A stretch of DNA of 64,000 bases from Candidatus Altimarinota bacterium. Its GTDB lineage: Bacteria > Patescibacteriota > Gracilibacteria > UBA1369. The notes under the pieces were generated by a model that ran no database searches, had not been told where the DNA came from, and saw only the letters and a list, made by a program, of their open reading frames with translations. Both the position numbers and the translations under genes were made by a program. Below are positions 1 through 64,000 of the stretch, in pieces; the stretch's first letter is position 1, and every line of letters starts with the position of its first letter. The DNA lies in the NCBI GenBank assembly GCA_963677745.1, contig OY782391.1, forward strand, positions 1,024,001 to 1,088,000, written 5' to 3'.

Positions 1-566
1 TCCGGCAGATAGCTGCCGTCTCCCCTTGCCTCGATCAATAATTTCTGACGGCCGAATTCAACGTAGGGAGCATACCATTGGTCGGATTTTACATCCGTAT
101 ACGGATCGGCGGTTACAGTCGGAAGCGATAAATCGGGAATCAACCCGCTGTAAATAATTTTCAGACTTTCTGTGGCAGTAATCTCATTGGCGGGTTTAAA
201 CAAACCATCCTGATAGCCCTGAACCTCGCCCAGATTATAGGCGGATTCAACATAACCATAAAACCAGTCAGTCTTGTTTACGTCGGGAAAATTCAAAGTC
301 TTTGCTACGGGCACTTCCGGCAGAGATAAAGCTTTTCGGGCCAGAAAAACCAGTTTCAGGGCTTCCGCTCTGTTGATGGTATTGTCCGGGCGGAAAGTGC
401 CGTCAGGATAACCTGAGGTGATGCCTTTCACCTTTAAAAAATCGATGGCGGCGGCCCTTTCACTTTTACCGGAAACATCAGGGAACGGGTCACCCAAGGC
501 CTGGACTACTGTCTGTCCCGTTAATAAGGCCAGCAACAGTCCCAGACTGATAATCTTTTTTTTCAA
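1..566 (-). CDS. S-layer homology (SLH) domain protein; runs off the window start
   Basis: Manual translation from TTG at 566: MKKKIISLGLLLALLTGQTVVQALGDPFPDV...GITSGYPDGTFRPDNTINRAEALK. Signal peptide plus SLH motifs. Missing from the ORF track because it is truncated. Confidence 0.85.
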   Translation of the reverse strand, partial: MKKKIISLGLLLALLTGQTVVQALGDPFPDVSGKSERAAAIDFLKVKGITSGYPDGTFRPDNTINRAEALKLVFLARKALSLPEVPVAKTLNFPDVNKTDWFYGYVESAYNLGEVQGYQDGLFKPANEITATESLKIIYSGLIPDLSLPTVTADPYTDVKSDQWYAPYVEFGRQKLLIEARGDGSYLP

Positions 567-570
567 GATT

Positions 571-1764
571 TTATTTGGTTAATTCTGTTTCAATTAACTG
601 GATGAAAGGAGCTTTTTCCATGGCCCCTCCAATAAATATTTTATTTATAAACAGACTGGGAGTACCGGCTATTCCGAATTCGATTCCCTCAGCCGTGTCC
701 TTATTTACCCGGTCGGCATACTTACCGCTTTTTACGCAGCTCAGGACTTTATCGGCATTGGCTCCGGCCTGTTTGGCCGCCAGCTTAAGCTGATCATAGA
801 CAGCCGTTTCAAAATCTTCTTTTTGCATCGCGGCATAAAAATCGGCTTCCATCTGGTAGAGTGTCGCCATCATTGTATCGAGTTTTCCCTGGTCAGCCGC
901 ACATTCCACGGATTGCGCCAGTAACAGATCAACGCCTCCGCGATTAAAATGCTTGATCACCAGACTTATTTTGTTTCCGTATGTTGCCAGCACCTCCTGT
1001 AAAATGGGATACATTGCCTTACAATAACCGCAGCTGAAACTGGCATATTCCATAATCAGAATTTTGGCTTTTGCAGGATCTGCTCCCAGATGCCTGGCCT
1101 CGCCGACTGCGGGCTGCACCATATATTCCATGCCCTCCGATTGAAACTGATAAAGGCCTCCCTTGCTCAATACGGCATCTGCAAACAGTGAATATTGGGG
1201 ATGTTGTTTGATGTTTTCATCAACAATAAATATCGGCAGGAATTTGGCGTCCAGTTTGGATATATAGGACTTGGCCCTTTCGTCGTTCTTATCGATCCAG
1301 GTGGCCGAGGTCTTGGTGTTTTTCAGGTTGGCTTCAATGTTCTTCAAATATGACTCGATATTGGTTTTCATCTGTTTGTTTTCCTGGTTGTAGATGATGG
1401 TCATTTTCATCAGGAACGGTTCGGCTTTCACTTCTTCTTTTTTCTCACCGGTTTCCAGCTTGAACAGGCCGGTTGTATTTAACAGTCGGTTAAAGTTGTT
1501 TTTGAAATACTGGTTATTTTCATATAAAAGCAGTGAAACAAACACCAGGATCAAAACCGCCGAAACGATTACCCACCAGTATCCGCCGGTTCTTTTTGGG
1601 GAAGTTGCGGCAGCGGAAGGGGTCTCGCTGCTGGGAGCCTGTTCCATCACCCGGTGCAATTTTTCCTCGACGATATGAGGTTTTTTTGTGGCGGCTTTCT
1701 TCGGGGAAAACAGCTTTTTAAATTTAAGAAATTTGTTTTTTAGCGGTTTTTCTGCTTTGGGCAT
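571..1764 (-). CDS. Membrane-anchored DsbA/thioredoxin-fold oxidoreductase
   Basis: TM helix, EYASFSCGYC (CxxC) and GIAGTPS cis-Pro loop. Start moved to ATG 1764 (MPKAEK) to avoid overlap with the upstream gene. Confidence 0.85.
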   Translation of the reverse strand: MPKAEKPLKNKFLKFKKLFSPKKAATKKPHIVEEKLHRVMEQAPSSETPSAAATSPKRTGGYWWVIVSAVLILVFVSLLLYENNQYFKNNFNRLLNTTGLFKLETGEKKEEVKAEPFLMKMTIIYNQENKQMKTNIESYLKNIEANLKNTKTSATWIDKNDERAKSYISKLDAKFLPIFIVDENIKQHPQYSLFADAVLSKGGLYQFQSEGMEYMVQPAVGEARHLGADPAKAKILIMEYASFSCGYCKAMYPILQEVLATYGNKISLVIKHFNRGGVDLLLAQSVECAADQGKLDTMMATLYQMEADFYAAMQKEDFETAVYDQLKLAAKQAGANADKVLSCVKSGKYADRVNKDTAEGIEFGIAGTPSLFINKIFIGGAMEKAPFIQLIETELTK

Positions 1765-1766
1765 TT

Positions 1767-2195
1767 TTACTGGGTTAATTTTGGTATTGGGCAGCCGCTT
1801 TCTGCGGCCAGTTTTTGAAAAGTTTGAATTCCGGTCAGTAATTTTGTTCCATTTCCCCAGACAGGGTAGTAAGACAGGCCCTTTTCCCGGCAAATAGTTT
1901 CCTGAAAATCACAATTTATATAATGTATCTGTTCAAAAGCCTGTCCAAATATTTTTTTCTGCGCCAGACAGTATTCACAAGTATCCACACCATACATTAT
2001 CCACCCCTTTTTCATCAAGCACTTGGCAAAATCAATTCTTTCCTGCAAGTTTTGTAGCTTGGTGTCGGTTACCTGATTTTCCGGCGGGGAATCCGTCCCC
2101 AGAAATAGTTTTAGGCAGGCCAACAGGACTATCAGTGCCAGTAAAATCTTCAGTCCCGTTTCCAGTTTGATCTTTTTCCGGGAAGACTTATTCAT
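1767..2195 (-). CDS. Membrane-anchored thioredoxin-like protein (resembles the VKOR-associated Trx domain)
   Basis: N-terminal TM helix; MYGVDTCEYCLAQKKIFG, YINC...C and YPVW motifs. Confidence 0.75.
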   Translation of the reverse strand: MNKSSRKKIKLETGLKILLALIVLLACLKLFLGTDSPPENQVTDTKLQNLQERIDFAKCLMKKGWIMYGVDTCEYCLAQKKIFGQAFEQIHYINCDFQETICREKGLSYYPVWGNGTKLLTGIQTFQKLAAESGCPIPKLTQ

Positions 2196-3573
2196 TTACC
2201 GGATCCTTAGGATTGTAGAAATCAAGATTTTTTTGACCGATTCTTTTGATCACTTCTTCCACCACGCGGGACATTTTAACGGTGGACTGTGTTCCCAGGG
2301 TCATGTCCCTGATGATAGCGGTACCTTCGCGCACTTCGGTCAGTCCGATCAGGATGCAGAAAGGCGCTTTGAAACGGTCGGCGATTTTAAGCTGATTTTT
2401 AATAGCCCCCTTGCCCAGAGCACCCATGGTTTTGACGCCTCGCTCCCGCAATTCATTGATCAGCGGCAGACAGATTTTCTTTGCTTCACGTCCCAATTGG
2501 GCTACAAAAACGTGCAGATCGTCCTTGCTGGGCACGCGCACCTTATTGCGTTTCATTTGTGCAATCACTCTTTCCAAGCCCATGGCGAACCCTATGGCCG
2601 GAGTAGGCACGCCTCCCAATAATTCGATCAGTCCGTCATAGCGTCCGCCTCCTCCCACCGAATTTTGGCCGCCCCGCTTTTCGTCCCAGAACTCGAAGAC
2701 GGTCTGGCTGTAATAATCCAAGCCGCGCACCAGTGTGTCATTGGAGGTGAAGTTGATTCCCAGGTCAGTCAGGTATTCCAGCACTTCTTCATGATAACTC
2801 TGGCTTTCCTTGGAAATGAAATCTTTGAATTTTGGCGCGGACTGGTTGAGGATGATTGTATCCTCATTTTTGGAATCCAGAATGCGCAGCGGGTTTTTGA
2901 CCAGTCTCACCTTGTCCTCCTCCGACAGATAGCGTTCTTTGCCGTAATAATAATCCCTCAATGCGTCGGCATAGATTTTACGGGATGGCAGGTCCCCGAT
3001 ATTGTTGATCTGCAGACGCAGGGTGTCGGCAATTCCCAGGTCCTGATAGATGCGGTAAGCCAGTAAAATGGCCTGTGCATCAAGTGAAGGGTCACTCTCT
3101 CCGATCACTTCAAAACCAAACTGGAAAAATTGGCGATAACGCCCGGCTTGCGGTCTTTCATAACGGAAATGAGGTTCGATATAATACAGTTCCACCGGCT
3201 GCGGCCAGTTTTGCATACCGTTTTGAATATAGGAGCGGCAGATGGCAGCGGTGCTTTCCGGTTTCAAGGTCAGAGAGCGGCCTTTTTTGTCCTCAAATGT
3301 ATACATCTCCTTGCTGACGATATCGGTAGCTTCACCGACGCTCCTTTTGAAAACTTCGGTGAATTCAAAAATTGGCGTGGAAATTCTGCGGAAACCGGCC
3401 TGGCGGCAGCGGTGTCTGACAATCTTTTTAATGTAGGTATAAAAATCCTGATCAACCGGCAAAATATCATGAACGCCTTTTGGGGTCTGGAAAGGCGGAT
3501 TTAATCCGGCGTCCTCGGAGTCATCTTCTTCCGTTACCGGATTATTGGAATTTTTTTGTTCGTCTGTCGACAT
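2188..3573 (-). CDS. hisS: Histidine--tRNA ligase
   Basis: PKGVHDILP, FRYERPQAGRYRQF, LVRGLDYY and GGGRYDGL motifs. Confidence 0.98.
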   Translation of the reverse strand: MSTDEQKNSNNPVTEEDDSEDAGLNPPFQTPKGVHDILPVDQDFYTYIKKIVRHRCRQAGFRRISTPIFEFTEVFKRSVGEATDIVSKEMYTFEDKKGRSLTLKPESTAAICRSYIQNGMQNWPQPVELYYIEPHFRYERPQAGRYRQFFQFGFEVIGESDPSLDAQAILLAYRIYQDLGIADTLRLQINNIGDLPSRKIYADALRDYYYGKERYLSEEDKVRLVKNPLRILDSKNEDTIILNQSAPKFKDFISKESQSYHEEVLEYLTDLGINFTSNDTLVRGLDYYSQTVFEFWDEKRGGQNSVGGGGRYDGLIELLGGVPTPAIGFAMGLERVIAQMKRNKVRVPSKDDLHVFVAQLGREAKKICLPLINELRERGVKTMGALGKGAIKNQLKIADRFKAPFCILIGLTEVREGTAIIRDMTLGTQSTVKMSRVVEEVIKRIGQKNLDFYNPKDPVNE

Positions 3574-3682
3574 AATTTTACAAAGTTAAGAACAGGCTAA
3601 AGCCTCAAACCCAACTCCGCATTTAAAATGCGGCTGCTGAAAATATACTACGAAACCGGTTGAGTGGAAAGGGGAGTTTTGG

Positions 3683-4711
3683 CTATTGCTCAAGTTCGGA
3701 AAAATCTTTTCTGAACTCTTTTTTCATCAGATGATATCCCTTGTGCCAGCCGCGTATCAATCCCAGTAATACAAAGATAAAATCCCTCAGACGGATGATA
3801 AAGACAAAAGCAAAGGCGTTGATTGAAACACCCAACAGGGCAAAAATTGTGGCGTGGCCGCTTTCCAGTATACCCAGCCCACCTGGAATTGGCAGCAGAT
3901 AAGCAAAATAAGGGATGGTGCTGGCCAGGAAAGCCTGCAGAAAAGTTAATCTTACTCCCATGAACCAGGCTACCAGAAAATGTTCGATCAGGATGAACAG
4001 CACCGTGAAGATGGAAATACCCAACAAAATCCACAGCGTTCGGGGATTGTGATGGTAAAAAGCATTCATTTCTTTTTCAAAACTGTCCAGTTTCTCCTCC
4101 AGATGTTGCAGCCGGCCGATCTTTTTAAGATGCAGTAATTTATAGATGGAACTGAAAAATCCGATGCTGCGGATGGACGAATAATAAAACCAGAACACCA
4201 GAAGCAGCATCAGGGCGGCGGCGATTGCCATCACCGGTTTGGAAAACACCAGCACCCGGTCGTCAAACAGGGCTACCACTATTCCGCAGGCGATAAAAAT
4301 TATCAGTGTGGAAAATTCCAAAGCCTTGTCGATGATGGTGGAAGATACCGCCGTTTTTCTGGGAACGCCTTCTTCTTCGATCAGCATTATGCGCAAGGGT
4401 TCTCCGCCCATCTGGGCGGAAGGAGTTACATAACTCAGCGCGTAGGCTGCCATGCGATTCCAGAAAAAAGTGGAACTGGGGATTTTTTTCTCCTTAAACA
4501 GCACTTTGGTGATAATTTCCCAGCGCAGGCTGTACAGATAAAAATTCAGGAAGGATAAGCCTACGAAAAACAGAAACTTCAGCAAAGAAAATTCCTTGAG
4601 TACTTTGATGATATTACCGAGCCCCGAATTGTAGACCGAGATAATAAAGAGAACAATTCCCAGAATCAGGAAGGCCAGGAAAATTACGGTTTTTTTGTTG
4701 AGTTTTTTCAT
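3683..4711 (-). CDS. Lysylphosphatidylglycerol synthase TM / UPF0104 flippase-like membrane protein
   Basis: Multi-TM; RW...TPSAQMGGEPLR and PIPGGLGILE motifs. Confidence 0.85.
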   Translation of the reverse strand: MKKLNKKTVIFLAFLILGIVLFIISVYNSGLGNIIKVLKEFSLLKFLFFVGLSFLNFYLYSLRWEIITKVLFKEKKIPSSTFFWNRMAAYALSYVTPSAQMGGEPLRIMLIEEEGVPRKTAVSSTIIDKALEFSTLIIFIACGIVVALFDDRVLVFSKPVMAIAAALMLLLVFWFYYSSIRSIGFFSSIYKLLHLKKIGRLQHLEEKLDSFEKEMNAFYHHNPRTLWILLGISIFTVLFILIEHFLVAWFMGVRLTFLQAFLASTIPYFAYLLPIPGGLGILESGHATIFALLGVSINAFAFVFIIRLRDFIFVLLGLIRGWHKGYHLMKKEFRKDFSELEQ

Positions 4712-4785
4712 GGGACTGCGCGCGTCGGGCGGCGGTTAATACATTACGAACGTTTATGACGGGGTACTGAGCAGCATACAAAAAT

Positions 4786-5910
4786 TCAAGCTGCTACTGA
4801 TGAGTTGGTCTCATAAAGATCAAGCTGCGGTTCAGGGAATTCCCTGGCTACCGGAGAGTATTTTTTCGGGTATTGTTGCAAATAATAATAGGCGGCCCCG
4901 GCAATCATGGCGGCGTTATCGGTGCAGTAATGCAAAGTCTTGCTGTAGCGGAGTTCGGTTCCGGCGGGCAATGCAGGCATTTTTTCGATCACCATTTCAC
5001 GCAGCCGGGAATTGGCAGAAACGCCGCCGGCTAGATGTATTTCCTTGGCACCGTACTTTTTGGCGGCCTGAATCAGTTTTTCACTTAATATGTCGCAGAC
5101 GCATTCCTGAAAGCTGGCGGCGCAGTCAGCGGCAAATTGCGAAGTCAATTTGCCGTGCATTTTATGAAATTTTTCCACTTCCCGCAAAACGGCGGTCTTA
5201 AGTCCCGAAAAACTAAAATTGAAGTTGCCGGCTTTGACCAGAGCGCGGGGAAAATTGATGGCCCTGGGATTACCTTTCAAGGCGGCTTTACTGATAGCCG
5301 GTCCTCCGGGATAACCCAGATTGAGCAGACGCGCCACTTTGTCAAAAGCCTCTCCGGCTGCATCATCCAGAGTTTCACCGATCATCTCGAACTGTAAATC
5401 CTGGCGCAGCAGCACCAGTTCATTGTGGCCGCCGGAGACGGTCAGTACCACCACCGGAAAATTCACCTGATCCCCGGCTTCCAGATCCAGCCAGTTGGCG
5501 TAAATATGCCCGGCCACATGATGCACCGGAATTAAAGGCTTGTTGAGAACCCTCGCCAGAGTTACCGCGGCACTGTAACCGATTAACAGTGAGCTCAGCA
5601 GTCCCGGGCCGCGCGTGACGGCGATCGCGTCGATGTCGGTTAATTTCATACCAGCCGGTTCTCCATCTGCATCAATAATCTTAGCTTTAGTTAACGCCTC
5701 CTCAATCACCGCCCGTACTTTCAGTACGTGCTCACGCGCAGCCACTTCCGGAACTACGCCACCTGTGGCGGCGTGAATATCAATCTGCGAAGCGATCACT
5801 GACGATACAACCAGTCTGCCGTTTTCCACGATGGCGCAGGCGGTTTCATCACAGGAACTTTCGATGCCGAGTATTCTGATTACACCTTTTTGAGTGGCAG
5901 CCTGCTTCAT
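4786..5910 (-). CDS. tsaD: tRNA N6-threonylcarbamoyltransferase TsaD
   Basis: ILGIESSCDET, GGVVPEVAAREH, HHVAGH, GETLDDAAGEAFDK and TDNAAMI motifs. Confidence 0.98.
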   Translation of the reverse strand: MKQAATQKGVIRILGIESSCDETACAIVENGRLVVSSVIASQIDIHAATGGVVPEVAAREHVLKVRAVIEEALTKAKIIDADGEPAGMKLTDIDAIAVTRGPGLLSSLLIGYSAAVTLARVLNKPLIPVHHVAGHIYANWLDLEAGDQVNFPVVVLTVSGGHNELVLLRQDLQFEMIGETLDDAAGEAFDKVARLLNLGYPGGPAISKAALKGNPRAINFPRALVKAGNFNFSFSGLKTAVLREVEKFHKMHGKLTSQFAADCAASFQECVCDILSEKLIQAAKKYGAKEIHLAGGVSANSRLREMVIEKMPALPAGTELRYSKTLHYCTDNAAMIAGAAYYYLQQYPKKYSPVAREFPEPQLDLYETNSSVAA

Positions 5911-5998
5911 TTATAAAAAAAGAATTTGCCTTGGGAGTTATCTTTAGGCGACCAGCATGATACAATATTTACAAGATAAATAAAATAAAACTTAACTC

Positions 5999-7318
5999 AT
6001 GTTCGTCACAGCCATCGATTTGGTTCGCACCTTGCAGAAAGCCGGTTATACGGCCTACTTTGCCGGGGGCTGCGTGCGCGATATGCTGATGGGTCATGCT
6101 CCCAAGGATATCGACATAGTTACCAACGCCCTGCCGGACGAACTGGAGCAGATTTTCGAACATACCATTCCGGTCGGTAAAAAATTCGGGGTGATTCTGG
6201 TGGTACAAAACGGTCATCATTTCGAAATTGCCACCTTCCGTTCCGATGCCGGCTACTCCGACGGACGCCGGCCCGATGCCGTGATTTTTACTCATCCGGA
6301 AAATGATGCGCGTCGCCGTGATTTCACCATCAACGGTATGTTTTACGATCCAATTACCGAAAAATATCTGGATTATGTGGACGGACAAAAAGACCTGGCG
6401 GCCAAACTGATCCGTTTCATCGGCAACGCCGAAGAACGCATTCTGGAGGATCATCTGCGTTTACTGCGTGCCGTGCGATTCAAAAATCAGTTTGATTTTC
6501 AGTATGAGCCTGAAACCTACGAAGCCGTGCAAAAATACGCCCCGCTGATTCTGGAAAAAGTATCCACTGAAAGAATCCGCGATGAATTCTGCAAGATGTT
6601 GATGGATAAAACCCGGCCTTCCATGGCTTTCGAGGACATGAGTCATCTGGGAATCTTAAAATTAATCTTACCGGAGCTGGAGCGCCTCCGGGGCTGCCCC
6701 CAACCCTTTGAATACCATCACGAAGGCGATGTCTGGACACATACCATGGCGGCCATCGACAGCCTCCCGCCGGAGGCGCCCCTGATTGCCCGCCTGTCCA
6801 CGCTTTTCCATGATATCGGCAAGCCGGACACCTTCGCGCTTAAGGAGCGTATCCGCTTTGACTCGCACGCTTCCATCAGTGCCGAACTGTCGCGCCAGAT
6901 CATGAAACGTCTCAATTTCAGCACCGAGCAGATCGATGCAGTGGCCTGGTGCATCGAACATCACATGATGATGGCCAGCTTTCTGACCATGAATGACAGC
7001 CGCCTGATGCATTGGCTGCATCATCCCCAAATGGAAAATATGCTGACTCTGATGAAGGCCGATGCCGCCGGAACCGAACCGGGGGATTTCTCTTTTTACA
7101 ACGAAATCGAAAAACTATTCCGCCTCCGCCTGAAAAAATTCCCGGAACCCCCGCAGCCGTTTTTGACCGGTGAGGAAATTATGAAACTGACCGGCCTCCC
7201 TGCCGGCTCCCGCATCGGGAAGCTGAAAGACCAGCTCTATGAACTGCAGGTGGACGGCAAACTGAAGACCTGCGAAAAGGCCGAGAAATGGCTGAAAGAT
7301 AACTTCAAAAAGGCCTGA
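5999..7318 (+). CDS. cca: CCA tRNA nucleotidyltransferase / poly(A) polymerase family with HD domain
   Basis: GGCVRD..DID, DARRRDFTIN, EDHLRLLRAVRF, EGDVWTH and FHDIGK motifs. Confidence 0.92.
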   Translation: MFVTAIDLVRTLQKAGYTAYFAGGCVRDMLMGHAPKDIDIVTNALPDELEQIFEHTIPVGKKFGVILVVQNGHHFEIATFRSDAGYSDGRRPDAVIFTHPENDARRRDFTINGMFYDPITEKYLDYVDGQKDLAAKLIRFIGNAEERILEDHLRLLRAVRFKNQFDFQYEPETYEAVQKYAPLILEKVSTERIRDEFCKMLMDKTRPSMAFEDMSHLGILKLILPELERLRGCPQPFEYHHEGDVWTHTMAAIDSLPPEAPLIARLSTLFHDIGKPDTFALKERIRFDSHASISAELSRQIMKRLNFSTEQIDAVAWCIEHHMMMASFLTMNDSRLMHWLHHPQMENMLTLMKADAAGTEPGDFSFYNEIEKLFRLRLKKFPEPPQPFLTGEEIMKLTGLPAGSRIGKLKDQLYELQVDGKLKTCEKAEKWLKDNFKKA

Positions 7319-7339
7319 AATCTTTCAATACAGGGGCTA

Positions 7340-7368
7340 TTGACAAAACTACAAAAGTATTGTAATGT
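7340..7368 (+). promoter_or_regulatory. Sigma70-like promoter upstream of ORF 7471
   Basis: TTGACA-17 nt-TAATGT. Confidence 0.55.
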
Positions 7369-7470
7369 GTTAATCTGTTTCGTCGAGCATGGGGAAACCC
7401 GTTGCTCCGGGACTGACAATCGAAAATTCGAGGACACTAACTAAGCGCTATTTGCGCTTGCGAGGTATGT

Positions 7471-8010
7471 ATGAAGGCGAAGTTTTTTTGTGGTCTCGTG
7501 TCGTTGCTTGGGCTCGTCGTCGCAGGGAATAACTGCGCTCGCAGTGAAACCCGTGAGACGACGGTCGATAGCTTAAGCGTCGCTGTTACCGTCACTGACG
7601 GGCACGCCGCGACATCGACGGAGTCAGACAGTTACAACTGCCTGACCGACCCAACGAGGGGGCAGGAATGTCTGATCGGGGGAACGTACTTTCCTGTGTA
7701 CGGCACCTGGCAGTGCGCGGCAAGCCAAGAAGGCCTGATTTGCATCATCGACGAGGCAGAGTTCCATCGTCCGAGGGCCGGCGCAGAGTGCCGGTACTCG
7801 GGTGTTGAGATCTGCGACGGCCTCGACAACAACTGCGACGGCCAGGTCGATGAAGGACTTCTCAATACCTGTGGTCTTTGCGGGCCAGAGCCAGTTGAGA
7901 CCTGCAACGGCAGGGACGACAACTGCAACGGCCAGATCGACGAAGGGGTGGCCGACTGCACAGTTCTTGACTACGGCTTCCTCAACTGGAATCTCCTCGA
8001 CTTAAGGTAA
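7471..8010 (+). CDS. Secreted Cys-rich protein with two MopE-like putative metal-binding motifs
   Basis: Signal peptide; EICDGLDNNCDGQVDEG and ETCNGRDDNCNGQIDEG repeats; GAGGT SD upstream. Confidence 0.8.
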   Translation: MKAKFFCGLVSLLGLVVAGNNCARSETRETTVDSLSVAVTVTDGHAATSTESDSYNCLTDPTRGQECLIGGTYFPVYGTWQCAASQEGLICIIDEAEFHRPRAGAECRYSGVEICDGLDNNCDGQVDEGLLNTCGLCGPEPVETCNGRDDNCNGQIDEGVADCTVLDYGFLNWNLLDLR

Positions 8011-8043
8011 AAAATATCCAAACCGGGTCAATATTGACCCAGA

Positions 8044-8196
8044 AAGACGTGTCTATCGAATTTTTATCGGTTTCGGTCTCTGTGTTATCAGGTGGCCGAC
8101 ACCAAACCCGGCGGGTACATCCCGCACACGGCCCCACCAACATATGAGTGGGGCTATTCGACATTCCCGTCTTCAGCAATCTTTATGAAGATTTTT
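8044..8196 (+). ncRNA. Candidate structured RNA element (multi-way junction) 3' of ORF 7471
   Basis: Nested complementary segments AAGACG/CGTCTT, TCGAAT/ATTCGA, TCGGTC/GGCCGA, GCGGG/CCCGC and GGCCCCAC/GTGGGGCT. Confidence 0.45.
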
Positions 8197-8256
8197 CCAA
8201 AACACCAGCCGGCGTAGATTTGCTAAAGATCAAAAAAGAAAAAATATAAGCCTTGA

Positions 8257-9051
8257 TTAAGACACAGTCTGATCCAAATTTTGTTTACTGATTCCGTATA
8301 CCTGTTTTAGAGCCATCAGCAGCATCTCTGCCTCGGCCAGCTTGTTTTCATCTATCAACTCGATCACCGGCAGCATTTCCTTGCCGATATCTTCACCCCT
8401 TTTCTCAATCACCGGCAGTAAATCCAGAAATTTATCCATTGCCTCCAGTCTGCCGGTCTTAGCCACCTGTATCAGAAAATATACATAGATTTCCGGTTTA
8501 CCATCGAGCTTTTCCAGATACATGGAAGTCATCTCCGCCATGGTCAGATCCACTTCCATGATCAGATCCAGATACCAGTTGGCCACCCGCCAGTTTCTGG
8601 GCGAGATCATTCCCAGACTGGTCAGTATGGCCAGGGGACTCTTTACCGGATGATCGGAATTAAAACTGAACAATTTAAACATAAACAGTTCCAAATCCTG
8701 CGGTTCCATCGGCAATTCATCAAGCAACTCCACCAGGCGGATCAAAGCGTGATGGTCTTCAATAGCCGCGAGCGCCTTCAGGTGTTTCAGGACTACGTGA
8801 AAATGAGGGGAGTCTTTGCTGTTTCTGACCAAATATCTGCGCAGACTGCTGCTGAGAGCCACCCATTCCGGTTCTGTACCGTTAAAACCCAGGTCATTTC
8901 TAAGCTGCGGTATCAGACCGTCATCAATCCTGTTCTCCGGAACCTCATCCGGCAGCATCTCCGTGACTTCATTTACCGGCTTTGTGTGATCAATTATCAG
9001 TCCCGTTCCATCTCCCAATGAGGAAAGAGACATCCTGGTTTTTATACCCAT
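8257..9051 (-). CDS. Hypothetical helical protein
   Basis: Long ORF; start probably ATG 9051 or 9033 rather than 9153, which overlaps the divergent promoter region. Confidence 0.65.
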   Translation of the reverse strand: MGIKTRMSLSSLGDGTGLIIDHTKPVNEVTEMLPDEVPENRIDDGLIPQLRNDLGFNGTEPEWVALSSSLRRYLVRNSKDSPHFHVVLKHLKALAAIEDHHALIRLVELLDELPMEPQDLELFMFKLFSFNSDHPVKSPLAILTSLGMISPRNWRVANWYLDLIMEVDLTMAEMTSMYLEKLDGKPEIYVYFLIQVAKTGRLEAMDKFLDLLPVIEKRGEDIGKEMLPVIELIDENKLAEAEMLLMALKQVYGISKQNLDQTVS

Positions 9052-9217
9052 AAAATTTAAATCAAAATCTGAGGCGGATATAATGAGGAAAATATAAAAA
9101 GTGTCAATAAAGTCAGTAAAAATCTGTTGCAACTTGCCAAAATCACCCGTCATCTGTATATCCGTTACTGATCGAACTGGTATTGAACCGGTTAAACCAA
9201 AACAACTTCACGACCCC

Positions 9218-10645
9218 ATGCTCATTACCCAGAACCTGCAATACGACTATTCCGGACAGCATCTGTTCGAAAACGTCAGCGTGTCTTTGGACAGCGCGGC
9301 CAAAAAGCGGGTGGCCATCGTCGGCAAAAACGGCTGCGGCAAGACCAGCCTCCTCAAGCTGCTGGTCGGGGAGGCAGAGCCCACGCATGGCAGTGTCAGT
9401 TGTTCGCGGGAAATTATCGGTTATCTCAAACAGGAGCCGGATTTCGCTGACGAGACCAAACTGGTCGGTGAATTTCTGGAAAGCAAACTGGAAGAGGACT
9501 GGATGACTTACAAACTGGAAATGGTTCTGGATGAGGTGAGTCTCCCTCTCGACATTCAGCTTTTGCCTTTGGATAAACTGAGCGGCGGCCAGCGCATGCG
9601 CATCGCCCTGGCTGAAGTACTTTTGAAAGAGCCGACTATACTGCTTCTGGACGAACCTACCAATCATCTGGATACCGCTTCCATCGAATGGCTGGTCGGT
9701 TTCCTGAATAACTTCAGCGGTACGGTGGCTTTTGTCTCCCATGACCGCACCTTCATCAATCAGGTGGCCAACCAGATCTGGGAAATCACCGCCGACCGCA
9801 ACATCGAGGTCTACGGGGTGAAATATGATCAGTATCTGATCGAGCGCTATGAACGTTATCTGAAAAAGCTGGCCGCTTTCGAACTCAGTCAGCGTGAAAT
9901 CCGCGAGCTGCAGGACTGGCTGCGCGCCAATGCCAATCATCCCAAGTATAAATTTACGGCTACCGTGGCCCAGCGCAAAAAAGCCCTGGAGCGGATGGAA
10001 GTCAAAGCTCCTCCCGAACCGATGGCCGATCCTCGCGTCAAAATGCATCATCTCAGCAAAGACCAGTCCGGCACCGTGCTGTCGGCTAAAATCCATGAAA
10101 AATCCTTCGGTGACCGTAAAATATTGACCAATCTGGAATTCAAAATTCACGCCGGGGAGCGCTTCCTGATCCGCGGTCCCAATGGTTCAGGCAAAACCAC
10201 GTTGATGAAAATTCTGGCCGGTGAGGACAAGGATTTCGATGGACAACTGGTCTATAAACAAAATCTCAAAATCGGTTATCTTCAACAGTTCAGCTCTCTC
10301 GATCCCGGGGAAACGGTAATCGATCAATTCAGTTCGCGCACTCAGACGGAATACACGCTGGCCCGCAGTATCCTGTCCAAGTATCTGTTTCCGGCCGAGT
10401 TTATGGACGATAAAATCAAAAATCTCAGTTTCGGCCAACAGCGCCGTCTGGAACTGGCCATCCTGCTTACCCGCAAACCTGATTTGCTGCTGCTGGACGA
10501 GCCCACCAACCATCTGGACATCTTCCTGCGCGAGGATTTGGAAAATTTTTTGATGCAACAGGAAGTAGCCATGTGCATCATTTCCCACGACAGTTATTTC
10601 CTCAATAAAATCGGGATTGCTCAGATTGTGGAACTGACCGTCTGA
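9218..10645 (+). CDS. ABC-F family ATPase
   Basis: Two ABC domains (GKNGCGKT, LSGGQ, LLLDEPTNHLD; GPNGSGKT, LSFGQ, LLLDEPTNHLD), no TM segments; ATG at 9218. Confidence 0.93.
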   Translation: MLITQNLQYDYSGQHLFENVSVSLDSAAKKRVAIVGKNGCGKTSLLKLLVGEAEPTHGSVSCSREIIGYLKQEPDFADETKLVGEFLESKLEEDWMTYKLEMVLDEVSLPLDIQLLPLDKLSGGQRMRIALAEVLLKEPTILLLDEPTNHLDTASIEWLVGFLNNFSGTVAFVSHDRTFINQVANQIWEITADRNIEVYGVKYDQYLIERYERYLKKLAAFELSQREIRELQDWLRANANHPKYKFTATVAQRKKALERMEVKAPPEPMADPRVKMHHLSKDQSGTVLSAKIHEKSFGDRKILTNLEFKIHAGERFLIRGPNGSGKTTLMKILAGEDKDFDGQLVYKQNLKIGYLQQFSSLDPGETVIDQFSSRTQTEYTLARSILSKYLFPAEFMDDKIKNLSFGQQRRLELAILLTRKPDLLLLDEPTNHLDIFLREDLENFLMQQEVAMCIISHDSYFLNKIGIAQIVELTV

Positions 10646-12555
10646 ACGCTGCTCTGATCGGATTGTTTCTCCTCCAGCCGGTACCGGTCTTTAATGCTTT
10701 CCCAAATTTCCAGGGTATGGAGTTTTGGTTCCATGATATCTTCGTATTTCAGCAGTCCGATTTGCATGAGGGTGGCAATATTTCTCAGATTTACCGCTCC
10801 CAGATAAGCCAGTTTTTGCAAACCCGACTTGGCCAGTTTTTCCATCAGAATATCCTGTTCCAGATAAACGGTATCTTTGGTGTTGGGCAAATAGCCGGTG
10901 CGATCGGACAACTCAACCCCACTGAAAATTCTTCTCACTCTGGGTATCAGCATTCTTACGGCTTTTTGTGCTTCTTCCAAAAACTTTTGTTTTTCCAGCG
11001 GATTGTTTAAATCATATTTGGCCCTGATTCTGGAAAGCTCCACTCCATAGGCAGCCTTGAAACAATCCAGGAAATCTCCTCCCTGCTGTTTTCTTTTCAT
11101 GGCCAACAAATAGTAGCTCGCTATGGGCCGGCGATAACCAAAAATCTGCTGAATCAGTTTGTCCTCATTGTAAACGGCGCCGCCTTCCGACATCAGATGT
11201 CCGCGGTCCCCGCCCACAATTTTGAATAATCTCAGGGGGATCCTGGCTTTATTTTCATGCTGTATTACATGTCCTTCGATTTCATGTCCCACGGGCACCA
11301 GCAGACCTTTGATCAGATCGCGTTTGGTGTTGGAGGAATCCAGTACAACTTTTTGTTTGGGATTGATGGCCAGTGTTTTGCGGTCTGCCCTCAAGACATA
11401 TCGCCATTTGTTGTCGGCGGCGGGTGTGGTCTGGGATTTTAAATAGTCACCGCTTTCATCGCTGCTCAGCAGTCCGTATTGGGCCAGCACCTCATCCCCC
11501 CATTTTTTCCGTTGATCGGGAGTAATATTTTCGGCCAGCACCTTTTCCGGATCCAGTCCCTGGGCCAGAATTGAGTTTCTCTGAACCACCGCGAAATCCT
11601 TGTTGGCATCCAGTACCGACAGAACTTTTTCCTCAATTTCCCGGCTGATCTGATTATAATCTCCTTTCGGATCCAGCTCTCTGGATGCTCCGAAAACAAA
11701 TTTGTCCAATACCGCCTGGGTTCTGGGTCTGTTCTTTGTGCCCCAGATCAGGGTCAGAATTTCCCGCTCGGCCGGATCCAGTTTTTCTTCGCCGATTTTT
11801 TCCGCTTTCCCCTGTAATTTAAGCAGCGTGGAATAAAAATTGGCCAGCTGTTCATTGATTCTGGCCAGGTACATCTGCAGAACGGCCTTTTTGGCCTTCA
11901 TCAGACCGGACAAAGGGGGGAGCAATTCGCGTTTTTGTCTGAGCAGGGACTTCTTGATGGATCTTAATTTTTTCAATTTGCCCAGCGTTACCTGGGGATC
12001 AAAAACCAGTCTCACCGACGCGGGATAAACCATGTTTTCCAGAGCGACGTTTCCCTGCTCGTCCAGGGTGGAAAGTATCTGGGATTCCATCTGCTGTTCG
12101 GAATAATTTTGGGCGGTGGAAGAGACGGTATCCAGCATTTTCTCATCCATCAAACTCAATTCCGGAATTTTTGAGTAAAACAGTATTCTTAATCCGTCCA
12201 CGTCTTCCGGCATCGCAACGTCGGGAAAAAGTTTTGCGAATTCCACTTTGCCCGCCTCGGTAAAAAAATAACCCAAATTGAAAGTTTCGGAGCGCGCTTT
12301 CATAGTAGCGGCTTGCTCCATCTCCGCCCCGAGAGGATTTTCAAATTCCAGCAATTCCTTTCTCTCTTCATCCGACAGCTGCAGTGTCTCGGTTGTTCCG
12401 TCAATAATTTGCCGGATATCCTGTATCTCCGCTTCCACGCTGGCCGAAGGTCTTTCCCGGTACAGATGGCGGGGCTGTCCGGATTCGGGCTGAGTGTCCG
12501 TCCGGTCGGTCAAATTTTGGGCTGAAAGATCTGCAGTCGAAAGATCGGTTGTCAT
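10621..12555 (-). CDS. DUF1704/MATCAP-like HExxxH metallopeptidase
   Basis: GHEIEGHVIQHEN followed by SEGGA, and KDTVYL near the C-terminus. Confidence 0.6.
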   Translation of the reverse strand: MTTDLSTADLSAQNLTDRTDTQPESGQPRHLYRERPSASVEAEIQDIRQIIDGTTETLQLSDEERKELLEFENPLGAEMEQAATMKARSETFNLGYFFTEAGKVEFAKLFPDVAMPEDVDGLRILFYSKIPELSLMDEKMLDTVSSTAQNYSEQQMESQILSTLDEQGNVALENMVYPASVRLVFDPQVTLGKLKKLRSIKKSLLRQKRELLPPLSGLMKAKKAVLQMYLARINEQLANFYSTLLKLQGKAEKIGEEKLDPAEREILTLIWGTKNRPRTQAVLDKFVFGASRELDPKGDYNQISREIEEKVLSVLDANKDFAVVQRNSILAQGLDPEKVLAENITPDQRKKWGDEVLAQYGLLSSDESGDYLKSQTTPAADNKWRYVLRADRKTLAINPKQKVVLDSSNTKRDLIKGLLVPVGHEIEGHVIQHENKARIPLRLFKIVGGDRGHLMSEGGAVYNEDKLIQQIFGYRRPIASYYLLAMKRKQQGGDFLDCFKAAYGVELSRIRAKYDLNNPLEKQKFLEEAQKAVRMLIPRVRRIFSGVELSDRTGYLPNTKDTVYLEQDILMEKLAKSGLQKLAYLGAVNLRNIATLMQIGLLKYEDIMEPKLHTLEIWESIKDRYRLEEKQSDQSSVQTVSSTI

Positions 12556-12654
12556 TGGCGGGTGACGATAAAAAATAATCCAATAATTATACCATAAATG
12601 AACCGGGAGACCGAACCATTTTGATTAACTTCAATGTTATTGGAAAAGCAAATT

Positions 12655-14151
12655 TTACCGAACCAGCATTGTCACCGTTTCAGTATGGTAGGTTTGGCTG
12701 AATTGGTCAATCGCCTGGACAAACGACAGACGAAAACCCCGGGCCAGTAGCATATTCAGGTCCCTAGCCAGGGAGCGGGGATTGCAGGAAACATAAATAA
12801 GGCGGCGCGCGGCGGTGGCGGCGATTGCTTCAATGATTTTAGCGGTCAGACCGGCCCGGGGCGGGTCAACGACGATCAGATCCGCTGACGCGCCCATTTC
12901 CGGCAGCAGTTTATTGACGTCTCCCACCATAAAATCGATATTTTTAACTCCGTTCAGCGCGGCGTTCCGCCGCGCATTCTCCACGGCCGGGGCATTCAGT
13001 TCCAGACCGGTAACGCGCCCGTGGCCGTCTAGCGCTTTAGCCAGACTTATTCCTATGGTTCCGGTACCGCAAAACAAGTCGAATACCCGCTCTTTTCCGG
13101 TCAGGGAGGCCAGTTCGGCCACCAGTGAATAAATCCGTTCGGCCTGCCGGGTATTGGGTTGCAAAAAGGCCTGTGGCGCGACTTCAAAACGCAGCGCGCC
13201 GGAAGGCAGATTTAAAAATTCATCAAAAGTTGGCTTGCCCCACATCAGTGTTTCATGGAGGGTGTTGGGTTGCCCCTTTTTATTGGTCATTCTGGTCAGA
13301 TAGACAGAGACCAGTTTGTCTTCGATTAGGCTTTCTCTTTCGCGGAAAAATTTGCGCACCAGTTCCGAATATTCTACCGACCATTCCGTCTCGGCATTTT
13401 CCACCACCAGATTCACCAGCACTTCCCGGCTGTTGGTACCGGCGCGCACGATCAGTGATTTAAAAGTGCCCTCGGAGCCGAGCTGGCAGCTCTGCAAAAA
13501 CGGGCGCAAATGATCCAGAAATTCTCCCACCCAGGGTCGGAACAACAGACATTCATGAATTTCCGTAACGTCATAATAACGCCCCTTCATATGCAGTCCG
13601 ATATGGCGTTTTCCCTCCCGGTCAGACGTAATACTGAAATCCATTTTATTGCGGTAGCCCCAGGGGCTTTCGGCGGCCATGATCGGTCTCCAGACTTTCT
13701 CCAGTTTCGTTTCATCAATTCCGGCAGTTTTAATTAGTGAATTCCAAACCTCGTCCGCTTTGATTTTTAGTTGGTCCTCGTATTTCAGAAATTGCCAGGT
13801 ACAGCCGCCGCAATTGGCGGAAAGATCTGGGCGGCCCTGCGCATCAACAGTTTGAGGTTCCCCCAGCTCATTCAGCCTAACGCCAAAATGCGGACATTTC
13901 GGTTTGGCGCGCTGCGGGGAAAGTTTAATATATTTTTTAACAAAACCGCGGGTCACCCCCCGTCTGGTGGAAGATAATTCAATCTCCACTTCATCACCCG
14001 GAGCAACGCCCTCGATAAAAACAGTCAGCCGGCGCGGCGACCCGTCCTTCTCCAGCCCGTTTTCCAGATGCACCACTCCGGGCCCGTCAAAAACCACCTT
14101 TTCCACTGTCACCGCAACCCGGTCACCTTTTTTAAAAACCTGTTGATTCAT
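12655..14151 (-). CDS. rlmD: 23S rRNA (uracil-1939-C5)-methyltransferase
   Basis: TRAM domain, C..CGGC cluster ligands, AFLQPN, DLFCGTG, VDPPRAG and YVSCNP motifs. Confidence 0.93.
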   Translation of the reverse strand: MNQQVFKKGDRVAVTVEKVVFDGPGVVHLENGLEKDGSPRRLTVFIEGVAPGDEVEIELSSTRRGVTRGFVKKYIKLSPQRAKPKCPHFGVRLNELGEPQTVDAQGRPDLSANCGGCTWQFLKYEDQLKIKADEVWNSLIKTAGIDETKLEKVWRPIMAAESPWGYRNKMDFSITSDREGKRHIGLHMKGRYYDVTEIHECLLFRPWVGEFLDHLRPFLQSCQLGSEGTFKSLIVRAGTNSREVLVNLVVENAETEWSVEYSELVRKFFRERESLIEDKLVSVYLTRMTNKKGQPNTLHETLMWGKPTFDEFLNLPSGALRFEVAPQAFLQPNTRQAERIYSLVAELASLTGKERVFDLFCGTGTIGISLAKALDGHGRVTGLELNAPAVENARRNAALNGVKNIDFMVGDVNKLLPEMGASADLIVVDPPRAGLTAKIIEAIAATAARRLIYVSCNPRSLARDLNMLLARGFRLSFVQAIDQFSQTYHTETVTMLVR

Positions 14152-14160
14152 GTAAAATAT

Positions 14161-14532
14161 TTATGCCGCTGAAGTGCCCTCACGTCCGTAGCTGTCTTCC
14201 AGCCGAACCACATCATCCAGATGGGGAGTCGACACTTCAAACACATCACAGTCTTCCAGCGCGATCATACGATGTGTTTGTCCGGGCACGATATGAAAAG
14301 CATCACCTGCTTTCAGTAAAATTTCCGTCAGTGCTCCATCTGAAGTTCCAACGACCAAAGTCATCCGCCCCTGAAACACCAGCACGGTCTCTTCCTTGAT
14401 CTGATGATATTGCAATGAAAGTTTCTGGCCTTTTTTGATATGCAAAATTTTGCCGACATAGTCCTTGGTATGGGCCCAAATCAACTCGTGTCCCCAGGGT
14501 TTTTCGACCCGTTTAGTAATTTGTTCGCTCAT
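14161..14532 (-). CDS. Cupin protein (mannose-6-phosphate isomerase type II C-terminal-like)
   Basis: KPWG, LSLQYH...E and DDVVRLEDSYGR motifs. Confidence 0.85.
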   Translation of the reverse strand: MSEQITKRVEKPWGHELIWAHTKDYVGKILHIKKGQKLSLQYHQIKEETVLVFQGRMTLVVGTSDGALTEILLKAGDAFHIVPGQTHRMIALEDCDVFEVSTPHLDDVVRLEDSYGREGTSAA

Positions 14533-14553
14533 GATATTCGTACGATGGTTGAT

Positions 14554-15051
14554 TTATCGGTAATTTTGGAAAGTCAAAGTTGCTCCGACCTCCTCTTCCT
14601 TGTCTCGTAAATAACCGATTACGGTCTGCAATTCGTCTTTGTCTTTGGCCGATACGCGCACCGCATCACCCTGGATGGAACCTTTGGCTTTAAAGCCTCC
14701 GTCCTTGATCAGAGCCGAGATTTTTTTACATTTTTCCTGAGTCAGGGCTTTCACCAGTTTTACTTCCAGTTTGAACTGCATCCCGCCTACCGGTTTAATT
14801 TCACCTTTATCCAGAATGCGCGGGGACTGTTTGCGGTTAATTACTTTTTGCAGCAGCAAATCCCAGACCTGTCCGACCTGCATTTCACTGCCGGCCACCA
14901 CTGTGATCAGATCGTCGCCCAACTCCACCGTGGCATTGCTGCCGCGGAAATCATAACGTGTAGAGATTTCCCGCTTCACCTGGTCCACTGCATTGCGCAC
15001 TTCCTGCAGATCAAATTGGGAAACGATATCAAATGAAAATTCCGATGCCAT
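14554..15051 (-). CDS. yajQ: YajQ family nucleotide/c-di-GMP-binding protein
   Basis: SFDIVS, EVRNAVDQ, RYDFRG, SIQGDAVRV and FQNYR motifs. Confidence 0.95.
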   Translation of the reverse strand: MASEFSFDIVSQFDLQEVRNAVDQVKREISTRYDFRGSNATVELGDDLITVVAGSEMQVGQVWDLLLQKVINRKQSPRILDKGEIKPVGGMQFKLEVKLVKALTQEKCKKISALIKDGGFKAKGSIQGDAVRVSAKDKDELQTVIGYLRDKEEEVGATLTFQNYR

Positions 15052-15143
15052 ATTTTCTTTGATTAAATTATCGCCGCCATCTTAGCACAAAAGCTGAAAA
15101 GTCATATTGAAAATTGTCGGTCTTTGGCATAAGGTAGCTCTCG

Positions 15144-15623
15144 ATGCATATCCAGATTATCCAAGTCGGCAAAACCAAGAATAATTTCGTCCGGGAGGCC
15201 GAAAGGGAATATCTGATGCGGCTGGAAGGCTCTACTAAAGTTGAGGTTGTCACCCTTCGTGAATCCCATATTGACGAATCGGCCAATAAACAGCTTCGTT
15301 CCAAGGCCGTGGAAGCTGAAGGAAAAGCTATTCTGGAAGCTCTTCCCAAGCAGTCATTTCTGATTGTTTTGGACGAGCGGGGAAAATCTATGGATTCACT
15401 GGAATTTGCCCAGCAGCTCAAAAAAATCCGCGACTTCGAAGGCGGTAAAATCACAATTGTTATTGGTGGTCCTTTCGGTCTGTCCGATCACGTCAAATCC
15501 CGTGCCAATCTGCTTCTCAGTTTCAGCAGTTTTACCTTTACGCACGAAATTATCCGTATGCTTTTGCTGGAACAGTTGTTTCGAGCCTTTACCATTCTGC
15601 AGAATAAAACTTATCATTATTGA
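15144..15623 (+). CDS. rlmH: 23S rRNA (pseudouridine-1915-N3)-methyltransferase
   Basis: IIQVGK, LDERG, IGGPFG, FTFTHEIIRMLLLEQLFRA and YH motifs. Confidence 0.96.
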   Translation: MHIQIIQVGKTKNNFVREAEREYLMRLEGSTKVEVVTLRESHIDESANKQLRSKAVEAEGKAILEALPKQSFLIVLDERGKSMDSLEFAQQLKKIRDFEGGKITIVIGGPFGLSDHVKSRANLLLSFSSFTFTHEIIRMLLLEQLFRAFTILQNKTYHY

Positions 15624-17233
15624 TGAAGCGGAAAATTATCACAGCACTGGTTGCTTTTGTCCTGACCTTTGCCGCCGGGATTTTGTTGATGAGACTGGTG
15701 GAAACTCCCCAGACTCTGCAGGGCGATTTGCTGACGCCTCCCAAGACTTATTTTTCCCCCGAACGTAAAATTTCCGCCGCTATTCTTTCCCAGAAAGATA
15801 CCAAAGTTCCCGAACTGAACCGCCGCAATCTTTCACATGCCGCGATTTCTCTGCTCACCAACCTCAAAAAAGATCAGCAATTTGATCAGATTATTATCAT
15901 TCTGGATCCCGCCGTTCCTTCCGACCAGGAAGATCTTTTCTGGGAACAGGCCAAATTCGATTTTCCCCAGGCCCGCTACCAGGTCATCAAACCGTCCGCC
16001 GATCGTACTGAAGTGGATTTGTATAAGGAACTGAAAACCCTCCAGACCCCCGATACGCTTTATATTCTGCACAGTTATCTCAATTATACAGATTTTGACG
16101 AAGGGCTGCTGGAGTTGCAGAAAGCCCATTACAAAGACGTGTTCGGCAATCTGTCCAAATCCGCCCTGCTCACACTGCCTTTCACCAATGCCGAAGCTCT
16201 CAAAGCTGTCTATCAGCTGGCCAAAGACTCAGGCTCACTGAAAGCCCTACCCACCCTGGAGGACGGTACTTATGAATATCAGATCAAATATCTGGCCGAA
16301 GGTTCCGGCAGTCCCGGCGAAAAAGCCAATCTGACCTTTTTCGGGGATCTTATGCTGGGGCGGCATGTGCGCGTACTGATGGACCGCTACGGTCAGGATT
16401 ATCCGTTTCAGGAAATGGACCGGGCTTATCTGCAAACCAATGATCTGCTGATTGCCAATCTGGAAGGTCCTGTGGCCGAAAAAGCCATCCAAACCAGCAA
16501 ATCCATTGCTTTTCGTTTCCTGCCGGACGTTGTGCCCCTGCTGAAGAAATATTATTTTGACGCACTTTCCTCCGCCAACAATCACACTTTTGACATGGGG
16601 GCCCAAGGGCTGGAAGACACGTTCCGCCTGCTTCCGGAAGGTGGCCTCACTTCGTTCGGCCACCCCCGCGACCTGAACGAGCAATCCGTCGCCCTGCTCA
16701 CCGTAAACGGCCGCAAAATCGCCCTGCTCGGACTCAACCACACCGATTTCAAATTGGACAAAGCTGCCGTCACCACCCGCATCACCGAACTGCGCGACCA
16801 GGGCTATCAGGTTATTCCTTATATTCATTGGGGAGTGGAATACAAACACACCCCCACCACCGAACAGGTAGATCAGGCTCATGCCTTTGTGGACGCCGGA
16901 GCCATTGCCGTGGTGGGTATGCATCCGCATGTGGTTCAGAGCATTGAAATCTATAATAACGCACCCATTTTCTACTCTCTGGGCAACGCTGTCTTTGACC
17001 AGTATTTTTCCCAGGATACTCAGGAAGGCTTAAGTTTCACCATGCGTCTCACGCCGGAGGAAATGCAGATATATCTCTCTCCGATTAAAATTGAACAAAG
17101 CCAGTTCCGTCTGATGCTTCCGGACGAACGCACAAAATTCCTGCAAAAATTGGCCGACTGGTGGAGATATGACCAGGCAACAAAAGATCAGATTTTAAAA
17201 GGAGAAATTGTAATAAAACTCCCAAAAAATTGA
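15620..17233 (+). CDS. CapA family metallophosphoesterase (poly-gamma-glutamate synthesis protein-like), membrane anchored
   Basis: GDLMLGR, NLEGP, ANNHTFD, HWGVEY, GMHPHVVQ and YSLGNAVFDQ motifs. Confidence 0.9.
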   Translation: MMKRKIITALVAFVLTFAAGILLMRLVETPQTLQGDLLTPPKTYFSPERKISAAILSQKDTKVPELNRRNLSHAAISLLTNLKKDQQFDQIIIILDPAVPSDQEDLFWEQAKFDFPQARYQVIKPSADRTEVDLYKELKTLQTPDTLYILHSYLNYTDFDEGLLELQKAHYKDVFGNLSKSALLTLPFTNAEALKAVYQLAKDSGSLKALPTLEDGTYEYQIKYLAEGSGSPGEKANLTFFGDLMLGRHVRVLMDRYGQDYPFQEMDRAYLQTNDLLIANLEGPVAEKAIQTSKSIAFRFLPDVVPLLKKYYFDALSSANNHTFDMGAQGLEDTFRLLPEGGLTSFGHPRDLNEQSVALLTVNGRKIALLGLNHTDFKLDKAAVTTRITELRDQGYQVIPYIHWGVEYKHTPTTEQVDQAHAFVDAGAIAVVGMHPHVVQSIEIYNNAPIFYSLGNAVFDQYFSQDTQEGLSFTMRLTPEEMQIYLSPIKIEQSQFRLMLPDERTKFLQKLADWWRYDQATKDQILKGEIVIKLPKN

Positions 17234-17303
17234 TTTAAAATAATAGAAAACTATAGTTGCAATCGAAGCCACAAATTAAATAGAAAAAATAGCAAGAACG
17301 ACA

Positions 17304-17864
17304 ATGAGAAAACATTTATCAATACTTATTCCGGTTTTTTCAATATTTGCCCTTACCGCCTGTCAGGCCGGACTTCCTGCCGAACGTCCCCTCAATCAGG
17401 GCGACCGGCCCCGGGTAACTTATAACACTCAGCCGGTGGAGGAGGTTTTTCCGGTACTTAATGTCACTCAAAAAGACCAGAAGAGTGAATTCAAAATGCG
17501 CAGCCAGACCTCCCGATATCTGAACTCCTCCAATACAGAACTGGAAATTACACTTTCCAGTTCCGCTGTGGCTTTTTGTAAAAATGAAGCACCCACCCTT
17601 AAGGAAGGGGAAGAACAATTAAAGTTCATCATCAAATCCAAAGACGGCAAAACACCGGTCGGCAAGACGGAATTCGCCAAAAACGAAGCTTATGAAATTT
17701 CCATAATGCGCAAGACTCCGACCCTCGATACCAAAATTCCCGCTGACTCACTTGAGAGCTTCAAAATCACCGATCTCAATAATGCCATTGTCCGCGGCCA
17801 CCTCAAAATCGCTGCAACCGATCTGACCATCGAAGGTGAATTCTTTACGGCAATCTGCAAATAG
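17304..17864 (+). CDS. Putative lipoprotein
   Basis: Signal peptide ending in the lipobox LTAC. Confidence 0.75.
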   Translation: MRKHLSILIPVFSIFALTACQAGLPAERPLNQGDRPRVTYNTQPVEEVFPVLNVTQKDQKSEFKMRSQTSRYLNSSNTELEITLSSSAVAFCKNEAPTLKEGEEQLKFIIKSKDGKTPVGKTEFAKNEAYEISIMRKTPTLDTKIPADSLESFKITDLNNAIVRGHLKIAATDLTIEGEFFTAICK

Positions 17865-17904
17865 TCCCGGGCAGCCACTCTGTTCGGTAAACCCCAGACT
17901 GCTG

Positions 17905-17932
17905 TTGACAAAATGCAGCAATTATTTAAAAT
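17905..17932 (+). promoter_or_regulatory. Sigma70-like promoter
   Basis: TTGACA-16 nt-TAAAAT upstream of ORF 17955. Confidence 0.6.
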
Positions 17933-17954
17933 GCGCTCTTATATTTAAATTGCC

Positions 17955-19148
17955 ATGACCCTGAAACCTCCGGAACTCAACCTGACCGAAACCAGAAACC
18001 GTGTTGAGTCCGATCAGTATCAGACCGGTATCAACGAAACCTGCGCCATGAGAGCCCGCACCCGCGGTGCCCTCAGTCGGTTTTTGATAGATAACCGTCT
18101 CGGTCAACTTCTGACTCAAATTGGTGTTTTTACCCATCCCACCCTCAAGGAAAAAGATTTGCGGGAAGAGGCAATCCGCACACTGGCCGGCCTGTTTCAG
18201 GAAGTCGACCCGGATTTAACAGAGCCGGATGCCCGGCTGCTGGTTCTGGGAGAAAGAGATTTTCAACCCAAAAAGCCGCAGGAAGTCGTATTGGAAATCC
18301 AGATCGAACACCGGCTTTTCTGGGGCAAATTACTGAATCAACATCAGGAATATCCCTACAATAAACTTGCCGAATGTTACGATTTGAAGGCCAGGGATTT
18401 TGAGCAGCCGGAAGACTATAAAAGTGAAGAAAACAGACACCAGTTTGCGGAACTTTTTGAAAGAGTATTGCAGGAAAAAGAATATGTCTTTATACGTGAT
18501 GAATGCCTGAAAAAGATTAAAGAGGGAGATTGGGCAAGCCTGATCGGGTTTGTTTTCCAGAACTATCCCGACCCGCCGATTACCCCGCTAATCCGGGAAT
18601 TTTTTGGGAATTGGGGTCACCGCATCTTTAAACAGGAAGGATTTCGCAGCCAGTTGGTAAATTATATGATTAATCTGCTGGTTACCGATGGCCAGCAAAA
18701 CTTTGATCAATTTGACGCTTTTCTTTCCTCGCTGGGTTTGGATTTGTCCGCTTCCAAGGAGAAAGCTGCCCTGAGCGATGCGGAATTTCCTTCTGCTGCC
18801 ATGGAAAATCTCTGGTTGAGGAACAGGGAGGACTTCTTCCGCGTCATCGAAAAACTCTACTGTATCGGACTGCTCTCGGAACAATATCAGGCTAAGGCGG
18901 AACTGCAGAGAAAATTTGTTGAATACACATTGTTGGCCTTGCACGGAATGGCCGATCATCAATTCTTCGTGAGACATCTGAGGCCTCTGGCCGCCAGTCT
19001 GGAAATGTTCGACGAGTCGCAACTGCGTTTGAGCGAAAGACACGTCTTATACGGCGCTTATGTTGATGCGGGCATGCTCTGCGGCAAGCAGCCCTTGCCG
19101 GAGCTCAGGGAGATCTACCGGAGGCGGAGGAAGACTGAAGATATCTGA
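17955..19148 (+). CDS. Hypothetical protein
   Basis: 397-aa ORF with its own promoter; no recognised motif. Confidence 0.75.
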   Translation: MTLKPPELNLTETRNRVESDQYQTGINETCAMRARTRGALSRFLIDNRLGQLLTQIGVFTHPTLKEKDLREEAIRTLAGLFQEVDPDLTEPDARLLVLGERDFQPKKPQEVVLEIQIEHRLFWGKLLNQHQEYPYNKLAECYDLKARDFEQPEDYKSEENRHQFAELFERVLQEKEYVFIRDECLKKIKEGDWASLIGFVFQNYPDPPITPLIREFFGNWGHRIFKQEGFRSQLVNYMINLLVTDGQQNFDQFDAFLSSLGLDLSASKEKAALSDAEFPSAAMENLWLRNREDFFRVIEKLYCIGLLSEQYQAKAELQRKFVEYTLLALHGMADHQFFVRHLRPLAASLEMFDESQLRLSERHVLYGAYVDAGMLCGKQPLPELREIYRRRRKTEDI

Positions 19149-19152
19149 GCGC

Positions 19153-21042
19153 TTATTTTTTCTCCGGACGGGTGCACTCTTTCATCTCGGCACGGAGTCT
19201 TTCAAAAATCCGCAGCCGTTCAGATTTTCGTTTTACTTTTTCTACTGCTTCAAAACCGAAGTAGGCGGTCATAATTTTTTCCCACCGAAGATAATTCTCT
19301 GTGTCTAGAGACGGAAAGGAGGACCTCACTTTTTTCAGATCGGGAAAGATGTCCGAGGCCGCAACATTTTCACTGTCCAAAAGTTCCGGGTAAAGGGCGA
19401 GATACTTGAATTGCATAAAATAAATGGTGTCTTTATGGGCCAGCAGGGCATCCACCAGTTCTTCGGAAAGAGTTGCACCCAGAAAGCCCAATTGGACATA
19501 ACGTGTCTTGGCAGCAGCAATTTTGTCCAGATCGGCCGGTGTGACATCGTTAATTTCCAGAAAATGGATACCGCCTAAATTTTCCAGAAATAACTGTTTT
19601 TCCTCCTCCTTGATGGGATCCTCGGTTGGCAGTGAAAGAGCAAATGGATTCGACTTTCGATTTTTGTATGCCGAAAGAAAAGCTGGTGGAAAAGCGTCAC
19701 CAAAAGTCTCGATTCTGAATGTTTCCGGAGGATTGTTCCACATTTCTTTATAGGCATCGAACTGATAGTTCGTGGAATGGTCAAGTATATAAGATAAACA
19801 GCAATTAAAAGATCCTGTGCTTTTTAGATAATCTTTAATCTGTCTCAAGTCTTTTGCCGTCGGGGCGTCAATATTTAATTTTAATTGCAGCAGCAAAAAT
19901 TCAATCGAATAATATCTGCCCAGGTTAAACAATTCCAAAAGGTTTCTGGAGGGGTTCTGGGTGGGCAGGTCGTTCTCCACCAAAATAGTGACGCCTTTTC
20001 TTTTAGCCACCTCTTCGGCTTCCTGCGCCAGCTCTTGTTTGAGAGTGGCCTGTTCCTCTTTTGCCTTATCAACCAGGGCACTGACATCCGGATTATACAG
20101 GCGCAGAGGTCCTTTTACTGACGGTGAGGGAAAAGCGCTGTCGGTTTCTAAATGTGGAGGGGCCGGAGCATATAAAGGATTTCCGGTCTGCTGTTCCTGT
20201 TCGGCTTCTTCCTGACCCAGTACCGTTAGGACTGGTTTCATGTCCCTGCCAATAAACGAGGCAATATACTCACGGATTCCATAAACGATGGTGCCGCTGC
20301 TGTCCTCCTTGGTCACCAAAGGTATACCAGGTTCGATCGAAAGCATTTGTTCAGCTTCCCGGAGATAGAAAAGTGTCCGGCGATGCACACCGAATCCCTG
20401 AAAAAAGATATTATCCCGTTCTTCCGGATAAAGTCTTTCCAGCAGCATGGCTGTGTAGGCGGATTTGGCATCGCAAGTGCCACGATGGTCCTGCCCGCGG
20501 GACTTGCGGATGGCAAAACGGATTGCTGAAGAACGCAACGCCGAAAAGTTTTCTCCGCTGTTATCTGCCAGAGCGTCTAACTTGGCCAAAAATTCACGGG
20601 TGGGGTAGGCCGGTTTCAGGGGCAACAGGGAATTTACATCATTGTTCAATACCTCCCGCGCCTCCGCGGCTTCACTGGGAGTCATGCCCATGCCGGCTTG
20701 TTCACCGGAAAAACGAAAATCTTCGAAAGAGGGAATCACAAATGATTTCAGGTCCTCGCGGAGTTCTGTTTTTAATTCATCCAGCGCTTTTTGATCTGCT
20801 TTTCGGATTTGACGCAACTGATCCAGAGGGGTTTCGAACCAACTGTGAAAAGTTCCTGTGATTTTGCAGACACTTGTTCGTGTCTGCTGTCTTACAGCAG
20901 CGAGATCGGCCCCTTCGAAGGCCAGCCAATAGGAAAGCAAAGCCATCAGCAAAGTAACCGGCAAATTGGTCTGTTCCGGCAGGCGTTTTTCCAGCGGAGC
21001 ATATAAAGACTCTTCTTCCGGATTGGGTAAACTTTTTTCCAT
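19153..21042 (-). CDS. Hypothetical protein, possible transglutaminase/papain-like Cys-His domain
   Basis: Long ORF, probable ATG at 21042 (MEKSLP); RGTCDAKS...GVHRRTL. Confidence 0.65.
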   Translation of the reverse strand: MEKSLPNPEEESLYAPLEKRLPEQTNLPVTLLMALLSYWLAFEGADLAAVRQQTRTSVCKITGTFHSWFETPLDQLRQIRKADQKALDELKTELREDLKSFVIPSFEDFRFSGEQAGMGMTPSEAAEAREVLNNDVNSLLPLKPAYPTREFLAKLDALADNSGENFSALRSSAIRFAIRKSRGQDHRGTCDAKSAYTAMLLERLYPEERDNIFFQGFGVHRRTLFYLREAEQMLSIEPGIPLVTKEDSSGTIVYGIREYIASFIGRDMKPVLTVLGQEEAEQEQQTGNPLYAPAPPHLETDSAFPSPSVKGPLRLYNPDVSALVDKAKEEQATLKQELAQEAEEVAKRKGVTILVENDLPTQNPSRNLLELFNLGRYYSIEFLLLQLKLNIDAPTAKDLRQIKDYLKSTGSFNCCLSYILDHSTNYQFDAYKEMWNNPPETFRIETFGDAFPPAFLSAYKNRKSNPFALSLPTEDPIKEEEKQLFLENLGGIHFLEINDVTPADLDKIAAAKTRYVQLGFLGATLSEELVDALLAHKDTIYFMQFKYLALYPELLDSENVAASDIFPDLKKVRSSFPSLDTENYLRWEKIMTAYFGFEAVEKVKRKSERLRIFERLRAEMKECTRPEKK

Positions 21043-21144
21043 TGGAGGAGAATTAAAACACGAAAAAGCGTGCAAGTCAAAAACGGTGCTAAGTTGCTTC
21101 ACTCCAAGCCAATTTCATGATACAATAATATGAAAATTTAATTA

Positions 21145-22560
21145 TTGACCATGAAAATCACTTTTTGGGGAGCAGCTCGCGAAGTTACCGGATCCAGACA
21201 TCTTCTGGAAATTAACGGCAAAAAGATTCTTCTGGACTGCGGAATGTTCCAGGGACGTCGCAAGGATACCGAAGATAAAAACAAGAACTTTGGTTTTGAT
21301 CCGAAAGAACTGGACGCAGTAATACTTTCCCATGCGCATATCGACCACTCCGGCTGTCTGCCTCTGCTGGTCAAACAGGGTTACAAAGGACCTATTTACA
21401 GCACTTTTGCCACCCGCGATCTGTGTAACTTTATGCTGATGGATTCCGCCTTCATCCAGGAAAAGGACGCGGAATATATGAATAAAAAGCGCAAAAAAGG
21501 TGACAAGAAGGGTCCGATGATTACCCCCCTTTATGACTCGGATGATGCCCAACAGGCGCTCTGCCAGTTTTACGGCATCGGTTATGAAACAGCCTTTGTG
21601 GTCACGGACGGGGTGATCTGTTCATTCTACAACGCCGGACATATTCTGGGTTCCTCCCTGATCCATCTGTTGATCAAGGACAAGAAAACCAAAAAGACCT
21701 TTCGTTTCGCGTTTACCGGAGATCTTGGCCGAAAAAACCTGCCTATTCTTCGTGATCCGACCCCCATGCCTCCCACCGAATATCTGGTGACAGAATCCAC
21801 CTACGGCAACAGATTTCACGAATCAATGACCGATGCCAGCGCCGAACTCAAGGATATCGTCAATCGCGTGGCCAAACGCGGCGGAAAAATTATCGTACCG
21901 GCCTTTTCCGTCGAACGCACCCAGGAAATGATTTACCATTTGAACGTACTCTGGCAGAAAAAACAAATCCCCGATATTCCGATCTTTGTGGATAGTCCGC
22001 TGTCCGTCAATATCAGCGAAGTTTTCATCAACCATCCGGAATGTTATGACAAGGAGATTTATGAGGAATTTATCAGTAACCGCAAGAATCCCTTCGGTTT
22101 CGGAAGACTCCAGTACACGCACAGTGTGGAGGAATCCAAAGCCCTCAATAGTATCAACGGCCCGGCCATTATCATTTCTTCCTCGGGCATGTGTGAAAAC
22201 GGCCGCATTCTGCATCATCTCAAAAACAATATCGAAGACAGCCGCAATCTGGTTTTGATTGTCGGATACATGGCCAAAGATACTTTGGGCCGCCGCATTT
22301 ACGACAAGCAGCCGGTAGTGAAGATTTTCGACGAGGAATATCATCTGCGGGCGGAGGTACAGGTCATGAACGCTTTTTCAGGTCATGCCGACCGTTCCGA
22401 TCTGTTGGAATATATCACCAAAATCAAAGACCTCAAGCAAGTCTATCTGGTCCATGGTGAAGAATCCCAGAGTCTCAGTCTGCGCGATTACCTCAAGGAG
22501 CTGAAGATCAAAGCGGTGGATGTTCCGGAAAGGGGACAAAGTTATACAATGGAGGAGTAA
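21145..22560 (+). CDS. MBL-fold beta-CASP ribonuclease
   Basis: GAAREVTGS, SHAHIDHSG, AGHILGS, ESTYG, FSGHAD and LVHGE motifs. Confidence 0.95.
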   Translation: MTMKITFWGAAREVTGSRHLLEINGKKILLDCGMFQGRRKDTEDKNKNFGFDPKELDAVILSHAHIDHSGCLPLLVKQGYKGPIYSTFATRDLCNFMLMDSAFIQEKDAEYMNKKRKKGDKKGPMITPLYDSDDAQQALCQFYGIGYETAFVVTDGVICSFYNAGHILGSSLIHLLIKDKKTKKTFRFAFTGDLGRKNLPILRDPTPMPPTEYLVTESTYGNRFHESMTDASAELKDIVNRVAKRGGKIIVPAFSVERTQEMIYHLNVLWQKKQIPDIPIFVDSPLSVNISEVFINHPECYDKEIYEEFISNRKNPFGFGRLQYTHSVEESKALNSINGPAIIISSSGMCENGRILHHLKNNIEDSRNLVLIVGYMAKDTLGRRIYDKQPVVKIFDEEYHLRAEVQVMNAFSGHADRSDLLEYITKIKDLKQVYLVHGEESQSLSLRDYLKELKIKAVDVPERGQSYTMEE

Positions 22561-22664
22561 AGAGTTCCGAAACTATTTATAAAAATTTCCATTCGAATCC
22601 GAAGAAATTCTTGGAAATAGTTTTTTGAAGGTGGCAATATGGTGGGGATTTTAACCACCGTTCC

Positions 22665-24101
22665 ATGAGTGAAATATATGTCATCGACGATCTGCATCCG
22701 GAGGATAATGCCATGCTGCAGGCTCTTTACAGCCGTTCCCCCAAGGGAGTGATGGAACATGTGGAAAAAGTGCGCAAAGCTGATTCCGGCAATTTCATGG
22801 AAAGGTTTTATGTCGGTTACGGACATCTTTCGATTGCCGACTGTGGTTCCACCACCATTTTTCTGGAACACGTCAGTATGTTTGTGGCCAAAGCTGTCCA
22901 GGACTGGGCGCTCTACAGCGGACAGGAAGCCAGCACCCGCTACATCGATTATTCCAGGCAGCTGATTTTGAATCCGGCCGGTACGGCCGAAGGCCAGCAG
23001 ATCCAGGACAACTGGATGAAGTTTTACAACGAGGCCAAAGAACCGTTGCAGGCTTATTTGAAACTGAAATATCCCCGCAAAGAGGAGGAAATCGAAGCGG
23101 TCTATGACAAAGCCATCGCCGCCCGCAGTTTTGACATCCTCCGCGGATTTCTGCCGGCGGGAGCCACCACCTATCTCTCCTGGCATACCAACCTTCGCCA
23201 GGCCCACGAGCATATCGCCCTGCTGGAACACCACCCGCTGGCGGAAATCCGCGAGCTGGCGGTGCGGCTGCGGGCGGCCCTCTCGGAAAAATACAAACAT
23301 TCTTTTTCCCACCCCAAATTCCCCGAGCAGGAGGATTACCGGGCCAAAACGGTCGGGCAATATTCCTATTTTTCACCTGAAAATCATCCGGATTTTGAGT
23401 TCAGCCATAATCTGCAGTACGAACAGTTGGAAGAATTTTCCGACCTGCTGAAAACCCGTCCCTTCAAGACCAACCTGCCTTCTTTTCTGAATATGTTCGG
23501 ACAATGCACTTTCAAATTCAAACTGGATTTCGGTTCCTTCCGCGACTTGCAGAGACACCGAAACGGAGTTTGTCTGATGCCCCTTTTGAGCGCCAAATTC
23601 GGATTTTATCCCTGGTATCTGGAGCAGTTGCCGGAGCAGTTGCGCGCGGCGGCCGCGACATTGCTGGCTGAACAGGAAAAGGCCATCCTCGCCCTGCCGG
23701 TGGATGAACTGACCCGCCAGTATTATTTCCCCATGGGCTATACCATTCCCGTCACCGTTAATTACCGTCTGCCGGCTTCGGTCTATGTGGCCGAGCTGCG
23801 CAGCAATAAAACCGTCCACCCGACGCTGCGCCGCCGCGCCCATCAGATGGGTCTGGCCCTGCAGGAAAAAGTGCCTAACCTCAAAATGTATCTGGACCTG
23901 GATCCCGACGATTGGGATGTCAGGCGCGGCACCCAGGACATCGTCCGCAAAGATGATGCTGTTACTCAGGACATAACTATTAATAACAATGAAAGAATTT
24001 TCGATAATAGTGGGATTGGATCAAAACATGGGGATCAGCAAGGACGGACGGATTCCCTGGTTCCTGCCGGAACATCTGAAAAACTTCAGCAGGGTAACTA
24101 A
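22665..24101 (+). CDS. thyX: FAD-dependent thymidylate synthase, long two-domain form
   Basis: FYVGYGHLSIAD, GQEASTRY and DFGSFRDLQRHR motifs. Confidence 0.88.
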   Translation: MSEIYVIDDLHPEDNAMLQALYSRSPKGVMEHVEKVRKADSGNFMERFYVGYGHLSIADCGSTTIFLEHVSMFVAKAVQDWALYSGQEASTRYIDYSRQLILNPAGTAEGQQIQDNWMKFYNEAKEPLQAYLKLKYPRKEEEIEAVYDKAIAARSFDILRGFLPAGATTYLSWHTNLRQAHEHIALLEHHPLAEIRELAVRLRAALSEKYKHSFSHPKFPEQEDYRAKTVGQYSYFSPENHPDFEFSHNLQYEQLEEFSDLLKTRPFKTNLPSFLNMFGQCTFKFKLDFGSFRDLQRHRNGVCLMPLLSAKFGFYPWYLEQLPEQLRAAAATLLAEQEKAILALPVDELTRQYYFPMGYTIPVTVNYRLPASVYVAELRSNKTVHPTLRRRAHQMGLALQEKVPNLKMYLDLDPDDWDVRRGTQDIVRKDDAVTQDITINNNERIFDNSGIGSKHGDQQGRTDSLVPAGTSEKLQQGN

Positions 24102-24603
24102 GGCCACCGAACAGTCCGGCCGGACCAACGCGGTCATCATGGGACGCCACACCTGGGAGAACCTGGCCAAAGGCCGGCCTTTTCCCGATTTGATCAACGT
24201 CGTAATCAGTTCCAATGAGGATTTGGATCTGCCCGATGGCGTTTTACAGTTTTTGTCTCTGGACGAGGCGCTGCTGGCCATTTCCACCAGCAAAAAAATC
24301 GACCAGTTGTTTGTGATCGGCGGAGCGCAATTATTTGCGGAAGCGGTTTTACATCCACAGCTGCAAAAAATTTACCTCACCAAAATCGAGGAGGATTATG
24401 ATTGTGATCTGTTTTTTCCGGAGAGGATTCCCGAAGAGTTCGAAATAATTTCCGCCACCGACACGCTGGAAAGCGACGGACTGGAATACGCCCATCTGGT
24501 ATTGGGCAAGGAAGCCGATTTGGGCAACCAGTACTTTCTCCCCGACCGGCTGGCGGATGATGCAACGGACACGGAAGCGGAGGAAGAGGTAAATCGGGAT
24601 TGA
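23989..24603 (+). CDS. folA: Dihydrofolate reductase with acidic tail
   Basis: GISKDGRIPW, NAVIMGRHTWE, FVIGGAQLF and CDLFFP motifs. Confidence 0.92.
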   Translation: MKEFSIIVGLDQNMGISKDGRIPWFLPEHLKNFSRVTKATEQSGRTNAVIMGRHTWENLAKGRPFPDLINVVISSNEDLDLPDGVLQFLSLDEALLAISTSKKIDQLFVIGGAQLFAEAVLHPQLQKIYLTKIEEDYDCDLFFPERIPEEFEIISATDTLESDGLEYAHLVLGKEADLGNQYFLPDRLADDATDTEAEEEVNRD

Positions 24604-24640
24604 TAACCTGTCACGATTTCAGCTTTCCACGTTCTCAGCT

Positions 24641-25918
24641 TCAAATCTGGCTCAAAAATTTTCTCAGACTTTCCACCAGCTGGTAATCTTCCATTTTGTT
24701 GGCCAGTTCGATCATTTTCTGATAGTCCGAGCGGTGGGACTTCATTTCGGACAAAAGCTTCAGGCCGGCTACGCGCGCCTGGACTTTATTGTATTCCTTG
24801 GCATAGCAGGCTTTGACCATCTGACGGTTTCCCGCCCGGCTGAACAGCTCTCTGGCTCTGTCCAGCGAGCCGCTATTATATAGGGACAAAGCTTCCTGTT
24901 CATCGATATATTTTTTCAATTCATTATCACCTTTTTTGTCGGCGTAATAACGGGCGCTTTTAAACTGGTGATTGCTGACATTGTAAATAACGGCGTTATG
25001 AAAAATATCGGACAAAAATTTGGCATCAGCCTCCGTGTCCAGCCCGGATTTTTCCAGAAAAAAAGCGGCGTTTTCGAAATTATTGGTTTTTACGGCTTCC
25101 ACGGCCATATTGTGGTAAGCCGCTTTAAGATTCTTTTTTACCAGTTCGGTTTCGGAAGAAAGTGAGTTGGCCAAATGTGCCGCTTTGAGGAAGTCCCGCG
25201 CATCGATGTGGATTTGCTTGTCGCGGAAATCCGAAACATCCAGCAGATTGGTGGAAATCAGTTCCACTATCGGCAGGATTTTCAAATACTGGTCATATTT
25301 GGCGAATGAACCGCTGGTGGCTTCAATGTCGACGCCTTTAAAATGCAGGCAGACATGCTCCTTCATGATCTTGATCTGCAGATCTTCCAGTTTGAATTTC
25401 CGGGAATACAGAAAAGTATAAAAAGTCACAATCTGATTGCAGTCCCCGATCATCTTTTTCCCACCGTCCGGGTCGGCCAGCAGTTTACCGAAAGAGGCGC
25501 CCTCCAGATATTCAAATCTACCGGCACCGGGCCGCAAAAAAAGCATCATGGCCGTTATCAGCCGCAATTTCTCGTCATCGCCGGGCGCCCCCGGCACTTT
25601 CAGCCCCAAATTTCTCAGATTGTTGGCCACTGCTTTCAGATCAATCGGTGTTTTTTTCGAAAATTCCAGAAAAGTTTCCACTATTCTCTCGCTGTTTTTA
25701 TATAAACGTTTGCGGGTGGATTTGTTCAGATATTTATAGCCCTTGAACCTGGCCTCCAGCCACAGGTCCAGGATTACCAGATTGGACTGCATCAGCTCAA
25801 GAATCTTTCTCTGCGCCTCAAACACCCCCAGAAAAGCAATGTTCCTCAGGATCCGGTCAACGATCTTTTCCTGTTTGTCGGCATAGCGTGAAAAGGGATT
25901 CCAGACGGGTCTCAGCAT
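24641..25918 (-). CDS. Transglutaminase-like domain plus helical/TPR-like repeats
   Basis: GDCNQ...EHVCLH...DIEATSG. ATG at 25918 overlaps the stop of the upstream gene (TAATG). Confidence 0.65.
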   Translation of the reverse strand: MLRPVWNPFSRYADKQEKIVDRILRNIAFLGVFEAQRKILELMQSNLVILDLWLEARFKGYKYLNKSTRKRLYKNSERIVETFLEFSKKTPIDLKAVANNLRNLGLKVPGAPGDDEKLRLITAMMLFLRPGAGRFEYLEGASFGKLLADPDGGKKMIGDCNQIVTFYTFLYSRKFKLEDLQIKIMKEHVCLHFKGVDIEATSGSFAKYDQYLKILPIVELISTNLLDVSDFRDKQIHIDARDFLKAAHLANSLSSETELVKKNLKAAYHNMAVEAVKTNNFENAAFFLEKSGLDTEADAKFLSDIFHNAVIYNVSNHQFKSARYYADKKGDNELKKYIDEQEALSLYNSGSLDRARELFSRAGNRQMVKACYAKEYNKVQARVAGLKLLSEMKSHRSDYQKMIELANKMEDYQLVESLRKFLSQI

Positions 25919-26259
25919 TATTTCTTGGGGATGAAGGCTTGGAGTATGCCGTTGATGACAGATACGGCCAAACTGAACATCAAAGCCCACCAGAAATTAT
26001 CCACGGTGAAACCCGGAACAAACTGGGTGGCCAGCATCACCATCAGGGCATTGATTACAAAAGTCAGCAGTCCCAGGGTCAGGATATTGATGGGCAAAGT
26101 CAGAATCATCAAAACCGGTTTGATAATTGCATTGATTAGTCCCAAAACGATGGCAGCGACTAGAGCTGTGGTAAAATCCGGTACATGAATGCCGGGAAGC
26201 AGATAGGCCGTGAAATATATGGAAAGAGAAAACAGAATCCAGCCGGCAATAATCCTCAT
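25918..26259 (-). CDS. YvlD/DUF360 membrane protein (4-TM phage holin family)
   Basis: LGLINAIIKPVLMILTLPINILTLGLLTFVINA and GFTVDNFWWA motifs. Confidence 0.9.
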   Translation of the reverse strand: MRIIAGWILFSLSIYFTAYLLPGIHVPDFTTALVAAIVLGLINAIIKPVLMILTLPINILTLGLLTFVINALMVMLATQFVPGFTVDNFWWALMFSLAVSVINGILQAFIPKK

Positions 26260-26313
26260 TGTTTTTTATTTAATGACAGCTTCACCATACTTAAAAACCG
26301 GCTTTTTTTCAAT

Positions 26314-27006
26314 TCAGATATTTCCGTCAATCCAAAATTCCATTTTCAGATAGGGACCGCTGGGTGTCAGACAGAGGCAGAATATTCCGGCCTGCCCGAG
26401 CAGGTTTTGCAAACAAGCCATCATTGACGGGAGATTTCTGACATAGCCGGTGGTTTTGATTTTATCGGCAGTGCGTTGCTTGAGTCTCAGTCGGGTCCGT
26501 TTAGTCATTATACTGCGGGTGATGGCCAGAAAATAGGTTTGGGCCAAATTTTCGTCATCTATATCGGGAGGCACATTCACCTTGAATTCTGTGGTCGCAA
26601 CCGATTCAATCCTTTTTTCCGAATTGGAGTCGTATTCATACCAGGGTTTTCCGATGTTGGCATTTTCTTCGATCAGATTGTTAATGCCCAGTACCAGCGT
26701 ACGGTAATCCAGTCTGGCCGTGGACAGATCTGTCGGCTGCCCGGCCTCTTCTGCAGTCCTTGATGATTCTTTCTCCGCTCCGTCGAGCAGTTCAAAAAAA
26801 ACTTCCTCGTTTTTCGTAATCAGTTTTAAAGAGATACCGTCCAGGTAACATAGCTCTTCCCGAAAATTCAACTTCAACCGGTATTTTTGGCCGTTTTTGC
26901 TGTTTAAGACCCACAATTCTTTGGAAGGATCATTCTTCAACAGGGGGGTCAGAGTCAAGCCGTTGATTCCTTTGGAGGCGCTCCCTCCCATCCGATCCAG
27001 GCTCAT
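26314..27006 (-). CDS. Hypothetical protein
   Basis: Long ORF, probable ATG at 27006 (MSLDRM); divergent from the ncRNA candidates. Confidence 0.65.
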   Translation of the reverse strand: MSLDRMGGSASKGINGLTLTPLLKNDPSKELWVLNSKNGQKYRLKLNFREELCYLDGISLKLITKNEEVFFELLDGAEKESSRTAEEAGQPTDLSTARLDYRTLVLGINNLIEENANIGKPWYEYDSNSEKRIESVATTEFKVNVPPDIDDENLAQTYFLAITRSIMTKRTRLRLKQRTADKIKTTGYVRNLPSMMACLQNLLGQAGIFCLCLTPSGPYLKMEFWIDGNI

Positions 27007-27085
27007 GATGAACGTTAAAAATATTACTGAAAATACTATAACCCGAAAGTACAAAACAATTCAAGAAGGTGTACACAGCAGTAAT

Positions 27086-27113
27086 TTGCCTAAAAGAAAA
27101 TATTTGATAAGAT
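27086..27113 (+). promoter_or_regulatory. Sigma70-like promoter for RNA candidate 1
   Basis: TTGCCT-16 nt-TAAGAT, just before the first stem. Confidence 0.5.
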
Positions 27114-27117
27114 ACTT

Positions 27118-27510
27118 TGAAGCTTGGATTTAGGAAAAACAAAAACAAAACATACCTCCTACCAATTTGCTTCACCCGCCCCGCATTATGCCGGGCAACC
27201 CGACGGAGCTAGAAACCGTCGCGACAGAGGGAAGCCTCCAAAACAAAAATGCTCCTTAAAAAATAATTTACCCGAGTCAGAAGAAGTCATAAAAACTTCT
27301 GCCAACATCTCTTCCGACGCCAAACTTAAAAGATTGTATCTTTGCAGGGTTCCATGGAACACTCTCGGACAATCATCAATAGTTCACAGGGAAGAAAGTT
27401 TACGGCAACAAGTTAAAGAAAGCTTCCAACACTCATCCCGGTAAATTATTCCAGGGCAAACAGACACCTCATGGAACCCGACATCTAAAGTCGGGGTATT
27501 TCCATGTTTT
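27118..27510 (+). ncRNA. Candidate large structured ncRNA 1 (~390 nt), family unknown
   Basis: Many complementary segments, including the 11-bp AATAATTTACC/GGTAAATTATT; A-rich loops; terminal hairpin followed by TTTT. Confidence 0.55.
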
Positions 27511-27578
27511 GACAAGAAGTCAAAAATCTTACAAAGTATATTTCACAACCATGACAGAGGGCTGTCCAGACTCGTTTC

Positions 27579-27606
27579 TTGATTAATAAATTCTATCAGT
27601 TATAAT
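27579..27606 (+). promoter_or_regulatory. Sigma70-like promoter for RNA candidate 2
   Basis: TTGATT-16 nt-TATAAT. Confidence 0.7.
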
Positions 27607-27611
27607 GTTAT

Positions 27612-28072
27612 GATTTTTCCAATAAAGAAAAATCGAAACCAAAGATCTTTCACAAAAAGAATTAGACCTATCGCCCCCCGGGGGCGGTAACGTGAAGATT
27701 GATGAGGCGTCAAAGCGGTTGCCTTTAAAACAAAAATAAAAAGGAAAAACAACGCCCTAGAACGTTTTGGCATCTCTCAATCTTTGCTGGGCGCTGGATA
27801 CTTGTCTCCGACCGGATTAGTATCCGTTCAAAGTTACTCGGTGGGGTACTTTAGCCTTTATGGCTTCTACCTTCACTACCGGCCTTTACTGGTTGGCGGG
27901 TGGTCCGTGGCAGGACTGGAAAAAACAGCCAAAGCCTAGGCATAGATTAGGACTGGTCAATCCACAAATCTCGAAAACAAAAACAAAATTGCTAGAGTTC
28001 TCACCAATATTTTATTTTTGAGGACCCATTAGCACAAGAGATTTGGAACCCCTACTTCGGTAGGGGTTTTTT
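27612..28072 (+). ncRNA. Candidate large structured ncRNA 2 (~460 nt), family unknown
   Basis: Lies between a promoter and a terminator, contains no ORF of 60 aa or more, and has dense nested stems with G.U pairs polarised to the plus strand. Confidence 0.7.
28047..28072 (+). terminator. Intrinsic terminator with cUUCGg loop
   Basis: AACCCCTAC-TTCG-GTAGGGG-TTTTTT; U-tract on the plus strand only. Confidence 0.85.
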
Positions 28073-28570
28073 AATGTAGGAAGTTGACTGGGTTATATGC
28101 AGATCTGTGTTTATTACCTCCGATATCGCCTTATCCAGGTATATCTCGCCCACCGCTTCCGGATATTTCTGACCGGGGACGTCTTTGTAATAGGCGGGTC
28201 TGGTCCATTTTTTAATTTTAGCTTTAAAATCTGCAATATCCAACACGCCCCGATTGTCGCTGCACATCAGCATCACAATAATCCAGCGGCGATATTCAAA
28301 AATGATCCGTTGGGGATCATCGATCGGCAGTTTTTCATATTCCCTGGAGCGGTCCGCCAGATAATTTAGGAGGTTCATCATGTAGGAATAGGCCTCCCTG
28401 GTGGGCTCCATATACAGGACTCGCAGGGGGTTTTTGAGATCTTTGCTGGAATCGGCAACATATGTAAATAAATGGTCATTACAGATGTCTTTGGGAGGCA
28501 GGGAAGCTTTTATTACTGGAAGATCAGCCACTTTTGGGTTTTGCTCATATCCGGACACTGGCAATTTCAT
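28052..28570 (-). CDS. Hypothetical protein
   Basis: 172-aa ORF with an upstream minus-strand TTGACA-17-TACCCT promoter; its stop codon lies inside the plus-strand terminator. Confidence 0.7.
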   Translation of the reverse strand: MKLPVSGYEQNPKVADLPVIKASLPPKDICNDHLFTYVADSSKDLKNPLRVLYMEPTREAYSYMMNLLNYLADRSREYEKLPIDDPQRIIFEYRRWIIVMLMCSDNRGVLDIADFKAKIKKWTRPAYYKDVPGQKYPEAVGEIYLDKAISEVINTDLHITQSTSYIKKPLPK

Positions 28571-28698
28571 ACAAATAATTTAAAAATTTTGCATCAAAAG
28601 GGTAAACACGGACGGACAAGATGTCAATACTTGCCAGCAAGTCAAATTAATTGACAATTTAAAAAAGTTTGATTTGATATACGCAGCTTAAAAATCTT

Positions 28699-30549
28699 AT
28701 GCTCGACCTGCCAAAAGACAATCCCAGGGAACTGCCCAGTGCCGAATTTGCTCCGGAAATTGAGCGTGAGGCCCAAATGGCAGTTTTGAGAAGTCAGCAG
28801 ATTGATGAGCGAATTCCGGTTCAGGGGTTTACGCTTGACGCCATGGAATCCAAAGATTTGGATGATGCCATTTGGCTTGAGCGGTCCAACGGAGAATGGA
28901 GAGTGTTGGTCACTATCAGCGACGTGGACGCCCTTGTTCCAATGGGCTCTCTGCTCGATCGCGAGGCTGTTACAAGGGTAACCAGTCATTATTTTCCTGA
29001 GAGAAGCAGGGACGGTAAGGTAGAGCCAAAATATGTTATCCCAATGCTTCCCACCATTCTTTCGGAAAAGCACCTTAGCCTTCAGGAAGGGGAGTCCCGT
29101 CTAACACTGACGGTTGAAATGCTTCTGACGGGAGATTTCCGGCCGATTTCGGCAGACATAAAACGTACCCGTCTTGTTTCCGCCAAAAAGCTGGGACTGA
29201 GCGAATATGGCGATCGTAAAATTATTGGAGATCCCGGCCTGCCTCTGCGGGATTATTATCATATGGCCAAGGGGTTAAACCACAAACGCTGGTCCGACCC
29301 CGGTTGGGCCTACCAGGAATTAAAGAACGGAATCAGCACCAATGAAGACGGTATGGTGAGGGAAGGAAGCCTGTCTGCTGCCAGTCTGATCGTACAGGAA
29401 TTCATGGTCTTGACCAATCAGGCCGTGGCAGAACTACTCAACAGAGAAAATTTAGCGGCTCCCTTTCGAAATCATTTGCCTGCCAGAAACTCTCCCCCGA
29501 CCAAAGCACAGATCAGGGCGGAAATTGAAAGAAACAGCGATTATCGCAAGCTGGTTGATGATTTACGGGCAACTTATCAGAAACTTTTGGGAAGCGCTTT
29601 GTACGAAGCTGCTCCGGCCGGTCATTTCGGCCTGGGGATACCTGCCTATACGCATTTTACTTCTCCCATCCGCCGCTATGCCGACCTGGTCATTCATCGT
29701 ATTGTAAAAGCCCACTTATCCGGAGCAAAGTCTCCTTATACTCCGGAAGAAATTCAGCAGCTTTGTCTTTATCTGAATAAGCGCAACCGTGACCTGGCCA
29801 CGATCAGGGCTCATCAGGAAAGAAGACATTCATTAAAAAACTACCGCCAATTCGGGCACCTGCTGCCCAAGGAAAAAGAAGACGGGCCGGATTATATGGA
29901 AAGCTTACTGACATATTTAAGAGACAATCGCATTGGCAATGCGTTCTTTGAGTACTCCTGCAGCGAAGGGTTCCTTATTCAACTTTCCTGCAAGGCCAGT
30001 GTGCGCTTTCAACGCATCAGACACGTGGTGGAAGTCACGGCCAGAGCTGCCTTACAGGACGTGAAAAACGAGGCTGCCCGTTTGTTACTGGAGAAAATCC
30101 AGGAATTGATGGAGGCAAACCCGCCGGAACAAAAGAAAAAAGATTTGAAGTATCAAAAATCGCCGGAATCTCCCGAAACCGGACCGGGTGTGGTTGCACG
30201 CCTCTATCAATACTGCGAAGAGCATGGTTTTCCGGTTCCCAGTATTTATTATGAATCCTGGAATGGCGGTCTCTTTTATAACAAAGAAACAGGGGAATAT
30301 TCGGTTGCCCGGGAACCGGGATGTGAAAAACCTCCGGATGGAGAAGAAATGGATCAAAATCTGGTTCCCATAGTTTGTCATTGCGATATCAGCGCATCTC
30401 TGACTATGGATGGATTTGGACGAAACCGCCAGACTGCCAAGGAAGAAGCCGCCAGGAAAATGCTGGACTATTTGCAGTCGGGCCAGCCCATTCCCAGGCA
30501 GTCTATTGTTCCACCGGCTCCTCCTTCCCGGCCGAAAAAAAACGATTAA
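28699..30549 (+). CDS. RNB-domain (RNase II/R family) exoribonuclease with two C-terminal dsRBD-like domains
   Basis: DAMESKDLDDA, QEFMVLTN and HFGLG..YTHFTSPIRRYADL motifs; C-terminal ..VKNEAARLLL and GFGRNRQTAKEEAARKML. Confidence 0.88.
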   Translation: MLDLPKDNPRELPSAEFAPEIEREAQMAVLRSQQIDERIPVQGFTLDAMESKDLDDAIWLERSNGEWRVLVTISDVDALVPMGSLLDREAVTRVTSHYFPERSRDGKVEPKYVIPMLPTILSEKHLSLQEGESRLTLTVEMLLTGDFRPISADIKRTRLVSAKKLGLSEYGDRKIIGDPGLPLRDYYHMAKGLNHKRWSDPGWAYQELKNGISTNEDGMVREGSLSAASLIVQEFMVLTNQAVAELLNRENLAAPFRNHLPARNSPPTKAQIRAEIERNSDYRKLVDDLRATYQKLLGSALYEAAPAGHFGLGIPAYTHFTSPIRRYADLVIHRIVKAHLSGAKSPYTPEEIQQLCLYLNKRNRDLATIRAHQERRHSLKNYRQFGHLLPKEKEDGPDYMESLLTYLRDNRIGNAFFEYSCSEGFLIQLSCKASVRFQRIRHVVEVTARAALQDVKNEAARLLLEKIQELMEANPPEQKKKDLKYQKSPESPETGPGVVARLYQYCEEHGFPVPSIYYESWNGGLFYNKETGEYSVAREPGCEKPPDGEEMDQNLVPIVCHCDISASLTMDGFGRNRQTAKEEAARKMLDYLQSGQPIPRQSIVPPAPPSRPKKND

Positions 30550-33518
30550 TTTTCCTCCAATTCCTGGCGCAGCACGGCCACCTCGGCTTTCAGTCTGGTC
30601 TGCTGGTTTTCACGCTCGATCACCAGGTCCGGGTCGGCCTTGGCTTTGAAGCCGGGAGTGAGAATTTTCTCCAATACCGAGAGTTCCTGCTGCTTTTTGG
30701 CCAGTGTCTTTTCCAGGTTGTCCCTGAAGCGGCATTTTTCTTCCAGCAGACAGGCAATCAATACTTTTCCGGCGGAGTAGGGTTTTACAATGGACTTTTC
30801 TTCGTTCAGATCCTCCAGATCGGCATTGCCAAGTTTCCTGGCCAATTCCAGAGACCCTTCACTAATCGAAAAATCCGGACAGAGTTTCAGTTTTTCGGAA
30901 TAGCCTTTTTCCAGAACTTGTCTTACTTCACGGCAGGCCGTCACCAGATCGATCATTTTCTGCATTTCTGCGCCGGCTTCCTGATACGGTTTGTCATCAA
31001 ACCCTTCCACTACCGTGAAACGATCTTCAGCCAATAGTTTTTCACCGCCCAGTTTCTCCAGATCCTCGTGAATTTCTTCGGTAAAGAAAGGCATGAATGG
31101 ATGCAACATCTGTAAAACACCGCCCAGTATCTTGAACATGGTAGCTTTAATTTCCTCGGTAAATTCGCTGGCCTGTTCCAGTTCCACCTTGGCGATTTCC
31201 AGATACCACGAACAGAAAATATCCCAGCTGAAATGATAGGCCAGTTCCAGCGATGAACTGAATTCATAGTTGTCCATGCGGCGTTGATATTCTTTCTGTA
31301 CTTCCCGCATCTGTCCCAGAATCCATTTGGAGCTGTTTAATTTAAGGTCTTTATATAACGGTACTTTAAGCTTGTAATCGCCCTCGCCCTTGATGGCTAC
31401 CAGCTTGGCGGCATTCCAGATTTTATTGAGAAACTTGGCGTAGGCATCAACTTTTTTTTCATCGAATTTGACGTCCAGACCGGCCGTCGAACCGGCTACC
31501 AGACCGGCGCGCAACGCGTCGGCGCCATATTTGATCAGCATTTCTTTTGGTTCAATGCCGTTGCCCTTGGATTTGGACATCTTTTGTCCTTTGGAGTCGC
31601 GGATCAAGCCGGTAAAATAAATATTTTTCCAGGGGATGTCATTGAGTCTGTAGGAGGTTAGAAGCAGCATGCGGCAGGCCCAGAAAAGCAGAATATCACG
31701 TCCCATCAACATGGTATGGGTGGGGAAGAATTCACTGACCGAGGGGTTTTTAAGGTCCAGAAAACCCAGAGCGGATAGGGTGGAATAAGCCCATTGACCG
31801 GAGGAAAACCAGGTGTCGAAGGTGTCGGTTTCCTGTTCCCAGCCGCTGTCATCGGGTGCCTCTTTGCCAACGTGAATTTGTTCTTTGGAAGTGTCTTTGT
31901 ATTTGTACCAGACTGGCATGCGCTGTCCCCACATGATTTGCCTGGAAATATTCCAGTCGGTCAGATTGGTCAGCCATTGAACGATCTGGTCTTTCAGTCT
32001 GGCCGGATAAACATTGATCCGCCCGGAATTGACCATTTCCAAAGCCCTTTTTTTGAGACTCAAACCTTCTTTGTCCACATTGATAAACCATTGGGTGGAC
32101 ATCAGCGGTTCCACTATATCTTTGCCGCGCTCGGCAATCGGTACTTTATGCATCAGTTCTTCCGTCATCAACAGTAAGCCGGCTTCTTTTAAATCTTTAA
32201 TCAGCTTGGCGCGGCACTCTTCAATGGAAAGTCCCTGATAAGTTGCTCCAGCCTCCGCAGTCATTTTGCCGAATTTATCTATCACCTGGATAATCGGCAG
32301 TTTGTGATCATGTCCGATGGCATTGTCAGTAAAGTCGTGGGCGGGGGTTACTTTTACAGCACCCGTGCCAAAGCCGATATCAATCCGATCGTCGGCTATG
32401 ATGGAAATATCACGGTTAATCATCGGCACACGCACTTTTTTGCCGATCAAATGGGTGTAACGCTGGTCCAACGGATGCACCGCCACGGCAGTATCACCCA
32501 GCATCGTTTCCGGCCTGGTGGTAGCCACTACAATATTATTTTCATCATCCAGATCCGGTACCATTTCCACGACAACGCAACCGGTGTTGTGCGCTCCAGT
32601 ATTCTCTGTCATTTTTGAAATTTTCCCGCGAATTTCTTCGTTGAAATATTCCACCTGGGCCGGTTTCACCTTCCCGGCAGCCAGTTTCAGTACTCTGAAA
32701 ACGACAAAATCCCTTTCAATTTCCACGCCGTCAGCTGTTTCCATCTTCACAACGGCTTCTCCGACTTTGGGAGCAACTGTCATTTTTTGTCCTTCTTTTT
32801 CCAGCACCACCCAGTGATTGCCGGCATTTTTAATTAATTCAACCTTGCCGAGATCTTCCATTTTGATTCGTTGGCGGGCCGGTTTTTCGGTTTTGTCCAA
32901 CAGGGGATAGAGTATATGCCACAGATGCCCTTTTTCCTCTTTGTATTCCACTTCCACATCGGAAATGGAGGTTTGTGAATAAACCGACCAATGAACCATC
33001 CGGCTGCCGCGGTAAACCAGTCCATCCTGCCACATCCGGGAAAATGTCTCATAAATGACATCCGACAACCGCGGATCCAGTGTGAACAGTTCGCGGCTGA
33101 AATCGGCTGAAGTTCCCAACATTTTTTCCTGGGCGCGCATGTAATTGGCACGGTCCGTGCAGAAGTCATAACAACGCTGCCAGAATTCCTCGCGGGGCAT
33201 GGTCTCCACTTCCACTCCTTCTTCACGCAGTTTTCTTTCAAATACCACCTGGGTCTGAATTCCGGCATGATCCTTGCCCGGTACCAGCAGTACGCGTTCG
33301 CCTTTCAGGCGGTGATAGCGGCCCAGAATATCCATCAAAGTATGTCCGTAACAATGTCCCAGGTGCATTTCTCCATTGGCATTGGGTGGCGGCATGGTGA
33401 TGTCGAAGACAGGAGCTTTTTCACTGCCCGTATGTTCATATTTAAAGCATCCGGCGGACTCCCACTTCCGGTTTATTTCTTCTTCTTTTTGTTTAAAATC
33501 AAAGTATTTGTCCAGCAT
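30546..33518 (-). CDS. valS: Valine--tRNA ligase with an inserted domain
   Basis: PPPNANGEMHLGH, DHAGIQTQ, ATTRPET, WNISRQ and KMSKS motifs; ATG at 33518. Confidence 0.97.
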   Translation of the reverse strand: MLDKYFDFKQKEEEINRKWESAGCFKYEHTGSEKAPVFDITMPPPNANGEMHLGHCYGHTLMDILGRYHRLKGERVLLVPGKDHAGIQTQVVFERKLREEGVEVETMPREEFWQRCYDFCTDRANYMRAQEKMLGTSADFSRELFTLDPRLSDVIYETFSRMWQDGLVYRGSRMVHWSVYSQTSISDVEVEYKEEKGHLWHILYPLLDKTEKPARQRIKMEDLGKVELIKNAGNHWVVLEKEGQKMTVAPKVGEAVVKMETADGVEIERDFVVFRVLKLAAGKVKPAQVEYFNEEIRGKISKMTENTGAHNTGCVVVEMVPDLDDENNIVVATTRPETMLGDTAVAVHPLDQRYTHLIGKKVRVPMINRDISIIADDRIDIGFGTGAVKVTPAHDFTDNAIGHDHKLPIIQVIDKFGKMTAEAGATYQGLSIEECRAKLIKDLKEAGLLLMTEELMHKVPIAERGKDIVEPLMSTQWFINVDKEGLSLKKRALEMVNSGRINVYPARLKDQIVQWLTNLTDWNISRQIMWGQRMPVWYKYKDTSKEQIHVGKEAPDDSGWEQETDTFDTWFSSGQWAYSTLSALGFLDLKNPSVSEFFPTHTMLMGRDILLFWACRMLLLTSYRLNDIPWKNIYFTGLIRDSKGQKMSKSKGNGIEPKEMLIKYGADALRAGLVAGSTAGLDVKFDEKKVDAYAKFLNKIWNAAKLVAIKGEGDYKLKVPLYKDLKLNSSKWILGQMREVQKEYQRRMDNYEFSSSLELAYHFSWDIFCSWYLEIAKVELEQASEFTEEIKATMFKILGGVLQMLHPFMPFFTEEIHEDLEKLGGEKLLAEDRFTVVEGFDDKPYQEAGAEMQKMIDLVTACREVRQVLEKGYSEKLKLCPDFSISEGSLELARKLGNADLEDLNEEKSIVKPYSAGKVLIACLLEEKCRFRDNLEKTLAKKQQELSVLEKILTPGFKAKADPDLVIERENQQTRLKAEVAVLRQELEEN

Positions 33519-33596
33519 CTTGGTGTTTTCACAAATAAGTACTGCAAGACAGATTTTAACAGCAGACAGCCCGTAAACCAATCATAAAAAATGGAT

Positions 33597-33624
33597 TTGT
33601 AATTTTTGAAAATTTTGTTATATT
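33597..33624 (+). promoter_or_regulatory. Promoter for tRNA-Gly
   Basis: TTGTAA-16 nt (ending TGT)-TATATT. Confidence 0.5.
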
Positions 33625-33682
33625 CCTTAGGCCAAGCACGAAGCGAAGCGCAATGCGCTGGCCTGATTCAATTTGAAAATTC

Positions 33683-33756
33683 GCGGTACTAGTACAATGG
33701 TAGTACGCCGCCTTGCCAAGGCGGAGACACGGGTTCGATTCCCGTGTACCGCTCCA
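33683..33756 (+). tRNA. tRNA-Gly (GCC)
   Basis: Acceptor GCGGTAC/GTACCGC, anticodon loop TTGCCAA, T-loop TTCGATT, encoded CCA. Confidence 0.97.
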
Positions 33757-33877
33757 AGAAATCTTGAAATTTCTGTTTTTCTGCGTCTTCTGCAAAAAAT
33801 TCTTCTCGCCGTATCTCTATACTGTCTCGGCGAATTTTTCTGGCATCCTTGAAAAACAGGAAATTTAAAGATTTCTT
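33756..33877 (+). other. Long imperfect inverted repeat directly after tRNA-Gly
   Basis: AAGAAATCTT-G-AAATTT-CTGTTTTTC pairs with GAAAAACAG-G-AAATTT-A-AAGATTTCTT; inner TCGCCG/CGGCGA. Confidence 0.75.
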
Positions 33878-33880
33878 CCC

Positions 33881-33905
33881 GTATTCCGGTCAGGGAATAC
33901 TTTTT
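33881..33905 (+). terminator. Intrinsic terminator
   Basis: GTATTCC-GGTCAG-GGAATAC-TTTTT. Confidence 0.7.
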
Positions 33906-33943
33906 CTTTTACGTTCAAGAAACAGCAATTTGTGCCAAAGCGG

Positions 33944-33971
33944 TTGACAAAATAGAAAAAAGCTCTAAAAT
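33944..33971 (+). promoter_or_regulatory. Sigma70-like promoter
   Basis: TTGACA-16 nt-TAAAAT upstream of ORF 33994. Confidence 0.65.
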
Positions 33972-33993
33972 AAGCATCTTATCATCAAATAAG

Positions 33994-34932
33994 ATGGCCG
34001 AAAATCCCCAAAATCCAGAAAATGGAGACGCCACCAGTCTGCCCGAAATCGGTGCCGACAAGACCGTTGCAATTTCTGCGGCGACGACTATTGTTCCTGA
34101 AAGCAGTGATATCCTTGCCCCTGTCACGATTCCAGCGTCTAGCCCTCCTGATACGCTTGAAAAAGCCCTGGAACAAGTGGCGGAGGAATTTGCCAAACCT
34201 GTAAATGATTTAATAGATGATTGTGAGGCAATTGTCGGTGAAGTGGACGTGAAAAATCTGCCGGAAGAATTTCAGGATGAAATTGCCTCCGCCGAATTTG
34301 ATGACCTGTGGGAGGAATCAATTCTGGGAAATGCCCCCGTTCCTATTTCGCAAAACGTTGACCCTTCCCAGCTGGAAGCACCTTATTGTGTCTCCCTGGA
34401 ACATCATAGTTTACCCGCTATACCACCTCCTGCACTGAAAGATCTGCCATCCCCGGAATTTATCATCGCCGGGCCTCCTTCAATTCCCAGCGCCGGTCTG
34501 TATTCTTTTAAAAACACCAATCCACCTTCTTCACCGTCTGTTCCGGAGGAAGGGGCGACCATCGGTCCTCCACCGGGCTATAATGCCAGGGATCTCATGG
34601 AAAAAGCTCCTCAGTCCGTGCAGTTTGAGCAGTCTCAGGTCTCCGATTCTCTGCCCCCGTCATGTGATCCTGAGGAAATTACCCGTGAATTCCCTGCTAT
34701 TCTCACTTATTTACCGGCCTTTATGAGGTCGGAATACCAGAAGGAATATGAAATGGAACTGGCCAGATACAAGGAAAATATCAAAATTCGCGCGGCACTT
34801 CGGATGGGATCTGTATTTGACTCACCTCCGCCTTTCCACTGGAGCTATTTCCGCAGGTATCTGGAGGAAGTTGGTGTGGAAATGACCGAAGAAAATCAAC
34901 AGGCACTGAAAAAAATCGAGGCGTCCGATTAG
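33994..34932 (+). CDS. Acidic Pro-rich hypothetical protein
   Basis: 312-aa ORF with promoter; low-complexity P/S/E composition. Confidence 0.75.
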   Translation: MAENPQNPENGDATSLPEIGADKTVAISAATTIVPESSDILAPVTIPASSPPDTLEKALEQVAEEFAKPVNDLIDDCEAIVGEVDVKNLPEEFQDEIASAEFDDLWEESILGNAPVPISQNVDPSQLEAPYCVSLEHHSLPAIPPPALKDLPSPEFIIAGPPSIPSAGLYSFKNTNPPSSPSVPEEGATIGPPPGYNARDLMEKAPQSVQFEQSQVSDSLPPSCDPEEITREFPAILTYLPAFMRSEYQKEYEMELARYKENIKIRAALRMGSVFDSPPPFHWSYFRRYLEEVGVEMTEENQQALKKIEASD

Positions 34933-35027
34933 GATGATTAGACTGATGAAAAGCGGGCCTACAATCCATTGCCAGTAATTCATTGGCGCGGTCTTTGATC
35001 TGGGATGTTGTACGAAAGGAGCAGAAA

Positions 35028-37928
35028 TTACTTCACCTCCAGCTGAATTTTACTGAATACGGGATCAGCATTTCCGTTGCCATTCACTCCCACTACGCGC
35101 AGATACACATCTGCTTTGGCACCTGCCACCAGATTCACAAAACTACCCACCTGCAGACCTGTAGTACCGACACCGGCGGAAGGACCGGTGGCTCCGTCCA
35201 GATAATTCCAGGTGGCCTGGTCTGTTGAATACTGTACCCTCAAGACTGCGTTATTTGCTCCGGCAGTCACAACATTCACGCTCAGTCGCACAGAATTAGC
35301 ATTGGTCAAATCAATCCTTATGCGTCGGTTACTGCCGGTCAGTTCAGTTTCGGCATTGGGCATATTGGTCCAGGTAAGCGAAGTCGCATCGGCCAGGAAA
35401 GTAAATAAAACATTAAGTGGTCCTTTCCAGGTCAATACTCCGGAACCATCATTGCGCAAAAATGTATTGGCTGCTCCCTGGGCATCCGGCAAGGTATAAG
35501 TAATGTTTCCTCCCTGATCGGCCCCCTGGAAGATGGTGTAGAAAGTTGGGGTAGTGCCACCTTCCAGTATCCCCAGAGTGCCATTCAGGTATAAATTATC
35601 GGTCAGATTGAAACGGGAGTTTGCACTGTCCCAGCGCAGTCTTTCATTGAGCGTTGTTCCGAACTGCAGATATACATCTCCTACCGTGTTATCGGTATCC
35701 AGGATAAATGAATTGGAGGTGGTGCCGGTATCGGTATTTTGAGTATGGCCGGATCCGGTGGCGGTGAGGTCGATCCAGATGGCTGCTCCTGTTGAGCTGT
35801 CCTGCAGGGCCCAAACCTTTTGATTGGTCAGATTAAACCAAAGAGTTCCAATCAGATAGCCTTTGGTGTTGTCATCATTGACGCTTGGATCGGAGGTGGA
35901 CCGGACATGGTTGGATTCCATTTTTGTATAAGAGCCTGTATCGGAAACCTTGGTGGTTGCATTGGCAATAACGTTATCATCCAATATGTTGCGCTCGCAG
36001 TTGGCATTATTAATATTCACGCCGACAGTGAAGTTTTGGGGGCCGCCCCTGATCGTATTTCCCACGATTATGGCGTCATCAACGTTGCTGTTTAAACGGA
36101 AACCGCTGGCATTGGCATTATTGTTTCCCTCCACCGTGTTGTTCATCACAATGATATCGCTGGAATTTTGGGCAAACATGGCAATGGCACCGTTATTGTA
36201 GCCCATATTGCGGGCGCGGTTGGAAAAGATGGCTGAGGCCGAAACTGCCGCGAAGACATAAGAGGTTTCTGATGCTTCATTGACAATCAATTCGGAGATA
36301 ATACTGTCTGTAATCCCGTTCCCGTAGCCATAAGTTCCCGCATAGGTGGAATCACCATCAATATGCACGCCGTCCACCCAGCGGTTGGCGGGTAGATCGC
36401 GGGTCACAATACTGCGTGTAACGGTGAACCTGGAGCCGGCCGTGACCGAACCGTCAGTAAATAAAATTCCAACCCGACCTGTACTTTTAGTACCAATTGA
36501 ACTAACCGTCATATCCATGACCTTGATTTCCGAGCCTCCATTCACCTGTATTCCATGGATATTGGGGCCGACCTGAACCTGGAAGTTGTTGATGATTATA
36601 TTGGTTTGTGGAGTAGTTCCATTACTGGCACCTACCTGTATCACGGCATCATCGGTGGTAATTCCTCCTGTCCACCCGGCCGAGGGAGCAGAAAGTATTG
36701 TCCCCGGCCCCTCACCCGTAAGCTGAATATTACTGTTATTGAGGGAGATGGAATTGGTGATGGTATGGGTTCCAATCAGCAGCTTGATAACCCCTCCCTG
36801 TGCCCCCAAACTATTAATAGCACCCTGAATGTTCATACCGGGGGAAACCAGGATGGTTCGGTCAGGAACGGAAATAATAGTTCCCGTGGTCACAACATTG
36901 CTGCCTCCGATGATGGTTACCGGCCAGTCGGAAATTTTCAAGGCATTGGTAGTCAGCTGATTGATCACGGTGATCGAGGAAGTCACAAGATTCACGCCGG
37001 TAGCCGCTTGCGTAGTTACAAAAGATCCTGCGTCGGCAGCCGCCTCGGAACAGTTTTGCAAATTAACAATCGTAGTGGGGGGGGTACCTGCCGTGCTGCC
37101 CAAAACAAATTTCCCGGAATTGGTAGTAAAATTAACTTTTGTGAAAAGCACCGAGCTGGCAGAAGCAGCATTATATTTCACATTTAGACCGAAAGTTCCA
37201 CTGATCGCTCCCACAACAATATTCAGTTCTTCAAAGAATGTATCCTTGACCTGAAGTTCGCCAGCTCCGGAAAGACTGATAACGGTGATGCCATTGCCGT
37301 CAGCACCTCGCAATACAATATTTTCCAGGTTTACTTGAGTGATGACCGGATAGGTACCAGGGTCAATCCAGATTTCGCCTCCGGACAAATTGTTCAGATA
37401 GGCAGCTGCCAGTGCAATTGTCGTATAGTCACGGCCAGTGGGGCCGACAGTGACAATTCTGGTGGCATTGGCGGCAGTAATACTTCCCTGAAGTGCATGC
37501 CAAATACTACCATCCCAGGAATAGGAACCAGGCTGGCAGCTGGGACCAGTACAGCCGGGGGCCGTTGAATCGGGGTCAGTGAGTTGAACTATTCTGCCTC
37601 TACCCGCCGCACCAAGCCCTCCCGAGCCACCAGGCATAGAGGAGACATTTTCAATGCGGGCCGATTTGAACTGGTTGGAGTTCAAATTAATATCATTGGA
37701 AAATTGAAATTCCGTACCGCTCCAGCGCAGATAGGTCGAGGAACTGCCAAACTGTAGATCCCTGTTCCCGGGCGAGGATTGGTCGTAGTCAATCACATAA
37801 CTGTCATCCACCGTAACGCCTCCCGTATCGGCACCATCAAAAAGAATGGCAGCCCGCGTGACTCCAGCTGTCATAATCAGCCCTAAAGCAGACAGTAAGA
37901 TCAGCACATTTTGTATTTTTCTAACCAT
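35028..37928 (-). CDS. Secreted beta-helix (pectin-lyase-like) surface protein with tail-fibre-like segments
   Basis: Signal peptide from ATG 37928; IVTVGP..DYTTI..A, IQGAINSL..GGVIKLLIG and NN-rich coil repeats. Confidence 0.75.
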   Translation of the reverse strand: MVRKIQNVLILLSALGLIMTAGVTRAAILFDGADTGGVTVDDSYVIDYDQSSPGNRDLQFGSSSTYLRWSGTEFQFSNDINLNSNQFKSARIENVSSMPGGSGGLGAAGRGRIVQLTDPDSTAPGCTGPSCQPGSYSWDGSIWHALQGSITAANATRIVTVGPTGRDYTTIALAAAYLNNLSGGEIWIDPGTYPVITQVNLENIVLRGADGNGITVISLSGAGELQVKDTFFEELNIVVGAISGTFGLNVKYNAASASSVLFTKVNFTTNSGKFVLGSTAGTPPTTIVNLQNCSEAAADAGSFVTTQAATGVNLVTSSITVINQLTTNALKISDWPVTIIGGSNVVTTGTIISVPDRTILVSPGMNIQGAINSLGAQGGVIKLLIGTHTITNSISLNNSNIQLTGEGPGTILSAPSAGWTGGITTDDAVIQVGASNGTTPQTNIIINNFQVQVGPNIHGIQVNGGSEIKVMDMTVSSIGTKSTGRVGILFTDGSVTAGSRFTVTRSIVTRDLPANRWVDGVHIDGDSTYAGTYGYGNGITDSIISELIVNEASETSYVFAAVSASAIFSNRARNMGYNNGAIAMFAQNSSDIIVMNNTVEGNNNANASGFRLNSNVDDAIIVGNTIRGGPQNFTVGVNINNANCERNILDDNVIANATTKVSDTGSYTKMESNHVRSTSDPSVNDDNTKGYLIGTLWFNLTNQKVWALQDSSTGAAIWIDLTATGSGHTQNTDTGTTSNSFILDTDNTVGDVYLQFGTTLNERLRWDSANSRFNLTDNLYLNGTLGILEGGTTPTFYTIFQGADQGGNITYTLPDAQGAANTFLRNDGSGVLTWKGPLNVLFTFLADATSLTWTNMPNAETELTGSNRRIRIDLTNANSVRLSVNVVTAGANNAVLRVQYSTDQATWNYLDGATGPSAGVGTTGLQVGSFVNLVAGAKADVYLRVVGVNGNGNADPVFSKIQLEVK

Positions 37929-38074
37929 CAACTCGTATTTTGTTTTCAAGATTCTTCAAGCTCTCAATAAAAAATACCATAAAATTAAAGTGGTCGCTTA
38001 AAATACTATTACAAAAGTAGTTTACAGGAATGGCAAAAGATGATAAAATATTAAGATTTGTAAATAAAAGACCG

Positions 38075-38962
38075 ATGGGGGTATTTAAAAGTGTGTCTAA
38101 AATTCTGATAATTGAAGTCCTGGTATTAATTCCAGGGGCATCCTGTCTGGCCCTGGTAGATTTGGAGATGCCAACGGATGATTCCAATATCGTCCACAGC
38201 GCGCTGGATCAACTCCATAGTGCCGAAGTCAGTACCAGTGTGGAGGAAATGAAAGACGATCTCGATGGAGCGTTGGAAATTTGCACGAGTGGATCTGAAG
38301 AATGTATGACTGTTTCTGGTGATGATTTGGATAATTTTAATAATTCCAATTTGCCGGATACTATATCGATAATTCCTTTGAGAGTGTCGGAGGACTCCGT
38401 GCTATACGAATCGCTTCCCCAACTGTCTGACAGCCCGGCAACGGCTCCGGTAGATCATCTTCAAATGGAGATTTCGGGGACAGGAACAGAGTTTGCATCC
38501 ACTGCCTTTACACCCCCGGTTGATATTCCAAAAATAGAACAGGTCATTGCACCATCCGAACCTGTCAATGCAATTGAACAAAAAGTTACCGTTATTACGA
38601 ATAATCCTGCACAACATTTATCAGAACCAATTGAAACAAAGCTATCTCCGATTTTGGCAGATACTGAAAATCCCACAGTCTCGACAGATGACAGCGAAAC
38701 GGCGACTCCAACCAATCTGCCAAACACGGCGGAGGGCAACCTGTCAGACGGTTCCGCCAACGTTTTATCGTTCAATGAAAACACCAGTAATAATATTCTT
38801 CTTAGCAACAATTTCATGTACTGGGTCTTTTCCGGAATTCTGGCCTATTTTTCCGGAGTTATGATGATAATGCTGCTAGTTTGTCGTAACAACCGTCGGT
38901 CCTTGCAACGCCAAGTTAAAGTCAGAAAAAAGGCTTTTCAATACATAAAAGCAAGGCGTTGA
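38075..38962 (+). CDS. Hypothetical surface protein with C-terminal TM anchor
   Basis: N-terminal hydrophobic segment, S/T/P-rich stalk, TM helix plus basic tail. ATG 38030 falls inside a TTTACA-17-TAAAAT promoter, so 38075 is preferred. Confidence 0.7.
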   Translation: MGVFKSVSKILIIEVLVLIPGASCLALVDLEMPTDDSNIVHSALDQLHSAEVSTSVEEMKDDLDGALEICTSGSEECMTVSGDDLDNFNNSNLPDTISIIPLRVSEDSVLYESLPQLSDSPATAPVDHLQMEISGTGTEFASTAFTPPVDIPKIEQVIAPSEPVNAIEQKVTVITNNPAQHLSEPIETKLSPILADTENPTVSTDDSETATPTNLPNTAEGNLSDGSANVLSFNENTSNNILLSNNFMYWVFSGILAYFSGVMMIMLLVCRNNRRSLQRQVKVRKKAFQYIKARR

Positions 38963-38997
38963 AGTGGTAGAAAAGGTCGATTTTAAAATCTCTATAT

Positions 38998-39028
38998 AAA
39001 AAGGCGCGCCGTGCGGCGCGCCTTTTTT
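38998..39028. terminator. Bidirectional intrinsic terminator
   Basis: AAAAAGGCGCGCC-GTGC-GGCGCGCCTTTTTT between convergent genes. Confidence 0.9.
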
Positions 39029-39046
39029 GTTTCTCCGGAAAACGAT

Positions 39047-39868
39047 CTATTCTCTTTTTCTCATTAATAAATAAACCATCTCCGCCACTTCGGCTCTGGT
39101 CACTTGGGTTGCCGGGTAAATCAGCGTGGCGTCACTGTCGATAATCTGCTCGTTCAAACCTGCCTGAACGTATTTCACATACCACTGGTTCAGTTCGATG
39201 TCGGAAATCCCAGCCAATTGTTGCAGTTCCGCTGCACTGACGGTGAGGTCGCTTTTGAATCCGCGTGTGGTAATTTTCAGTGTTTCCACAACGTTGGCGG
39301 GTTTTTCGGCGCGGAACAAACCGTCCGGATAGCCGTGTACGATATCGGCATTCTTGGCGGCTTTAACATGCCTGGCCGACCAGCTTCTGGTATTGGTGTC
39401 AGGGAAAGCTTTCGGTTCGGGAGAGACTGGTACGGGTGCATCTACCGCTCTGACCACCATCGTGGTTACTTCGGCGCGTGTTGCGGCGGCATTCGGATCA
39501 AAATAACAGGGTCTTCTGCCCCCGGCTATTCCTTTATCATAAAGATAATTGATCGCCTCAGCCGACCGGTTGCCTGCAATATCCCTGAAACGGCAATTGT
39601 TGGCCTGGCTGATTAATCCTCCCGGTTCAACCTGGGCATTACCGGAATCCGAGGCACCGCTACCACCTGAACCGCCGCCCTGGATTTCGGTCAGGTAACT
39701 CCCGCTCGACGCCTCTCTCAGGAACGGTAACTTCATGGAGTTAATGGGACGCTCAGCGCCGCTATCCTGTGCGAAAACTCCGACAGGAATCATTACTCCG
39801 ATCAGTACCCCTCCCCAGAAAGCAGATCGGGCCAGAGCGCCTTTTGAAAAAAAGCTTTCTCTAGACAT
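39047..39868 (-). CDS. SLH domain protein
   Basis: Signal peptide; FRDI..., ATRAE, GYPDGLFR and VTRAEVA motifs. Confidence 0.88.
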   Translation of the reverse strand: MSRESFFSKGALARSAFWGGVLIGVMIPVGVFAQDSGAERPINSMKLPFLREASSGSYLTEIQGGGSGGSGASDSGNAQVEPGGLISQANNCRFRDIAGNRSAEAINYLYDKGIAGGRRPCYFDPNAAATRAEVTTMVVRAVDAPVPVSPEPKAFPDTNTRSWSARHVKAAKNADIVHGYPDGLFRAEKPANVVETLKITTRGFKSDLTVSAAELQQLAGISDIELNQWYVKYVQAGLNEQIIDSDATLIYPATQVTRAEVAEMVYLLMRKRE

Positions 39869-39931
39869 ATTTGGGAAATAAGGTATAAAAACGGGCTCAA
39901 TATAGCACCATTATTTCCCGATGCCAATTTT

Positions 39932-42900
39932 TTACTTCAGGGATATGTATTTTCTCAGATCATAAATCCTGACCAGAATTGTGGCGGTTTCTGCACGAGT
40001 GATAGGATCAGAAGGGCGGAAATAATCCAGACCGTCACGACCTTTGGAGCCTAGTATCAGATTATTTTCCCTGCCTGCCGACACGTATTCGAAAAACCAG
40101 TCCGCCGGAACCACATCGTGAAAATATGATTTGGCCTGATATCCCTGTTTTTTAAGTTTCTGGATATTAACCAGTATCTTGATGGCCTCGGCTCTGCTGA
40201 TGGATTTCTCAGGATAAAAATTCCCGTCCGGATAGCCGGAAACGATGCCTTTTTTAGTCGCACTGTAGACATAATTCTTGTACCAGTTGTCCGAATTCAA
40301 CGGGACGTCACCATAAGGTTGGATTTGTGCTGACTGACCGGAAAATTCTTCAATTCCCAGACAATTGGCGACCAGAGCCATTTTAAGAAATTCCGCTCTG
40401 TTGATATTCCGGTCGGGCTGAAAAGAATAACTTCCGTCACTGCCTTCATAACCGCTGATTACAAATGTTTGATTTTTGGTCTGCGCCAGAAGTTTGATTA
40501 TATCGGCGGCCTGATGGTTGGAGACATCATTGAACTCATGCAAAGGGGGTGTCTGTGAAAGACAGGAAAGAGAGGGGGGAGTGGTGTCTTCCTGTTCGGG
40601 CGTTGTCAGAAATTGCATGGCGGGAGGCAGGTTGACCGGTGCGAAACCACCGGACGAAGCGCCGCCTGCTACGGGTAAGGAAGGTCCCGCCCCGCCTCCG
40701 CCGACGGGCGCAGCAGACCCTGAAACTACAATATTACCGCTCAAGCCGGTTTTAGCTGCGGCATCGGTGGCAGATAATTTTATAATTTCGGCATTGAGAT
40801 CATAGACAAATATGGAGGCAATTCCGCCAACCAGATTGTAAACATTATTTTGACTGGTGAATCCGGGAGAATCAAAGAAATAAGCATGACCATTACTTTT
40901 TGCCGTGAAAGAACCGGCCATTTTTACCAGATTTCCATACAGATCATTGGAAGTTACTATTTCGGTCCAGCCCACTGCGGTAGTCTGGGGTGTGGTATTG
41001 GTGATTTCATAATGGTCCAAAGGAGCAACGTTTACGATTAAAGGAAGTCCGCCGTTGGGAGTTCCGCCATGCGGCTGGGAGGTGACAGTCTGATCCGTGG
41101 CATGAACAGTGGAGGTTTCTTCCTTGTAGGCCACCAGAGTGGAGGCTGACAGATCGGAGCTTCCGGCCGTAAAATTGACCAGCACCGGATTGCCGAAGGT
41201 GACCGCCTCCACGACCGGATTGTAAATACCAATCGGACTGAGACCGGAGAAGGTAAGATATTTTGAGCCTTCATATCCGCTGACTACATTGCCCTGCAGA
41301 TCATAAGCGGTCACCGTCAGTTCGTTGGTGGTACCGGCAGACATAGCCGGCAAACCGGTGATCACAAAGTAAGAGGTACAATAAGAGAGTTGTCCCAGTG
41401 ACGAACCGGAAGCCACCAGTGAGGCCGAGCCGGCGGTGGAAGCCGTTGAGTTAACCTTGGTTACGGCGGTGACGTCATTTACTTTATTGCCGGGAATGGT
41501 GCGTACAACCGCTGCTGTGACATCATTAACTGTAAGACAGCTGGGATCAAAGATATTACCGGATGCATCCGTCTTGACCACCCAGATATCGCTTTGTTTC
41601 AAACCCGGTGGAATCGGATGCCTGGAGCGGCCGGCAAAGATCATACCTCCGTCCAGAGTGGACTTCATATCATAGAACAGGTTGTTGATATTGTCCCCGA
41701 TAGCTTTGGCCAGATTAACAGTACCCAGAGCGGGGCCGGGACCGGCGTCAATTTGAAGATAAAAGCCGTCATTGTCTCCTATGCCCAAACCTTCGGTATT
41801 ACCTGCCAAATAATAGGAACTTCCGCCGTTCATGACCGTAAAAAACTCATCCGGAAAGGAAGTTGAATCTCCATAATTGAAAATCCAGTCCAGATTGCCG
41901 TTGGCATCGATTTGCATCAAGAGAGCTTCTTCATAGGCACCGGCATTGGCCACCAGATTGCGACCCGCCAGAATATATTTTCCGAGGGCTGTGGAACCGG
42001 TGATACTGTTAAAAATTGAAGACGCTGAAGTGCCCGGACCTTTGATCGGGTCATTGACCAGAATATCATAAGTGTTACTCCAAATCAGGGCACCGGCACT
42101 GTCGATTTTAAAAATCCAGCCCACATATTCGTTGTTGGGGGCAGGCGCAAATGAGTAAGTCCATCCGGCTACAATGAAGGAACCATCAGGGTTCTCATAA
42201 AGGGCATTGACCATTTCCTGGTCAGCGCCGCCGTATCGGTTTTCCCAGACGATATTACCGGAAGCATCAAGTCTCACCAGCCAGGCTTCCGACACGGGAG
42301 CCAATAAGGGGTCAATACTGGCCTGACCGATCAGCATGAGGCCTCCATCAGCCAGAATATGCATTTTCGACACCACTTCGGACGGTCCACCCAGATCAAA
42401 AGATTTTTGCCAAAGTATATTTCCGTTGCCATCCAATTTCATGGCCAGAAAATCATTGGTTCCCGAAGCGTCGGTGGCTCCGCCGACAAAAATTGATCCA
42501 TCGGAGGCTACTTTCAGGCTGTTTAGAGTGACGGAAAAAGAATCTCCATAGGAGGTTTCCCAGATCACCGTACCGTCCTGATCCAGTTTCATCACCGAAA
42601 GATTGGAAGGAATATACCCGCCTACGATAAAATTGCCGTCCGCCGCTACAGCCACAGCATTGGCTGCGTCATGTCCGCTGGAATCAAACAGTTTGCTCCA
42701 GGTTTTGAGATAGCCGGTTACGTTCAAAGCCAGACAATGGCTGGGTTCGCCAGCAATCGGGTTGCAATTGTATTTCCCGTCGGTCAGTGAAAGAGTCGCC
42801 GATTCTACTATTTGGGGGGTCAGAGTGGCCACCAGTGGGTCGGATACTCCGGCAGTGAAGTTTATCGTTTGAGGTGTGCCGATTATTGTCCCTTCCACAG

Positions 42901-44479
42901 CCGGGAATTTGATTCCATTATTGGACAGACCGGAAAAAGTAATTGTTTTTGGTCCGTTGTAGTTGGTGCGAACGCTTCCCGCCGTATCATAGGCGGTAAT
43001 AGTCAACTCATTGTTGGCGCCGGCCATGGTTGAGGCGGCCCCGGTAATTTCCAGATAACTTGTGCAATACGAAGATGTCTGCAAATAATTTAACGTCACG
43101 CTTACTCTGGTCAATGAAGCGTTATTGACGGTCAGTCCCGGATCCCCTTCATTTTTTACCGTTAATATCGCCACCAGTCCGGCATTTGTATCGATAGCGG
43201 AAGTCACGGTGGAAGTTATACAATCAGGATCATCCAAATCACCGCTATCATCAACTTTGCCGATCCAGATGTCGGATTTACCGGTCAGGGGAGTGGAAAT
43301 TCCACCTGAAAGGACAAACCCGTTGTCATTGGTGGGGGAAATGGCGTTGATATGTTCACCATTGGCGTCTCCCAGAGCTTTTTGGGCCAGTATCGCACCG
43401 TTTGCATCCAATCTCAAAAACCAGCCGTCCATGGAACCGGCTCCATAAGAAACAGTCAATCCGCCTACCACATATTCGCTGCCGGTATCCTCGAGTACAT
43501 CGTTAAAAGACTCATTCACGCCTCCTCCATACATTTTCTGCCAGATTATTCCTCCGGTTGGGTTGATTTTTACGGCCAGTCCTTTGTAGGGACTGGGATT
43601 GGGCGACGCAGTGTACCCCACAGCCAGATAATTACCGTCGGTTGTGGTTATTATTTTATCCAAAGTGTCGACATCCGTACCCCCGATTACCCGGGACCAG
43701 GTATTGGCGGTTATATCATATTTGCCGTCCTCGCCGACTCTGATTATCCAGGCATCGCCGTTTCCGGATCCGTAAGAGGTGGTATGTCCGGAAGCCACAT
43801 AGCCGTGGTCCGCTGTTTCACGGACGGATTTTAAAACATCATAATTCACGTCACCAAATTCCTGCTGCCAGAGGACGTTGCCGTTGGAATCAAGTTTAAT
43901 CATCACTGCATCAGCGCTGCCAAAAGCACCGGTCTCGGTAAAGCCTACCAGCACAAAATTATGATCATAAGTTTCAATAATGGAATAGCCGATATCTTCT
44001 TTTGCTCCGCCGATCACTTTTTGCCAGACGATGTTGGCAGAACTGTCTAGTTTGGAAACCAAAATATCATTATTTCCTGACGCATCCGTTCCCCCGACCA
44101 GTATTATGCCTCCATCGGAAGTCTCCTTGAACTCCCTGGCATAATCATTTTGTTTCCCGGCATAACCCAGAGAGTATTGCCAGACCGGTTTGCCTTCACC
44201 ATCGATTTTTTGCAGTAAAATGTTGTCGAAATAATTTCCTGCCAGCGGATCATGCCCCTGACCGACTGAATTGGTGACAGACATCACTAAAAAATTTCCG
44301 TCGGCCAGCTGTTTGGTGCTGAATGATTCGTCATTATTGGAAACTCCGGTCACATCGTTATAACCGATGAAACTCTCCAGCCAGGTAGCGGCTTGTGCTA
44401 TGGGTGCAGCAAGTGCCATATAAATTCCCAGGGAAATCATAAATAAGAATTTCCCAACCGACATTTTGGATAAAAGCAT
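39932..44479 (-). CDS. Large surface protein: two beta-propeller-like repeat blocks, Ig-like domains and C-terminal SLH domains
   Basis: Repeated KLD.xG.xxWQ..GG...D...T.DG.Y.V.G units; GYPDGNFYPEKSISRAE and FRPSDPITRAE motifs. Confidence 0.85.
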   Translation of the reverse strand: MLLSKMSVGKFLFMISLGIYMALAAPIAQAATWLESFIGYNDVTGVSNNDESFSTKQLADGNFLVMSVTNSVGQGHDPLAGNYFDNILLQKIDGEGKPVWQYSLGYAGKQNDYAREFKETSDGGIILVGGTDASGNNDILVSKLDSSANIVWQKVIGGAKEDIGYSIIETYDHNFVLVGFTETGAFGSADAVMIKLDSNGNVLWQQEFGDVNYDVLKSVRETADHGYVASGHTTSYGSGNGDAWIIRVGEDGKYDITANTWSRVIGGTDVDTLDKIITTTDGNYLAVGYTASPNPSPYKGLAVKINPTGGIIWQKMYGGGVNESFNDVLEDTGSEYVVGGLTVSYGAGSMDGWFLRLDANGAILAQKALGDANGEHINAISPTNDNGFVLSGGISTPLTGKSDIWIGKVDDSGDLDDPDCITSTVTSAIDTNAGLVAILTVKNEGDPGLTVNNASLTRVSVTLNYLQTSSYCTSYLEITGAASTMAGANNELTITAYDTAGSVRTNYNGPKTITFSGLSNNGIKFPAVEGTIIGTPQTINFTAGVSDPLVATLTPQIVESATLSLTDGKYNCNPIAGEPSHCLALNVTGYLKTWSKLFDSSGHDAANAVAVAADGNFIVGGYIPSNLSVMKLDQDGTVIWETSYGDSFSVTLNSLKVASDGSIFVGGATDASGTNDFLAMKLDGNGNILWQKSFDLGGPSEVVSKMHILADGGLMLIGQASIDPLLAPVSEAWLVRLDASGNIVWENRYGGADQEMVNALYENPDGSFIVAGWTYSFAPAPNNEYVGWIFKIDSAGALIWSNTYDILVNDPIKGPGTSASSIFNSITGSTALGKYILAGRNLVANAGAYEEALLMQIDANGNLDWIFNYGDSTSFPDEFFTVMNGGSSYYLAGNTEGLGIGDNDGFYLQIDAGPGPALGTVNLAKAIGDNINNLFYDMKSTLDGGMIFAGRSRHPIPPGLKQSDIWVVKTDASGNIFDPSCLTVNDVTAAVVRTIPGNKVNDVTAVTKVNSTASTAGSASLVASGSSLGQLSYCTSYFVITGLPAMSAGTTNELTVTAYDLQGNVVSGYEGSKYLTFSGLSPIGIYNPVVEAVTFGNPVLVNFTAGSSDLSASTLVAYKEETSTVHATDQTVTSQPHGGTPNGGLPLIVNVAPLDHYEITNTTPQTTAVGWTEIVTSNDLYGNLVKMAGSFTAKSNGHAYFFDSPGFTSQNNVYNLVGGIASIFVYDLNAEIIKLSATDAAAKTGLSGNIVVSGSAAPVGGGGAGPSLPVAGGASSGGFAPVNLPPAMQFLTTPEQEDTTPPSLSCLSQTPPLHEFNDVSNHQAADIIKLLAQTKNQTFVISGYEGSDGSYSFQPDRNINRAEFLKMALVANCLGIEEFSGQSAQIQPYGDVPLNSDNWYKNYVYSATKKGIVSGYPDGNFYPEKSISRAEAIKILVNIQKLKKQGYQAKSYFHDVVPADWFFEYVSAGRENNLILGSKGRDGLDYFRPSDPITRAETATILVRIYDLRKYISLK

Positions 44480-44583
44480 AAAACCTTTTTATTTGTATTT
44501 GCCAGTATTTTATGCGAAAAACAGGCTTTCCGCAATGCAAATTAAGCCCACAAAAATTTCGGCACAAAGTTGGAAAACTGATG

Positions 44584-45075
44584 CTAAATTACCAATTCCT
44601 GGAACATTATTCCTTCGGCCCCGAGCTTTTCACCCATCAGCCTCATCCCAACGCTTAAAGCCAGTTTCAGACTGGCCAGATTGCCGGTTTCCACCAGATA
44701 AGAAATTTTTTCCTCATGCCCGTAAGTCGATTTAAACCAGTCCAGCAAAAGGTGAACGGTTGCCTTTCCATAACCGTGGCCCTGGGCGGATTCTTTGATC
44801 CACAAACTGAACTGGGGATGAATATTCAAATCATTGATGGCGGCCACCCCCAAAAACTCCCGCGTTTCTTTGGCCAGCACGGCCATAGTCAGGGAACGGG
44901 TACTTTCATGGGACTCCCTACAGAAGTTGATCCAACTGTGAACTTCATTTGTATCGGTGAAATGATGGGAGTATCTGGCCACATTGCCGGTCTTGGCCAG
45001 GAATATTTCTTCCAGCCACTCCAGCGAGATTTTTTCCAGTAAGATTTTGTCTGATTCCAGACTTAGGGGGAGCAT
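44584..45075 (-). CDS. GNAT family N-acetyltransferase (RimJ/RimL-like)
   Basis: AQGHGYG and NLASLKLA..VG motifs. Confidence 0.88.
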   Translation of the reverse strand: MLPLSLESDKILLEKISLEWLEEIFLAKTGNVARYSHHFTDTNEVHSWINFCRESHESTRSLTMAVLAKETREFLGVAAINDLNIHPQFSLWIKESAQGHGYGKATVHLLLDWFKSTYGHEEKISYLVETGNLASLKLALSVGMRLMGEKLGAEGIMFQELVI

Positions 45076-45187
45076 TTTGTTTTGGAAACAATTAAATCTT
45101 CACATTATAGCAAAAAAACACCGAAAATCCCAGCCCCAAGCCGTTAGATATCATCTCTCGGGGAGAAAATGGTTGACGTAAATAGAT

Positions 45188-45790
45188 TTAGACGCTGAGT
45201 TTAATCAGCTCGGTTTTCTTCTGATTCTGCTTTTCCAGGACAATCAAGACGAGGCAGCCGATTACGGACATGATTCCCACCACCACAAAAGAGAATCTGA
45301 ACCCCAGAAAATCGGCCATGGCTGCTCCGGCTGAAGCCGAAATTGCCGTGCCGATACCGGTCAAAGTGGAATACAGGCTCCACTCATAACTTTCATGATT
45401 CTTGTCCAGATTGATGCTCCACAGTCCCAGCCAGGTGGGATAGGCGAGGCCGCTGCCGACGCCGTAGAGGAACTGGGCCAGATAGATAAACCAGATATTG
45501 GGTGCAAATATATAGATTACCGGCACAAAAGTGACCAGTCCCATCCCCAGAATCAGCCAATGGATTTTGTTATCGTGGCCATCCACATATTTGGAAAAGG
45601 GGAGCTGTATAAGGCTTTTGGTTACGAAGAAAATTGTGCTGGCAATACCGGCGGTGAAAATAGAGCCGCCCTCGATGCTGCCGTCGATAAAAATCGCGAT
45701 AATCGGATCGATCAGACCGAAACCGGTCAGAAAGAAGATATCGGAGAGAATCAGCAGAATAATTGTACGGTTGAGGTGAAACTTTCTCAT
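45188..45790 (-). CDS. Half-size (6-TM) MFS-fold membrane protein
   Basis: 200 aa, ~6 TM helices, PFSKYVD motif-A-like loop, QFLYGVGSG. Confidence 0.8.
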   Translation of the reverse strand: MRKFHLNRTIILLILSDIFFLTGFGLIDPIIAIFIDGSIEGGSIFTAGIASTIFFVTKSLIQLPFSKYVDGHDNKIHWLILGMGLVTFVPVIYIFAPNIWFIYLAQFLYGVGSGLAYPTWLGLWSINLDKNHESYEWSLYSTLTGIGTAISASAGAAMADFLGFRFSFVVVGIMSVIGCLVLIVLEKQNQKKTELIKLSV

Positions 45791-45881
45791 GGTGATTTCC
45801 CTTTTAAATCACCCAATTATACCATGAAAAAGCCCTTTGCCGCACCACAAAATGGGGAATTAGCCGGTTTGAATGGCCACT

Positions 45882-47483
45882 TTAGCAGGTCAGATAATCT
45901 TCATACGCCGCCATTGCCAGCGGTGAACCCTTCAATTCTCCGTCCTCAAACCACAGCAGATAATAGGCGCCTTCTTCCTCGGCATCTTTGACCATCAGAT
46001 TGAGCGGGGAATCAGCTCTGGATAGAAAATGCGGCCGTTTGCTCAGGAGAATCAGGCGTTTAATCTTTTTATCGGCGCTTTCCTGCATCCTCTTGATATA
46101 AGAACGGGCATACAGATCCAGCTGACCGACAGCCAGTACCATTTCATCACGTTCATTGCAGTGGGAGGTATTAATCGATTTCACCTCCACCAGCAGCAGT
46201 TGATCTTTTCTCATACAGGCATAATCAAAGCCTTTCTTGCCTCTGCCGACAGAAAACCATTTATCTGAGTTCGATTCTACCAGCGTTTTCCATTTATCCA
46301 GTGTGGCCTCATGGGTATCCACTGCCAGTACAGTTTTAGCTCTTGTCAGGGGGTCGGCGGCCTTGGTTTTTTCCCGGCGCGGGTCGCCGTTTTTGCCGTT
46401 GGTCAGCGTTGGCAGAATTACTGGGGCAGGAGGAGTTTGCTGCTTCGGCAAACGGTCCGCCAATATTTTGGCAATTTCTTCTGTATAGTGACCGTCCCTT
46501 TGCAGCTCTTCCATTAGTCTGTCAGCTTCCTCAAACTGTCCTTTTTTTAGAAAGTATTTGGCCATCACAAATTTGGCCGGGGCGTGGTCATTTTTTTTTG
46601 CCAAAACCGCCAGGGCCATATCCCGGCTCTCCTCTGAGATCAGGTCTTGCCCCAGATCTGCCAGCAATATAGTTTCCCGGGCCGGCAAACTGTCCGGTTC
46701 AAAAAGCAATATTCCTTTGGCAAAAGCCCTGGAATTCTCCAGGTTGTTTGTGGCAACTGCTTTGATCATCTTAAAATGGAGAGCCTGGCGGGGATTCTTT
46801 TCATGGGCGATCGCAAAATCCAGGAAAAATTTTGCCAACTCCCCATTATCGCCGGATAATTCCACTTTCCCGAAGTCACGGCAAATCAATAATCCTCTAA
46901 CAGTATTTTCATTTAACCATTTCAATAACTCCACCTTGGCAGCCCTCAAGCCGTCTTTCTTCAAAATACTGCGGGAAAGCGAAGCGCGAGCCATGACTAT
47001 GGCGTCATGATGCTGCATCTCCAGAGCCTTTCGTAGCGCTATTTCCGAAAAATTCCTGGCTGGACCGAACCGTCCGGCTTTCATATTGATGGTGGCGGCA
47101 GTATAGGCGGAGTTGTAAATTCTTGAATTAATTCCGGATTTTCTGGCCTGCTCATACTCGCCCGAAACCAGATCCAAAGCTTCCCCGTGCCGCCCCTCCT
47201 CAACCAAAGCTTTTATTCGTTCCTGGAAATTCTTATCCGTTTCCAGTGTATCCAGGGAATCATCCTGTATCACTCTTTTTATCTGTCCTGAAGTGCTTTC
47301 GGCTGTTTCTTCTGAAGCAGTTACAAGGTTTGAGACCATTCCTGCAACGGAATCATCCAAAAGATTTACCTCTTTGATATAAAGCGTTGTAGGCGGCACT
47401 TTTTTGATTGTCGCTATTTCAGACGTTTTTTCCACAACCACTTCAGCCGGAAAAGGGCGACGATCTGTTGAATTATCATTCAT
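45882..47483 (-). CDS. TPR-like repeat protein with C-terminal PD-(D/E)XK nuclease-like domain
   Basis: Helical repeats followed by HEATL...GFDYA....LLLVEVKS...LAVGQLDLY. Confidence 0.65.
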   Translation of the reverse strand: MNDNSTDRRPFPAEVVVEKTSEIATIKKVPPTTLYIKEVNLLDDSVAGMVSNLVTASEETAESTSGQIKRVIQDDSLDTLETDKNFQERIKALVEEGRHGEALDLVSGEYEQARKSGINSRIYNSAYTAATINMKAGRFGPARNFSEIALRKALEMQHHDAIVMARASLSRSILKKDGLRAAKVELLKWLNENTVRGLLICRDFGKVELSGDNGELAKFFLDFAIAHEKNPRQALHFKMIKAVATNNLENSRAFAKGILLFEPDSLPARETILLADLGQDLISEESRDMALAVLAKKNDHAPAKFVMAKYFLKKGQFEEADRLMEELQRDGHYTEEIAKILADRLPKQQTPPAPVILPTLTNGKNGDPRREKTKAADPLTRAKTVLAVDTHEATLDKWKTLVESNSDKWFSVGRGKKGFDYACMRKDQLLLVEVKSINTSHCNERDEMVLAVGQLDLYARSYIKRMQESADKKIKRLILLSKRPHFLSRADSPLNLMVKDAEEEGAYYLLWFEDGELKGSPLAMAAYEDYLTC

Positions 47484-47581
47484 AAGTAAGAATTAAGGGC
47501 GGATTATGATATAGGAAGGGAATTAAGTCAAATCCAGGAAGTGAGACAACCATACATCGGGCAAAGAAAAACGTAACAAAA

Positions 47582-47609
47582 TTGACATTAACTGGTCGCA
47601 AAATATAAT
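47582..47609 (+). promoter_or_regulatory. Consensus sigma70 promoter of alaS
   Basis: TTGACA-16 nt-TATAAT. Confidence 0.75.
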
Positions 47610-47640
47610 CTCTTTGCACCACATCAAATCTGTAAAACAC

Positions 47641-49515
47641 ATGGACTCATTTGAACTCCGCCGCAAATATCTGGATTTCTTCGTCAGCAAAGGCCATAAG
47701 GAAATTGCTCCAGCCGGTCTGCTGGCCGAAAATGATCCCACATTATTGTTCGTCAATTCCGGTATGTTCCCGCTGGTCCCCTATCTGTTGGGGCAAAAGC
47801 ATCCGGAGGGTACCAGGCTGGTCAATTCGCAAAGGTCTTTCCGCTCCGACGATATCGATGAAATCGGTGATCAGCGCCACACCACTTTTTTTGAAATGCT
47901 GGGCAACTGGAGTCTGGGCGATTATTTCAAGAAAGAACAACTCAGCTGGTGGTATGAGTTTTTGATTGACCAGGTTGGACTGGATCCAAAAAAACTGTAT
48001 CAGTCGGTTTTTGCCGGCAATGACCTGGTGGAAAGGGATGAAGAAAGTATTCAGACGCTGCAGGCCATGTTCAAAAAAAACGGAATTGAAGCCGAAGTCG
48101 GACCTGCCACCACCGGCAAAGGGGAGTTTGGACCAGGAGTGGAAATTGATTTCAGCCGCCAGCGCATTTTTCCTTACATTGACAAAAACTGGTGGAAGAG
48201 AGGGGACGCGGTGGGCGAACTGGGCGGCCCGGATTCGGAAACTTTTTATGATACCGGGGCACCCCATGACACCCGTTTCGGGGAATTCTGTCACATCAAC
48301 TGCGACTGCGGCAGGTTTATTGAAATCGGCAATTCGGTCTTTATGCAGTATAAAAAAACGCCCGACAGCTGGGAGCCGATGGACCAAAAAAATGTGGATT
48401 TCGGTGGCGGCCTGGAGCGCCTGCTGATGGTGGTGGAAAACCAGACCGACATGTTCAAGACCGACCTCTTTCTGCAATACATACAGGCAATCGAGCTAGA
48501 CACCGGCAAGAGTTATGCAGACCATCTGCATGATTTCCGTTTAATCTGCGACCATGTGCGGGCCGCCACCTTTCTGATCTCCGACGGCGGCGTACCATCC
48601 AACAAGGATCAGGGATATTACATCCGCCGTCTGATCCGCCGCGCTCTGGTCAGCGTCAGAAGCCTGGGCGGACAACATTCTCTGGTGGAAAAACTGGCCG
48701 GACAGGTAATCGAAAAAATGTCCCCCGCCTACCCCCATCTGCAGCAAAAAAGCGCCGATATCATGCGGGAGATTTCCGACGAAGTGGAAAAATTTTCCAA
48801 AACCCTGGAGAAAGGCGTCAAATATTTCGAGATGATCAAGCCTCAAAACGGCCTGATTTCCGGGGAGGACGCTTTCAATCTGACCACCACCTACGGCTTT
48901 CCCCTGGAGATAACCACCGAGCTGGCCGGCAAAAAAGGCCTGAAAATTGATCTGGAGGATTATTTCAAACGCATCGAACATCACAAAGATCTGTCCCGCT
49001 CGGGTTCCGAACAGAAATTCAAGAGCGGTCTGATCGACACCACCGCCGAAACCACCCGTTTGCATACCGCCACCCATCTGCTGCATCAGGCCCTGCGGGT
49101 GGTGTTGGGTCCGCATGTTGAGCAGCGCGGCAGCAATATCACCCCGGAACGCCTGCGTTTTGATTTTTCCCACCCGGCCAAAATGACTCCCGAGGAAATT
49201 AAAAAGGTGGAGGATATAGTGAATGAACAGATTGCCCAGGGGCTGGAGGTGCATTGCGTGGAAACAACCCCGGAAGAAGCCAAGAGCAAGGGGGCGATCG
49301 GTCTTTTTAACGACAAATATGCCAGCAACGTCACGGTCTATACAGTCGGGGCGCCGCTGGCGGAAGCCGAACGTGCTTTCTCCAAAGAAATCTGCGCCGG
49401 TCCCCACGTCAAAAACATTTCCGAATTGGGCGGATTCAAGATCACCAAAGAAGAGGCTAGTTCCTCCGGTATCCGCAGAATCAAGGCGGTGATAACCGCC
49501 AATTCGCAAAAATAG
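47641..49515 (+). CDS. alaS: Alanine--tRNA ligase, short form lacking C-Ala
   Basis: DPTLLFVNSGM, HTTFFEMLGNWS, HTATHLLH, EICAGPH and GIRRI motifs; ATG at 47641. Confidence 0.97.
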   Translation: MDSFELRRKYLDFFVSKGHKEIAPAGLLAENDPTLLFVNSGMFPLVPYLLGQKHPEGTRLVNSQRSFRSDDIDEIGDQRHTTFFEMLGNWSLGDYFKKEQLSWWYEFLIDQVGLDPKKLYQSVFAGNDLVERDEESIQTLQAMFKKNGIEAEVGPATTGKGEFGPGVEIDFSRQRIFPYIDKNWWKRGDAVGELGGPDSETFYDTGAPHDTRFGEFCHINCDCGRFIEIGNSVFMQYKKTPDSWEPMDQKNVDFGGGLERLLMVVENQTDMFKTDLFLQYIQAIELDTGKSYADHLHDFRLICDHVRAATFLISDGGVPSNKDQGYYIRRLIRRALVSVRSLGGQHSLVEKLAGQVIEKMSPAYPHLQQKSADIMREISDEVEKFSKTLEKGVKYFEMIKPQNGLISGEDAFNLTTTYGFPLEITTELAGKKGLKIDLEDYFKRIEHHKDLSRSGSEQKFKSGLIDTTAETTRLHTATHLLHQALRVVLGPHVEQRGSNITPERLRFDFSHPAKMTPEEIKKVEDIVNEQIAQGLEVHCVETTPEEAKSKGAIGLFNDKYASNVTVYTVGAPLAEAERAFSKEICAGPHVKNISELGGFKITKEEASSSGIRRIKAVITANSQK

Positions 49516-49578
49516 CCGCTTCTCCGATAAATAATTTGTCAGAAGTACCCGTGCTCCCTATAATAACGCAGTTACCAG

Positions 49579-49654
49579 GCCGCTATAGCTCAGCTGGTAG
49601 AGCAATGGTATCGTAAACCAGAGGTCGGCGGTTCAATTCCGCCTAGCGGCTCCA
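49579..49654 (+). tRNA. tRNA-Thr (CGT)
   Basis: Acceptor GCCGCTA/TAGCGGC, D arm GCTC/GAGC, anticodon loop ATCGTAA, T-loop TTCAATT, encoded CCA. Confidence 0.93.
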
Positions 49655-49670
49655 GAATTCAATATTCGTA

Positions 49671-50396
49671 TTATCTGCTGAACTTAAAGAAATTCATGAT
49701 TGGAGTGTTCGCCAGATCCCGATACTTGGGGATTTGCGTAATCAACTGATTAGACGGGGGCATGGGCTCGGCCACTGTGAGCTGCAAACCGGCCTGCTCA
49801 CCCACCAGAACGTAGGCCATTTCCTTTCTGACGATGTCCACCAGTTCGCCTAATGACCTTCTGATGGAAGTGACATAGGTCAGAGAATCCAGTTCTTCAA
49901 TTTCCACCTGGTAATCATGCCTTGCCCTTTTGTAATAGTCATAATCCGGCACAATCGCCACAAACTCCCCGGCCGGCTCGGCCAGCAGCAGACGGACTCT
50001 GGCAAAAGCTTCTTCCAGATTCCTGATATGAGGCAGTGACATAATCGAAATGATCCGGTCAAATCGTTGGATGGTGCGGTAATCTTCGAACGTACCCTGT
50101 ACCATTTGTATTCTGGGGAATAGCCGTTTGGATAGTCGTACGTTCTGAGCAGATGGTTCGATTCCGATTGTGGTTGAGGCACCCAGCTTTTTAGCCTCAT
50201 CCAGCGCCCAGCCGCTACCCGCACCGATGTCCAGAACACGTCGGCCCTGCCAGTCGGGACAATGCTTCATAATCTGCTGCCAAAAAAACGTTCTCATCGG
50301 TGAATCCAGATCGGATTCACTCCGCCAAGTGATATCCTGCCGGTCGTATTGGGCCGGATCGGTGGCCCTGTCCAGTAGATTTGATTTTCCGGTCAT
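49671..50396 (-). CDS. Class I SAM-dependent methyltransferase
   Basis: RVLDIGAGSG, GIEPS, FDRIIS and SLPHI motifs. Confidence 0.9.
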   Translation of the reverse strand: MTGKSNLLDRATDPAQYDRQDITWRSESDLDSPMRTFFWQQIMKHCPDWQGRRVLDIGAGSGWALDEAKKLGASTTIGIEPSAQNVRLSKRLFPRIQMVQGTFEDYRTIQRFDRIISIMSLPHIRNLEEAFARVRLLLAEPAGEFVAIVPDYDYYKRARHDYQVEIEELDSLTYVTSIRRSLGELVDIVRKEMAYVLVGEQAGLQLTVAEPMPPSNQLITQIPKYRDLANTPIMNFFKFSR

Positions 50397-50440
50397 TATT
50401 TTTTGTCGTAGTGTTAAAGGTTTCGGAAAATTCTGAAAGT

Positions 50441-51328
50441 TCAGGCAGCCTTGCCCAGTAAACGTCCAATCAGTTCAGACAATTCTTCCCCGTTGGAATC
50501 ATCCGTCAGCACGGTATCAAATACTTCCTGAAAATGCTCCAGATGATCCGTTGTCTTGCGGTTGTAAAAACCGATGCTCAGAACCCGTTCGGCCGCAAGC
50601 CCGGTAGCCATATGGATGTCGGTCAAACTGTCACCCATTTGTATAATGTTCGTGCGTCCGGACAAATCCTTGGCCACCGGCAAATGACTGACCACGGTTT
50701 CATCTTTATTCAGTGAGTGTACAATCGGTTGGCGGTAACCGGTCATATATCCTTCAGAGTCCCATTCCAGTTCATTGGATACGATGTGAATATTGGGCAG
50801 AAGCAGCTGGTTGTGATCCAGATGCCAGCGTATGGATTCACTGCCCAGCCCGTTGGCGGACATGATGATCACAGGCACCTGAGCGGAGGCCGTCATGCGC
50901 AAAATCTCTGCCATACCGCTTCGTACTTTGGCCTGCGCGTCCCGCATGGCTTTGTGGATATCGCTGCGGTTCAAACGGTGTCTGATCAGCAGTGCGTAAT
51001 GTTTTTCCCACCATTCCTGCATCAAAGCTTTCTTGATGACAGGATCGACTGAGGGATCTTTCTCAATGGGCTTGTAATGTTCAGCCAAAGAATGCGCTTC
51101 AGTGGAATATTCCTCACTTAAATAATTGCCTTCCCGTAAGGTGGCAATCAGGCTGGGGCGGGGATTGCCATCAAGGTCCCATTCATAGGTGACGGTCCCG
51201 TCATAATCCAGCAGCAGATGAAGTTTGTCAGGTCCTTCCGCAGCAATTTCCCTGCACAAATTTTGAAACTTCTCCGGATTTTTGGTCAGCAGTTTGGATT
51301 TGTTTCCCAGTGTTTCCTCTAAGTTCAT
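50441..51328 (-). CDS. HAD hydrolase, pyrimidine 5'-nucleotidase (UMPH-1/NT5C3-like)
   Basis: DYDGTVT, K..LMQEWWEKH, IVSN, HSLNK and NIIQMGDSLTDIHMA motifs. Confidence 0.82.
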   Translation of the reverse strand: MNLEETLGNKSKLLTKNPEKFQNLCREIAAEGPDKLHLLLDYDGTVTYEWDLDGNPRPSLIATLREGNYLSEEYSTEAHSLAEHYKPIEKDPSVDPVIKKALMQEWWEKHYALLIRHRLNRSDIHKAMRDAQAKVRSGMAEILRMTASAQVPVIIMSANGLGSESIRWHLDHNQLLLPNIHIVSNELEWDSEGYMTGYRQPIVHSLNKDETVVSHLPVAKDLSGRTNIIQMGDSLTDIHMATGLAAERVLSIGFYNRKTTDHLEHFQEVFDTVLTDDSNGEELSELIGRLLGKAA

Positions 51329-51337
51329 AATACTAAA

Positions 51338-51859
51338 TTACCTTTTTTCTGTCCGTGGTAAAACTTTTTTTTCCACGCACTGTTTTAAAGCCTGTTCGCA
51401 AGTCAGCACATTGATAGAACATTCCCTGATCATTTTATAATTAATCTTGTCGTGGTATTCCCGTTTGATCATTTCGGAAAGATTCTGGGAATGGCGAGGG
51501 GTCAGACAATTACCACGAGTGGGAGCAACGCAGCGGGTTCTGTCACTTTCACATTTAGTCAGTTCGGTCTGGGCTTCGGAATTATTGGAAATTTGAGGCA
51601 GGCTGGCCGAAGTCAACTCTTCTATACCAGTGGAGATGGGGAAATTCGTATCATTTTCAATAATTCCAGAAGTTTCAAAACGATTTCTAATGTCGGATAT
51701 GATTTCGGCTCTTTCAGCGGCAGCTGCACGACCCCGGTCAAAGGCAACGCTCAGACTCAAATCGGTGCCTTTGTCGAACAAGTAACTTCCCCACAATGCC
51801 GTTGTCAGTCCGGCAAACCCGATTCCAAAAGCATGTCTGTATAATTTAGATTTATCCAT
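51338..51859 (-). CDS. Hypothetical membrane-anchored Cys-containing protein
   Basis: N-terminal TM helix, six Cys in the C-terminal half; upstream TTGACT-16-TATTTT promoter. Confidence 0.65.
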   Translation of the reverse strand: MDKSKLYRHAFGIGFAGLTTALWGSYLFDKGTDLSLSVAFDRGRAAAAERAEIISDIRNRFETSGIIENDTNFPISTGIEELTSASLPQISNNSEAQTELTKCESDRTRCVAPTRGNCLTPRHSQNLSEMIKREYHDKINYKMIRECSINVLTCEQALKQCVEKKVLPRTEKR

Positions 51860-51947
51860 AACGATTTAATAAATTAGCCCAAAAATAACACAAATCTGCG
51901 AACAGTCAACCACGTACTTAATGAAAAATCGGTATGGAAATTTTTAA

Positions 51948-54521
51948 TCAGATATTTCCGTACTTTTTGATAAACCAGTTTTTAACCAGTTGTACCAGTG
52001 ACAGGTAGGAAACGAGCATTACTCCCAGTATCGCAAAGTATTGCCAGGGCAGTGCCACAAATCCTAAGACACCTCCCCAGGGGGAAAAGGTAAATAGAAA
52101 AGCAAAGGCCAGGACGGACAGCGTGGTGATCATGAGCGGTTTGCTGGGCCAGCTTTGCAGGAAGGGTATTTTATTGGTTCTGATTACGTAAATTACCAGG
52201 GTCTGGCTGGCCAGCGATTCCAGAAACCAGCCGGTGTTAAATACAGCCTGCTGTGCAACCGTGTCGGCCCGAAAGACAAACCACATCAGTGCAAAGGTCA
52301 GATAGTCGAACAGCGAACTGACCGGCCCGATAAAGACCATGAATTTTTTGATGGCGTCAATATTCCAGGGACGGGGCTTGCTCAAATATTCCTCGTCTAC
52401 TTTATCGGTGGGCAGGGAGATCTGGGAAATATCATAGAGAAAATTATTGAACAAAATCTGAATCGGACGCATCGGCAAAAAGGGCAACAACAAACTGGCT
52501 CCGGTCATGCTGAACATATTTCCGAAATTGGAGCTGGCACCCATCTTGATGTACTTGATGATATTGCCAAAGGTCTTGCGGCCTTCCGTGACGCAATCAG
52601 CCAGCACTTTGAGACTTTTTCTCAGTAGAATGATATCCGCGGTTTCTTTGGCAATACCGACGGCATTATTGACGGATATACCTACATCGGCCGCTTTGAG
52701 CGCCGGCGTGTCGTTTATTCCATCACCGAGGAATCCAACCGCATGTTTCTTGGCCTGCAGGGCGCGGATCACCCTTTGCTTTTGCAGCGGATGCAAACGG
52801 CAGAATACATTGACCCGGTCAATCACCCTTTCCAGTTGCTTGTCATTCATCTTATCCAGCTGTTCGCCGTTCAGAAGTCCGGTAATCACCAGATTCACGT
52901 CACCGCAAATTTTTCTGGTCACCAGTTCATTATCGCCGGAAAGGATCTTTAAAGTGATACCCAGATCTTCCAGTGCCCGGATGGTATTGGCCACGGTTGG
53001 CTTGGGAGGGTCCAGAAAAGCCACAAAGCCTTTGAAAATCAGCCCTTCCTCATCTTTTACCGAAAATGATTTTTTGTCGGGTGTGTAATTATTATAGGCT
53101 AGGGCCAAAACCCGGAATCCCTGAGAACTTAACAAATCATATTCCTTAGCCAGACGTGCAATCATGGTCTTGGTAAGCGGGCCGATCTTGCCATTCACTT
53201 CATAGCAGTCACAGCGTTTGAAGATTTCTTCGGGGGCCCCTTTGGTGACGATGCGCCTGGTATGATCCATGGCTACGATCACAGACATGACGCGCCGGAC
53301 AAAATCAAAAGGTATTTCGTCGATTTTCTTATAACGGGTCACCGCCAGATGCTTGAAATTCAAAACGGCCTTATCCAACATATTGCGGAGTCCCGTCTGA
53401 TAATAACTGTTCACATAGGCGAAACGCAGCACGTCTTCATCCTCGCGGGCCAGAGCGTTGAGGTGCTTGACCAGCACGATCTGATCCTGTGTCAGGGTGC
53501 CGGTTTTATCGGTGCACAGTACATCCATAGCTCCGAAATTCTGTATGGAATCCAGGCGTTTGACAATGACTTCCTTTTTGGACATTTCGATGGCTCCCTT
53601 GGACAGATTGATGGTCACTTCCATCGGGAGCATCTCGGGCGCCAACCCGACTGCCACGGCTAACGAAAAAAGGAAAGCCTCCACCAGGTTGCCTTTGGAT
53701 ACAGCGTTGATAATAAATACCACCAAAGCCAGAATTACCATGGTCTTGATCATCAGCATGGTGAAACCCAACACACCTTTGTCAAAAGCGGTCAAAGATT
53801 CACTTTTTTGCAACTCGGTGGACATTTTTCCCAACTCCGTGGAGCTGCCGGTGTAAAGAACCACAGCCTGACCGGTTCCACTGACTACGCTGGAGCCCAT
53901 CCAGGCAATGGTATCGGGGATGGAATCTTTGGGGATGGGGGAATCACTTAGCCTGGCATTGTGCGTGGCAAATTTTTCCTCCGGGAAAGCCTCACCGGTA
54001 AATGAAGCCTGATTGACGAACAGATCTTTGGAGGAAATAATGCGCAGATCGGCCGGGATCATATCTCCGGCGGACAAGTCGACTATATCACCGGGAACCA
54101 GATCGCTGGTACTGATGGTGATAATCTTTTTTTCTCGCAGCACATCCACTGTTGACCGTACCATATCAATCAATTTTTCCGCGTCCCGGTTGGCCCGGTA
54201 TTCCTGAATAAAGGAAATAATGACACTGGCAAAGGCCATTACCGCCACCAAAACGGCGCTGATTTTTTCTCCGAAAAAGTAGGAGAAAACGGCAATGCCG
54301 AGCAGGGCAATTACCAGCGGTTCTTTGAACTTGGCCAAAACCTGCAGCAGCAGATGTTTTTCTTTCCTCTTGGTCGGTTCATTTTTTCCGTATATCTTCA
54401 GTCTGCGTTTGGCCTCCAGATGAGAAAGTCCCCCTGTCGTAGTTTTCAGTGATTTCAATATCTCCTTAACGCTTCCGTCAATCAGTTTTACCTGCCGGAT
54501 TTGGGAGAGCGGAATATTCAT
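51948..54521 (-). CDS. mgtA: Magnesium-translocating P-type ATPase
   Basis: PEMLPM, DKTGTLT, EIPFDFVRR, GDGIND and GASSNFGNMFS motifs; ATG at 54521. Confidence 0.95.
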   Translation of the reverse strand: MNIPLSQIRQVKLIDGSVKEILKSLKTTTGGLSHLEAKRRLKIYGKNEPTKRKEKHLLLQVLAKFKEPLVIALLGIAVFSYFFGEKISAVLVAVMAFASVIISFIQEYRANRDAEKLIDMVRSTVDVLREKKIITISTSDLVPGDIVDLSAGDMIPADLRIISSKDLFVNQASFTGEAFPEEKFATHNARLSDSPIPKDSIPDTIAWMGSSVVSGTGQAVVLYTGSSTELGKMSTELQKSESLTAFDKGVLGFTMLMIKTMVILALVVFIINAVSKGNLVEAFLFSLAVAVGLAPEMLPMEVTINLSKGAIEMSKKEVIVKRLDSIQNFGAMDVLCTDKTGTLTQDQIVLVKHLNALAREDEDVLRFAYVNSYYQTGLRNMLDKAVLNFKHLAVTRYKKIDEIPFDFVRRVMSVIVAMDHTRRIVTKGAPEEIFKRCDCYEVNGKIGPLTKTMIARLAKEYDLLSSQGFRVLALAYNNYTPDKKSFSVKDEEGLIFKGFVAFLDPPKPTVANTIRALEDLGITLKILSGDNELVTRKICGDVNLVITGLLNGEQLDKMNDKQLERVIDRVNVFCRLHPLQKQRVIRALQAKKHAVGFLGDGINDTPALKAADVGISVNNAVGIAKETADIILLRKSLKVLADCVTEGRKTFGNIIKYIKMGASSNFGNMFSMTGASLLLPFLPMRPIQILFNNFLYDISQISLPTDKVDEEYLSKPRPWNIDAIKKFMVFIGPVSSLFDYLTFALMWFVFRADTVAQQAVFNTGWFLESLASQTLVIYVIRTNKIPFLQSWPSKPLMITTLSVLAFAFLFTFSPWGGVLGFVALPWQYFAILGVMLVSYLSLVQLVKNWFIKKYGNI

Positions 54522-54660
54522 CGAAAACACCGTTATAGTAATCTCAATATTATAATGCATTAGCCCTAAAAAGGCCAATAATCGGTATTTAAATTACAGC
54601 CGGTTTTGGAAAAACCGCCGGTCATGCTTTAATACTTTCAGAATCACTAAGAAATTCCTT

Positions 54661-55065
54661 ATGATTAAAGACATAGTTCCTTTCATTCTAGTGGCAGTCG
54701 GGGCCGTGGTTTTACAAATTCTTCTGACCATCGCCAGCGGCATTTTTTCCAGATCCCAAACAATTCCCAACCGGAAATTAATGGGAAAATTAAGCTTTTA
54801 CTCGCTGGTTTTTTCTTTTGTGGTATTTCTGGTTATTGGTTTTTCCATTGTGCCGATCTTTGTTAAGTTGTTTACCGATGCGCTTCCCAGTGTAATAACC
54901 GAGTCCGATTTTCCTAAAACGATCCGGGAACATGCCTGGACGATCGTTTATGTTTTTTGGGGCGGCTATGTGCTAGGTCTGATCATTGCGCTTCCCTCCA
55001 TTCGTAAAAGTGACTTTTTCCAGCCGGAAGTACCTCCTCCCACGGATAAACCCGGCCAGCAGTGA
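54661..55065 (+). CDS. Hypothetical 3-TM membrane protein
   Basis: Three hydrophobic segments. Confidence 0.7.
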   Translation: MIKDIVPFILVAVGAVVLQILLTIASGIFSRSQTIPNRKLMGKLSFYSLVFSFVVFLVIGFSIVPIFVKLFTDALPSVITESDFPKTIREHAWTIVYVFWGGYVLGLIIALPSIRKSDFFQPEVPPPTDKPGQQ

Positions 55066-55123
55066 TGGTTTGACACTTCAGCCGGTCAAAAGTAAATTGT
55101 CTGCGTCATAAATAAGCGACTAC

Positions 55124-56461
55124 ATGGAAAAAAATACGGCCCCATCTTCACCCTCGGAAAGAATTCTCAGCAGCGAAATTCCATCACATCTTGATCAGAC
55201 GGTCATGGTTGAAGGATGGCTGCATAATCTCAGACTTTTCAACGATTTCGCTTTTGTTGTTCTGCGCGACCGGCATGGCGTGTTGCAATGCGTGATCAGT
55301 TCACCCGACCAGCTGGAAATTGTCCGGCATCTGCAAATGGAGAGTGTACTGCGGGTCCGGGGCAAAGTGATCAAACAGCAGAACTCCGAAGACCGTTACG
55401 AATTGCAGGATGCCCGCGTGGAAGTGCTTAACGCAGTTGAGGAAGCCCTGCCGGTGATTATCAATAAAAAGGAAATGAATCTGCACCCGGATACGCTGAT
55501 TTCCAACCGCCCTCTGACCATCAGAAACCTGCATCAACGGGCAATTTTCAAACTGCACGGTCTGGCCCAGCAGGCCTACCGCGAATATATGGTCAGCCAG
55601 GACTGCACTGAATTTTTTCCTCCAACCATTTTGACCGGCAGTTCCGAAGGGGGTTCTGAACTTTTTTCGGTGGATTATTTTGGAAAAGAAGCCAAATTGA
55701 GCCAGAGTGCCCAGTTATATAAGCAAATTTGTATTGGTGCCTACGAGCGTGTTTTTGCCATTGCCAAATGTTTCCGTGCCGAGAAGTACGCCACTTCCCG
55801 CCACCTGACCGAGGCATCCCAATACGAATTTGAAATGGCTTTTGTCGAATCGATCGACCAGCCACTCCATTTCCTGCAGGAAACCATCCGCACAATGGTG
55901 GAAACCATCAAGGAGAAAGGAAAGGAGGAACTGGAACTTTTAGGTATCAAGCTGCTCGACGTCCCCCCAACCATCCCGCAGGTCACCATGCAGGAGGCTC
56001 AGGAAATTGTTTACAAAGAAAGTAATGGCAAACAGGATGACCGCCGGGAACCCGACATGTCACCGGAAGGGGAACGTCTGATCGGCGAATGGGCCAAACG
56101 CGAGTATCAGTCCAATTTTGTTTTTATCACGCATTATCCCCGCAAAAAAAGAGCCTTTTATACATTGCCCACACCTTCCAACCCGGAACTGACCGAGAGT
56201 TATGACTGTATTGGCGGCGGATTTGAAATTGCTTCCGGTTCGCTGCGCATTAATAAATATGAAGATCTCCGGCAGTCGGCGATTGACAAGGGCATTTTGC
56301 CGGAAACCATTGAAGACTATTTGAATATCTTCAAATTCGGCATGCCTCCCCACGGCGGTTTTGGCATGGGAGTGGAACGCTTCACGCAAGCAATCCTGGG
56401 CTATCACAATGTCCGCGAGGTGACAATGTTCCCGCGTGATGTGAACAGGCTGAAGCCCTGA
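55124..56461 (+). CDS. aspS: Aspartate--tRNA ligase, archaeal-type (probably non-discriminating)
   Basis: 445 aa, no GAD insert; SEGGSELF, QSAQLYKQ, FRAE...RHLTE and GMPPHGGFGMGVER motifs. Confidence 0.92.
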   Translation: MEKNTAPSSPSERILSSEIPSHLDQTVMVEGWLHNLRLFNDFAFVVLRDRHGVLQCVISSPDQLEIVRHLQMESVLRVRGKVIKQQNSEDRYELQDARVEVLNAVEEALPVIINKKEMNLHPDTLISNRPLTIRNLHQRAIFKLHGLAQQAYREYMVSQDCTEFFPPTILTGSSEGGSELFSVDYFGKEAKLSQSAQLYKQICIGAYERVFAIAKCFRAEKYATSRHLTEASQYEFEMAFVESIDQPLHFLQETIRTMVETIKEKGKEELELLGIKLLDVPPTIPQVTMQEAQEIVYKESNGKQDDRREPDMSPEGERLIGEWAKREYQSNFVFITHYPRKKRAFYTLPTPSNPELTESYDCIGGGFEIASGSLRINKYEDLRQSAIDKGILPETIEDYLNIFKFGMPPHGGFGMGVERFTQAILGYHNVREVTMFPRDVNRLKP

Positions 56462-56499
56462 CCGGTCTTGATTCGGCTGAGGGCCCTGTGTGATCCGTT

Positions 56500-56847
56500 T
56501 TATAAATTCATGGTCTCGTCGAAAGTGCCCCCGGCTTCTACGCTTTCATATTGAACAAAGGGCTGTGTCTCTTCATCTTTATAAATTTCCAGGGATAATT
56601 TATCAGTTGGCACGCCGGTCTTGGTAAATTCCATATGAAAAGTGTTTGCCCCGGGATTCAGTATGAAATACTTGGCGGCCATTTCCGGAGAGGCTTCTTT
56701 GCGCATCGGATGGTCCGTCCCCATGAATCTTTTGCTTTCCGATTGTCCGCCTTTCATTCCTATATCCATGCCGTTAATCGAAGCCTTGACCTGGTAACCA
56801 TATCCCATGCAGTTGAGCGAGATGGTGATTTCTTCGGGAGTTGCCAT
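56500..56847 (-). CDS. Hypothetical protein
   Basis: 115-aa ORF co-oriented downstream of gdhA. Confidence 0.65.
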   Translation of the reverse strand: MATPEEITISLNCMGYGYQVKASINGMDIGMKGGQSESKRFMGTDHPMRKEASPEMAAKYFILNPGANTFHMEFTKTGVPTDKLSLEIYKDEETQPFVQYESVEAGGTFDETMNL

Positions 56848-56884
56848 GTTTTTTTAGTATTAAAAAATTATTATCATTATAATA

Positions 56885-58228
56885 CTAAACCAGGCCCTGA
56901 GCCAGCATGGCATCGGCCACCCGTATAAATCCACCGATATTGGCGCCCTTAACGTAATTGACATAATCGCCTTCCTGTCCGTGTTTAACGCAGGTGGAGT
57001 GGATGTTTTTCATGATCTTTTTGAGCTGCTGGTCGACTTCCTCGGCAGTCCAGTAGCCGCGAATGGAATTCTGGGTCATTTCCAGGCCGGATGTGGCTAC
57101 TCCTCCGGCATTGGAGGCTTTGCCTGGCGAAAAGAGTATTTTATTCTGATGAAAATATTCCATGGCATCCGCCGTTGTGGGCATATTGGCTCCTTCCACC
57201 AGAATTTTGCAGCCGTTTTGCACCAGCTTTTTAGCATCTTCCAGATCCAGTTCGTTCTGGGTGGCACAGGGGAAAGCAATATCGCATTTCACTCCCCAGG
57301 GTCTTTCACCGGCATGATATTCTGCGCCAAATTTCTGGGCATATTCACTGATTCTGCCCCGAGCCACATTCTTGAGTTGTTTGATAAATTCCAGCTTTTC
57401 CTGTGTTATGCCGTCTTTGTCATACACATAACCATCCGAATCGGAAACCGTCACTACCTTTGCTCCCAACTGCAGCAGTTTTTCCACGGTGAATTGTGCC
57501 ACATTACCGGATCCGCTGACCGCAGCCACTTTTCCTTGCAGCGTATCACCTTTTACCGCCAGCATTTCCTGGGCAAAATAAACGATCCCGTAACCGGTGG
57601 CCTCGTTGCGCAGCAGGCTGCCGCCAAAAGTCAGCCCCTTGCCGGTCAGTACTCCTGTGAATTCATTGGCCAGACGTTTGTATTGTCCAAACAGAAATCC
57701 CACCTCCCGGCCTCCCACACCGATGTCTCCGGCTGGCACATCCGTATCGGCGCCCACATGGCGAAACAATTCCGTCATGAAACTCTGACAGAATCTCATC
57801 ACCTCATTGTCCGATTTTCCTTTGGGTTCAAAATCCGAACCGCCTTTCCCGCCGCCCAGCGGCAGAGAGGTCAGGCTGTTTTTGAAAATCTGTTCGAAAC
57901 CCAGAAATTTTAGAATGCTCAGGTTGACGCTGGGATGGAAACGCAGCCCGCCTTTGTATGGTCCGATGGCACTGTTGAACTGGACTCTGAAGCCGCGGTT
58001 AATCTGGAATTCGCTCTTATCATCTATCCAGGGGACGCGGAACATCACGGTTCTTTCAGGCTCCACCATCCTTTCCAGGATTTTGGCCTGTTCGTATTTG
58101 GGATTTTCAGAGATAAAAGGCATTACCGTCACTGCCACTTCCTTGACTGCCAGGGTGAATTCCGGCTGGTGGGGGTTTTTAGCCTGTACATCTGCCATAA
58201 ACCGTTCCAATTTTTCTGAAACTTCCAT
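56885..58228 (-). CDS. gdhA: NADP-specific glutamate dehydrogenase
   Basis: GPYKGGLRFHP, GGGKGGSDF, DVPAGDIG, SGSGNVA and EGANMP motifs. Confidence 0.97.
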   Translation of the reverse strand: MEVSEKLERFMADVQAKNPHQPEFTLAVKEVAVTVMPFISENPKYEQAKILERMVEPERTVMFRVPWIDDKSEFQINRGFRVQFNSAIGPYKGGLRFHPSVNLSILKFLGFEQIFKNSLTSLPLGGGKGGSDFEPKGKSDNEVMRFCQSFMTELFRHVGADTDVPAGDIGVGGREVGFLFGQYKRLANEFTGVLTGKGLTFGGSLLRNEATGYGIVYFAQEMLAVKGDTLQGKVAAVSGSGNVAQFTVEKLLQLGAKVVTVSDSDGYVYDKDGITQEKLEFIKQLKNVARGRISEYAQKFGAEYHAGERPWGVKCDIAFPCATQNELDLEDAKKLVQNGCKILVEGANMPTTADAMEYFHQNKILFSPGKASNAGGVATSGLEMTQNSIRGYWTAEEVDQQLKKIMKNIHSTCVKHGQEGDYVNYVKGANIGGFIRVADAMLAQGLV

Positions 58229-58326
58229 GATTTATAAATTTAAAAATATGCCCCCAAGGTATAGCAGGGGAGAAGGTCACTGTAAATAATTCACCGTTGA
58301 AGAATTTTCAGCTGATGTCGTTCCGC

Positions 58327-58788
58327 CTATTGGTAGGAATCTGAATTGAGTATTGGAGCGAGTCCCAGCTTTTTCATCAAACTTCTGTTTTGATAAAGAA
58401 TGCCGGCCGTCTGGTCAATTGAACATCGCAAATCGGCAGTATTCAGACCGTATCGTGCGGCATCGAGACCCTTGTCTTCCAGCAGACATTTTTCCAGCAG
58501 ATATAACAAATCAACAGCTCTGGTACCGGGGTTGGCCTGCTCATCGGCAGCATATTTCCCTATCAATACATCCAGATGTGTCTGTTCAAGCTGTTTGAAG
58601 AGGTCTTCAATTCCCAGATCCCGCAATGTCAGATCTCTTGCTTCCAGCCACTTTCTATATGCCTGGAAACTCAAATAACTCTCGCTGGCCCGGACGCGTT
58701 CCCACATCCGCATAGCGTCAGTCAATTGCTCCTCACCACAATTTTCAGTTGATAATTTCCCTGATCCGGCTTCTGTTGATTGGTCCAT
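58327..58788 (-). CDS. Hypothetical protein
   Basis: 153 aa; upstream TTGACT-16-TACCGT promoter. Confidence 0.65.
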   Translation of the reverse strand: MDQSTEAGSGKLSTENCGEEQLTDAMRMWERVRASESYLSFQAYRKWLEARDLTLRDLGIEDLFKQLEQTHLDVLIGKYAADEQANPGTRAVDLLYLLEKCLLEDKGLDAARYGLNTADLRCSIDQTAGILYQNRSLMKKLGLAPILNSDSYQ

Positions 58789-58890
58789 GATTGGTTGAAA
58801 ATCAAAAAATAATCAACCGGAACGGTAACACAACCTTGTGGTAAGTCAAGGGTAGGCGTTTTACAATAAACGTATCGAAGCGTCCGGATA

Positions 58891-59250
58891 TTATCTGCGA
58901 ATGCCGGCCGATCTTTCGTAGGGTTTACTTCCCTGATGTACTTTCGGCATTTTAGTAAAGGCTTCAGTCGCAACCACATCCCTCAGTAAATCCAAATTCT
59001 GTACAATTACGGATAAATCGGCAAAGTCTGTGAAGTCAAAGTCAGCTTTGGTATCCCTCAATTTTCTCAAAAGCGCCGAAGTTGTTTTGGCATTATCCGT
59101 TTCCCCCTTCTTAAGCAGACTTTTCAGCAGCTTGGAAAGGATTGTTACCTTAACGGGTTTTTCAAAATTCCCGAAAATATCAACAAAGTCTATCTGTTCC
59201 GGGGTCAATTTACTAAAATATTCATTAGTTTCTGCTTCTGAAATTGACAT
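58891..59250 (-). CDS. Hypothetical protein
   Basis: 119 aa; upstream TTGACA-17-TATTAT promoter on the minus strand. Confidence 0.65.
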   Translation of the reverse strand: MSISEAETNEYFSKLTPEQIDFVDIFGNFEKPVKVTILSKLLKSLLKKGETDNAKTTSALLRKLRDTKADFDFTDFADLSVIVQNLDLLRDVVATEAFTKMPKVHQGSKPYERSAGIRR

Positions 59251-59278
59251 AAATTAAAAGTTATTGATAAATCAGAAG

Positions 59279-59322
59279 ATAATAACACAAAACATTGACA
59301 ATGTCAAAGACCGGTGTAGTAT
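59279..59322. promoter_or_regulatory. Closely packed divergent promoters centred on the palindrome TTGACAATGTCAA
   Basis: Plus strand TTGACA-16-TAGTAT; minus strand TTGACA-17-TATTAT. Confidence 0.65.
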
Positions 59323-59343
59323 GTTAGGCCTTAATTAACCTTT

Positions 59344-59763
59344 ATGTCTGAAGGCAAAAAGTGGGGACAGGTAGTGATGGATTTGGATCTGGAAAACTGC
59401 AGTTTTAAGCAGGGAAAATATATTGTGACCAAGGGAAAGACCAACCAGGACAGCCGCTGGACTCTTCGTTGTCAGAAATCACCTTGTCCCGGAAAGGCCA
59501 TCATCTTACAGGCGAAGCTGGAAGCTGTTATAGATCAGACCGGAAAGGAGATTCCTTTGGATGAATTTGATCAAGAAACCAGAGATCTTCTGGAAACAAC
59601 CAACAAACAGGTAATTAGCTGTTTGAGGCATCTTTTATTAAAAGTAGCCGGATCAGCCGATATAGATTACAGCCGGCCAAAATCCGAAAATTGTTACCGT
59701 GATGACGATTATGACGAAAAAGGACTTGCTCCCGTCATTCCTATAAACAGATCCCGCCAATAG
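59344..59763 (+). CDS. Hypothetical protein
   Basis: 139 aa with promoter. Confidence 0.65.
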   Translation: MSEGKKWGQVVMDLDLENCSFKQGKYIVTKGKTNQDSRWTLRCQKSPCPGKAIILQAKLEAVIDQTGKEIPLDEFDQETRDLLETTNKQVISCLRHLLLKVAGSADIDYSRPKSENCYRDDDYDEKGLAPVIPINRSRQ

Positions 59764-59767
59764 GGAT

Positions 59768-59926
59768 TTATTTTTTTGACTTCTTCTGCTTTTTTACCGG
59801 CAATATTTTTCGGCCGGTATTGGATGCATCTTCACCTTCCGGATAGACATGTTCTTCAGTCAGTAATTTCCCCGTTTCTTTCTTGTCTGCCGGTTGGACT
59901 TCATGTTTTCGATGATACATTCCCAT
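59768..59926 (-). CDS. Small basic-tailed hypothetical protein (52 aa)
   Basis: Manual translation MGMYHRKHEVQPADKKETGKLLTEEHVYPEGEDASNTGRKILPVKKQKKSKK; fills the intergenic gap. Confidence 0.5.
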   Translation of the reverse strand: MGMYHRKHEVQPADKKETGKLLTEEHVYPEGEDASNTGRKILPVKKQKKSKK

Positions 59927-60077
59927 GGATTTTTGATTATTGTTTCAACCCATACTAATCACTTGGCTGCTTTTCAGGCAACTGAAAATATCAATCTGTC
60001 AAAAGCCGTCGGAATTGCTGAAATAGTATCGATTTTGGTGATATAATGAAAAGATATGTTTATTAACACCGCTTCTG

Positions 60078-60923
60078 ATGGAATTTCTGGACAGAATGAA
60101 AGAAAAAATCAAAAGACGTCGCGGCCCGGCGGAAACCGGCCGTACTCCGGAAATCGATGATCTTCAGCGGTCCACATGGGAAAGTGTTTACCGTACGCCG
60201 GGCCGCACGGAGCCGGAATATAATTTATCTGCGGAACAAAAGGAGTCTCTGCTTAACGATCTGAAGTATCAGTACCATCTGTCTTTGAAAGTATTTAGAA
60301 AAAACAGCCCTCCGTTTGAGGATCGGCCGGCAGGACAGGCACCTTCATGGGAACAAATCAAACCCGGACTGACACCGGAAATTCTGGATAAAATTGCCAA
60401 AATGCGTGAACCCATGTTGCTGTTAATCCCGCCTACCTCTGCACCAAGTAAAATCAGGGCAATTGAACTGAATTCCAAGTCTTCGTCCTATCCATCCCGA
60501 ATTACTGTACCCGATTTGGGAAATGCCGATCTCTGGAACGGGGGACAGTCTGAATTTTCCAAAGAATGGCGGGTTGGAATTGCGGAAGGTTTTCCGGACG
60601 AAGCGGCAGACCCAAACATTACCGGAGACAATCTGAAAATGGCCGAAGGATGGCTTTTTAAATATTTAGCAGAAGGCTTTGATGTTATTAATGATCTGGA
60701 CACCTATCTGACGCTGGTTATGCATGCCCTGGCCTGTAAAAAACCGCTCGACACCAAAACTCTGACAGTTTTAAACTCCAAAAATCTCCAGGCGGGAAAA
60801 TGGCTTGCCTACGGGAATATGGATCAAGATCAGGTTTATGTGGGAACAGCTCATTCCAATATCTTTTTCCAGAATATTCGTCTGCGCCCTATAGTCTGGG
60901 TAAGGACGCTAAAAGACGGTTGA
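60078..60923 (+). CDS. Hypothetical protein
   Basis: 281 aa; extended -10 TGaTATAAT upstream. Confidence 0.75.
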   Translation: MEFLDRMKEKIKRRRGPAETGRTPEIDDLQRSTWESVYRTPGRTEPEYNLSAEQKESLLNDLKYQYHLSLKVFRKNSPPFEDRPAGQAPSWEQIKPGLTPEILDKIAKMREPMLLLIPPTSAPSKIRAIELNSKSSSYPSRITVPDLGNADLWNGGQSEFSKEWRVGIAEGFPDEAADPNITGDNLKMAEGWLFKYLAEGFDVINDLDTYLTLVMHALACKKPLDTKTLTVLNSKNLQAGKWLAYGNMDQDQVYVGTAHSNIFFQNIRLRPIVWVRTLKDG

Positions 60924-60994
60924 GATCTTGGGAAGCTGGACAGTTTTATGTTATAAATCCTATGGGAATAGTCAGAAAAATTTGAAAAATTATT

Positions 60995-61159
60995 ATGCCG
61001 GAAAATCAAAAACAGACAGGCCGTCCCGATAATGCTTCCCTGCTGGAAATCTGCGGAAAAGAGATTTTTACAACCATCGAAAAAAAGAAAATGCGTGGTG
61101 ATGTCGGAAAATCCACTCATCAGGAACCAAATATTTCTATCCCGGGAAATAATCAATAA
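60995..61159 (+). CDS. Small hypothetical protein (54 aa)
   Basis: Manual translation MPENQKQTGRPDNASLLEICGKEIFTTIEKKKMRGDVGKSTHQEPNISIPGNNQ; ends 9 nt before the next gene. Confidence 0.45.
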   Translation: MPENQKQTGRPDNASLLEICGKEIFTTIEKKKMRGDVGKSTHQEPNISIPGNNQ

Positions 61160-61168
61160 TCTCTTATA

Positions 61169-62431
61169 ATGTCTCCATTCGAAATTCCAGACACCAGACC
61201 GAAACCCTGGGAACAGCCGGCCCCGGCCAAACAGGAAGACCTGAAACTCCAGTTGAATCAGGCAGTGGAGAAAAAGGAAAGTCGGGAATCCCTGAACCGG
61301 CTTGGTAATCTGCTTTACCGGAATTTCCAGTCCAGGGAATATTCTCCGGCCATGGTTTTGTCTGCGATCAGGGAAGTTTATGACAAACATCAGAATGGGT
61401 TCAATCCGAAGTTGGGTTTCAATGATTTCATCAAATCTTTCGGGCCGGGGATGGTAAAACTCTGCCAACTCAAACTGGTGGCGGCCGGCGGCTTTGATCT
61501 GGGCAGATTCGGTGAAAGAAAAACCGGTATAGACGGGAAATTGGGAAAAATGACAGCCAAAGCACTTGCCCGTTATTATGGAAAAGAAATGGGGCGCGCT
61601 TCCCAGACTCCTAGTCGATTCGTATCCCGTCGTAAACCCGGCGCCTCGGCACCAACACGAACAACCTCTGTTTCCACTCCGGCTCCGGAACCCGCACCTA
61701 TGCCAACAGACGATGTCCGCGGACGGTTTGACCAACCCTCGGTCGCACCGGAAAAAGCCAGAGTCAGTCCCAAATCAGCGCTCGAGCCAAGAATGCTTGA
61801 TATCTATAATCGCACTCCCAACACTTTTCGCACGGACGATCTGCCTGAATATTTCGGCAACACCCGCGAAGCTATTGAACCGTATATCGTCAACGAAGAT
61901 CCGGTGGCTCTGACTGCACATCCTCCCCGTCATCAGCCACTGACATTCCTGGACCGAACCATTGCTGATCCTCACGCCAAGGGCAAGAAGGGAGTAAATA
62001 TGATGATTATTCCTTTTCTGAAAATCGTCGAAGAAAAAATGGATCAGCTGAAGATCAAATACCGGCCGGCCGCTTCTCAAATTCTGGGATTTGAATTCCG
62101 CGGTATGAAAGTTGGCGGAAAAGAAACCAAAACCCTCAGCTCCCACGCTTTCGGTCTGGCCATCGATATCGATCCCAACCAGAACGGCCCCAAGGACGGC
62201 CGGGGAAACATTCCCGACCAGCTGGCTATGGCCATGGTGGAATCGGGTTTTGCCTGGGGACTGATCGGCAGCCAGGACTACCGCATGCTTGGAGCAGATC
62301 CCATGCATTTTCAATTGCGTTTTCCTCCCGACAGCGCGGAGGGACAGGCCATTATCAATTCCAGCCCAGCCGGCAGAAAATACTGGGCGGCCATTGCGCC
62401 GATGCTGGCTGAAATCAAAAATCACGCCTGA
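61169..62431 (+). CDS. M15 family zinc peptidase with peptidoglycan-binding-like motif
   Basis: IDGKLGKMTAKAL; R...SSHAFGLAIDI; GFAWG; DPMHFQ. Confidence 0.85.
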   Translation: MSPFEIPDTRPKPWEQPAPAKQEDLKLQLNQAVEKKESRESLNRLGNLLYRNFQSREYSPAMVLSAIREVYDKHQNGFNPKLGFNDFIKSFGPGMVKLCQLKLVAAGGFDLGRFGERKTGIDGKLGKMTAKALARYYGKEMGRASQTPSRFVSRRKPGASAPTRTTSVSTPAPEPAPMPTDDVRGRFDQPSVAPEKARVSPKSALEPRMLDIYNRTPNTFRTDDLPEYFGNTREAIEPYIVNEDPVALTAHPPRHQPLTFLDRTIADPHAKGKKGVNMMIIPFLKIVEEKMDQLKIKYRPAASQILGFEFRGMKVGGKETKTLSSHAFGLAIDIDPNQNGPKDGRGNIPDQLAMAMVESGFAWGLIGSQDYRMLGADPMHFQLRFPPDSAEGQAIINSSPAGRKYWAAIAPMLAEIKNHA

Positions 62432-62515
62432 AGCACGCGCACCCAGTTAGACTGTTTACATATTGACAGAGCGTTTTATAATCATATACACTTGCTCTCC
62501 AATAATGTTTTATTA

Positions 62516-63979
62516 ATGCCCAAAGATACCACTTCAGCCTTTGATTTTCTTTTCCGGGAAGGACAAACTCTTTGGGGAACCCAACAGGGCTACCGGGATG
62601 AAATGCAGTACAAGTCGCTGGAGCAGGAAAAGGAGCAGACGGCGCTACTGAAAGACATGATGGAGCGACAAAAAGAAGCTGCTGCTTTGGCACTGCAAGC
62701 CGCCCCGGACCCGACAACACCGGTTAATTTCTCACCATATATTGAGGTTCAGGCACCGTCGGTGGATATTTATGGTCTGGTCGAAGAATTAAGACCGGAA
62801 TTCATGGAGTTGGCCGATGCCCAAAGGGAACTGGGTAAAAAGGTCGGGAAATTGGGTTATCTGGGGCAATGTGTTTTGCAGGAATCATCCGAACAGACCG
62901 ATTTTTTAGAGTCTTTGGATAATCAGGCCCACGTAGCTTATCAGCAGCGGGAAGCGGCTTTGGAAAAAATGGGAGTTGCCATTCTGGAACATCGCGAGAC
63001 CAATCGGCACTTGGATGAAGCCCACTTGCAACGTGAGTTTATTTTATGGAAGATGGATCAGGCACATGAACAAGGAGAAACTGCATTGGAAAAAATGGAC
63101 GAAGCTCATCTGCAACGTGAGACTGCGTTAAATAAAATGGATGAGACTATTGCAGAACACCGTCAATCCAATCGATTAATTAAGGGGCTGAATCGTTCAT
63201 TAGACTTGTCGACGGCGATTTTGGACCGGGACTTAAAGAAAATGAAAAAATCACTGGCCGTCGCACTGGGGGATATTGGGATTGGCATAGAAGGATTAAC
63301 TGATGAAGTAATAAAAACCAGGTTGGCAGTCGTTCAGACTTTGCAGGATTCCCAATCAATTTTTCTCTGGTCGCATCGGGAGCAAATGTGGCAGCGCCAG
63401 CAAACTTTGGATGTTTTACGAAGTCCCCGTCGGACTGCTGCCCGGGAGGCCTGGCAAATCGGGGAGATATGCCGGCAAGCCGGAGACACTGCAGAAGCTT
63501 TAAGAATGTATCTGGAAAGTCTAAGAATCAACCCCAGTGAGGCCAGGAATTATGTTTCCGTCGGTCTGCTGTCTCTGGACCTCGGCGCTGTCGACAAGGC
63601 CAGGACGCAATTTGCACAAGGTGCCCGCTACGCGGGAGAGCCATCTATTAAAGCAACTGCTCTGATGTACTTGGCTAAAGCCGATCTTTTTGAGCAGGAC
63701 TTTTCCAAAGCAAAATCGAGTCTGGAGCTGGCTCTCCAAAGCGATGTCACTAATCTGGAAGTCTGGTTCGATCTGGCAATTTGTGAAATCAAATCCAACA
63801 ATCGTGAAAAAGCCTTGTATTACATCCGCAATTTATTGTTGGTGCCCACACGGGTGAAGGGAAAACGAGCAAGGGCAGCTGCAGAATATGCCTTGAAGAT
63901 AGTCGCTGAAACGGCGTTTCAACCTATCCTGCCTGAGATCAGAGAAATAATGAAAGAAATTATCAATAACTATCGATAA
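62516..63979 (+). CDS. Coiled-coil plus TPR repeat protein
   Basis: ATG at 62516; 14-aa repeats in the middle; TPR-like units (ALRMYLESLRINP, LELALQSDVTNLEVWFDLA). Confidence 0.8.
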   Translation: MPKDTTSAFDFLFREGQTLWGTQQGYRDEMQYKSLEQEKEQTALLKDMMERQKEAAALALQAAPDPTTPVNFSPYIEVQAPSVDIYGLVEELRPEFMELADAQRELGKKVGKLGYLGQCVLQESSEQTDFLESLDNQAHVAYQQREAALEKMGVAILEHRETNRHLDEAHLQREFILWKMDQAHEQGETALEKMDEAHLQRETALNKMDETIAEHRQSNRLIKGLNRSLDLSTAILDRDLKKMKKSLAVALGDIGIGIEGLTDEVIKTRLAVVQTLQDSQSIFLWSHREQMWQRQQTLDVLRSPRRTAAREAWQIGEICRQAGDTAEALRMYLESLRINPSEARNYVSVGLLSLDLGAVDKARTQFAQGARYAGEPSIKATALMYLAKADLFEQDFSKAKSSLELALQSDVTNLEVWFDLAICEIKSNNREKALYYIRNLLLVPTRVKGKRARAAAEYALKIVAETAFQPILPEIREIMKEIINNYR

Positions 63980-64000
63980 TATGGGAATGGAAAACGATAA

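What the first reader, a model, noticed from the sequence alone, without database searches (positions are those of the whole stretch)
26314..30549. Possible RNA-centred system: two large structured RNAs, two orphans and an RNB-dsRBD nuclease
Seen order: orphan(-), RNA1(+), RNA2(+), orphan(-), RNB-2xdsRBD(+). The orphan at 28052 and the nuclease share a divergent intergenic region. The RNAs share short motifs: AAAACAAAAACAAAA (27136-50, 27974-88), AAAACAAAAAT (27240-50, 27727-37), CTAGAA in unpaired segments (27209-14, 27757-62) and TGGAACCC leading into the 3' hairpin (27472-79, 28044-51). Inference: related or co-functioning RNAs that present A-rich single-stranded loops as protein-binding, decoy or template sites, with a structured-RNA-binding 3'-5' exonuclease as processor or partner. 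The link to the nuclease rests on proximity alone.
Basis: inference. Interest (0 to 1): 0.75.

Follow-up and report, generated by a model that had tools for sequence, protein, structure and literature searches.

The report
New large RNA family in Peribacteria
The 1-kb gene-free gap holds two real, separately transcribed structured RNA genes of a previously undescribed family found only in one order of tiny groundwater (CPR) bacteria, while the neighbouring nuclease and orphan genes are not part of it.

Summary
Window 27055-28051 is non-coding and carries two + strand RNA genes, each with a conserved promoter and an intrinsic terminator. No Rfam 15 family matches.

RNA2 (~27611-28072) belongs to a 400-600 nt RNA family.
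- Structure: 98 pairs, 98.5% paired, in 8 genera. In the 3' domain, 28 of 30 pairs show compensatory changes across 37 copies. A pseudoknot covaries.
- Distribution: 44 of 151 genomes of the same order. No match outside that order in a class-wide sample.
- Titled records name Candidatus Peregrinibacteria/Peribacteria.

RNA1 (~27118-27510) occurs in 9 of 36 genomes of the family, and lay just upstream of RNA2 wherever I checked. Its core weakly matches a domain that lies inside the single RNA of three sister genera. I read the pair as a duplicated or split RNA gene; this is inference.

The nuclease link fails. No RNB domain was found in 5 of 5 RNA-bearing genomes searched.

The invariant AAAACAAAAAYAAAA tracts resemble this organism's own Shine-Dalgarno-less mRNA leaders. 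My preferred mechanism, about 30% likely, is a leader-mimic decoy or scaffold. This too is inference.

The parts
27071..27113 (+). RNA1 promoter: GTACA box (27071-75), -35 TTTGCC (27085-90), 17-nt spacer, -10 TAAGAT (27108-13)
   Evidence: Read from the sequence. Conserved in 7 of 7 aligned genomes. It has the same layout as the RNA2 promoter (that pattern was derived from these two sites, so the check is circular).
27118..27510 (+). RNA1, about 390 nt; both ends are inferred from promoter and terminator, not mapped
   Evidence: Colinear conservation in G001, G002, G003, G014, G017 and G024, plus G004 and L036. Single copy in the own genome. No Rfam match.
27136..27150 (+). A-rich tract AAAACAAAAACAAAA near the 5' end of RNA1 (a predicted hairpin loop)
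27202..27220 (+). RNA1 hairpin GACGG / CCGUC with the conserved loop motif CUAGAA (27209-14)
   Evidence: By my reading of the alignments, the stem differs between G000, G001, G014 and L036 while the loop is kept. Not counted with a tool.
27300..27402 (+). RNA1 conserved core of three nested helices: P1 27310-15/27390-95, P2 27332-36/27370-74, P3 27346-52/27357-63
   Evidence: Model R3. Across 12 sequences, 90.1% of cells are paired and 14 of 18 pairs show compensatory change; slid controls give 36-63%. Found in 9 of 36 genomes of the family.
27476..27512 (+). RNA1 terminator-like hairpin ACCCGAC / GUCGGG followed by a broken U tract
   Evidence: Covarying stem. It is weaker than a canonical terminator, and the scan did not list it.
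27513..27606 (+). Conserved spacer and RNA2 promoter: inverted repeat TTTGAC-N5-GTCAAA, CAAAGTATATTT, GTCCA box (27564-68), -35 TTGATT (27579-84), -10 TATAAT (27601-06)
   Evidence: Promoter scan scores 10 of 12. Conserved across genera. By my reading, a GTCYA box lies about 10-13 nt upstream of the -35 in many homologous loci.
27611..28072 (+). RNA2, about 460 nt, a member of the order-wide large RNA family; ends are inferred, not mapped
   Evidence: 98 pairs, 98.5% paired, 23 compensatory.. Invariant G-U pairs fix the strand.
27692..27787 (+). Long ~24-26-bp helix (27692-27717 / 27763-27787). Its variable apex holds the A-rich loop 27727-41 and the invariant ACAACGCCCUAGAAC (27750-64)
   Evidence: In G018, G010 and G023 the apex carries the RNA1-like core instead.
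27902..27931 (+). Hairpin GGUCC-GUGGCA-GGACU, plus a pseudoknot between loop UGGC (27908-11) and downstream GCCA (27928-31)
   Evidence: By my reading of the 37 rows, all 37 can pair: 33 C-G and 4 U-A (L060, L076, L086, L093). The script itself printed 32 C-G, 4 U-A and 1 C-C; the C-C row (L082) comes from the pattern catching an earlier CCCA.
27950..27963 (+). Hairpin with the conserved loop (U/A)GGUCA
   Evidence: All 4 pairs show compensatory change.
27965..28045 (+). Helix CAAAUCUC / GAGAUUUG. It encloses the invariant single-stranded AAAACAAAAACAAAA (27974-88) and the hairpin 27991-28033
28047..28072 (+). RNA2 intrinsic terminator (9-bp stem, UUCG loop, U6). It overlaps the last codons of ORF 28052-28570 on the other strand
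   Evidence: Terminator present in 21 of 21 homologues on the same strand. 6 of 9 stem pairs are compensatory.
26314..27054 (-). Orphan ORF (246 aa, hydrophobic N terminus). A neighbour by synteny only; not counted as part of the RNA element
   Evidence: 24-32% identity in L002, L003, L004 and L006 only. No Pfam or NCBIfam family.
28052..28570 (-). Orphan ORF (172 aa). Seen only in the own genus; not part of the RNA element
   Evidence: tblastn hits only in L001-L003 and in L035, which is the G002 record.
28699..30549 (+). RNase II/R-family exonuclease: RNB domain plus one C-terminal dsRBD, no CSD or S1 domain detected. Not part of the RNA element
   Evidence: It is the only RNB gene in the genome. 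Found in 6 of 40 relatives. No RNB domain in 5 of 5 RNA-bearing genomes searched.

Best explanation
The gap holds two independent non-coding RNA genes on the + strand.

RNA2 (~460 nt) is a member of a previously uncatalogued family of large (about 400-600 nt), highly structured RNAs. The family was found only in one order of Candidatus Peregrinibacteria/Peribacteria (CPR), at one or two copies per genome. Its parts are:
- a long helix with a variable apex;
- a multi-helix middle domain;
- an H-type pseudoknot;
- a hairpin with a GGUCA loop;
- a closing helix that displays an invariant single-stranded AAAACAAAAACAAAA tract;
- its own promoter and terminator.

RNA1 (~390 nt) is a clade-specific companion gene. 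Its conserved core corresponds to a domain that sits in the apex of the long helix of the one-piece RNA in sister genera. RNA1 plus RNA2 is therefore most likely a duplicated and subdivided ('two-piece') form of one ancestral RNA, and the two probably work together.

Mechanism (inferred, about 30% likely). The RNAs present several G-free A/C-rich tracts that look like this organism's own Shine-Dalgarno-less mRNA leaders, held on a rigid scaffold. They would then act as a decoy or platform for a single-strand RNA-binding factor of translation initiation, such as the 30S subunit or the four-domain S1 protein, or for another RNA-binding protein. This is how CrcZ and CsrB act in other bacteria.

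The RNB-dsRBD nuclease and the two orphan ORFs are neighbours by lineage-specific synteny, not components.
For: SHOWN
- No conserved ORF. The largest gap ORF, 27124-27444, matches only the G002 record, in two overlapping pieces. There are 1-nt indels in the conserved core.
- No Rfam family in the window, in the region at E<=10, or in 13 homologous loci.
- tmRNA, RNase P RNA and a 6S-like RNA lie elsewhere in the genome.
- Promoters and terminators are conserved.
- Covariation:
  - whole RNA2: 98.5% paired, 23 of 98 pairs compensatory, against 37-47% paired when slid;
  - 3' domain: 94.1% paired, 28 of 30 pairs compensatory in 37 copies, 0 of 500 shuffles as high;
  - pseudoknot: 33 C-G and 4 U-A by my reading;
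  - RNA1 core: 14 of 18 pairs compensatory.
- Distribution:
  - by family: f1 21/22, f9 13/13, f17 7/21, f14 1/1 and f16 1/1 with model R1; f17 5/5 and f19 1/1 with model R2;
  - none in the other orders of the class sample;
  - 20 of 20 true pattern hits in genome contigs come from records titled Peregrinibacteria, Peribacteria, Gracilibacteria, Patescibacteria or Altimarinota, apart from one titled only 'bacterium'.
- Two RNA libraries from two studies each hold one short contig that lies wholly inside the RNA2 core. This is only a weak hint of transcription.
- RNA1 core hits (29.5, 26.6 and 22.9 bits) lie inside the one-piece RNA of G018, G010 and G023, at the same relative place in each.

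BEARING ON THE MECHANISM
- The 15-mer occurs 4 times in the genome, 3 of them here.
- SD-like words occur in 5.2% of 941 crude gene starts, and positions -15..-1 are 8-13% G and 27-44% A.
- Several genes carry AAACAAAAAC directly before the ATG.
- A protein with four S1 domains exists.
Against: - No binding partner is shown, and no experiment or strand-specific read data exist. The RNA-library evidence is two short contigs, which cannot show strand, ends or abundance.
- A-rich tracts could instead be tertiary-contact or spacer elements.
- No Hfq was found, so the CrcZ analogy lacks its usual partner.
- The S1/30S idea rests only on the resemblance to leaders.
- The homology between the RNA1 core and the internal domain rests on weak covariance-model scores. 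E-values were 9e-4 to 0.03 over 303 kb, with only rough calibration.
- The order of motifs in RNA1 (CUAGAA before the core) differs from that in the one-piece RNA.
- I found no conserved RNA1-RNA2 base pairing. The RNAduplex attempt was uninformative.
- 14 of 19 families of the order gave no match with R1. The family may be narrower than the order, or my models may be too clade-specific.
Confidence: 0.55

Rival explanations
1. The RNAs are architectural or self-assembling large RNAs, or the scaffold of an unknown dedicated RNP, in the manner of OLE, ROOL and GOLLD. In this reading the A-rich tracts, the GGUCA loop and CCCUAGAAC serve tertiary or quaternary contacts or bind a lineage-specific protein. 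They have nothing to do with translation initiation.
For: - Size 400-600 nt, many helices, a pseudoknot, and invariant loops beside covarying stems.
- Near-universal in two families (f1 21/22, f9 13/13).
- Paralogous 'type B' copies exist.
- No Hfq.
- That such RNAs rely on A-minor contacts is recalled knowledge, not from a call.
Against: - No Rfam match to OLE, ROOL, GOLLD or any other family.
- No conserved protein neighbour across the family. Neighbours change from ValRS or RNB to SLH-domain genes.
- The exact 15-mer is sequence-invariant and also occurs in a 5' UTR, which is not expected of purely structural adenosines.
Confidence: 0.3
2. One reading: an RNA-centred system in which the RNB-dsRBD 3'-5' exonuclease processes or partners the two RNAs, and the two orphans take part (for example as a defence or decoy module).
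For: - In every genome where the nuclease was found together with the RNA, and the contig allows a judgement, it lies just downstream of RNA2. These are G000, G001, G002, L036 and G004; in G004 it is 1.8 kb away.
- In G014 the RNA contig ends about 850 nt after RNA2, so adjacency cannot be excluded there.
- The protein has a dsRBD, and RNA2 has a ~24-26-bp helix.
Against: - No RNB domain was found in G003, G017, G024, G023 or G020, all of which have the RNA.
- The nuclease is in 6 of 40 relatives, against RNA2 in 44 of 151 genomes of the order.
- It is the only RNase II/R homologue in the genome, so it is more likely the general exonuclease.
- ORF 28052-28570 is restricted to one genus.
- The adjacency occurs within one small clade and so has no independent replicate.
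- One chance match only in viral contigs.
Confidence: 0.07
3. RNA2 is a strongly diverged housekeeping RNA that the Rfam models miss. The obvious candidate is SRP RNA, because no SRP RNA was found in this genome.
For: - RF00169 and RF01854 find nothing in the complete genome, and RF00169 matches 0 of 41 genomes of the order sample.
- RNA2 is near-universal in two families.
- The segment GGUCC...GGAAAAAACAGCCAAAG has a superficial likeness to SRP domain IV. That likeness is recalled from memory, not tested.
Against: - The genome has no Ffh M domain (PF02978), no SRP54-type GTPase (PF00448), and no DT[AS]GR motif in any open frame of 150 aa or more. There is therefore no SRP protein for such an RNA to bind.
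- A published passage says two SRP subunits are absent in many CPR bacteria (PMC8080830).
- tmRNA, RNase P RNA and a 6S-like RNA are found elsewhere.
- No SRP family appears even at E<=10 in the region.
Confidence: 0.03
4. The gap is not a pair of RNA genes. It is a long UTR or cis-regulatory region of a flanking gene, or it encodes small proteins.
For: Short ORFs exist in the gap (27124-27444, 27784-27939, 27860-28021).
Against: - The flanking genes are divergent (ORF 26314-27054) or convergent (ORF 28052-28570, or ValRS in G024 and G003).
- The flanks change between genera while the RNA stays.
- The RNA has its own promoter and terminator.
- There are non-triplet indels and helix covariation.
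- The ORFs are not conserved.
Confidence: 0.03

Closest known systems
CrcZ / CrcY (Pseudomonas) and CsrB / RsmZ-type protein-sponge RNAs
   Same: A stand-alone structured RNA of several hundred nt that displays several copies of one short single-stranded motif (here AAACAAAAA-type tracts), with its own promoter and terminator. This is what I think it works like.
   Different: - No homology: CrcZ (RF01675) scores 10.2 bits against a cut-off of 95.
- No Hfq in the genome.
- The RNA is far more structured: pseudoknot, long ~24-26-bp helix, multi-helix core.
- The partner is unknown.
Large 'ornate' bacterial ncRNAs of unknown or recently solved function (OLE, ROOL, GOLLD)
   Same: Size class (400-600 nt), heavy covariation, lineage restriction, and no adjacent partner gene that is constant.
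   Different: - No Rfam match to any of them.
- Different host group (CPR).
- Not associated with phage: one chance hit in viral contigs.
- Whether it oligomerises is unknown.
Two-piece (split or permuted) tmRNA and other fragmented RNA genes
   Same: A domain that is internal in relatives is encoded as a separate transcript with its own promoter, next to the rest of the RNA.
   Different: - Here the split looks like a tandem duplication followed by reduction, not a circular permutation.
- Assembly of the two pieces in trans is not shown.
- The real tmRNA lies elsewhere in the genome.
RNase R / RNase II (the neighbouring nuclease)
   Same: RNB catalytic domain at 192.3 bits. The best NCBIfam models are RNase R and the VacB/RNase II family.
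   Different: - Scores are far below the equivalog cut-offs: 176.7 against 597.85.
- No CSD or S1 domains were detected; one C-terminal dsRBD is present instead.
- It is not linked to the RNAs by distribution.

Membership tests
Any Rfam 15 family (4227 models) | Covariance-model score at or above the family's gathering cut-off | tested here: not met
   Window: only 2 tRNAs. Region 26900-28750 at E<=10: 4 chance-level hits, the best 23.1 bits against a cut-off of 47.5. 13 homologous loci: 0 matches.
Bacterial SRP RNA (RF00169 / RF01854) | Match to the domain IV / helix 8 model | tested here: not met
   No match in the own genome even at E<=10. 0 of 41 genomes in the order sample.
Bacterial SRP RNA (RF00169 / RF01854) | Partner protein Ffh (M domain) and receptor FtsY present in the genome | tested here: not met
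   PF02978 gave 0 matches and PF00448 gave 0 matches. No DT[AS]GR motif in any open frame of 150 aa or more.
CrcZ-type Hfq sponge | Homology to RF01675, and Hfq present | tested here: not met
   10.2 bits against a cut-off of 95. PF17209 (Hfq) gave no match at E<=1.
CrcZ/CsrB-like sponge (works-like, not membership) | Several copies of one conserved single-stranded motif on a stand-alone RNA | tested here: met
   3 of the genome's 4 AAAACAAAAAYAAAA sites lie in the gap. The tracts are conserved and unpaired in the consensus structures. I also read them in distant homologues.
CrcZ/CsrB-like sponge (works-like, not membership) | Demonstrated binding and titration of a protein | not testable with these tools
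   No RNA-protein prediction tool or experiment was available.
tmRNA / RNase P RNA / 6S RNA | Match to the family model at this locus | tested here: not met
   These RNAs lie elsewhere: C1:701797-702237 (105.7 bits), C1:405247-405740 (170.5 bits), and C1:602254-602414 (41.1 bits, below the 46.4 cut-off).
Independent bacterial ncRNA gene | Own sigma-70-type promoter and intrinsic terminator on the same strand, conserved in relatives | tested here: met
   A terminator is present in 21 of 21 homologues.
Independent bacterial ncRNA gene | Discrete transcript observed | tested here: inconclusive
   Only two short contigs in two RNA libraries, lying on 27804-28020 and 27810-27965. Strand, ends and level are not shown.
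RNase II/R family (nuclease ORF 28699-30549) | RNB catalytic domain | tested here: met
   PF00773 at 192.3 bits, covering residues 44-341.
RNase II/R family (nuclease ORF 28699-30549) | Flanking CSD and S1 RNA-binding domains (canonical RNase R/II architecture) | tested here: not met
   No CSD or S1 hit in Pfam. Equivalog scores are below their cut-offs. A dsRBD is present instead.

The most novel reading that the evidence does not exclude
An order-specific large RNA that is near-universal in at least two families, found in bacteria that lack both Shine-Dalgarno-led initiation and the whole SRP pathway. It would act as a structured mimic of mRNA leaders that binds 30S subunits or protein S1 to set global translation capacity. 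In one clade the RNA has been split into two genes (RNA1 and RNA2) that reassemble or cooperate. This would be a new class of ribosome-directed regulatory RNA in CPR bacteria, and a natural two-piece large RNA.
Probability: 0.2. Interest if true: 0.85.

Novelty: new variant of a known kind. Interest (0 to 1): 0.7.

Why it matters
CPR bacteria make up a large part of bacterial diversity, yet almost nothing is known of their non-coding RNAs. This locus gives a large, richly structured RNA family with very strong covariation, a supported pseudoknot, paralogues and an apparent split-gene variant. It is confined to Peribacteria-type organisms and absent from Rfam.

It is a ready target for cryo-EM and for partner pull-downs. 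Its invariant leader-like tracts tie it to an open question: how these Shine-Dalgarno-less, SRP-less cells control translation.

The result also corrects the idea of an RNA-plus-nuclease 'system'. That adjacency is lineage-specific synteny.

Tried and rejected
- SRP RNA identity: rejected. There is no SRP RNA model hit and no Ffh or FtsY.
- tmRNA, RNase P RNA and 6S RNA at this locus: rejected. They lie elsewhere.
- Coding potential: rejected. The gap ORFs are not conserved and the core has non-triplet indels.
- Phage origin: the pattern scan of viral contigs gave one GC-rich chance hit, which scores nothing with model R2.
- RNA1 as a plain homologue of RNA2: nhmmer and model R1 give no cross-hit apart from the A-rich tract. 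Only the RNA1 core model links the two, weakly, through the one-piece relatives.
- RNA1-RNA2 intermolecular pairing by RNAduplex on full-length RNAs: uninformative. It pairs the whole molecules and ignores their internal folds. No conclusion drawn.
- RNAalifold on a plain MAFFT alignment of all 21 3' domains lost most helices because distant copies were misaligned. I replaced it with alignments made by the covariance models.
- Automatic promoter picking chose a wrong site in part of the 37 loci. I use it only for the recurring layout and for rough lengths.
- The genome-wide promoter-layout count used a pattern derived from P1 and P2, so it is circular.
- Read laying: parts of the stretch without cover in the RNA runs say nothing. 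The DNA runs X6 and X7 hold only fragments from relatives.
- Hfq as partner: not found.
- Second dsRBD in the nuclease: not supported by Pfam or by PDB sequence search. No fold was run.
- Literature. The searches were made; one search failed. Term look-ups in PMC4736985 and in two 2026 bioRxiv preprints found no description of this RNA. I saw only listings, abstracts and matched passages. Supplements are closed and might hold RNA motif lists I could not see.
- Not done: metagenome scan, protein homology searches for the orphans, structure prediction.

Full report
WHAT IS THERE

The window is G000:C1:1024001-1088000 of a 1.34-Mb single-contig genome.

Between ORF 26314-27054 (-) and ORF 28052-28570 (-) lies about 1 kb without a conserved ORF.
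- Rfam 15 finds only two tRNAs in the whole window.
- In 26900-28750 at E<=10 it finds nothing better than 23.1 bits against a cut-off of 47.5.
- Both halves of the gap fold better than shuffles: z = -3.94 and -4.77.
- A 10-of-12 promoter match sits at 27579-27606.
- A strong intrinsic terminator sits at 28047-28072.

- AAAACAAAAAYAAAA is far above chance: 3 matches against 0.00 expected in the window, and 3 of the 4 sites in the whole genome.
- TGGAACCC is chance: 4 matches against 3.39 expected.

WHOSE GENOME

A pattern taken from the most conserved hairpin matched 41 loci among 185,579 species genomes. Of these, 20 carry the other RNA2 motifs. All 20 come from records titled Candidatus Peregrinibacteria, Peribacteria, Gracilibacteria, Patescibacteria group or Altimarinota, apart from one titled only 'bacterium'. 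The other 21 are scattered chance hits in unrelated phyla.

RNA2 IS A REAL, CONSERVED, STRUCTURED RNA

blastn of the gap matches 21 of 41 genomes, G000 included. The whole gap is colinearly conserved in six genomes of four other genera and the own genus. The RNA2 core is about 73-87% identical in DNA. The flanking orphan, by comparison, is 24-32% identical in protein.

RNAalifold on 8 genomes gives 102 pairs. After I removed 4 spurious A-U pairs with the U tract, 98 pairs remain. They are 98.5% paired, and 23 show compensatory change. Slid controls give 37-47% paired.

A covariance model of the 3' domain (R1, 150 positions) separates the 21 true copies (42-168 bits) from chance hits (21.5 bits or less).
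- On the model-made alignment of 21 copies, 95.7% of cells pair and 22 of 30 pairs are compensatory.
- With 37 copies the figures are 94.1% and 28 of 30, with 0 of 500 shuffles as high and slid controls at 22-46%.
- These alignments were fitted to the structure, which favours it. The slid controls and the MAFFT-based count point the same way.

Invariant G-U pairs (37 of 37 at one position) fix the + strand.

The hexaloop UGGC can pair with a downstream GCCA in all 37 copies by my reading of the rows. There are 33 C-G and 4 U-A at the variable pair, in L060, L076, L086 and L093. The script's own tally shows one C-C, which is an artefact of its pattern in L082. I read this as an H-type pseudoknot.

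All 21 homologues checked end in a same-strand terminator.

DISTRIBUTION

With R1, 44 of 151 genomes of the order match, G000 included.
- By family the counts are f1 21/22, f9 13/13, f17 7/21, f14 1/1 and f16 1/1.
- The other 14 families give 0.
- Many genomes have two copies.

With the broader model R2, a class-wide sample gives 9 of 151, G000 included. All are in the same order (f17 5/5, f9 2/2, f19 1/1). None is in the other orders sampled. 'Not found' here depends on the sensitivity of my models.

The second copies form a paralogous 'type B' with the same layout. No Rfam family matches 13 of these loci. Viral contigs give one chance hit.

EXPRESSION

Two RNA libraries from two studies each hold a single short contig that lies wholly within the RNA2 core: 227 nt on 27804-28020 and 167 nt on 27810-27965. 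Contigs cannot show strand, ends or level, and DNA can contaminate RNA libraries. This is only a weak hint.

RNA1

RNA1 has a conserved promoter (TTTGCC, 17 nt, TAAGAT), a 5' A-rich tract, a hairpin with a CUAGAA loop, a conserved core and a covarying terminator-like hairpin.

A core model (R3) finds it in 9 of 36 genomes of the family, which is 6 of 25 genera. In the loci I examined it lies just upstream of RNA2. On 12 sequences the three nested helices are 90.1% paired, and 14 of 18 pairs are compensatory.

The three weakest of these 12 are the key result. In G018, G010 and G023 the match (29.5, 26.6 and 22.9 bits) lies INSIDE the single RNA2-type transcript. It sits in the apex of the long helix, just 5' of the invariant ACGCCCUAGAAC.
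- Those genera have no separate RNA1.
- The genera with RNA1 have a short apex.
- The RNA1 promoter and 5' end (box, TTTGCC, -10, then TGAA) have the same layout as the RNA2-type promoter (one search is circular).

I therefore infer that RNA1 arose by duplication of the RNA gene and kept the apical domain, while RNA2 lost it. That would make a two-piece form. I put this at roughly 0.6-0.7: the scores are weak and motif order is not fully colinear. I could not show RNA1-RNA2 pairing (one search was uninformative).

THE PROTEINS ARE NOT PART OF IT

ORF 28699-30549 has an RNB domain (192.3 bits) and one dsRBD (26.2 bits when the tail is scanned alone). No CSD or S1 domain was detected. It is the only RNB gene in the genome.
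- Relatives with a match: 6 of 40. G001, G002, G004 and G014 are strong; G027 and G031 are weak.
- The Pfam RNB domain was not found in G003, G017 and G024 (all with RNA1 and RNA2), in G023 (one-piece) or in G020 (complete genome with two copies).
- In G024 and G003 the RNA2 terminator abuts a convergent ValRS gene.
- In many other genera the convergent neighbour ends in SLH domains.

Fairness requires one caveat. Wherever the nuclease is present and the contig allows a judgement, it lies downstream of RNA2 (G000, G001, G002, L036, G004). In G014 the contig ends too soon to tell. But this is one small clade, so the adjacency has no independent replicate.

ORF 28052-28570 occurs only in the own genus. 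ORF 26314-27054 occurs only in near genera, at 24-32% identity.

MECHANISM (INFERENCE)

No Hfq was found. This organism hardly uses Shine-Dalgarno sites.
- SD-like words occur in -20..-1 of 5.2% of 941 crudely called starts, against 9.7% further upstream.
- G is 8-13% and A 27-44% at -15..-1.
- Several genes have AAACAAAAAC directly before the ATG, and the fourth genomic copy of the 15-mer lies in such a leader.

The invariant tracts of RNA1 and RNA2 are thus idealised copies of the cell's own leaders, held unpaired on a rigid scaffold. A four-S1-domain protein is encoded.

I therefore favour a leader-mimic decoy or platform for the initiation machinery or another single-strand RNA-binding protein, at about 30%. 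An architectural or RNP-scaffold role unrelated to translation is about as likely. Neither has been tested.

KNOWN RELATIVES AND NOVELTY

The RNAs are not members of any Rfam family.
- They are not SRP RNA. There is no SRP RNA model hit, and Ffh and FtsY are absent. A passage in PMC8080830 says two SRP subunits are missing in many CPR bacteria.
- In kind they resemble sponge RNAs (CrcZ, CsrB) and the large ornate RNAs (OLE, ROOL, GOLLD).
- The split form recalls two-piece tmRNA.

My literature searches found no description, nor did term look-ups in PMC4736985 and two 2026 preprints.

VERDICT

- The nuclease and orphan 'system' is not supported.
- Identity as two genuine ncRNA genes of an uncatalogued family: about 0.9.
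- The specific mechanism: about 0.3.

Noticed in passing
whole genome G000 (window lies at C1:1024001-1088000): The complete genome has no SRP pathway detectable with these searches. There is no SRP RNA (RF00169, RF01854), no Ffh M domain (PF02978), no SRP54-type GTPase (PF00448), and no DT[AS]GR motif in any open frame of 150 aa or more. RF00169 also matches 0 of 41 genomes of the order sample. A passage in PMC8080830 states that two SRP subunits are absent in many CPR bacteria, so this is probably known.
   Followed up: partly
whole genome G000; examples at C1:16889, 378558, 381436, 56964: Genes appear to lack Shine-Dalgarno sites. SD-like words occur in -20..-1 of 5.2% of 941 crudely called starts, and the leaders are G-poor and A-rich. 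Several leaders carry AAACAAAAAC right before the ATG.
   Followed up: partly
G013, G016, G019, G020, G021, G022, G083, G121, G146, G157 and others (loci L080-L083, L085, L087, L089, L091, L092): Many genomes of the order carry a second, paralogous copy ('type B') of the large RNA at another locus. It has the same layout and a GTCCATTACA-like box upstream of its -35.
   Followed up: partly
window 27564-27568 and 27071-27075; homologous loci: A conserved GTCYA / GTACA box lies about 9-13 nt upstream of the -35 of the RNA promoters. It may be a regulator site or an upstream promoter element.
   Followed up: partly
window 27513-27560: The spacer between RNA1 and the RNA2 promoter is highly conserved. 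It has an inverted repeat TTTGAC-N5-GTCAAA whose loop varies, and a nearly invariant CAAAGTATATTT. Its function is unexplained.
   Followed up: no
window 22665-24603: A thyX-like ORF of 478 aa, with the Thy1 domain only in residues 18-208, overlaps the start of the DHFR ORF (23989-24603) by 113 nt.
   Followed up: no
window 21145-22560: A beta-CASP / RMMBL metallo-beta-lactamase ribonuclease (RNase J / CPSF-like) lies about 4.5 kb upstream of the RNAs. It is syntenic in L039, L066 and L052. No link to the RNAs is shown.
   Followed up: no
window 39047-44479; loci L034, L040, L041, L051, L055, L062, L075, L077-L079, L084, L088: In many other genera the RNA2-type gene is convergent with a gene that ends in S-layer-homology (SLH) domains. 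In this window the SLH genes lie about 11 kb downstream.
   Followed up: partly
L003 (G001), about 1475-1595: The 5' part of the G001 copy of RNA2 reads as a run of N (masked or withheld), so that copy was used only in part.
   Followed up: no
window 25918-26259: The small membrane protein upstream is a PF04020 'phage holin 4_2' family member (119.7 bits). It is conserved beside the locus in near genera and is probably an ordinary membrane protein.
   Followed up: no

Follow-up and report, generated by a model that had tools for sequence, protein, structure and literature searches.

The stretch 27086-27525 is a real, conserved RNA element that does not encode protein, and it forms the upstream half of a 1-kb non-coding RNA locus built of two tandem units, the flagged one (unit 1) and RNA-B (unit 2). 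Unit 1 is, in our judgement, probably a separately transcribed plus-strand RNA of ~385-390 nt that extends from a promoter, P1, to a weak terminator-like hairpin, T1, and serves as a companion or split-off domain of RNA-B. The first-pass annotation of this DNA had described it as a candidate ncRNA of ~390 nt; it is no stand-alone gene but half of a two-unit locus, tied to the much more widely conserved RNA-B directly downstream. Most likely the conserved domain of unit 1, module M, belongs to RNA-B both functionally and historically.

Genomic Setting and Conservation of the Locus

In the window (the whole stretch of 64,000 nt that was analyzed), the flagged region is contained in an ORF-free stretch of ~1 kb, the 997-nt spacer 27055-28051, of a genome (G000 below) that consists of a single 1.34-Mb contig. 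The spacer is bounded by two ORFs:

26314-27054, minus strand: ORF246 (246 aa), upstream neighbor of the spacer, no Pfam match
28052-28570, minus strand: ORF of 172 aa, downstream neighbor of the spacer, no Pfam match

BLAST matches to the spacer were found in 26 of 41 related genomes. In G002, a genome of the same genus, 27037-28072 is 83.5% identical over 1059 columns, compared with 67-73% for the flanking coding sequences, and the ORF246 protein is just 24-32% identical among relatives. No informative conserved gene neighborhood was found beyond close relatives, and the 172-aa ORF used as a query returned no relatives; in other genera the upstream genes change while the RNA locus stays. An exact pattern drawn from the segment of the kilobase with the highest conservation retrieved 18 public loci, 14 of which hold RNA-B by nhmmer (12 from Candidatus Peregrinibacteria/Peribacteria MAGs, one from Gracilibacteria and one from Altimarinota), and on the labels of these 14 loci we place the host as a CPR bacterium of the Peribacteria/Peregrinibacteria group.

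An alignment of seven genomes (A1) showed conserved and variable blocks alternating across the kilobase. From 5' to 3', a conserved promoter-like site with the RNA start comes first, and a variable segment that carries large indels (27160-27300) separates it from the conserved core (27301-27403). After another variable segment come a covarying hairpin, a near-invariant segment (27511-27612) and a very conserved RNA with a textbook terminator. Unit 1 itself is carried by nine genomes in six genera; BLAST matched it in 9 of 36 family genomes (in one of them at the promoter only), and the remainder were found with R1, a covariance model of module M that scores 72-109 bits in nine genomes.

Promoter and Structured Parts of Unit 1

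All motifs named in the first-pass annotation, from TTGCCT through TTTT, lie at the positions it had given. The features of unit 1 are:

27086-27113, plus strand: promoter P1, TTGCCT (27086-91), a 16-nt spacer and TAAGAT (27108-13)
27118-27174, plus strand: 5'-terminal hairpin, present in the MFE fold, outer stem kept in every genome
27201-27221, plus strand: hairpin CGACGG (27201-06)/CCGTCG (27216-21), loop AGCTAGAAA
27262-27450, plus strand: genus-specific domain closed by AATAATTTACC (27262-72)/GGTAAATTATT (27440-50), holding the CAGAAG/CTTCTG hairpin and module M
27301-27403, plus strand: module M, the conserved core, ~100 nt with three nested helices and covariation
27470-27510, plus strand: T1, terminator-like hairpin, CATGGAA (27470-76), CCCGAC (27477-82), GTCGGG (27490-95), TTCCATG (27500-06), then TTTT

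P1 has a TG two bases before its -10 element (TG-n-TAAGAT, an extended -10), and its predicted transcript start lies near 27119-27120. With 8 of 12 consensus matches it falls below the threshold of 9 of 12 used in the promoter scan and is not listed there. Its motif, AATTTGC..TTGATAnnAT, has a single occurrence in the 1.34-Mb genome, and the site is kept in nine of nine aligned genomes with a spacer that varies.

The 5'-terminal hairpin pairs TGAAGC (27118-23) with GCTTCA (27169-74), TTGG (27124-27) with CCAA (27162-65) and TAGGA (27131-35) with TCCTA (27157-61), and is capped by a 21-nt A/C-rich loop, AAAACAAAAACAAAACATACC (27136-27156). The outer stem persists despite large indels and is replaced in other genera by other complementary pairs, which a stem search run without a shuffle control gave as GAAAC/GTTTC in G048, TGAAATTC/GAATTTCA in G023 and TGATTTTCAA/TTGAAAATCA in G005. 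In the hairpin that follows, the stem changes to GGCAGG/CTTGCC (G001), CAGG/CCTG (G014) or GCAGG/CCTGC (G043) while the loop keeps CTAGAA or CTAGAT; the hairpin is missing from G024, G003 and G017. A third hairpin of the first-pass annotation, GAGG (27227-30)/CCTC (27235-38), is present in G000 and is not conserved in relatives.

The perfect 11-bp helix proposed to close the following domain (AATAATTTACC/GGTAAATTATT) appears in the MFE fold of G000 and is not supported among relatives; it occurs in only two of nine genomes (G000 with 11 bp and G002 with a shifted helix of 9 bp) and is absent from same-genus G001 as well as from the other six aligned genomes. Inside the domain, CAGAAG (27278-83)/CTTCTG (27296-301) becomes AAGAAG/CTTCTT in G002. 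Module M is made up of TCTTCC (27310-15)/GGAAGA (27390-95), GATTG (27332-36)/CAATC (27370-74), which lies within the first-pass pair GATTGT (27332-37)/ACAATC (27369-74), and a hairpin at 27346-27363 with the loop CATG, together with the conserved unpaired runs ATCTTTGC and CTCG. A pseudoknot had been suggested from the crossing pair AAACTT (27322-27)/AAGTTT (27396-401); this pair is broken in G002, and since the conserved helices are all nested we call no pseudoknot.

In A3, a MAFFT alignment of nine genomes, 85% of cells in M are paired compared with 75.2% for shuffles; covariation scores 0.278 there and 0.145 when shuffled, with 0 of 500 shuffles as high and slid controls all lower. In A5 (12 sequences), a CM-fitted alignment that leans toward the structure, the corresponding proportions are 89.2% and 69.4%, and 14 of 18 pairs are changed on both sides. 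The stem of T1 also covaries, at three positions (CCCAAC/GTTGGG, CCCAAT/ATTGGG and CCCGAA/TTCGGG). Across unit 1, compensatory changes keep the 5' stem, CGACGG/CCGTCG, CAGAAG/CTTCTG, GATTG/CAATC, TCTTCC/GGAAGA and the terminal hairpin, all of which the first-pass annotation had drawn.

The position of T1 is occupied by a hairpin and then a U-rich tract in all genomes that carry unit 1, and its equivalent in G004 is canonical, with CCTCA/TGAGG leading straight into an unbroken T6. The U-tract of T1 in G000 is interrupted, and T1 is not among the sites that the terminator scan listed. The promoter and the terminator-like end together predict a length of ~385-390 nt, and the earlier description of a structured element of about this size, with such ends, agrees with our results and extends to relatives. 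Folded on the plus strand, 27115-27515 reaches an energy of -100.5 kcal/mol, which none of 100 shuffles equalled (z = -3.34), and its MFE structure includes the 5' stem and the CGACGG hairpin as well as the 11-bp helix and the terminal hairpin. Folding energy alone leaves the strand unfixed, because the minus strand folds well too (z = -2.76).

Coding Potential and Known RNA Families

An ORF of 106 aa with a TTG start (27124-27444, plus strand) overlaps unit 1, and such an open frame, along with A/C-rich runs that start or precede ORFs elsewhere in the genome, might be taken to mean that this ORF or a shorter one is translated as a small protein. Against G002, however, substitutions are spread 34/29/26 over the three codon positions, the seven indels (1-3 nt) disrupt the reading frame, and no stop-free stretch in the G002 region is longer than 56 aa, which leaves the frame closed; large indels lie inside the ORF in other genera, and the region has no Pfam match. 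Codon-level conservation, which the first-pass annotation had named as a check on its view that the region is non-coding, was not found. A protein-coding gene was therefore rejected for want of a third-position excess, an intact frame and a Pfam match, and we give translation here next to no chance.

The whole window, searched with the 4227 models of Rfam 15 at the gathering threshold, yielded just two tRNAs. At E<=10 the interval 26900-28200 gave five chance-level matches, none of them within 27086-27525, and the 15 homologous loci gave one tRNA and sub-threshold terminator-type matches and nothing else. The Rfam comparison that had been advised thus matched no family, in keeping with the earlier remark that none could be recognized.

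A divergent version of a known RNA that the models miss (SRP RNA, 6S RNA, tmRNA, RNase P RNA, a CrcZ-like sponge or another Rfam family) was considered, as the genome has no SRP RNA match and the loops carry ARN-type A-rich runs as in Hfq sponges. SRP RNA (RF00169, RF01854) was not found in the whole genome at E<=1, and neither SRP_SPB nor SRP54 domains were found in it; no D[TS]AGR motif occurs in its long ORFs, the best tblastn match to E. coli Ffh fell outside any ORF (E 0.12), and a fuzzy scan for SRP helix-8 motifs returned nothing convincing. With neither Ffh nor FtsY detectable, RNA-B as an SRP RNA was dropped. The genome has its tmRNA at 701797-702237 (105.7 bits), its RNase P RNA at 405247-405740 (170.5 bits) and a 6S-like match, below the cut-off, at 602254-602414 (41.1 bits); these lie elsewhere and no such model matches at the locus, so unit 1 was rejected as any of the three. 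A-rich AAN runs are found at 27136-50 and near 27974-88, but Hfq (PF17209) was not found in the genome and the CrcZ model scores 10.2 bits at the locus against a cut-off of 95, and an Hfq/Crc sponge RNA was rejected on these grounds. Given these results, and the lack of a meaningful Rfam match at E<=10 here or in the 15 homologous loci, we see only a slight chance that a known RNA has been overlooked.

A literature search found nothing on non-coding RNAs of Peregrinibacteria or Patescibacteria. No mention of SRP, ncRNA, non-coding or intergenic was found in the main text of PMC4736985, and passages of PMC10768705 and PMC10633639 make no statement on SRP in CPR. As families, neither M nor RNA-B is described in Rfam 15 or in the literature that was searched.

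RNA-B and the Region Between the Units

Downstream of T1 the following features were identified:

27511-27575, strand not given: conserved inter-unit block, palindrome TTGAC-N5-GTCAA (27511-27525) and CAAAGTATATTT
27579-27606, plus strand: promoter P3, for RNA-B, TTGATT-16-TATAAT, best promoter match in the region (10/12)
~27613-28072, plus strand: RNA-B, structured, ~460 nt, strong covariation

The inter-unit block is near-invariant in the nine genomes with unit 1 and in G004, with variation at the 5-nt center of the palindrome; our guess is that it is an operator or an UP-like element. P3 keeps its -35 and -10 elements around a variable spacer, and the forms of the -10 (TATAAT, TATGAT, TACAAT and TATACT) all retain the T at position 1, the A at position 2 and the T at position 6. 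RNA-B ends in a canonical terminator, CCCCTAC-TTCG-GTAGGGG-T6 (28049-28072), and among 22 sequences compensatory changes were seen in 27 of 39 predicted pairs. G-U pairs outnumber A-C by 107 to 12, which assigns RNA-B to the plus strand.

R2, a covariance model of the RNA-B core that holds the invariant GGTCCGTGGCAGGACTGGAAA hairpin, matched 60 genomes out of a sample of 151 from the order, distributed by family as 21/22 (f1), 13/13 (f9), 16/21 (f17), 4/10 (f4) and 0 in several families; f6, f13 and f15 are families in which RNA-B was not found. It often matches twice per genome, sometimes in tandem, and full tandem duplicates of RNA-B occur in another family (in G040, for example, where 2.7 kb separate the copies). 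Among 151 genomes sampled from the phylum, R2 matched G000 and none of the other 150, and in G000 its sole match is 27831-27946. Two metatranscriptome runs contained short RNA-B-like contigs from relatives, over 27804-28020 and 27810-27965, and none that cover unit 1; this is weak evidence that RNA-B is expressed in relatives, and the missing cover carries no information on unit 1. Two DNA runs contain the complete stretch and may be where this DNA came from.

The strand evidence within M is weak, as G-U and A-C are tied at 10:10 on A3 and stand at 14:7 on A5. A minus-strand transcript, such as a long structured leader or an antisense RNA related to ORF246, would be compatible with the A3 tie and with a minus strand that folds better than shuffles, but ORF246 has a promoter-like site directly at its start (27064 to 27035), and the A5 count, P1, T1 with its U-rich tract and the orthology to a plus-strand RNA-B all favor the plus strand. 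The turnover of upstream genes in other genera, where the RNA locus stays, also argues against such a link, and we consider a minus-strand product highly improbable.

Relationship of Unit 1 to RNA-B

In G048, G006, HKST and G023 a promoter of the P1 type precedes RNA-B by 75-229 nt, with no second promoter there, and in genera that lack unit 1 this motif is the sole promoter-like site upstream of RNA-B; P1 is orthologous to the single RNA-B promoter of those genera. The bases after the P1 -10 resemble those of G048, and the sequence after the P3 -10 (GTTATGATTTTTCC; GTTATGAT...) resembles that after the single promoter of G018 and G023, which suggests that P1 and P3 are descendants of one ancestral promoter with its 5' hairpin. 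The 5' hairpin that follows P3 is the ortholog of the hairpin at the transcript start in genomes with one promoter. P1 and the 5' hairpin of unit 1 would accordingly go back to the beginning of the RNA-B gene, its promoter and 5' end, most simply through a tandem duplication of which the upstream copy was truncated.

nhmmer comparisons of unit 1 and RNA-B in both directions found nothing significant beyond an A/C-rich AAAACAAAAAC linker, which was also all that the RNA-B profile matched in unit 1 (E 0.02 to 8). K-mers common to both units are modestly above mononucleotide shuffles and are dominated by the linker, the others being CGTTCAA (5 of 7 genomes) and ATCTTTG (4 of 7). Paralogy of the units at the sequence level was therefore set aside, the k-mer sharing being suggestive and below significance, and the duplication origin rests on the resemblance of promoter and 5' end. 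Unit 1 is associated with RNA-B and is no member of the RNA-B family as defined by R2.

Module M provides the second tie. R1 places it exclusively beside or inside RNA-B. In nine genomes and one metagenome contig, M precedes the RNA-B core by ~530 nt; a metagenome scan with the RNA-B pattern gave 13 loci, of which 12 hold RNA-B by R2 and one also has M upstream. In three other genera M is instead covalently inserted in RNA-B, at the apex of its long, variable 5' hairpin, with R1 scores of 30.3 (G018), 25.8 (G010) and 22.9 bits (G023); the E values, 2e-4 to 8e-3, are rough ones from a shortened calibration, and one of the three matches passed in the 151-genome search. In the MFE folds of G010 and G023 (z = -4.5 and -3.2) the long helix of RNA-B encloses M, and helix ii covaries in the embedded copies (CTGTTCT/AGAACAG, TCTTTTCC/GGAAAAGA). 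An RNA-B tree, whose deeper nodes are weak and which paralogues may confuse, groups the genomes with M upstream as one clade (0.985) and the three with M inside together (0.72). Most RNA-B loci have no M, which indicates that M is dispensable for RNA-B in those lineages.

These observations bear on whether the region works as RNA at all. A set of protein-binding sites for the control of RNA-B or of the divergent ORF246, with 27119-27505 yielding no stable RNA, would suit the operator-like look of the palindrome and of the near-invariant 27511-27575, as well as the two RNA runs that cover RNA-B-like parts and not unit 1. M, T1 and the 5' hairpin nevertheless show compensatory base changes, the signature of an RNA and not of DNA sites, and M also sits within the transcribed RNA-B of other genera; a purely DNA-level role is in our opinion very unlikely.

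The same ties to RNA-B could be read as one long RNA, in which P1 drives a ~960-nt transcript to 28072, unit 1 is a 5' extension or leader that RNA-B has acquired in this lineage only, T1 serves as a structural hairpin or partial attenuator and P3 is an additional internal promoter. P1 as the ancestral RNA-B promoter, the covalent union of M with RNA-B in three genera, the weakness of T1 in G000 (interrupted U-tract, absent from the terminator scan) and a conservation of 27511-27612 beyond that of simple spacer DNA are all consistent with such a transcript. Against it, P3 matches the consensus at 10 of 12 positions and has the conservation pattern of a working promoter, the hairpin and U-rich tract at the position of T1 recur in all genomes with unit 1, with a canonical T6 version in G004, and the 5' hairpin after P3 is the counterpart of a transcript-start hairpin. 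We regard a single long RNA as possible but rather unlikely.

With unit 1 taken as a separate RNA, the most likely working model is that it supplies the three-helix domain M in trans to an RNA-protein assembly built by RNA-B. It would also bring an (AAAAC)n loop, of a kind that RNA-B displays too, and some read-through from P1 into RNA-B may occur. Pairing between the two RNAs in trans was at the shuffled background (G000 duplex energy -133.3 compared with a mean of -133.5, by an unrestricted and crude method). For a partner common to both units, the A/C-rich loops that they share offer the best lead.

The conserved (AAAAC)n loops look like the A/C-rich sequence found in the 5' leaders and first codons of mRNAs in this genome, where runs like that at 27136-56 stand before or at the start of several other ORFs.

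Comparison with Known Systems and Significance

The locus can be compared with OLE, GOLLD, ROOL, raiA and HEARO, orphan large structured bacterial RNAs that are all represented in Rfam. Like them it is lineage-restricted and several hundred nucleotides long, with covarying helices, a promoter and terminator of its own and a conservation above that of adjoining genes, and its function is not evident from context; unlike them it matches none of their models, is confined to part of one CPR order and has two tandem units. RNAs encoded in pieces, such as two-piece tmRNA and fragmented rRNA, offer a second parallel, in that M lies inside RNA-B in some genomes (G010, G018, G023) and elsewhere forms a separate upstream unit with promoter- and terminator-like signals. 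The parallel is limited by trans pairing that does not exceed shuffled background, by the many RNA-B loci that have no M, and by a separate transcription that is here deduced from the signals.

Paralogous pairs of small RNAs and protein sponges (6S-1/6S-2, CsrB/CsrC, CrcZ/CrcY) resemble the locus in having one or two RNA-B copies per genome and tandem duplicates, and the repeated single-stranded A-rich (AAAAC)n loops between hairpins fit the ARN pattern of sponge RNAs. In contrast to CrcZ/CrcY, the genome has no Hfq and the CrcZ score is 10 bits against 95, and the conserved, tertiary-looking structure of RNA-B goes far beyond what a sponge needs. Tentatively, and with a probability that we put well short of even, RNA-B and M may constitute a new class of large structured RNA, found in part of one CPR order, that is split here so that M is made from its own promoter in a ~390-nt RNA and rejoins the ribonucleoprotein in trans. 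On this reading the (AAAAC)n loops, given their likeness to the mRNA leaders, may be the handle for a shared partner, possibly a part of the translation machinery. The unusual feature is the distribution of M, embedded, separate or absent; otherwise this is another lineage-restricted structured non-coding RNA.

CPR bacteria have strongly reduced genomes, and in this one a 1-kb non-coding locus has been kept that evolves more slowly than the adjoining protein genes, which argues for an important, still unnamed RNA function. The locus amounts to a concrete, testable new RNA family, with two models (R1 and R2) and defined promoters and terminators, and to a natural experiment in RNA architecture, in which a ~100-nt domain is embedded, separate or absent depending on the genus. 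Its partner, once identified, would add to the few large bacterial RNAs whose roles are known and could illuminate how gene expression is managed in minimal cells.

RNA-B Occurs in Part of One Order among the Genomes Sampled

RNA-B, the downstream unit of the two-unit ncRNA locus, combines strong covariation with its own promoter and a canonical terminator, and it had no match in Rfam. It was detected in 60 of the 151 genomes of the order, often as two copies per genome, and in none of the 150 other genomes sampled from the phylum. In two genomes from another family of the order the copies lie 2.7 kb apart (G040:C2:49485-52307 and G063:C1:90609-93446), which indicates that tandem duplication of the RNA-B gene recurs. 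The following features of the window are considered here:

26314-27054, minus strand: ORF246, a 246-aa open reading frame
27511-27575: near-invariant block between unit 1 (the upstream RNA unit) and RNA-B
27613-28072: RNA-B, approximately 460 nt
28699-30549: gene for an RNase II/R-family protein, just downstream of the RNA locus

The near-invariant block consists of the palindrome TTGAC-N5-GTCAA, the center of which varies, followed by CAAAGTATATTT. This block may serve P3, the RNA-B promoter, as an operator or UP-like element; alternatively, it may form an RNA hairpin following T1, the terminator-like hairpin that ends unit 1.

The RNase II/R-family protein carries an RNB domain and a weak C-terminal match to a dsRBD; in the relative G043 its gene follows RNA-B immediately, an adjacency that more distant genera do not share. 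ORF246, which adjoins unit 1, had no Pfam match and is evolving very rapidly, with protein identity of only 24-32% across genomes that share 73-83% identity in the neighboring ncRNA DNA.

Genome-wide Repeat and Housekeeping RNAs

The A/C-rich repeat AAAACAAAAAC occurs 14 times in G000, the genome holding the window, where approximately one copy is expected, and 13 of the 14 copies are on the plus strand. Two copies fall inside the window (27136-27150 and 27974-27988), and several lie within 5′ leaders or make up the first codons of ORFs, as do those at positions 16889, 173782, 761934, and 1003420 of the genome.

Searches for housekeeping RNAs in G000 returned the following matches:

C1:405247-405740: RNase P RNA, 494 nt (model, 367 positions)
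C1:701797-702237: tmRNA, 441 nt (model, 374)
602254-602414: 6S-like RNA, 41.1 bits, under the cut-off of 46.4

The RNase P RNA and tmRNA matches both span more than their models, suggesting that both RNAs contain insertions.

No SRP system was detectable in the whole G000 genome or its relatives. SRP RNA (RF00169, RF01854) was not found anywhere in G000, nor were SRP_SPB and SRP54 domains; the D[TS]AGR motif is in none of its long ORFs, and E. coli Ffh as a tblastn query gave a best E value of 0.12. True SRP54 was found in none of 41 relatives, which yielded only P-loop matches of at most 23 bits, and in none of 81 phylum genomes; SRP_SPB was likewise not found in any of 61. All 14 controls gave a signal. 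The missing SRP signal reflects either a blind spot of the searches or a phylum-wide loss, which would be striking.

Follow-up and report, generated by a model that had tools for sequence, protein, structure and literature searches.

The window analysed here (a stretch of 64,000 nucleotides) comes from a closed 1.34-Mb genome (G000) whose nearest relatives are named Candidatus Peribacteria/Peregrinibacteria, and it carries at 27612-28072 of the plus strand an RNA gene: a transcription unit of about 460 nt with its own conserved sigma-70-type promoter and intrinsic terminator. The features of the unit are collected in Table 1. In the genome, the genes beside the RNA encode a protein of the holin family and an RNB exoribonuclease, and the next plus-strand gene lies 630 nt 3′ of the unit, beyond a convergent gene. 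No Pfam family matches the window neighbors p246, p172, and p449, which are found only in close relatives. Searched with the larger of our two family models (R1, see below) with filters off, the window holds no second copy of the family.

Table 1. Features of the RNA gene and of its flanks (positions within the window).
Feature	Position	Strand	Description
Conserved block 5′ of promoter	27509-27578	+	near-invariant columns 459-520 of the 8-sequence alignment A7
Promoter	27579-27606	+	-35 TTGATT, 16-nt spacer, -10 TATAAT; 10/12 matches
P1, 5′ hairpin GAUUUUUC/GAAAAAUC	27612-27634	+	77-80% paired; 3/8 pairs compensatory (U-A to C-G)
Conserved single-stranded AAUUAGAC	27660-27667	+	near-invariant in A1
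P2, variable hairpin UAUCGCCCC/GGGGCGGUA	27669-27689	+	minimum-energy fold
P3, long arm	27692-27787	+	24 pairs, 90.7% paired, 6 compensatory
A-rich block in P3 apical region	27727-27741	+	copy 2 of direct repeat D1
Invariant box AACGCCCUAGAAC in P3 apical region	27750-27762	+	10/10 sequences of A1, 15/19 of A2
Central domain	27787-27939	+	closed by Pa; holds Pb-Pf
Pa	27787-27792 / 27934-27939	+	closes central domain
Pb	27796-27825	+	loop GACC at 27810-27813
Pc	27836-27840 / 27897-27901	+	central-domain helix
Pd	27841-27876	+	central-domain helix
Pe	27879-27896	+	central-domain helix
Pf	27902-27917	+	loop UGGC at 27908-27911
H-type pseudoknot	27908-27931	+	Pf loop UGGC (27908-27911) with GCCA (27928-27931); 100% paired
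Small hairpin, loop GGUC (27955-27958)	27950-27963	+	pairs with Pb loop GACC (27810-27813); kissing contact
3′ domain	27965-28045	+	helices 87-92% paired
P3′, CAAAUCUC/GAGAUUUG	27965-27972 / 28038-28045	+	encloses AAAACAAAAACAAAA and two stacked hairpins
Single-stranded AAAACAAAAACAAAA in 3′ domain	27974-27988	+	A-rich; copy 3 of direct repeat D1
Two stacked hairpins in 3′ domain	27991-28033	+	inside P3′
Intrinsic terminator	28047-28072	+	AACCCCUAC-UUCG-GUAGGGGUU (stem-loop 28047-28068), then U run

The promoter TTGATT-16-TATAAT, proposed in a first-pass annotation of this DNA, is the top promoter-like site within 26800-28800 in a consensus scan, and it is kept in eight of the ten sequences of alignment A1 (TTGATT/TTGCAT … TATAAT/TATGAT/TACAAT), the 5′ limits of the other two having been guessed when conservation was counted. 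Family copies of a second type have TTGAC…TAnnAT at equal distance. Transcription is predicted from the sequence to start near 27612. The block immediately 5′ of the promoter contains an inverted repeat TTGAC-N5-GTCAA (27509-27523) and CTGTCCA (about 27560-27568), and may be a site for a regulator or an upstream promoter element. By eye, GTCCA-N10-11-TTGA also precedes second-type copies from other genomes, and the RNA promoter has TTTCTTGA in common with the promoter-like sites that precede the 16S and 23S genes (n = 3, by eye). We do not take the pattern GTCYA-N9-13-TTG…-TAnnnT to be a distinct promoter class, because it has 7 matches in the genome against 5-14 in shuffles.

At the other end of the unit, the terminator with a UUCG loop proposed earlier has a covarying stem, in which eight of the nine pairs show compensatory changes in both A1 and A2; stem and T run are present in 18 of the 19 sequences of A2. 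The consensus terminator scan did not list 28047-28068, probably because the stem reaches into the U run.

The plus strand of the region folds with -151.5 kcal/mol (z = -5.22, a value that none of 100 shuffles equals), and the minus strand more weakly (z = -2.36). Many invariant G-U pairs, read earlier as a sign of the plus strand, would be C-A on the opposite strand; an example is pair 237-252, which is G-U in 19/19 sequences. The structure that we tested has 80 pairs, and in A2 it is 87.4% paired, compared with 32-45% when slid; 49 of its pairs are compensatory, against 19-26, and none of 500 shuffles reaches this. Stretches of 40 nt are near-invariant across genera (A1, A2). Indels in the homologues are not multiples of three, and the substitutions track base pairs. 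The secondary structure in the first-pass annotation was correct in all helices save one, UGGGC(G)/(C)GUUCA, and overlooked the pseudoknot and the loop-loop contact.

At the 5′ end, P1 and the long arm (27692-27787), both among the stems proposed earlier, comprise 32 pairs with 88.3% pairing, compared with 43-53% when slid; compensatory changes occur in 9 of them. The single-stranded element between P1 and P2 has a relative, UUUGACAAUUAGAC, in the second-type copies. P2 itself had been proposed and does appear in the minimum-energy fold, but this hairpin is specific to G000: at its place in A1, by eye, relatives have unrelated hairpin-forming sequence of other length.

The central domain is the best documented part of the molecule. 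Its 44 pairs are 86.1% paired compared with 29-43% when slid, with 29 compensatory pairs against 9-17 (reached by 0 of 500 shuffles), and over 47 family members, in an alignment fitted to the model, pairing is 88.0% against 29-44%. The stems GGAUACU/AGUAUCC, GUGGGGUA/UACCUUCAC with AGCC/GGCU, CCGGCC/GGUUGG, and GGUCC/GGACU of the earlier proposal held in the pairing and covariation test, as did those at the 3′ end, CAAAUCUC/GAGAUUUG, UGCUA/UAGCA, and GUUCUCA/UGAGGAC; AGGACTGG, said to occur twice, is indeed found at 27912 and 27949. The one stem to be discarded, UGGGC(G)/(C)GUUCA, is pairable to 81%, a level attained by 464 of 500 shuffles, and its covariation lies under the shuffled mean. The partner of CUGGGC is instead GCCUAG (27934-27939), with 92% pairing and compensatory changes in four of six pairs.

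Two further interactions lock the fold. In the pseudoknot, whose linker is the A-rich GGAAAAAACA, one C-G pair is replaced by U-A in one relative (G006), while another (G004) has U with a gap next to A. The kissing contact between the Pb loop and the small hairpin reads GACC/GGUC in 12 of 19 sequences, GACU/AGUC in three, and AACC/GGUU in one; of the rest, two have GACU/CGUC, with three of the four pairs kept, and one is out of register. The helix is 94.7% paired overall. P3′ of the 3′ domain is, by eye, AAAUUCC/GGAAUUU in the second-type copies.

The 3′ domain displays one of the single-stranded A-rich blocks, AAAACAAAAAYAAAA, that recur in the family. Across 46 family regions these blocks number 69 in sense and 1 in antisense orientation, at a density of about 2.6 per kb versus 0.019 per kb per strand genome-wide; at least one is present in 42 of the 46 regions, and a strict pattern finds 1-3 per RNA, at places that vary. 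The direct repeat D1 has three copies within 27000-28200. Unpaired A-rich stretches are common among structured RNAs generally, and the blocks of this RNA could be mere linkers. As a repeated genomic signal the GCCCUAGAA box was rejected, with 5 copies in the genome versus about 10 expected by chance for a 9-mer. The 15-mer AACAACGCCCUAGAA has one further copy in the genome, which is intergenic, beside a tRNA gene, and in the same sense.

The region contains three open reading frames of 51-57 codons, and none of them matches Pfam. The 53-aa frame (27860-28021), whose conserved translation would, by the first-pass annotation, have refuted the call of a noncoding RNA, is open in only one of ten aligned homologues, the other nine having stops and/or frame shifts, and its ATG is not kept. 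The 51-aa frame is open in three of ten homologues; the 57-aa frame of the minus strand is free of stops in two of nine readable homologues (one has N) and has its start codon only in G000.

Nor does the RNA belong to a catalogued family. With all 4227 covariance models of Rfam 15, only two tRNAs were matched in the whole window, and a search of 27300-28300 with E up to 10 gave seven chance-level matches of 10-24 bits, compared with gathering scores of 39-100; for CrcZ (RF01675), the partial match has 10.2 bits against a gathering score of 95. ARAGORN found no tRNA and no tmRNA over 26500-29000. Three universal RNAs are encoded elsewhere in the genome: RNase P RNA at 405247-405740 with 170.5 bits (RF00010, which has no match in the window), tmRNA (RF00023) at 701797-702237 with 105.7 bits, and a 6S-like RNA, the best RF00013 match being at 602254-602414 with 41.1 bits and none at the RNA locus. 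SRP RNA (RF00169, RF01854, RF01857) has no match in the whole genome with E up to 1-10, nor in any of 61 genomes of the order. The SRP proteins (PF02978, PF00448) have no match in G000; 23 of the 61 genomes have no more than partial P-loop matches of at most 23.6 bits, and the two matches that were read look by eye like RadA and a Mur ligase; and none of 151 genomes of the class has an SRP protein above the cut-off. Hfq (PF17209) has no match in G000. We found no description of such an RNA in the literature covered, which included one genome paper on the class. The earlier suggestion of a large and possibly undescribed noncoding RNA that lacks the signatures of known classes thus agrees with the null result in Rfam 15, with the lack of a conserved reading frame, and with the homologues with covarying pairs in many genomes of the CPR, which it had named, together with a null Rfam search, as support for novelty. 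Its guess of a CPR organism also suits the names borne by the nearest relatives. We are confident that this is a real structured noncoding RNA from a family absent from Rfam.

The family is present in about half of the genomes sampled from the order. By blastn, 29 of the 61 relatives (counting G000) are positive, and an nhmmer profile matched 20 of 20 loci. In the order, R1 matches 64 of the 151 genomes, 31 of the 64 with two unlinked copies; a second model (R2) matches 72 of 151, including 21/22, 13/13, and 19/21 genomes in families f1, f9, and f17, as against 0/22, 0/16, and 0/8 in f6, f15, and f3 of the same order, where either the RNA is dispensable or divergent forms escape the models. 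Among about 135 genomes sampled outside the order, R1 has three matches and R2 six, four of the latter weak (E 0.002-0.004); the match in G231, the only such genome read, looks genuine. The scores of G000 are 142.4 bits (R1) and 75.3 bits (R2), and its fit to the family definition is by construction, because it contributed to the building of the models; for independent members the range is 36-143 bits. Our working definition comprises Pa-Pf, the pseudoknot UGGY/RCCA, the contact GAC(Y)/(R)GUC, an A-rich block in P3′, and an own promoter and terminator; the RNAs are about 400-480 nt long.

Clustering of reading frames of at least 90 aa from 43 family loci showed that the recurrent neighbors are housekeeping genes that differ by paralogue type and clade (by eye, exonuclease/helicase, M23 peptidase, CofE-like, MscS, and CarA), which is ordinary synteny; no linked protein partner was found at these loci. 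None of 50,697 phage records matches the RNA. Scans with an 18-mer gave 3 viral and 115 metagenome stretches, of which 83 were examined: only one of the 83 (L208) has the central domain, which the three viral contigs lack, and the others are chance matches. Expression is indirectly supported by metatranscriptomes, in which each of the four runs examined (from four studies, one library being oligo-dT) holds one contig of a relative, 167-237 nt long, within 27804-28033 and lying solely inside the RNA; the runs were drawn from 17 RNA-recorded rows with small shares (0.04-0.15), and the contigs, which come from relatives, may derive from contaminating DNA.

Taken together, we lean, at slightly better than even, toward a stable trans-acting noncoding RNA gene (27612-28072, plus strand) of an uncatalogued family with a scaffold or decoy role. 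Its rigid core, the central domain locked by the H-type pseudoknot and by the loop-loop contact to the 3′ hairpin, would serve as a scaffold that holds out the A-rich blocks and the GCCCUAGAA box, and on these exposed elements a partner that binds single-stranded RNA could dock. If the single-stranded elements are bound by such a partner, the RNA would work as a ribonucleoprotein scaffold or decoy, in the manner of the protein-titrating RNAs CrcZ, CsrB, and 6S; taken alone, this part of the proposal is tentative. The most concrete candidate for the partner would be the platform on the 30S subunit that binds mRNA (ribosomal protein S1). In this organism, genes are not preceded by a Shine-Dalgarno signal, and their leaders are poor in G and rich in A/U: over 1213 ORF starts, the frequency of G at positions -14 to -1 is 0.11-0.16, and GGAGG-type words are missing from the 30 most enriched hexamers. 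However, the words enriched 5′ of start codons are A/T-rich (AAATAA, TAAATA), unlike the A/C pattern of the RNA, and mimicry of start sites is therefore supported by composition only. Against the scaffold or decoy reading, such an elaborate core exceeds the needs of a simple decoy. A bolder version, to which we give rather little credence, makes the RNA a subunit of a lineage-specific housekeeping machine (RNP or RNA-only) on the translation apparatus, which would dock to the small subunit via start-site-like A-rich platforms.

The same structural features could also belong to an RNA that acts by itself, either architectural, with GACC/GGUC joining molecules into dimers or closed multimers, or catalytic, with the core being a ribozyme or a ligand-binding fold. 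The H-type pseudoknot, with its A-rich linker, and the covarying kissing contact are tertiary locks of the kind that compact functional folds typically show, and the near-invariant 40-nt stretches and the lack of a linked partner gene point the same way. Since the GACC and GGUC loops are mutually complementary, a contact in trans is on paper as possible as one in cis, and other ornate bacterial RNAs are reported to form multimers. However, the RNA has no cleavage-site signature, no known ribozyme or riboswitch family matches it, and it is not phage-borne; we regard such an RNA-only function as unlikely. Improbable, too, is a regulatory RNA whose boxes GCCCUAGAA and AAUUAGAC and A-rich blocks base-pair with mRNAs or stable RNAs. 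Its boxes are invariant and unpaired and the 15-mer recurs once, but no complementary stretch of at least 13 nt stands out: the 90 matches, where chance would give about 17 for 435 words, consist almost entirely of A-rich words of low complexity. Those 10-mers that could pair with the rRNA operon are likewise rich in A/T. Moreover, 460 nt with a locked core are unlike seed-type sRNAs, and the genome has no detected Hfq.

That the gene encodes a very divergent universal RNA, be it SRP RNA, 6S, tmRNA, or RNase P RNA, strikes us as very improbable. The SRP slot is empty in this genome, and CAGGACUGGAAAAAACAGCC is reminiscent of what we take to be the SRP helix-8 motif; SRP RNA was nonetheless rejected, because the Ffh and FtsY domains are absent, leaving nothing for an SRP RNA to bind, and because this stretch forms a covarying pseudoknot and not a GNRA-capped helix. 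The other three have their own loci, ARAGORN finds nothing here, and two paralogues per genome are unusual for such RNAs. The least probable reading, with hardly any weight, is that the unit is a small-protein mRNA or acts in cis as the leader of a neighboring gene. The region does hold the three short reading frames, but these are broken in most homologues and have no Pfam match, the indels in the homologues are not multiples of three, and a leader is at odds with the unit's own terminator and with the convergent gene that separates it from the next plus-strand gene.

To our knowledge, large RNAs of complex fold are rare, and nearly all of those with a solved function are ribozymes, RNP cores, or global regulators. 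The marks of such an RNA are seen here in about 80 supported pairs, a pseudoknot, a long-range loop-loop contact, the near-invariant 40-nt stretches, and a promoter resembling those of the rRNAs, and its hosts have genomes of 1.0-1.5 Mb, in which little is retained without need. Should the bolder version above be correct, the RNA would join RNase P, tmRNA, SRP, and 6S as a new kind of core RNA of the cell, with two specialized paralogues in many genera; as part of a machine, it would have originated in the Peregrinibacteria-type CPR, a lineage without the SRP pathway and without Shine-Dalgarno-led initiation. The transcript of about 460 nt is a defined, testable object in a lineage not yet growable, and would enlarge RNA catalogues that are poor in CPR-specific entries.

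Among known systems, SRP RNA is similar as a housekeeping-grade, single-copy-like stable RNA, but the present RNA has no match to RF00169, RF01854, or RF01857, its genome no Ffh M domain or SRP-type GTPase, and its look-alike motif is a pseudoknot. Like tmRNA, it is of similar size with H-type pseudoknots and A-rich single strands; unlike tmRNA, it lacks tRNA-like ends and a tag frame and ends in a terminator. With 6S RNA, of which some bacteria keep two paralogues, it can be likened as an abundant stable regulatory RNA, although its fold has several domains, where 6S RNA has one long interrupted hairpin and a central bubble. The protein-titrating RNAs CrcZ/CrcY, with A-rich CA motifs, and CsrB/RsmZ, with GGA, share with it a length of about 400 nt, an own promoter and terminator, and a repeated short unpaired motif that varies in number and position, and CrcZ is the sole Rfam echo of the A-rich loop; these decoys differ from it in that it has a large, rigid, conserved core and merely 1-3 motif copies per RNA, in a genome where Hfq was not found. 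Finally, OLE, ROOL, GOLLD, and the raiA-motif RNA are large ornate bacterial noncoding RNAs, from which it is set apart by the lack of an Rfam 15 match, a Peregrinibacteria-type CPR host, one or two chromosomal paralogues, a gene that is not phage-borne, and the recurrent AAAACAAAAAYAAAA. In common with them, it is a stand-alone, lineage-restricted gene of several hundred nucleotides, with no linked protein to explain it, whose RNA combines covarying helices and tertiary locks with long invariant unpaired stretches.

The main RNA, a candidate non-coding RNA of ~460 nt on the plus strand, lies in a 1-kb gap flanked by minus-strand genes at 26314–27054 and 28052–28570. Its promoter, proposed in the first-pass annotation, is borne out as the best promoter-like site of the region scanned; the terminator is not among the hits of the same consensus scan, and its support is therefore the comparison with relatives. 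The 463 nt between the two fold with −151.5 kcal/mol (z = −5.22, with 0/100 dinucleotide shuffles as good), and the opposite strand reaches a z of only −2.36. The 53-aa ORF, whose translation had been named as an argument against a non-coding RNA, is open in only 1 of 10 homologues, two further ORFs of the region are likewise broken in most homologues, and none of the three has a Pfam match.

The gene converges with a 172-aa ORF (28052–28570, minus strand) of unknown family, restricted to close relatives, whose stop codon falls within the terminator stem; the hairpin is common to both genes. Within 27564–27584, a T-rich extension, TTTCTTGA(C/T), precedes the −35 element of the main RNA; by eye, the 23S and 16S rRNA genes have it too, in the promoter-like sites that precede them (n = 3; genome ~139853 and ~146000, both minus strand), the 23S site additionally carrying GTCCA ten bases farther upstream; genome-wide, the pattern is no commoner than in shuffles.

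Features of the main RNA and of the element upstream (window coordinates)
Feature	Position	Strand	Basis or remark
Promoter TTGATT-16-TATAAT	27579–27606	+	Top promoter-like site in 26800–28800 (consensus scan)
Long arm	27692–27787	+	
Central domain	27787–27939	+	
Loop–loop contact, GACC (loop of hairpin Pb)/GGUC (3′ hairpin loop)	27810–27813/27955–27958	+	19-sequence comparison
H-type pseudoknot, loop UGGC/GCCA	27908–27911/27928–27931	+	C-G to U-A in relative G006
3′ domain	27965–28045	+	
Terminator, stem-loop with UUCG loop, then U run	28047–28072	+	Read from sequence
Second element, promoter-like TTGCCT-N17-TAAGAT	near 27090–27118	+	By eye
Second element, block AAAACAAAAACAAAA	27136–27150	+	Same as in main RNA
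Second element, terminator-like hairpin	27473–27496	+	

The structure tested was built by hand and goes beyond mere prediction. Over 19 sequences, the 44 pairs of the central domain are paired in 86.1% of cells, against 29–43% with the partners slid, and 29 pairs show compensatory change against 9–17 (shuffles reaching any measure, 0/500). Core and 3′ domain together (80 pairs) give 87.4% against 32–45%, with 49 compensatory pairs against 19–26, and the 5′ hairpin and long arm (32 pairs, 10 sequences) 88.3% against 43–53%; for 47 members of the family, fitted to the model in an alignment biased towards it, the values are 88.0% against 29–44%. At the pseudoknot, which is also crossed by an A-rich linker, a second relative (G004) likewise has U in the loop, with a gap next to an A in the partner column. 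The loop–loop contact reads GACC/GGUC in 12 of the 19 sequences, GACU/AGUC in 3, AACC/GGUU in 1 and GACU/CGUC in 2, and is out of register in 1. A UGGGC/GUUCA helix drawn in the first-pass annotation is not supported: it is pairable but without covariation, and GCCUAG (27934–27939) is the partner of its 5′ strand instead.

By blastn the main RNA is single in its own genome and present in 29 of 61 relatives (source genome counted), and all 20 loci retrieved match a profile of the ten initial sequences over the full core. A covariance model of the central domain (R1; 148 positions, 33 pairs) matches 64 of the 151 genomes sampled from the order, 31 of them with two unlinked matches; with its filters off it finds no second copy in the source genome. 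A shorter model of the pseudoknot region (R2, 39 sequences) matches 72/151 (by family, f1 21/22, f9 13/13, f17 19/21, f13 5/9, f4 4/10, f19 4/11; no match in f6, 0/22, f15, 0/16, or f3, 0/8). Beyond the order it matches 6 of ~135 sampled class genomes, four of them weakly, and the sole such genome read (G231) has the hallmarks of the family. Both paralogue types follow one plan throughout: after a promoter (TTGAC...TAnnAT) come the 5′ hairpin, arms that vary, and the central domain; a hairpin with UGGUCA in its loop, an A-rich block enclosed by a closing helix, and a terminator complete it. The genomic context is ordinary synteny, varying with clade and paralogue. In one genus (loci L152 and L158; genomes G051 and G063) the two copies stand in tandem on the same strand, ~2.7 kb apart; in other genera they are far apart. 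The plus-strand neighbour downstream (28699–30549) codes for an exoribonuclease with an RNB domain and, at its C terminus, a weak double-stranded-RNA-binding motif; it adjoins the main RNA at 4 of the 20 loci compared first, source genome counted, too few for a link.

In sequencing runs, 17 rows recorded as RNA hold small shares of the words of this stretch. Four RNA runs from four studies gave one short contig each (167–237 nt, 11–16 differing letters), all wholly inside 27804–28033 and one extending at both sides into family-like sequence; they stem from relatives rather than the source organism, have no readable ends or strand, and could reflect DNA carry-over. One of the four libraries was oligo-dT primed, and internal A-rich blocks could explain a family contig there.

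Directly upstream, in tandem, is a second conserved non-coding element (27100–27510, plus strand; fold z = −4.21), probably the "ncRNA 1" of the first-pass annotation. It gives blastn patches in 8 related loci (L002–L008, L018), weak covariation in RNAalifold (8/33 pairs), and no match to Rfam or R1.

Known families do not account for the main RNA. The Rfam 15 comparison, which had been proposed as a check, yielded two tRNAs across the window as a whole and, at the main RNA, only chance-level matches of 10–24 bits at E up to 10; ARAGORN found no gene there. Elsewhere in the closed genome (1,335,835 bp) we located RNase P RNA (G000:C1:405247–405740, 170.5 bits), tmRNA (G000:C1:701797–702237, 105.7 bits) and a 6S-like RNA slightly below cut-off (41.1 bits); the first two are enlarged (494 nt where the model has 367 positions, and 441 nt where it has 374). 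The closest ValRS relatives are named Candidatus Peribacteria or Peregrinibacteria, in line with the earlier guess of a CPR organism. Because three models found no SRP RNA in the genome, a divergent SRP RNA was for a time the leading idea; it does not hold, since this genome likewise has no match to the Ffh M domain or to the SRP-type GTPase domain. RF00169 is found in 0/61 genomes of the order, SRP-type domains in 61 sampled genomes of the order only as partial P-loop matches, and PF02978 in 0/151 class genomes above cut-off: the SRP pathway is not detectable in this genome, its order or its class. Many CPR bacteria lack two SRP subunits according to a passage of PMC8080830, so this loss is, at least partly, known in outline.

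Leads to what the RNA may do come from its unpaired elements. The block AAAACAAAAAYAAAA occurs 69 times in sense and once in antisense in 46 family regions, with at least one in 42/46, at ~140 times its genome-wide density; its sites vary (5′ region, arm loops and nearly always the 3′ domain). The box AACGCCCUAGAAC is a second, invariant unpaired element. A 15-mer of it, AACAACGCCCTAGAA, recurs once outside the window, in the same sense (G000:C1:1289357–1289379), in the intergenic stretch that separates a minus-strand gene from a tRNA gene, directly after a hairpin. No convincing antisense targets of the main RNA were found. In this genome, 1213 ORF starts, roughly placed at the first ATG of each long frame, show no Shine-Dalgarno signal, and leaders are G-poor and A/U-rich (G 0.11–0.16 at −14 to −1; enriched hexamers A/T-rich); passages of PMC9297842 report S1 shortened and bS21 often lost in this group. 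On these blocks, the box, the leaders and the S1/bS21 reports we base a tentative proposal, in which the rigid core would hold out single-stranded platforms for a partner that binds RNA, S1 on the small subunit being the most concrete candidate; this would make the RNA an RNP scaffold or decoy. The complementary GACC/GGUC loops could equally join molecules in trans, and an RNA-only assembly or ribozyme-type function comes next, though we consider it unlikely.

Whichever its role, we are confident that the main RNA is real and uncatalogued. It falls outside the Rfam families, SRP RNA, tmRNA, RNase P and 6S; we found no description in a literature search covering the main articles of open journals, and the passages of PMC4736985 consulted mention no such RNA. 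We therefore class it as a large structured non-coding RNA of a new family. A member of neither group, it resembles the motif-displaying decoys of the CrcZ/CsrB type at most in mode of action, and the ornate large RNAs of unknown function in appearance.
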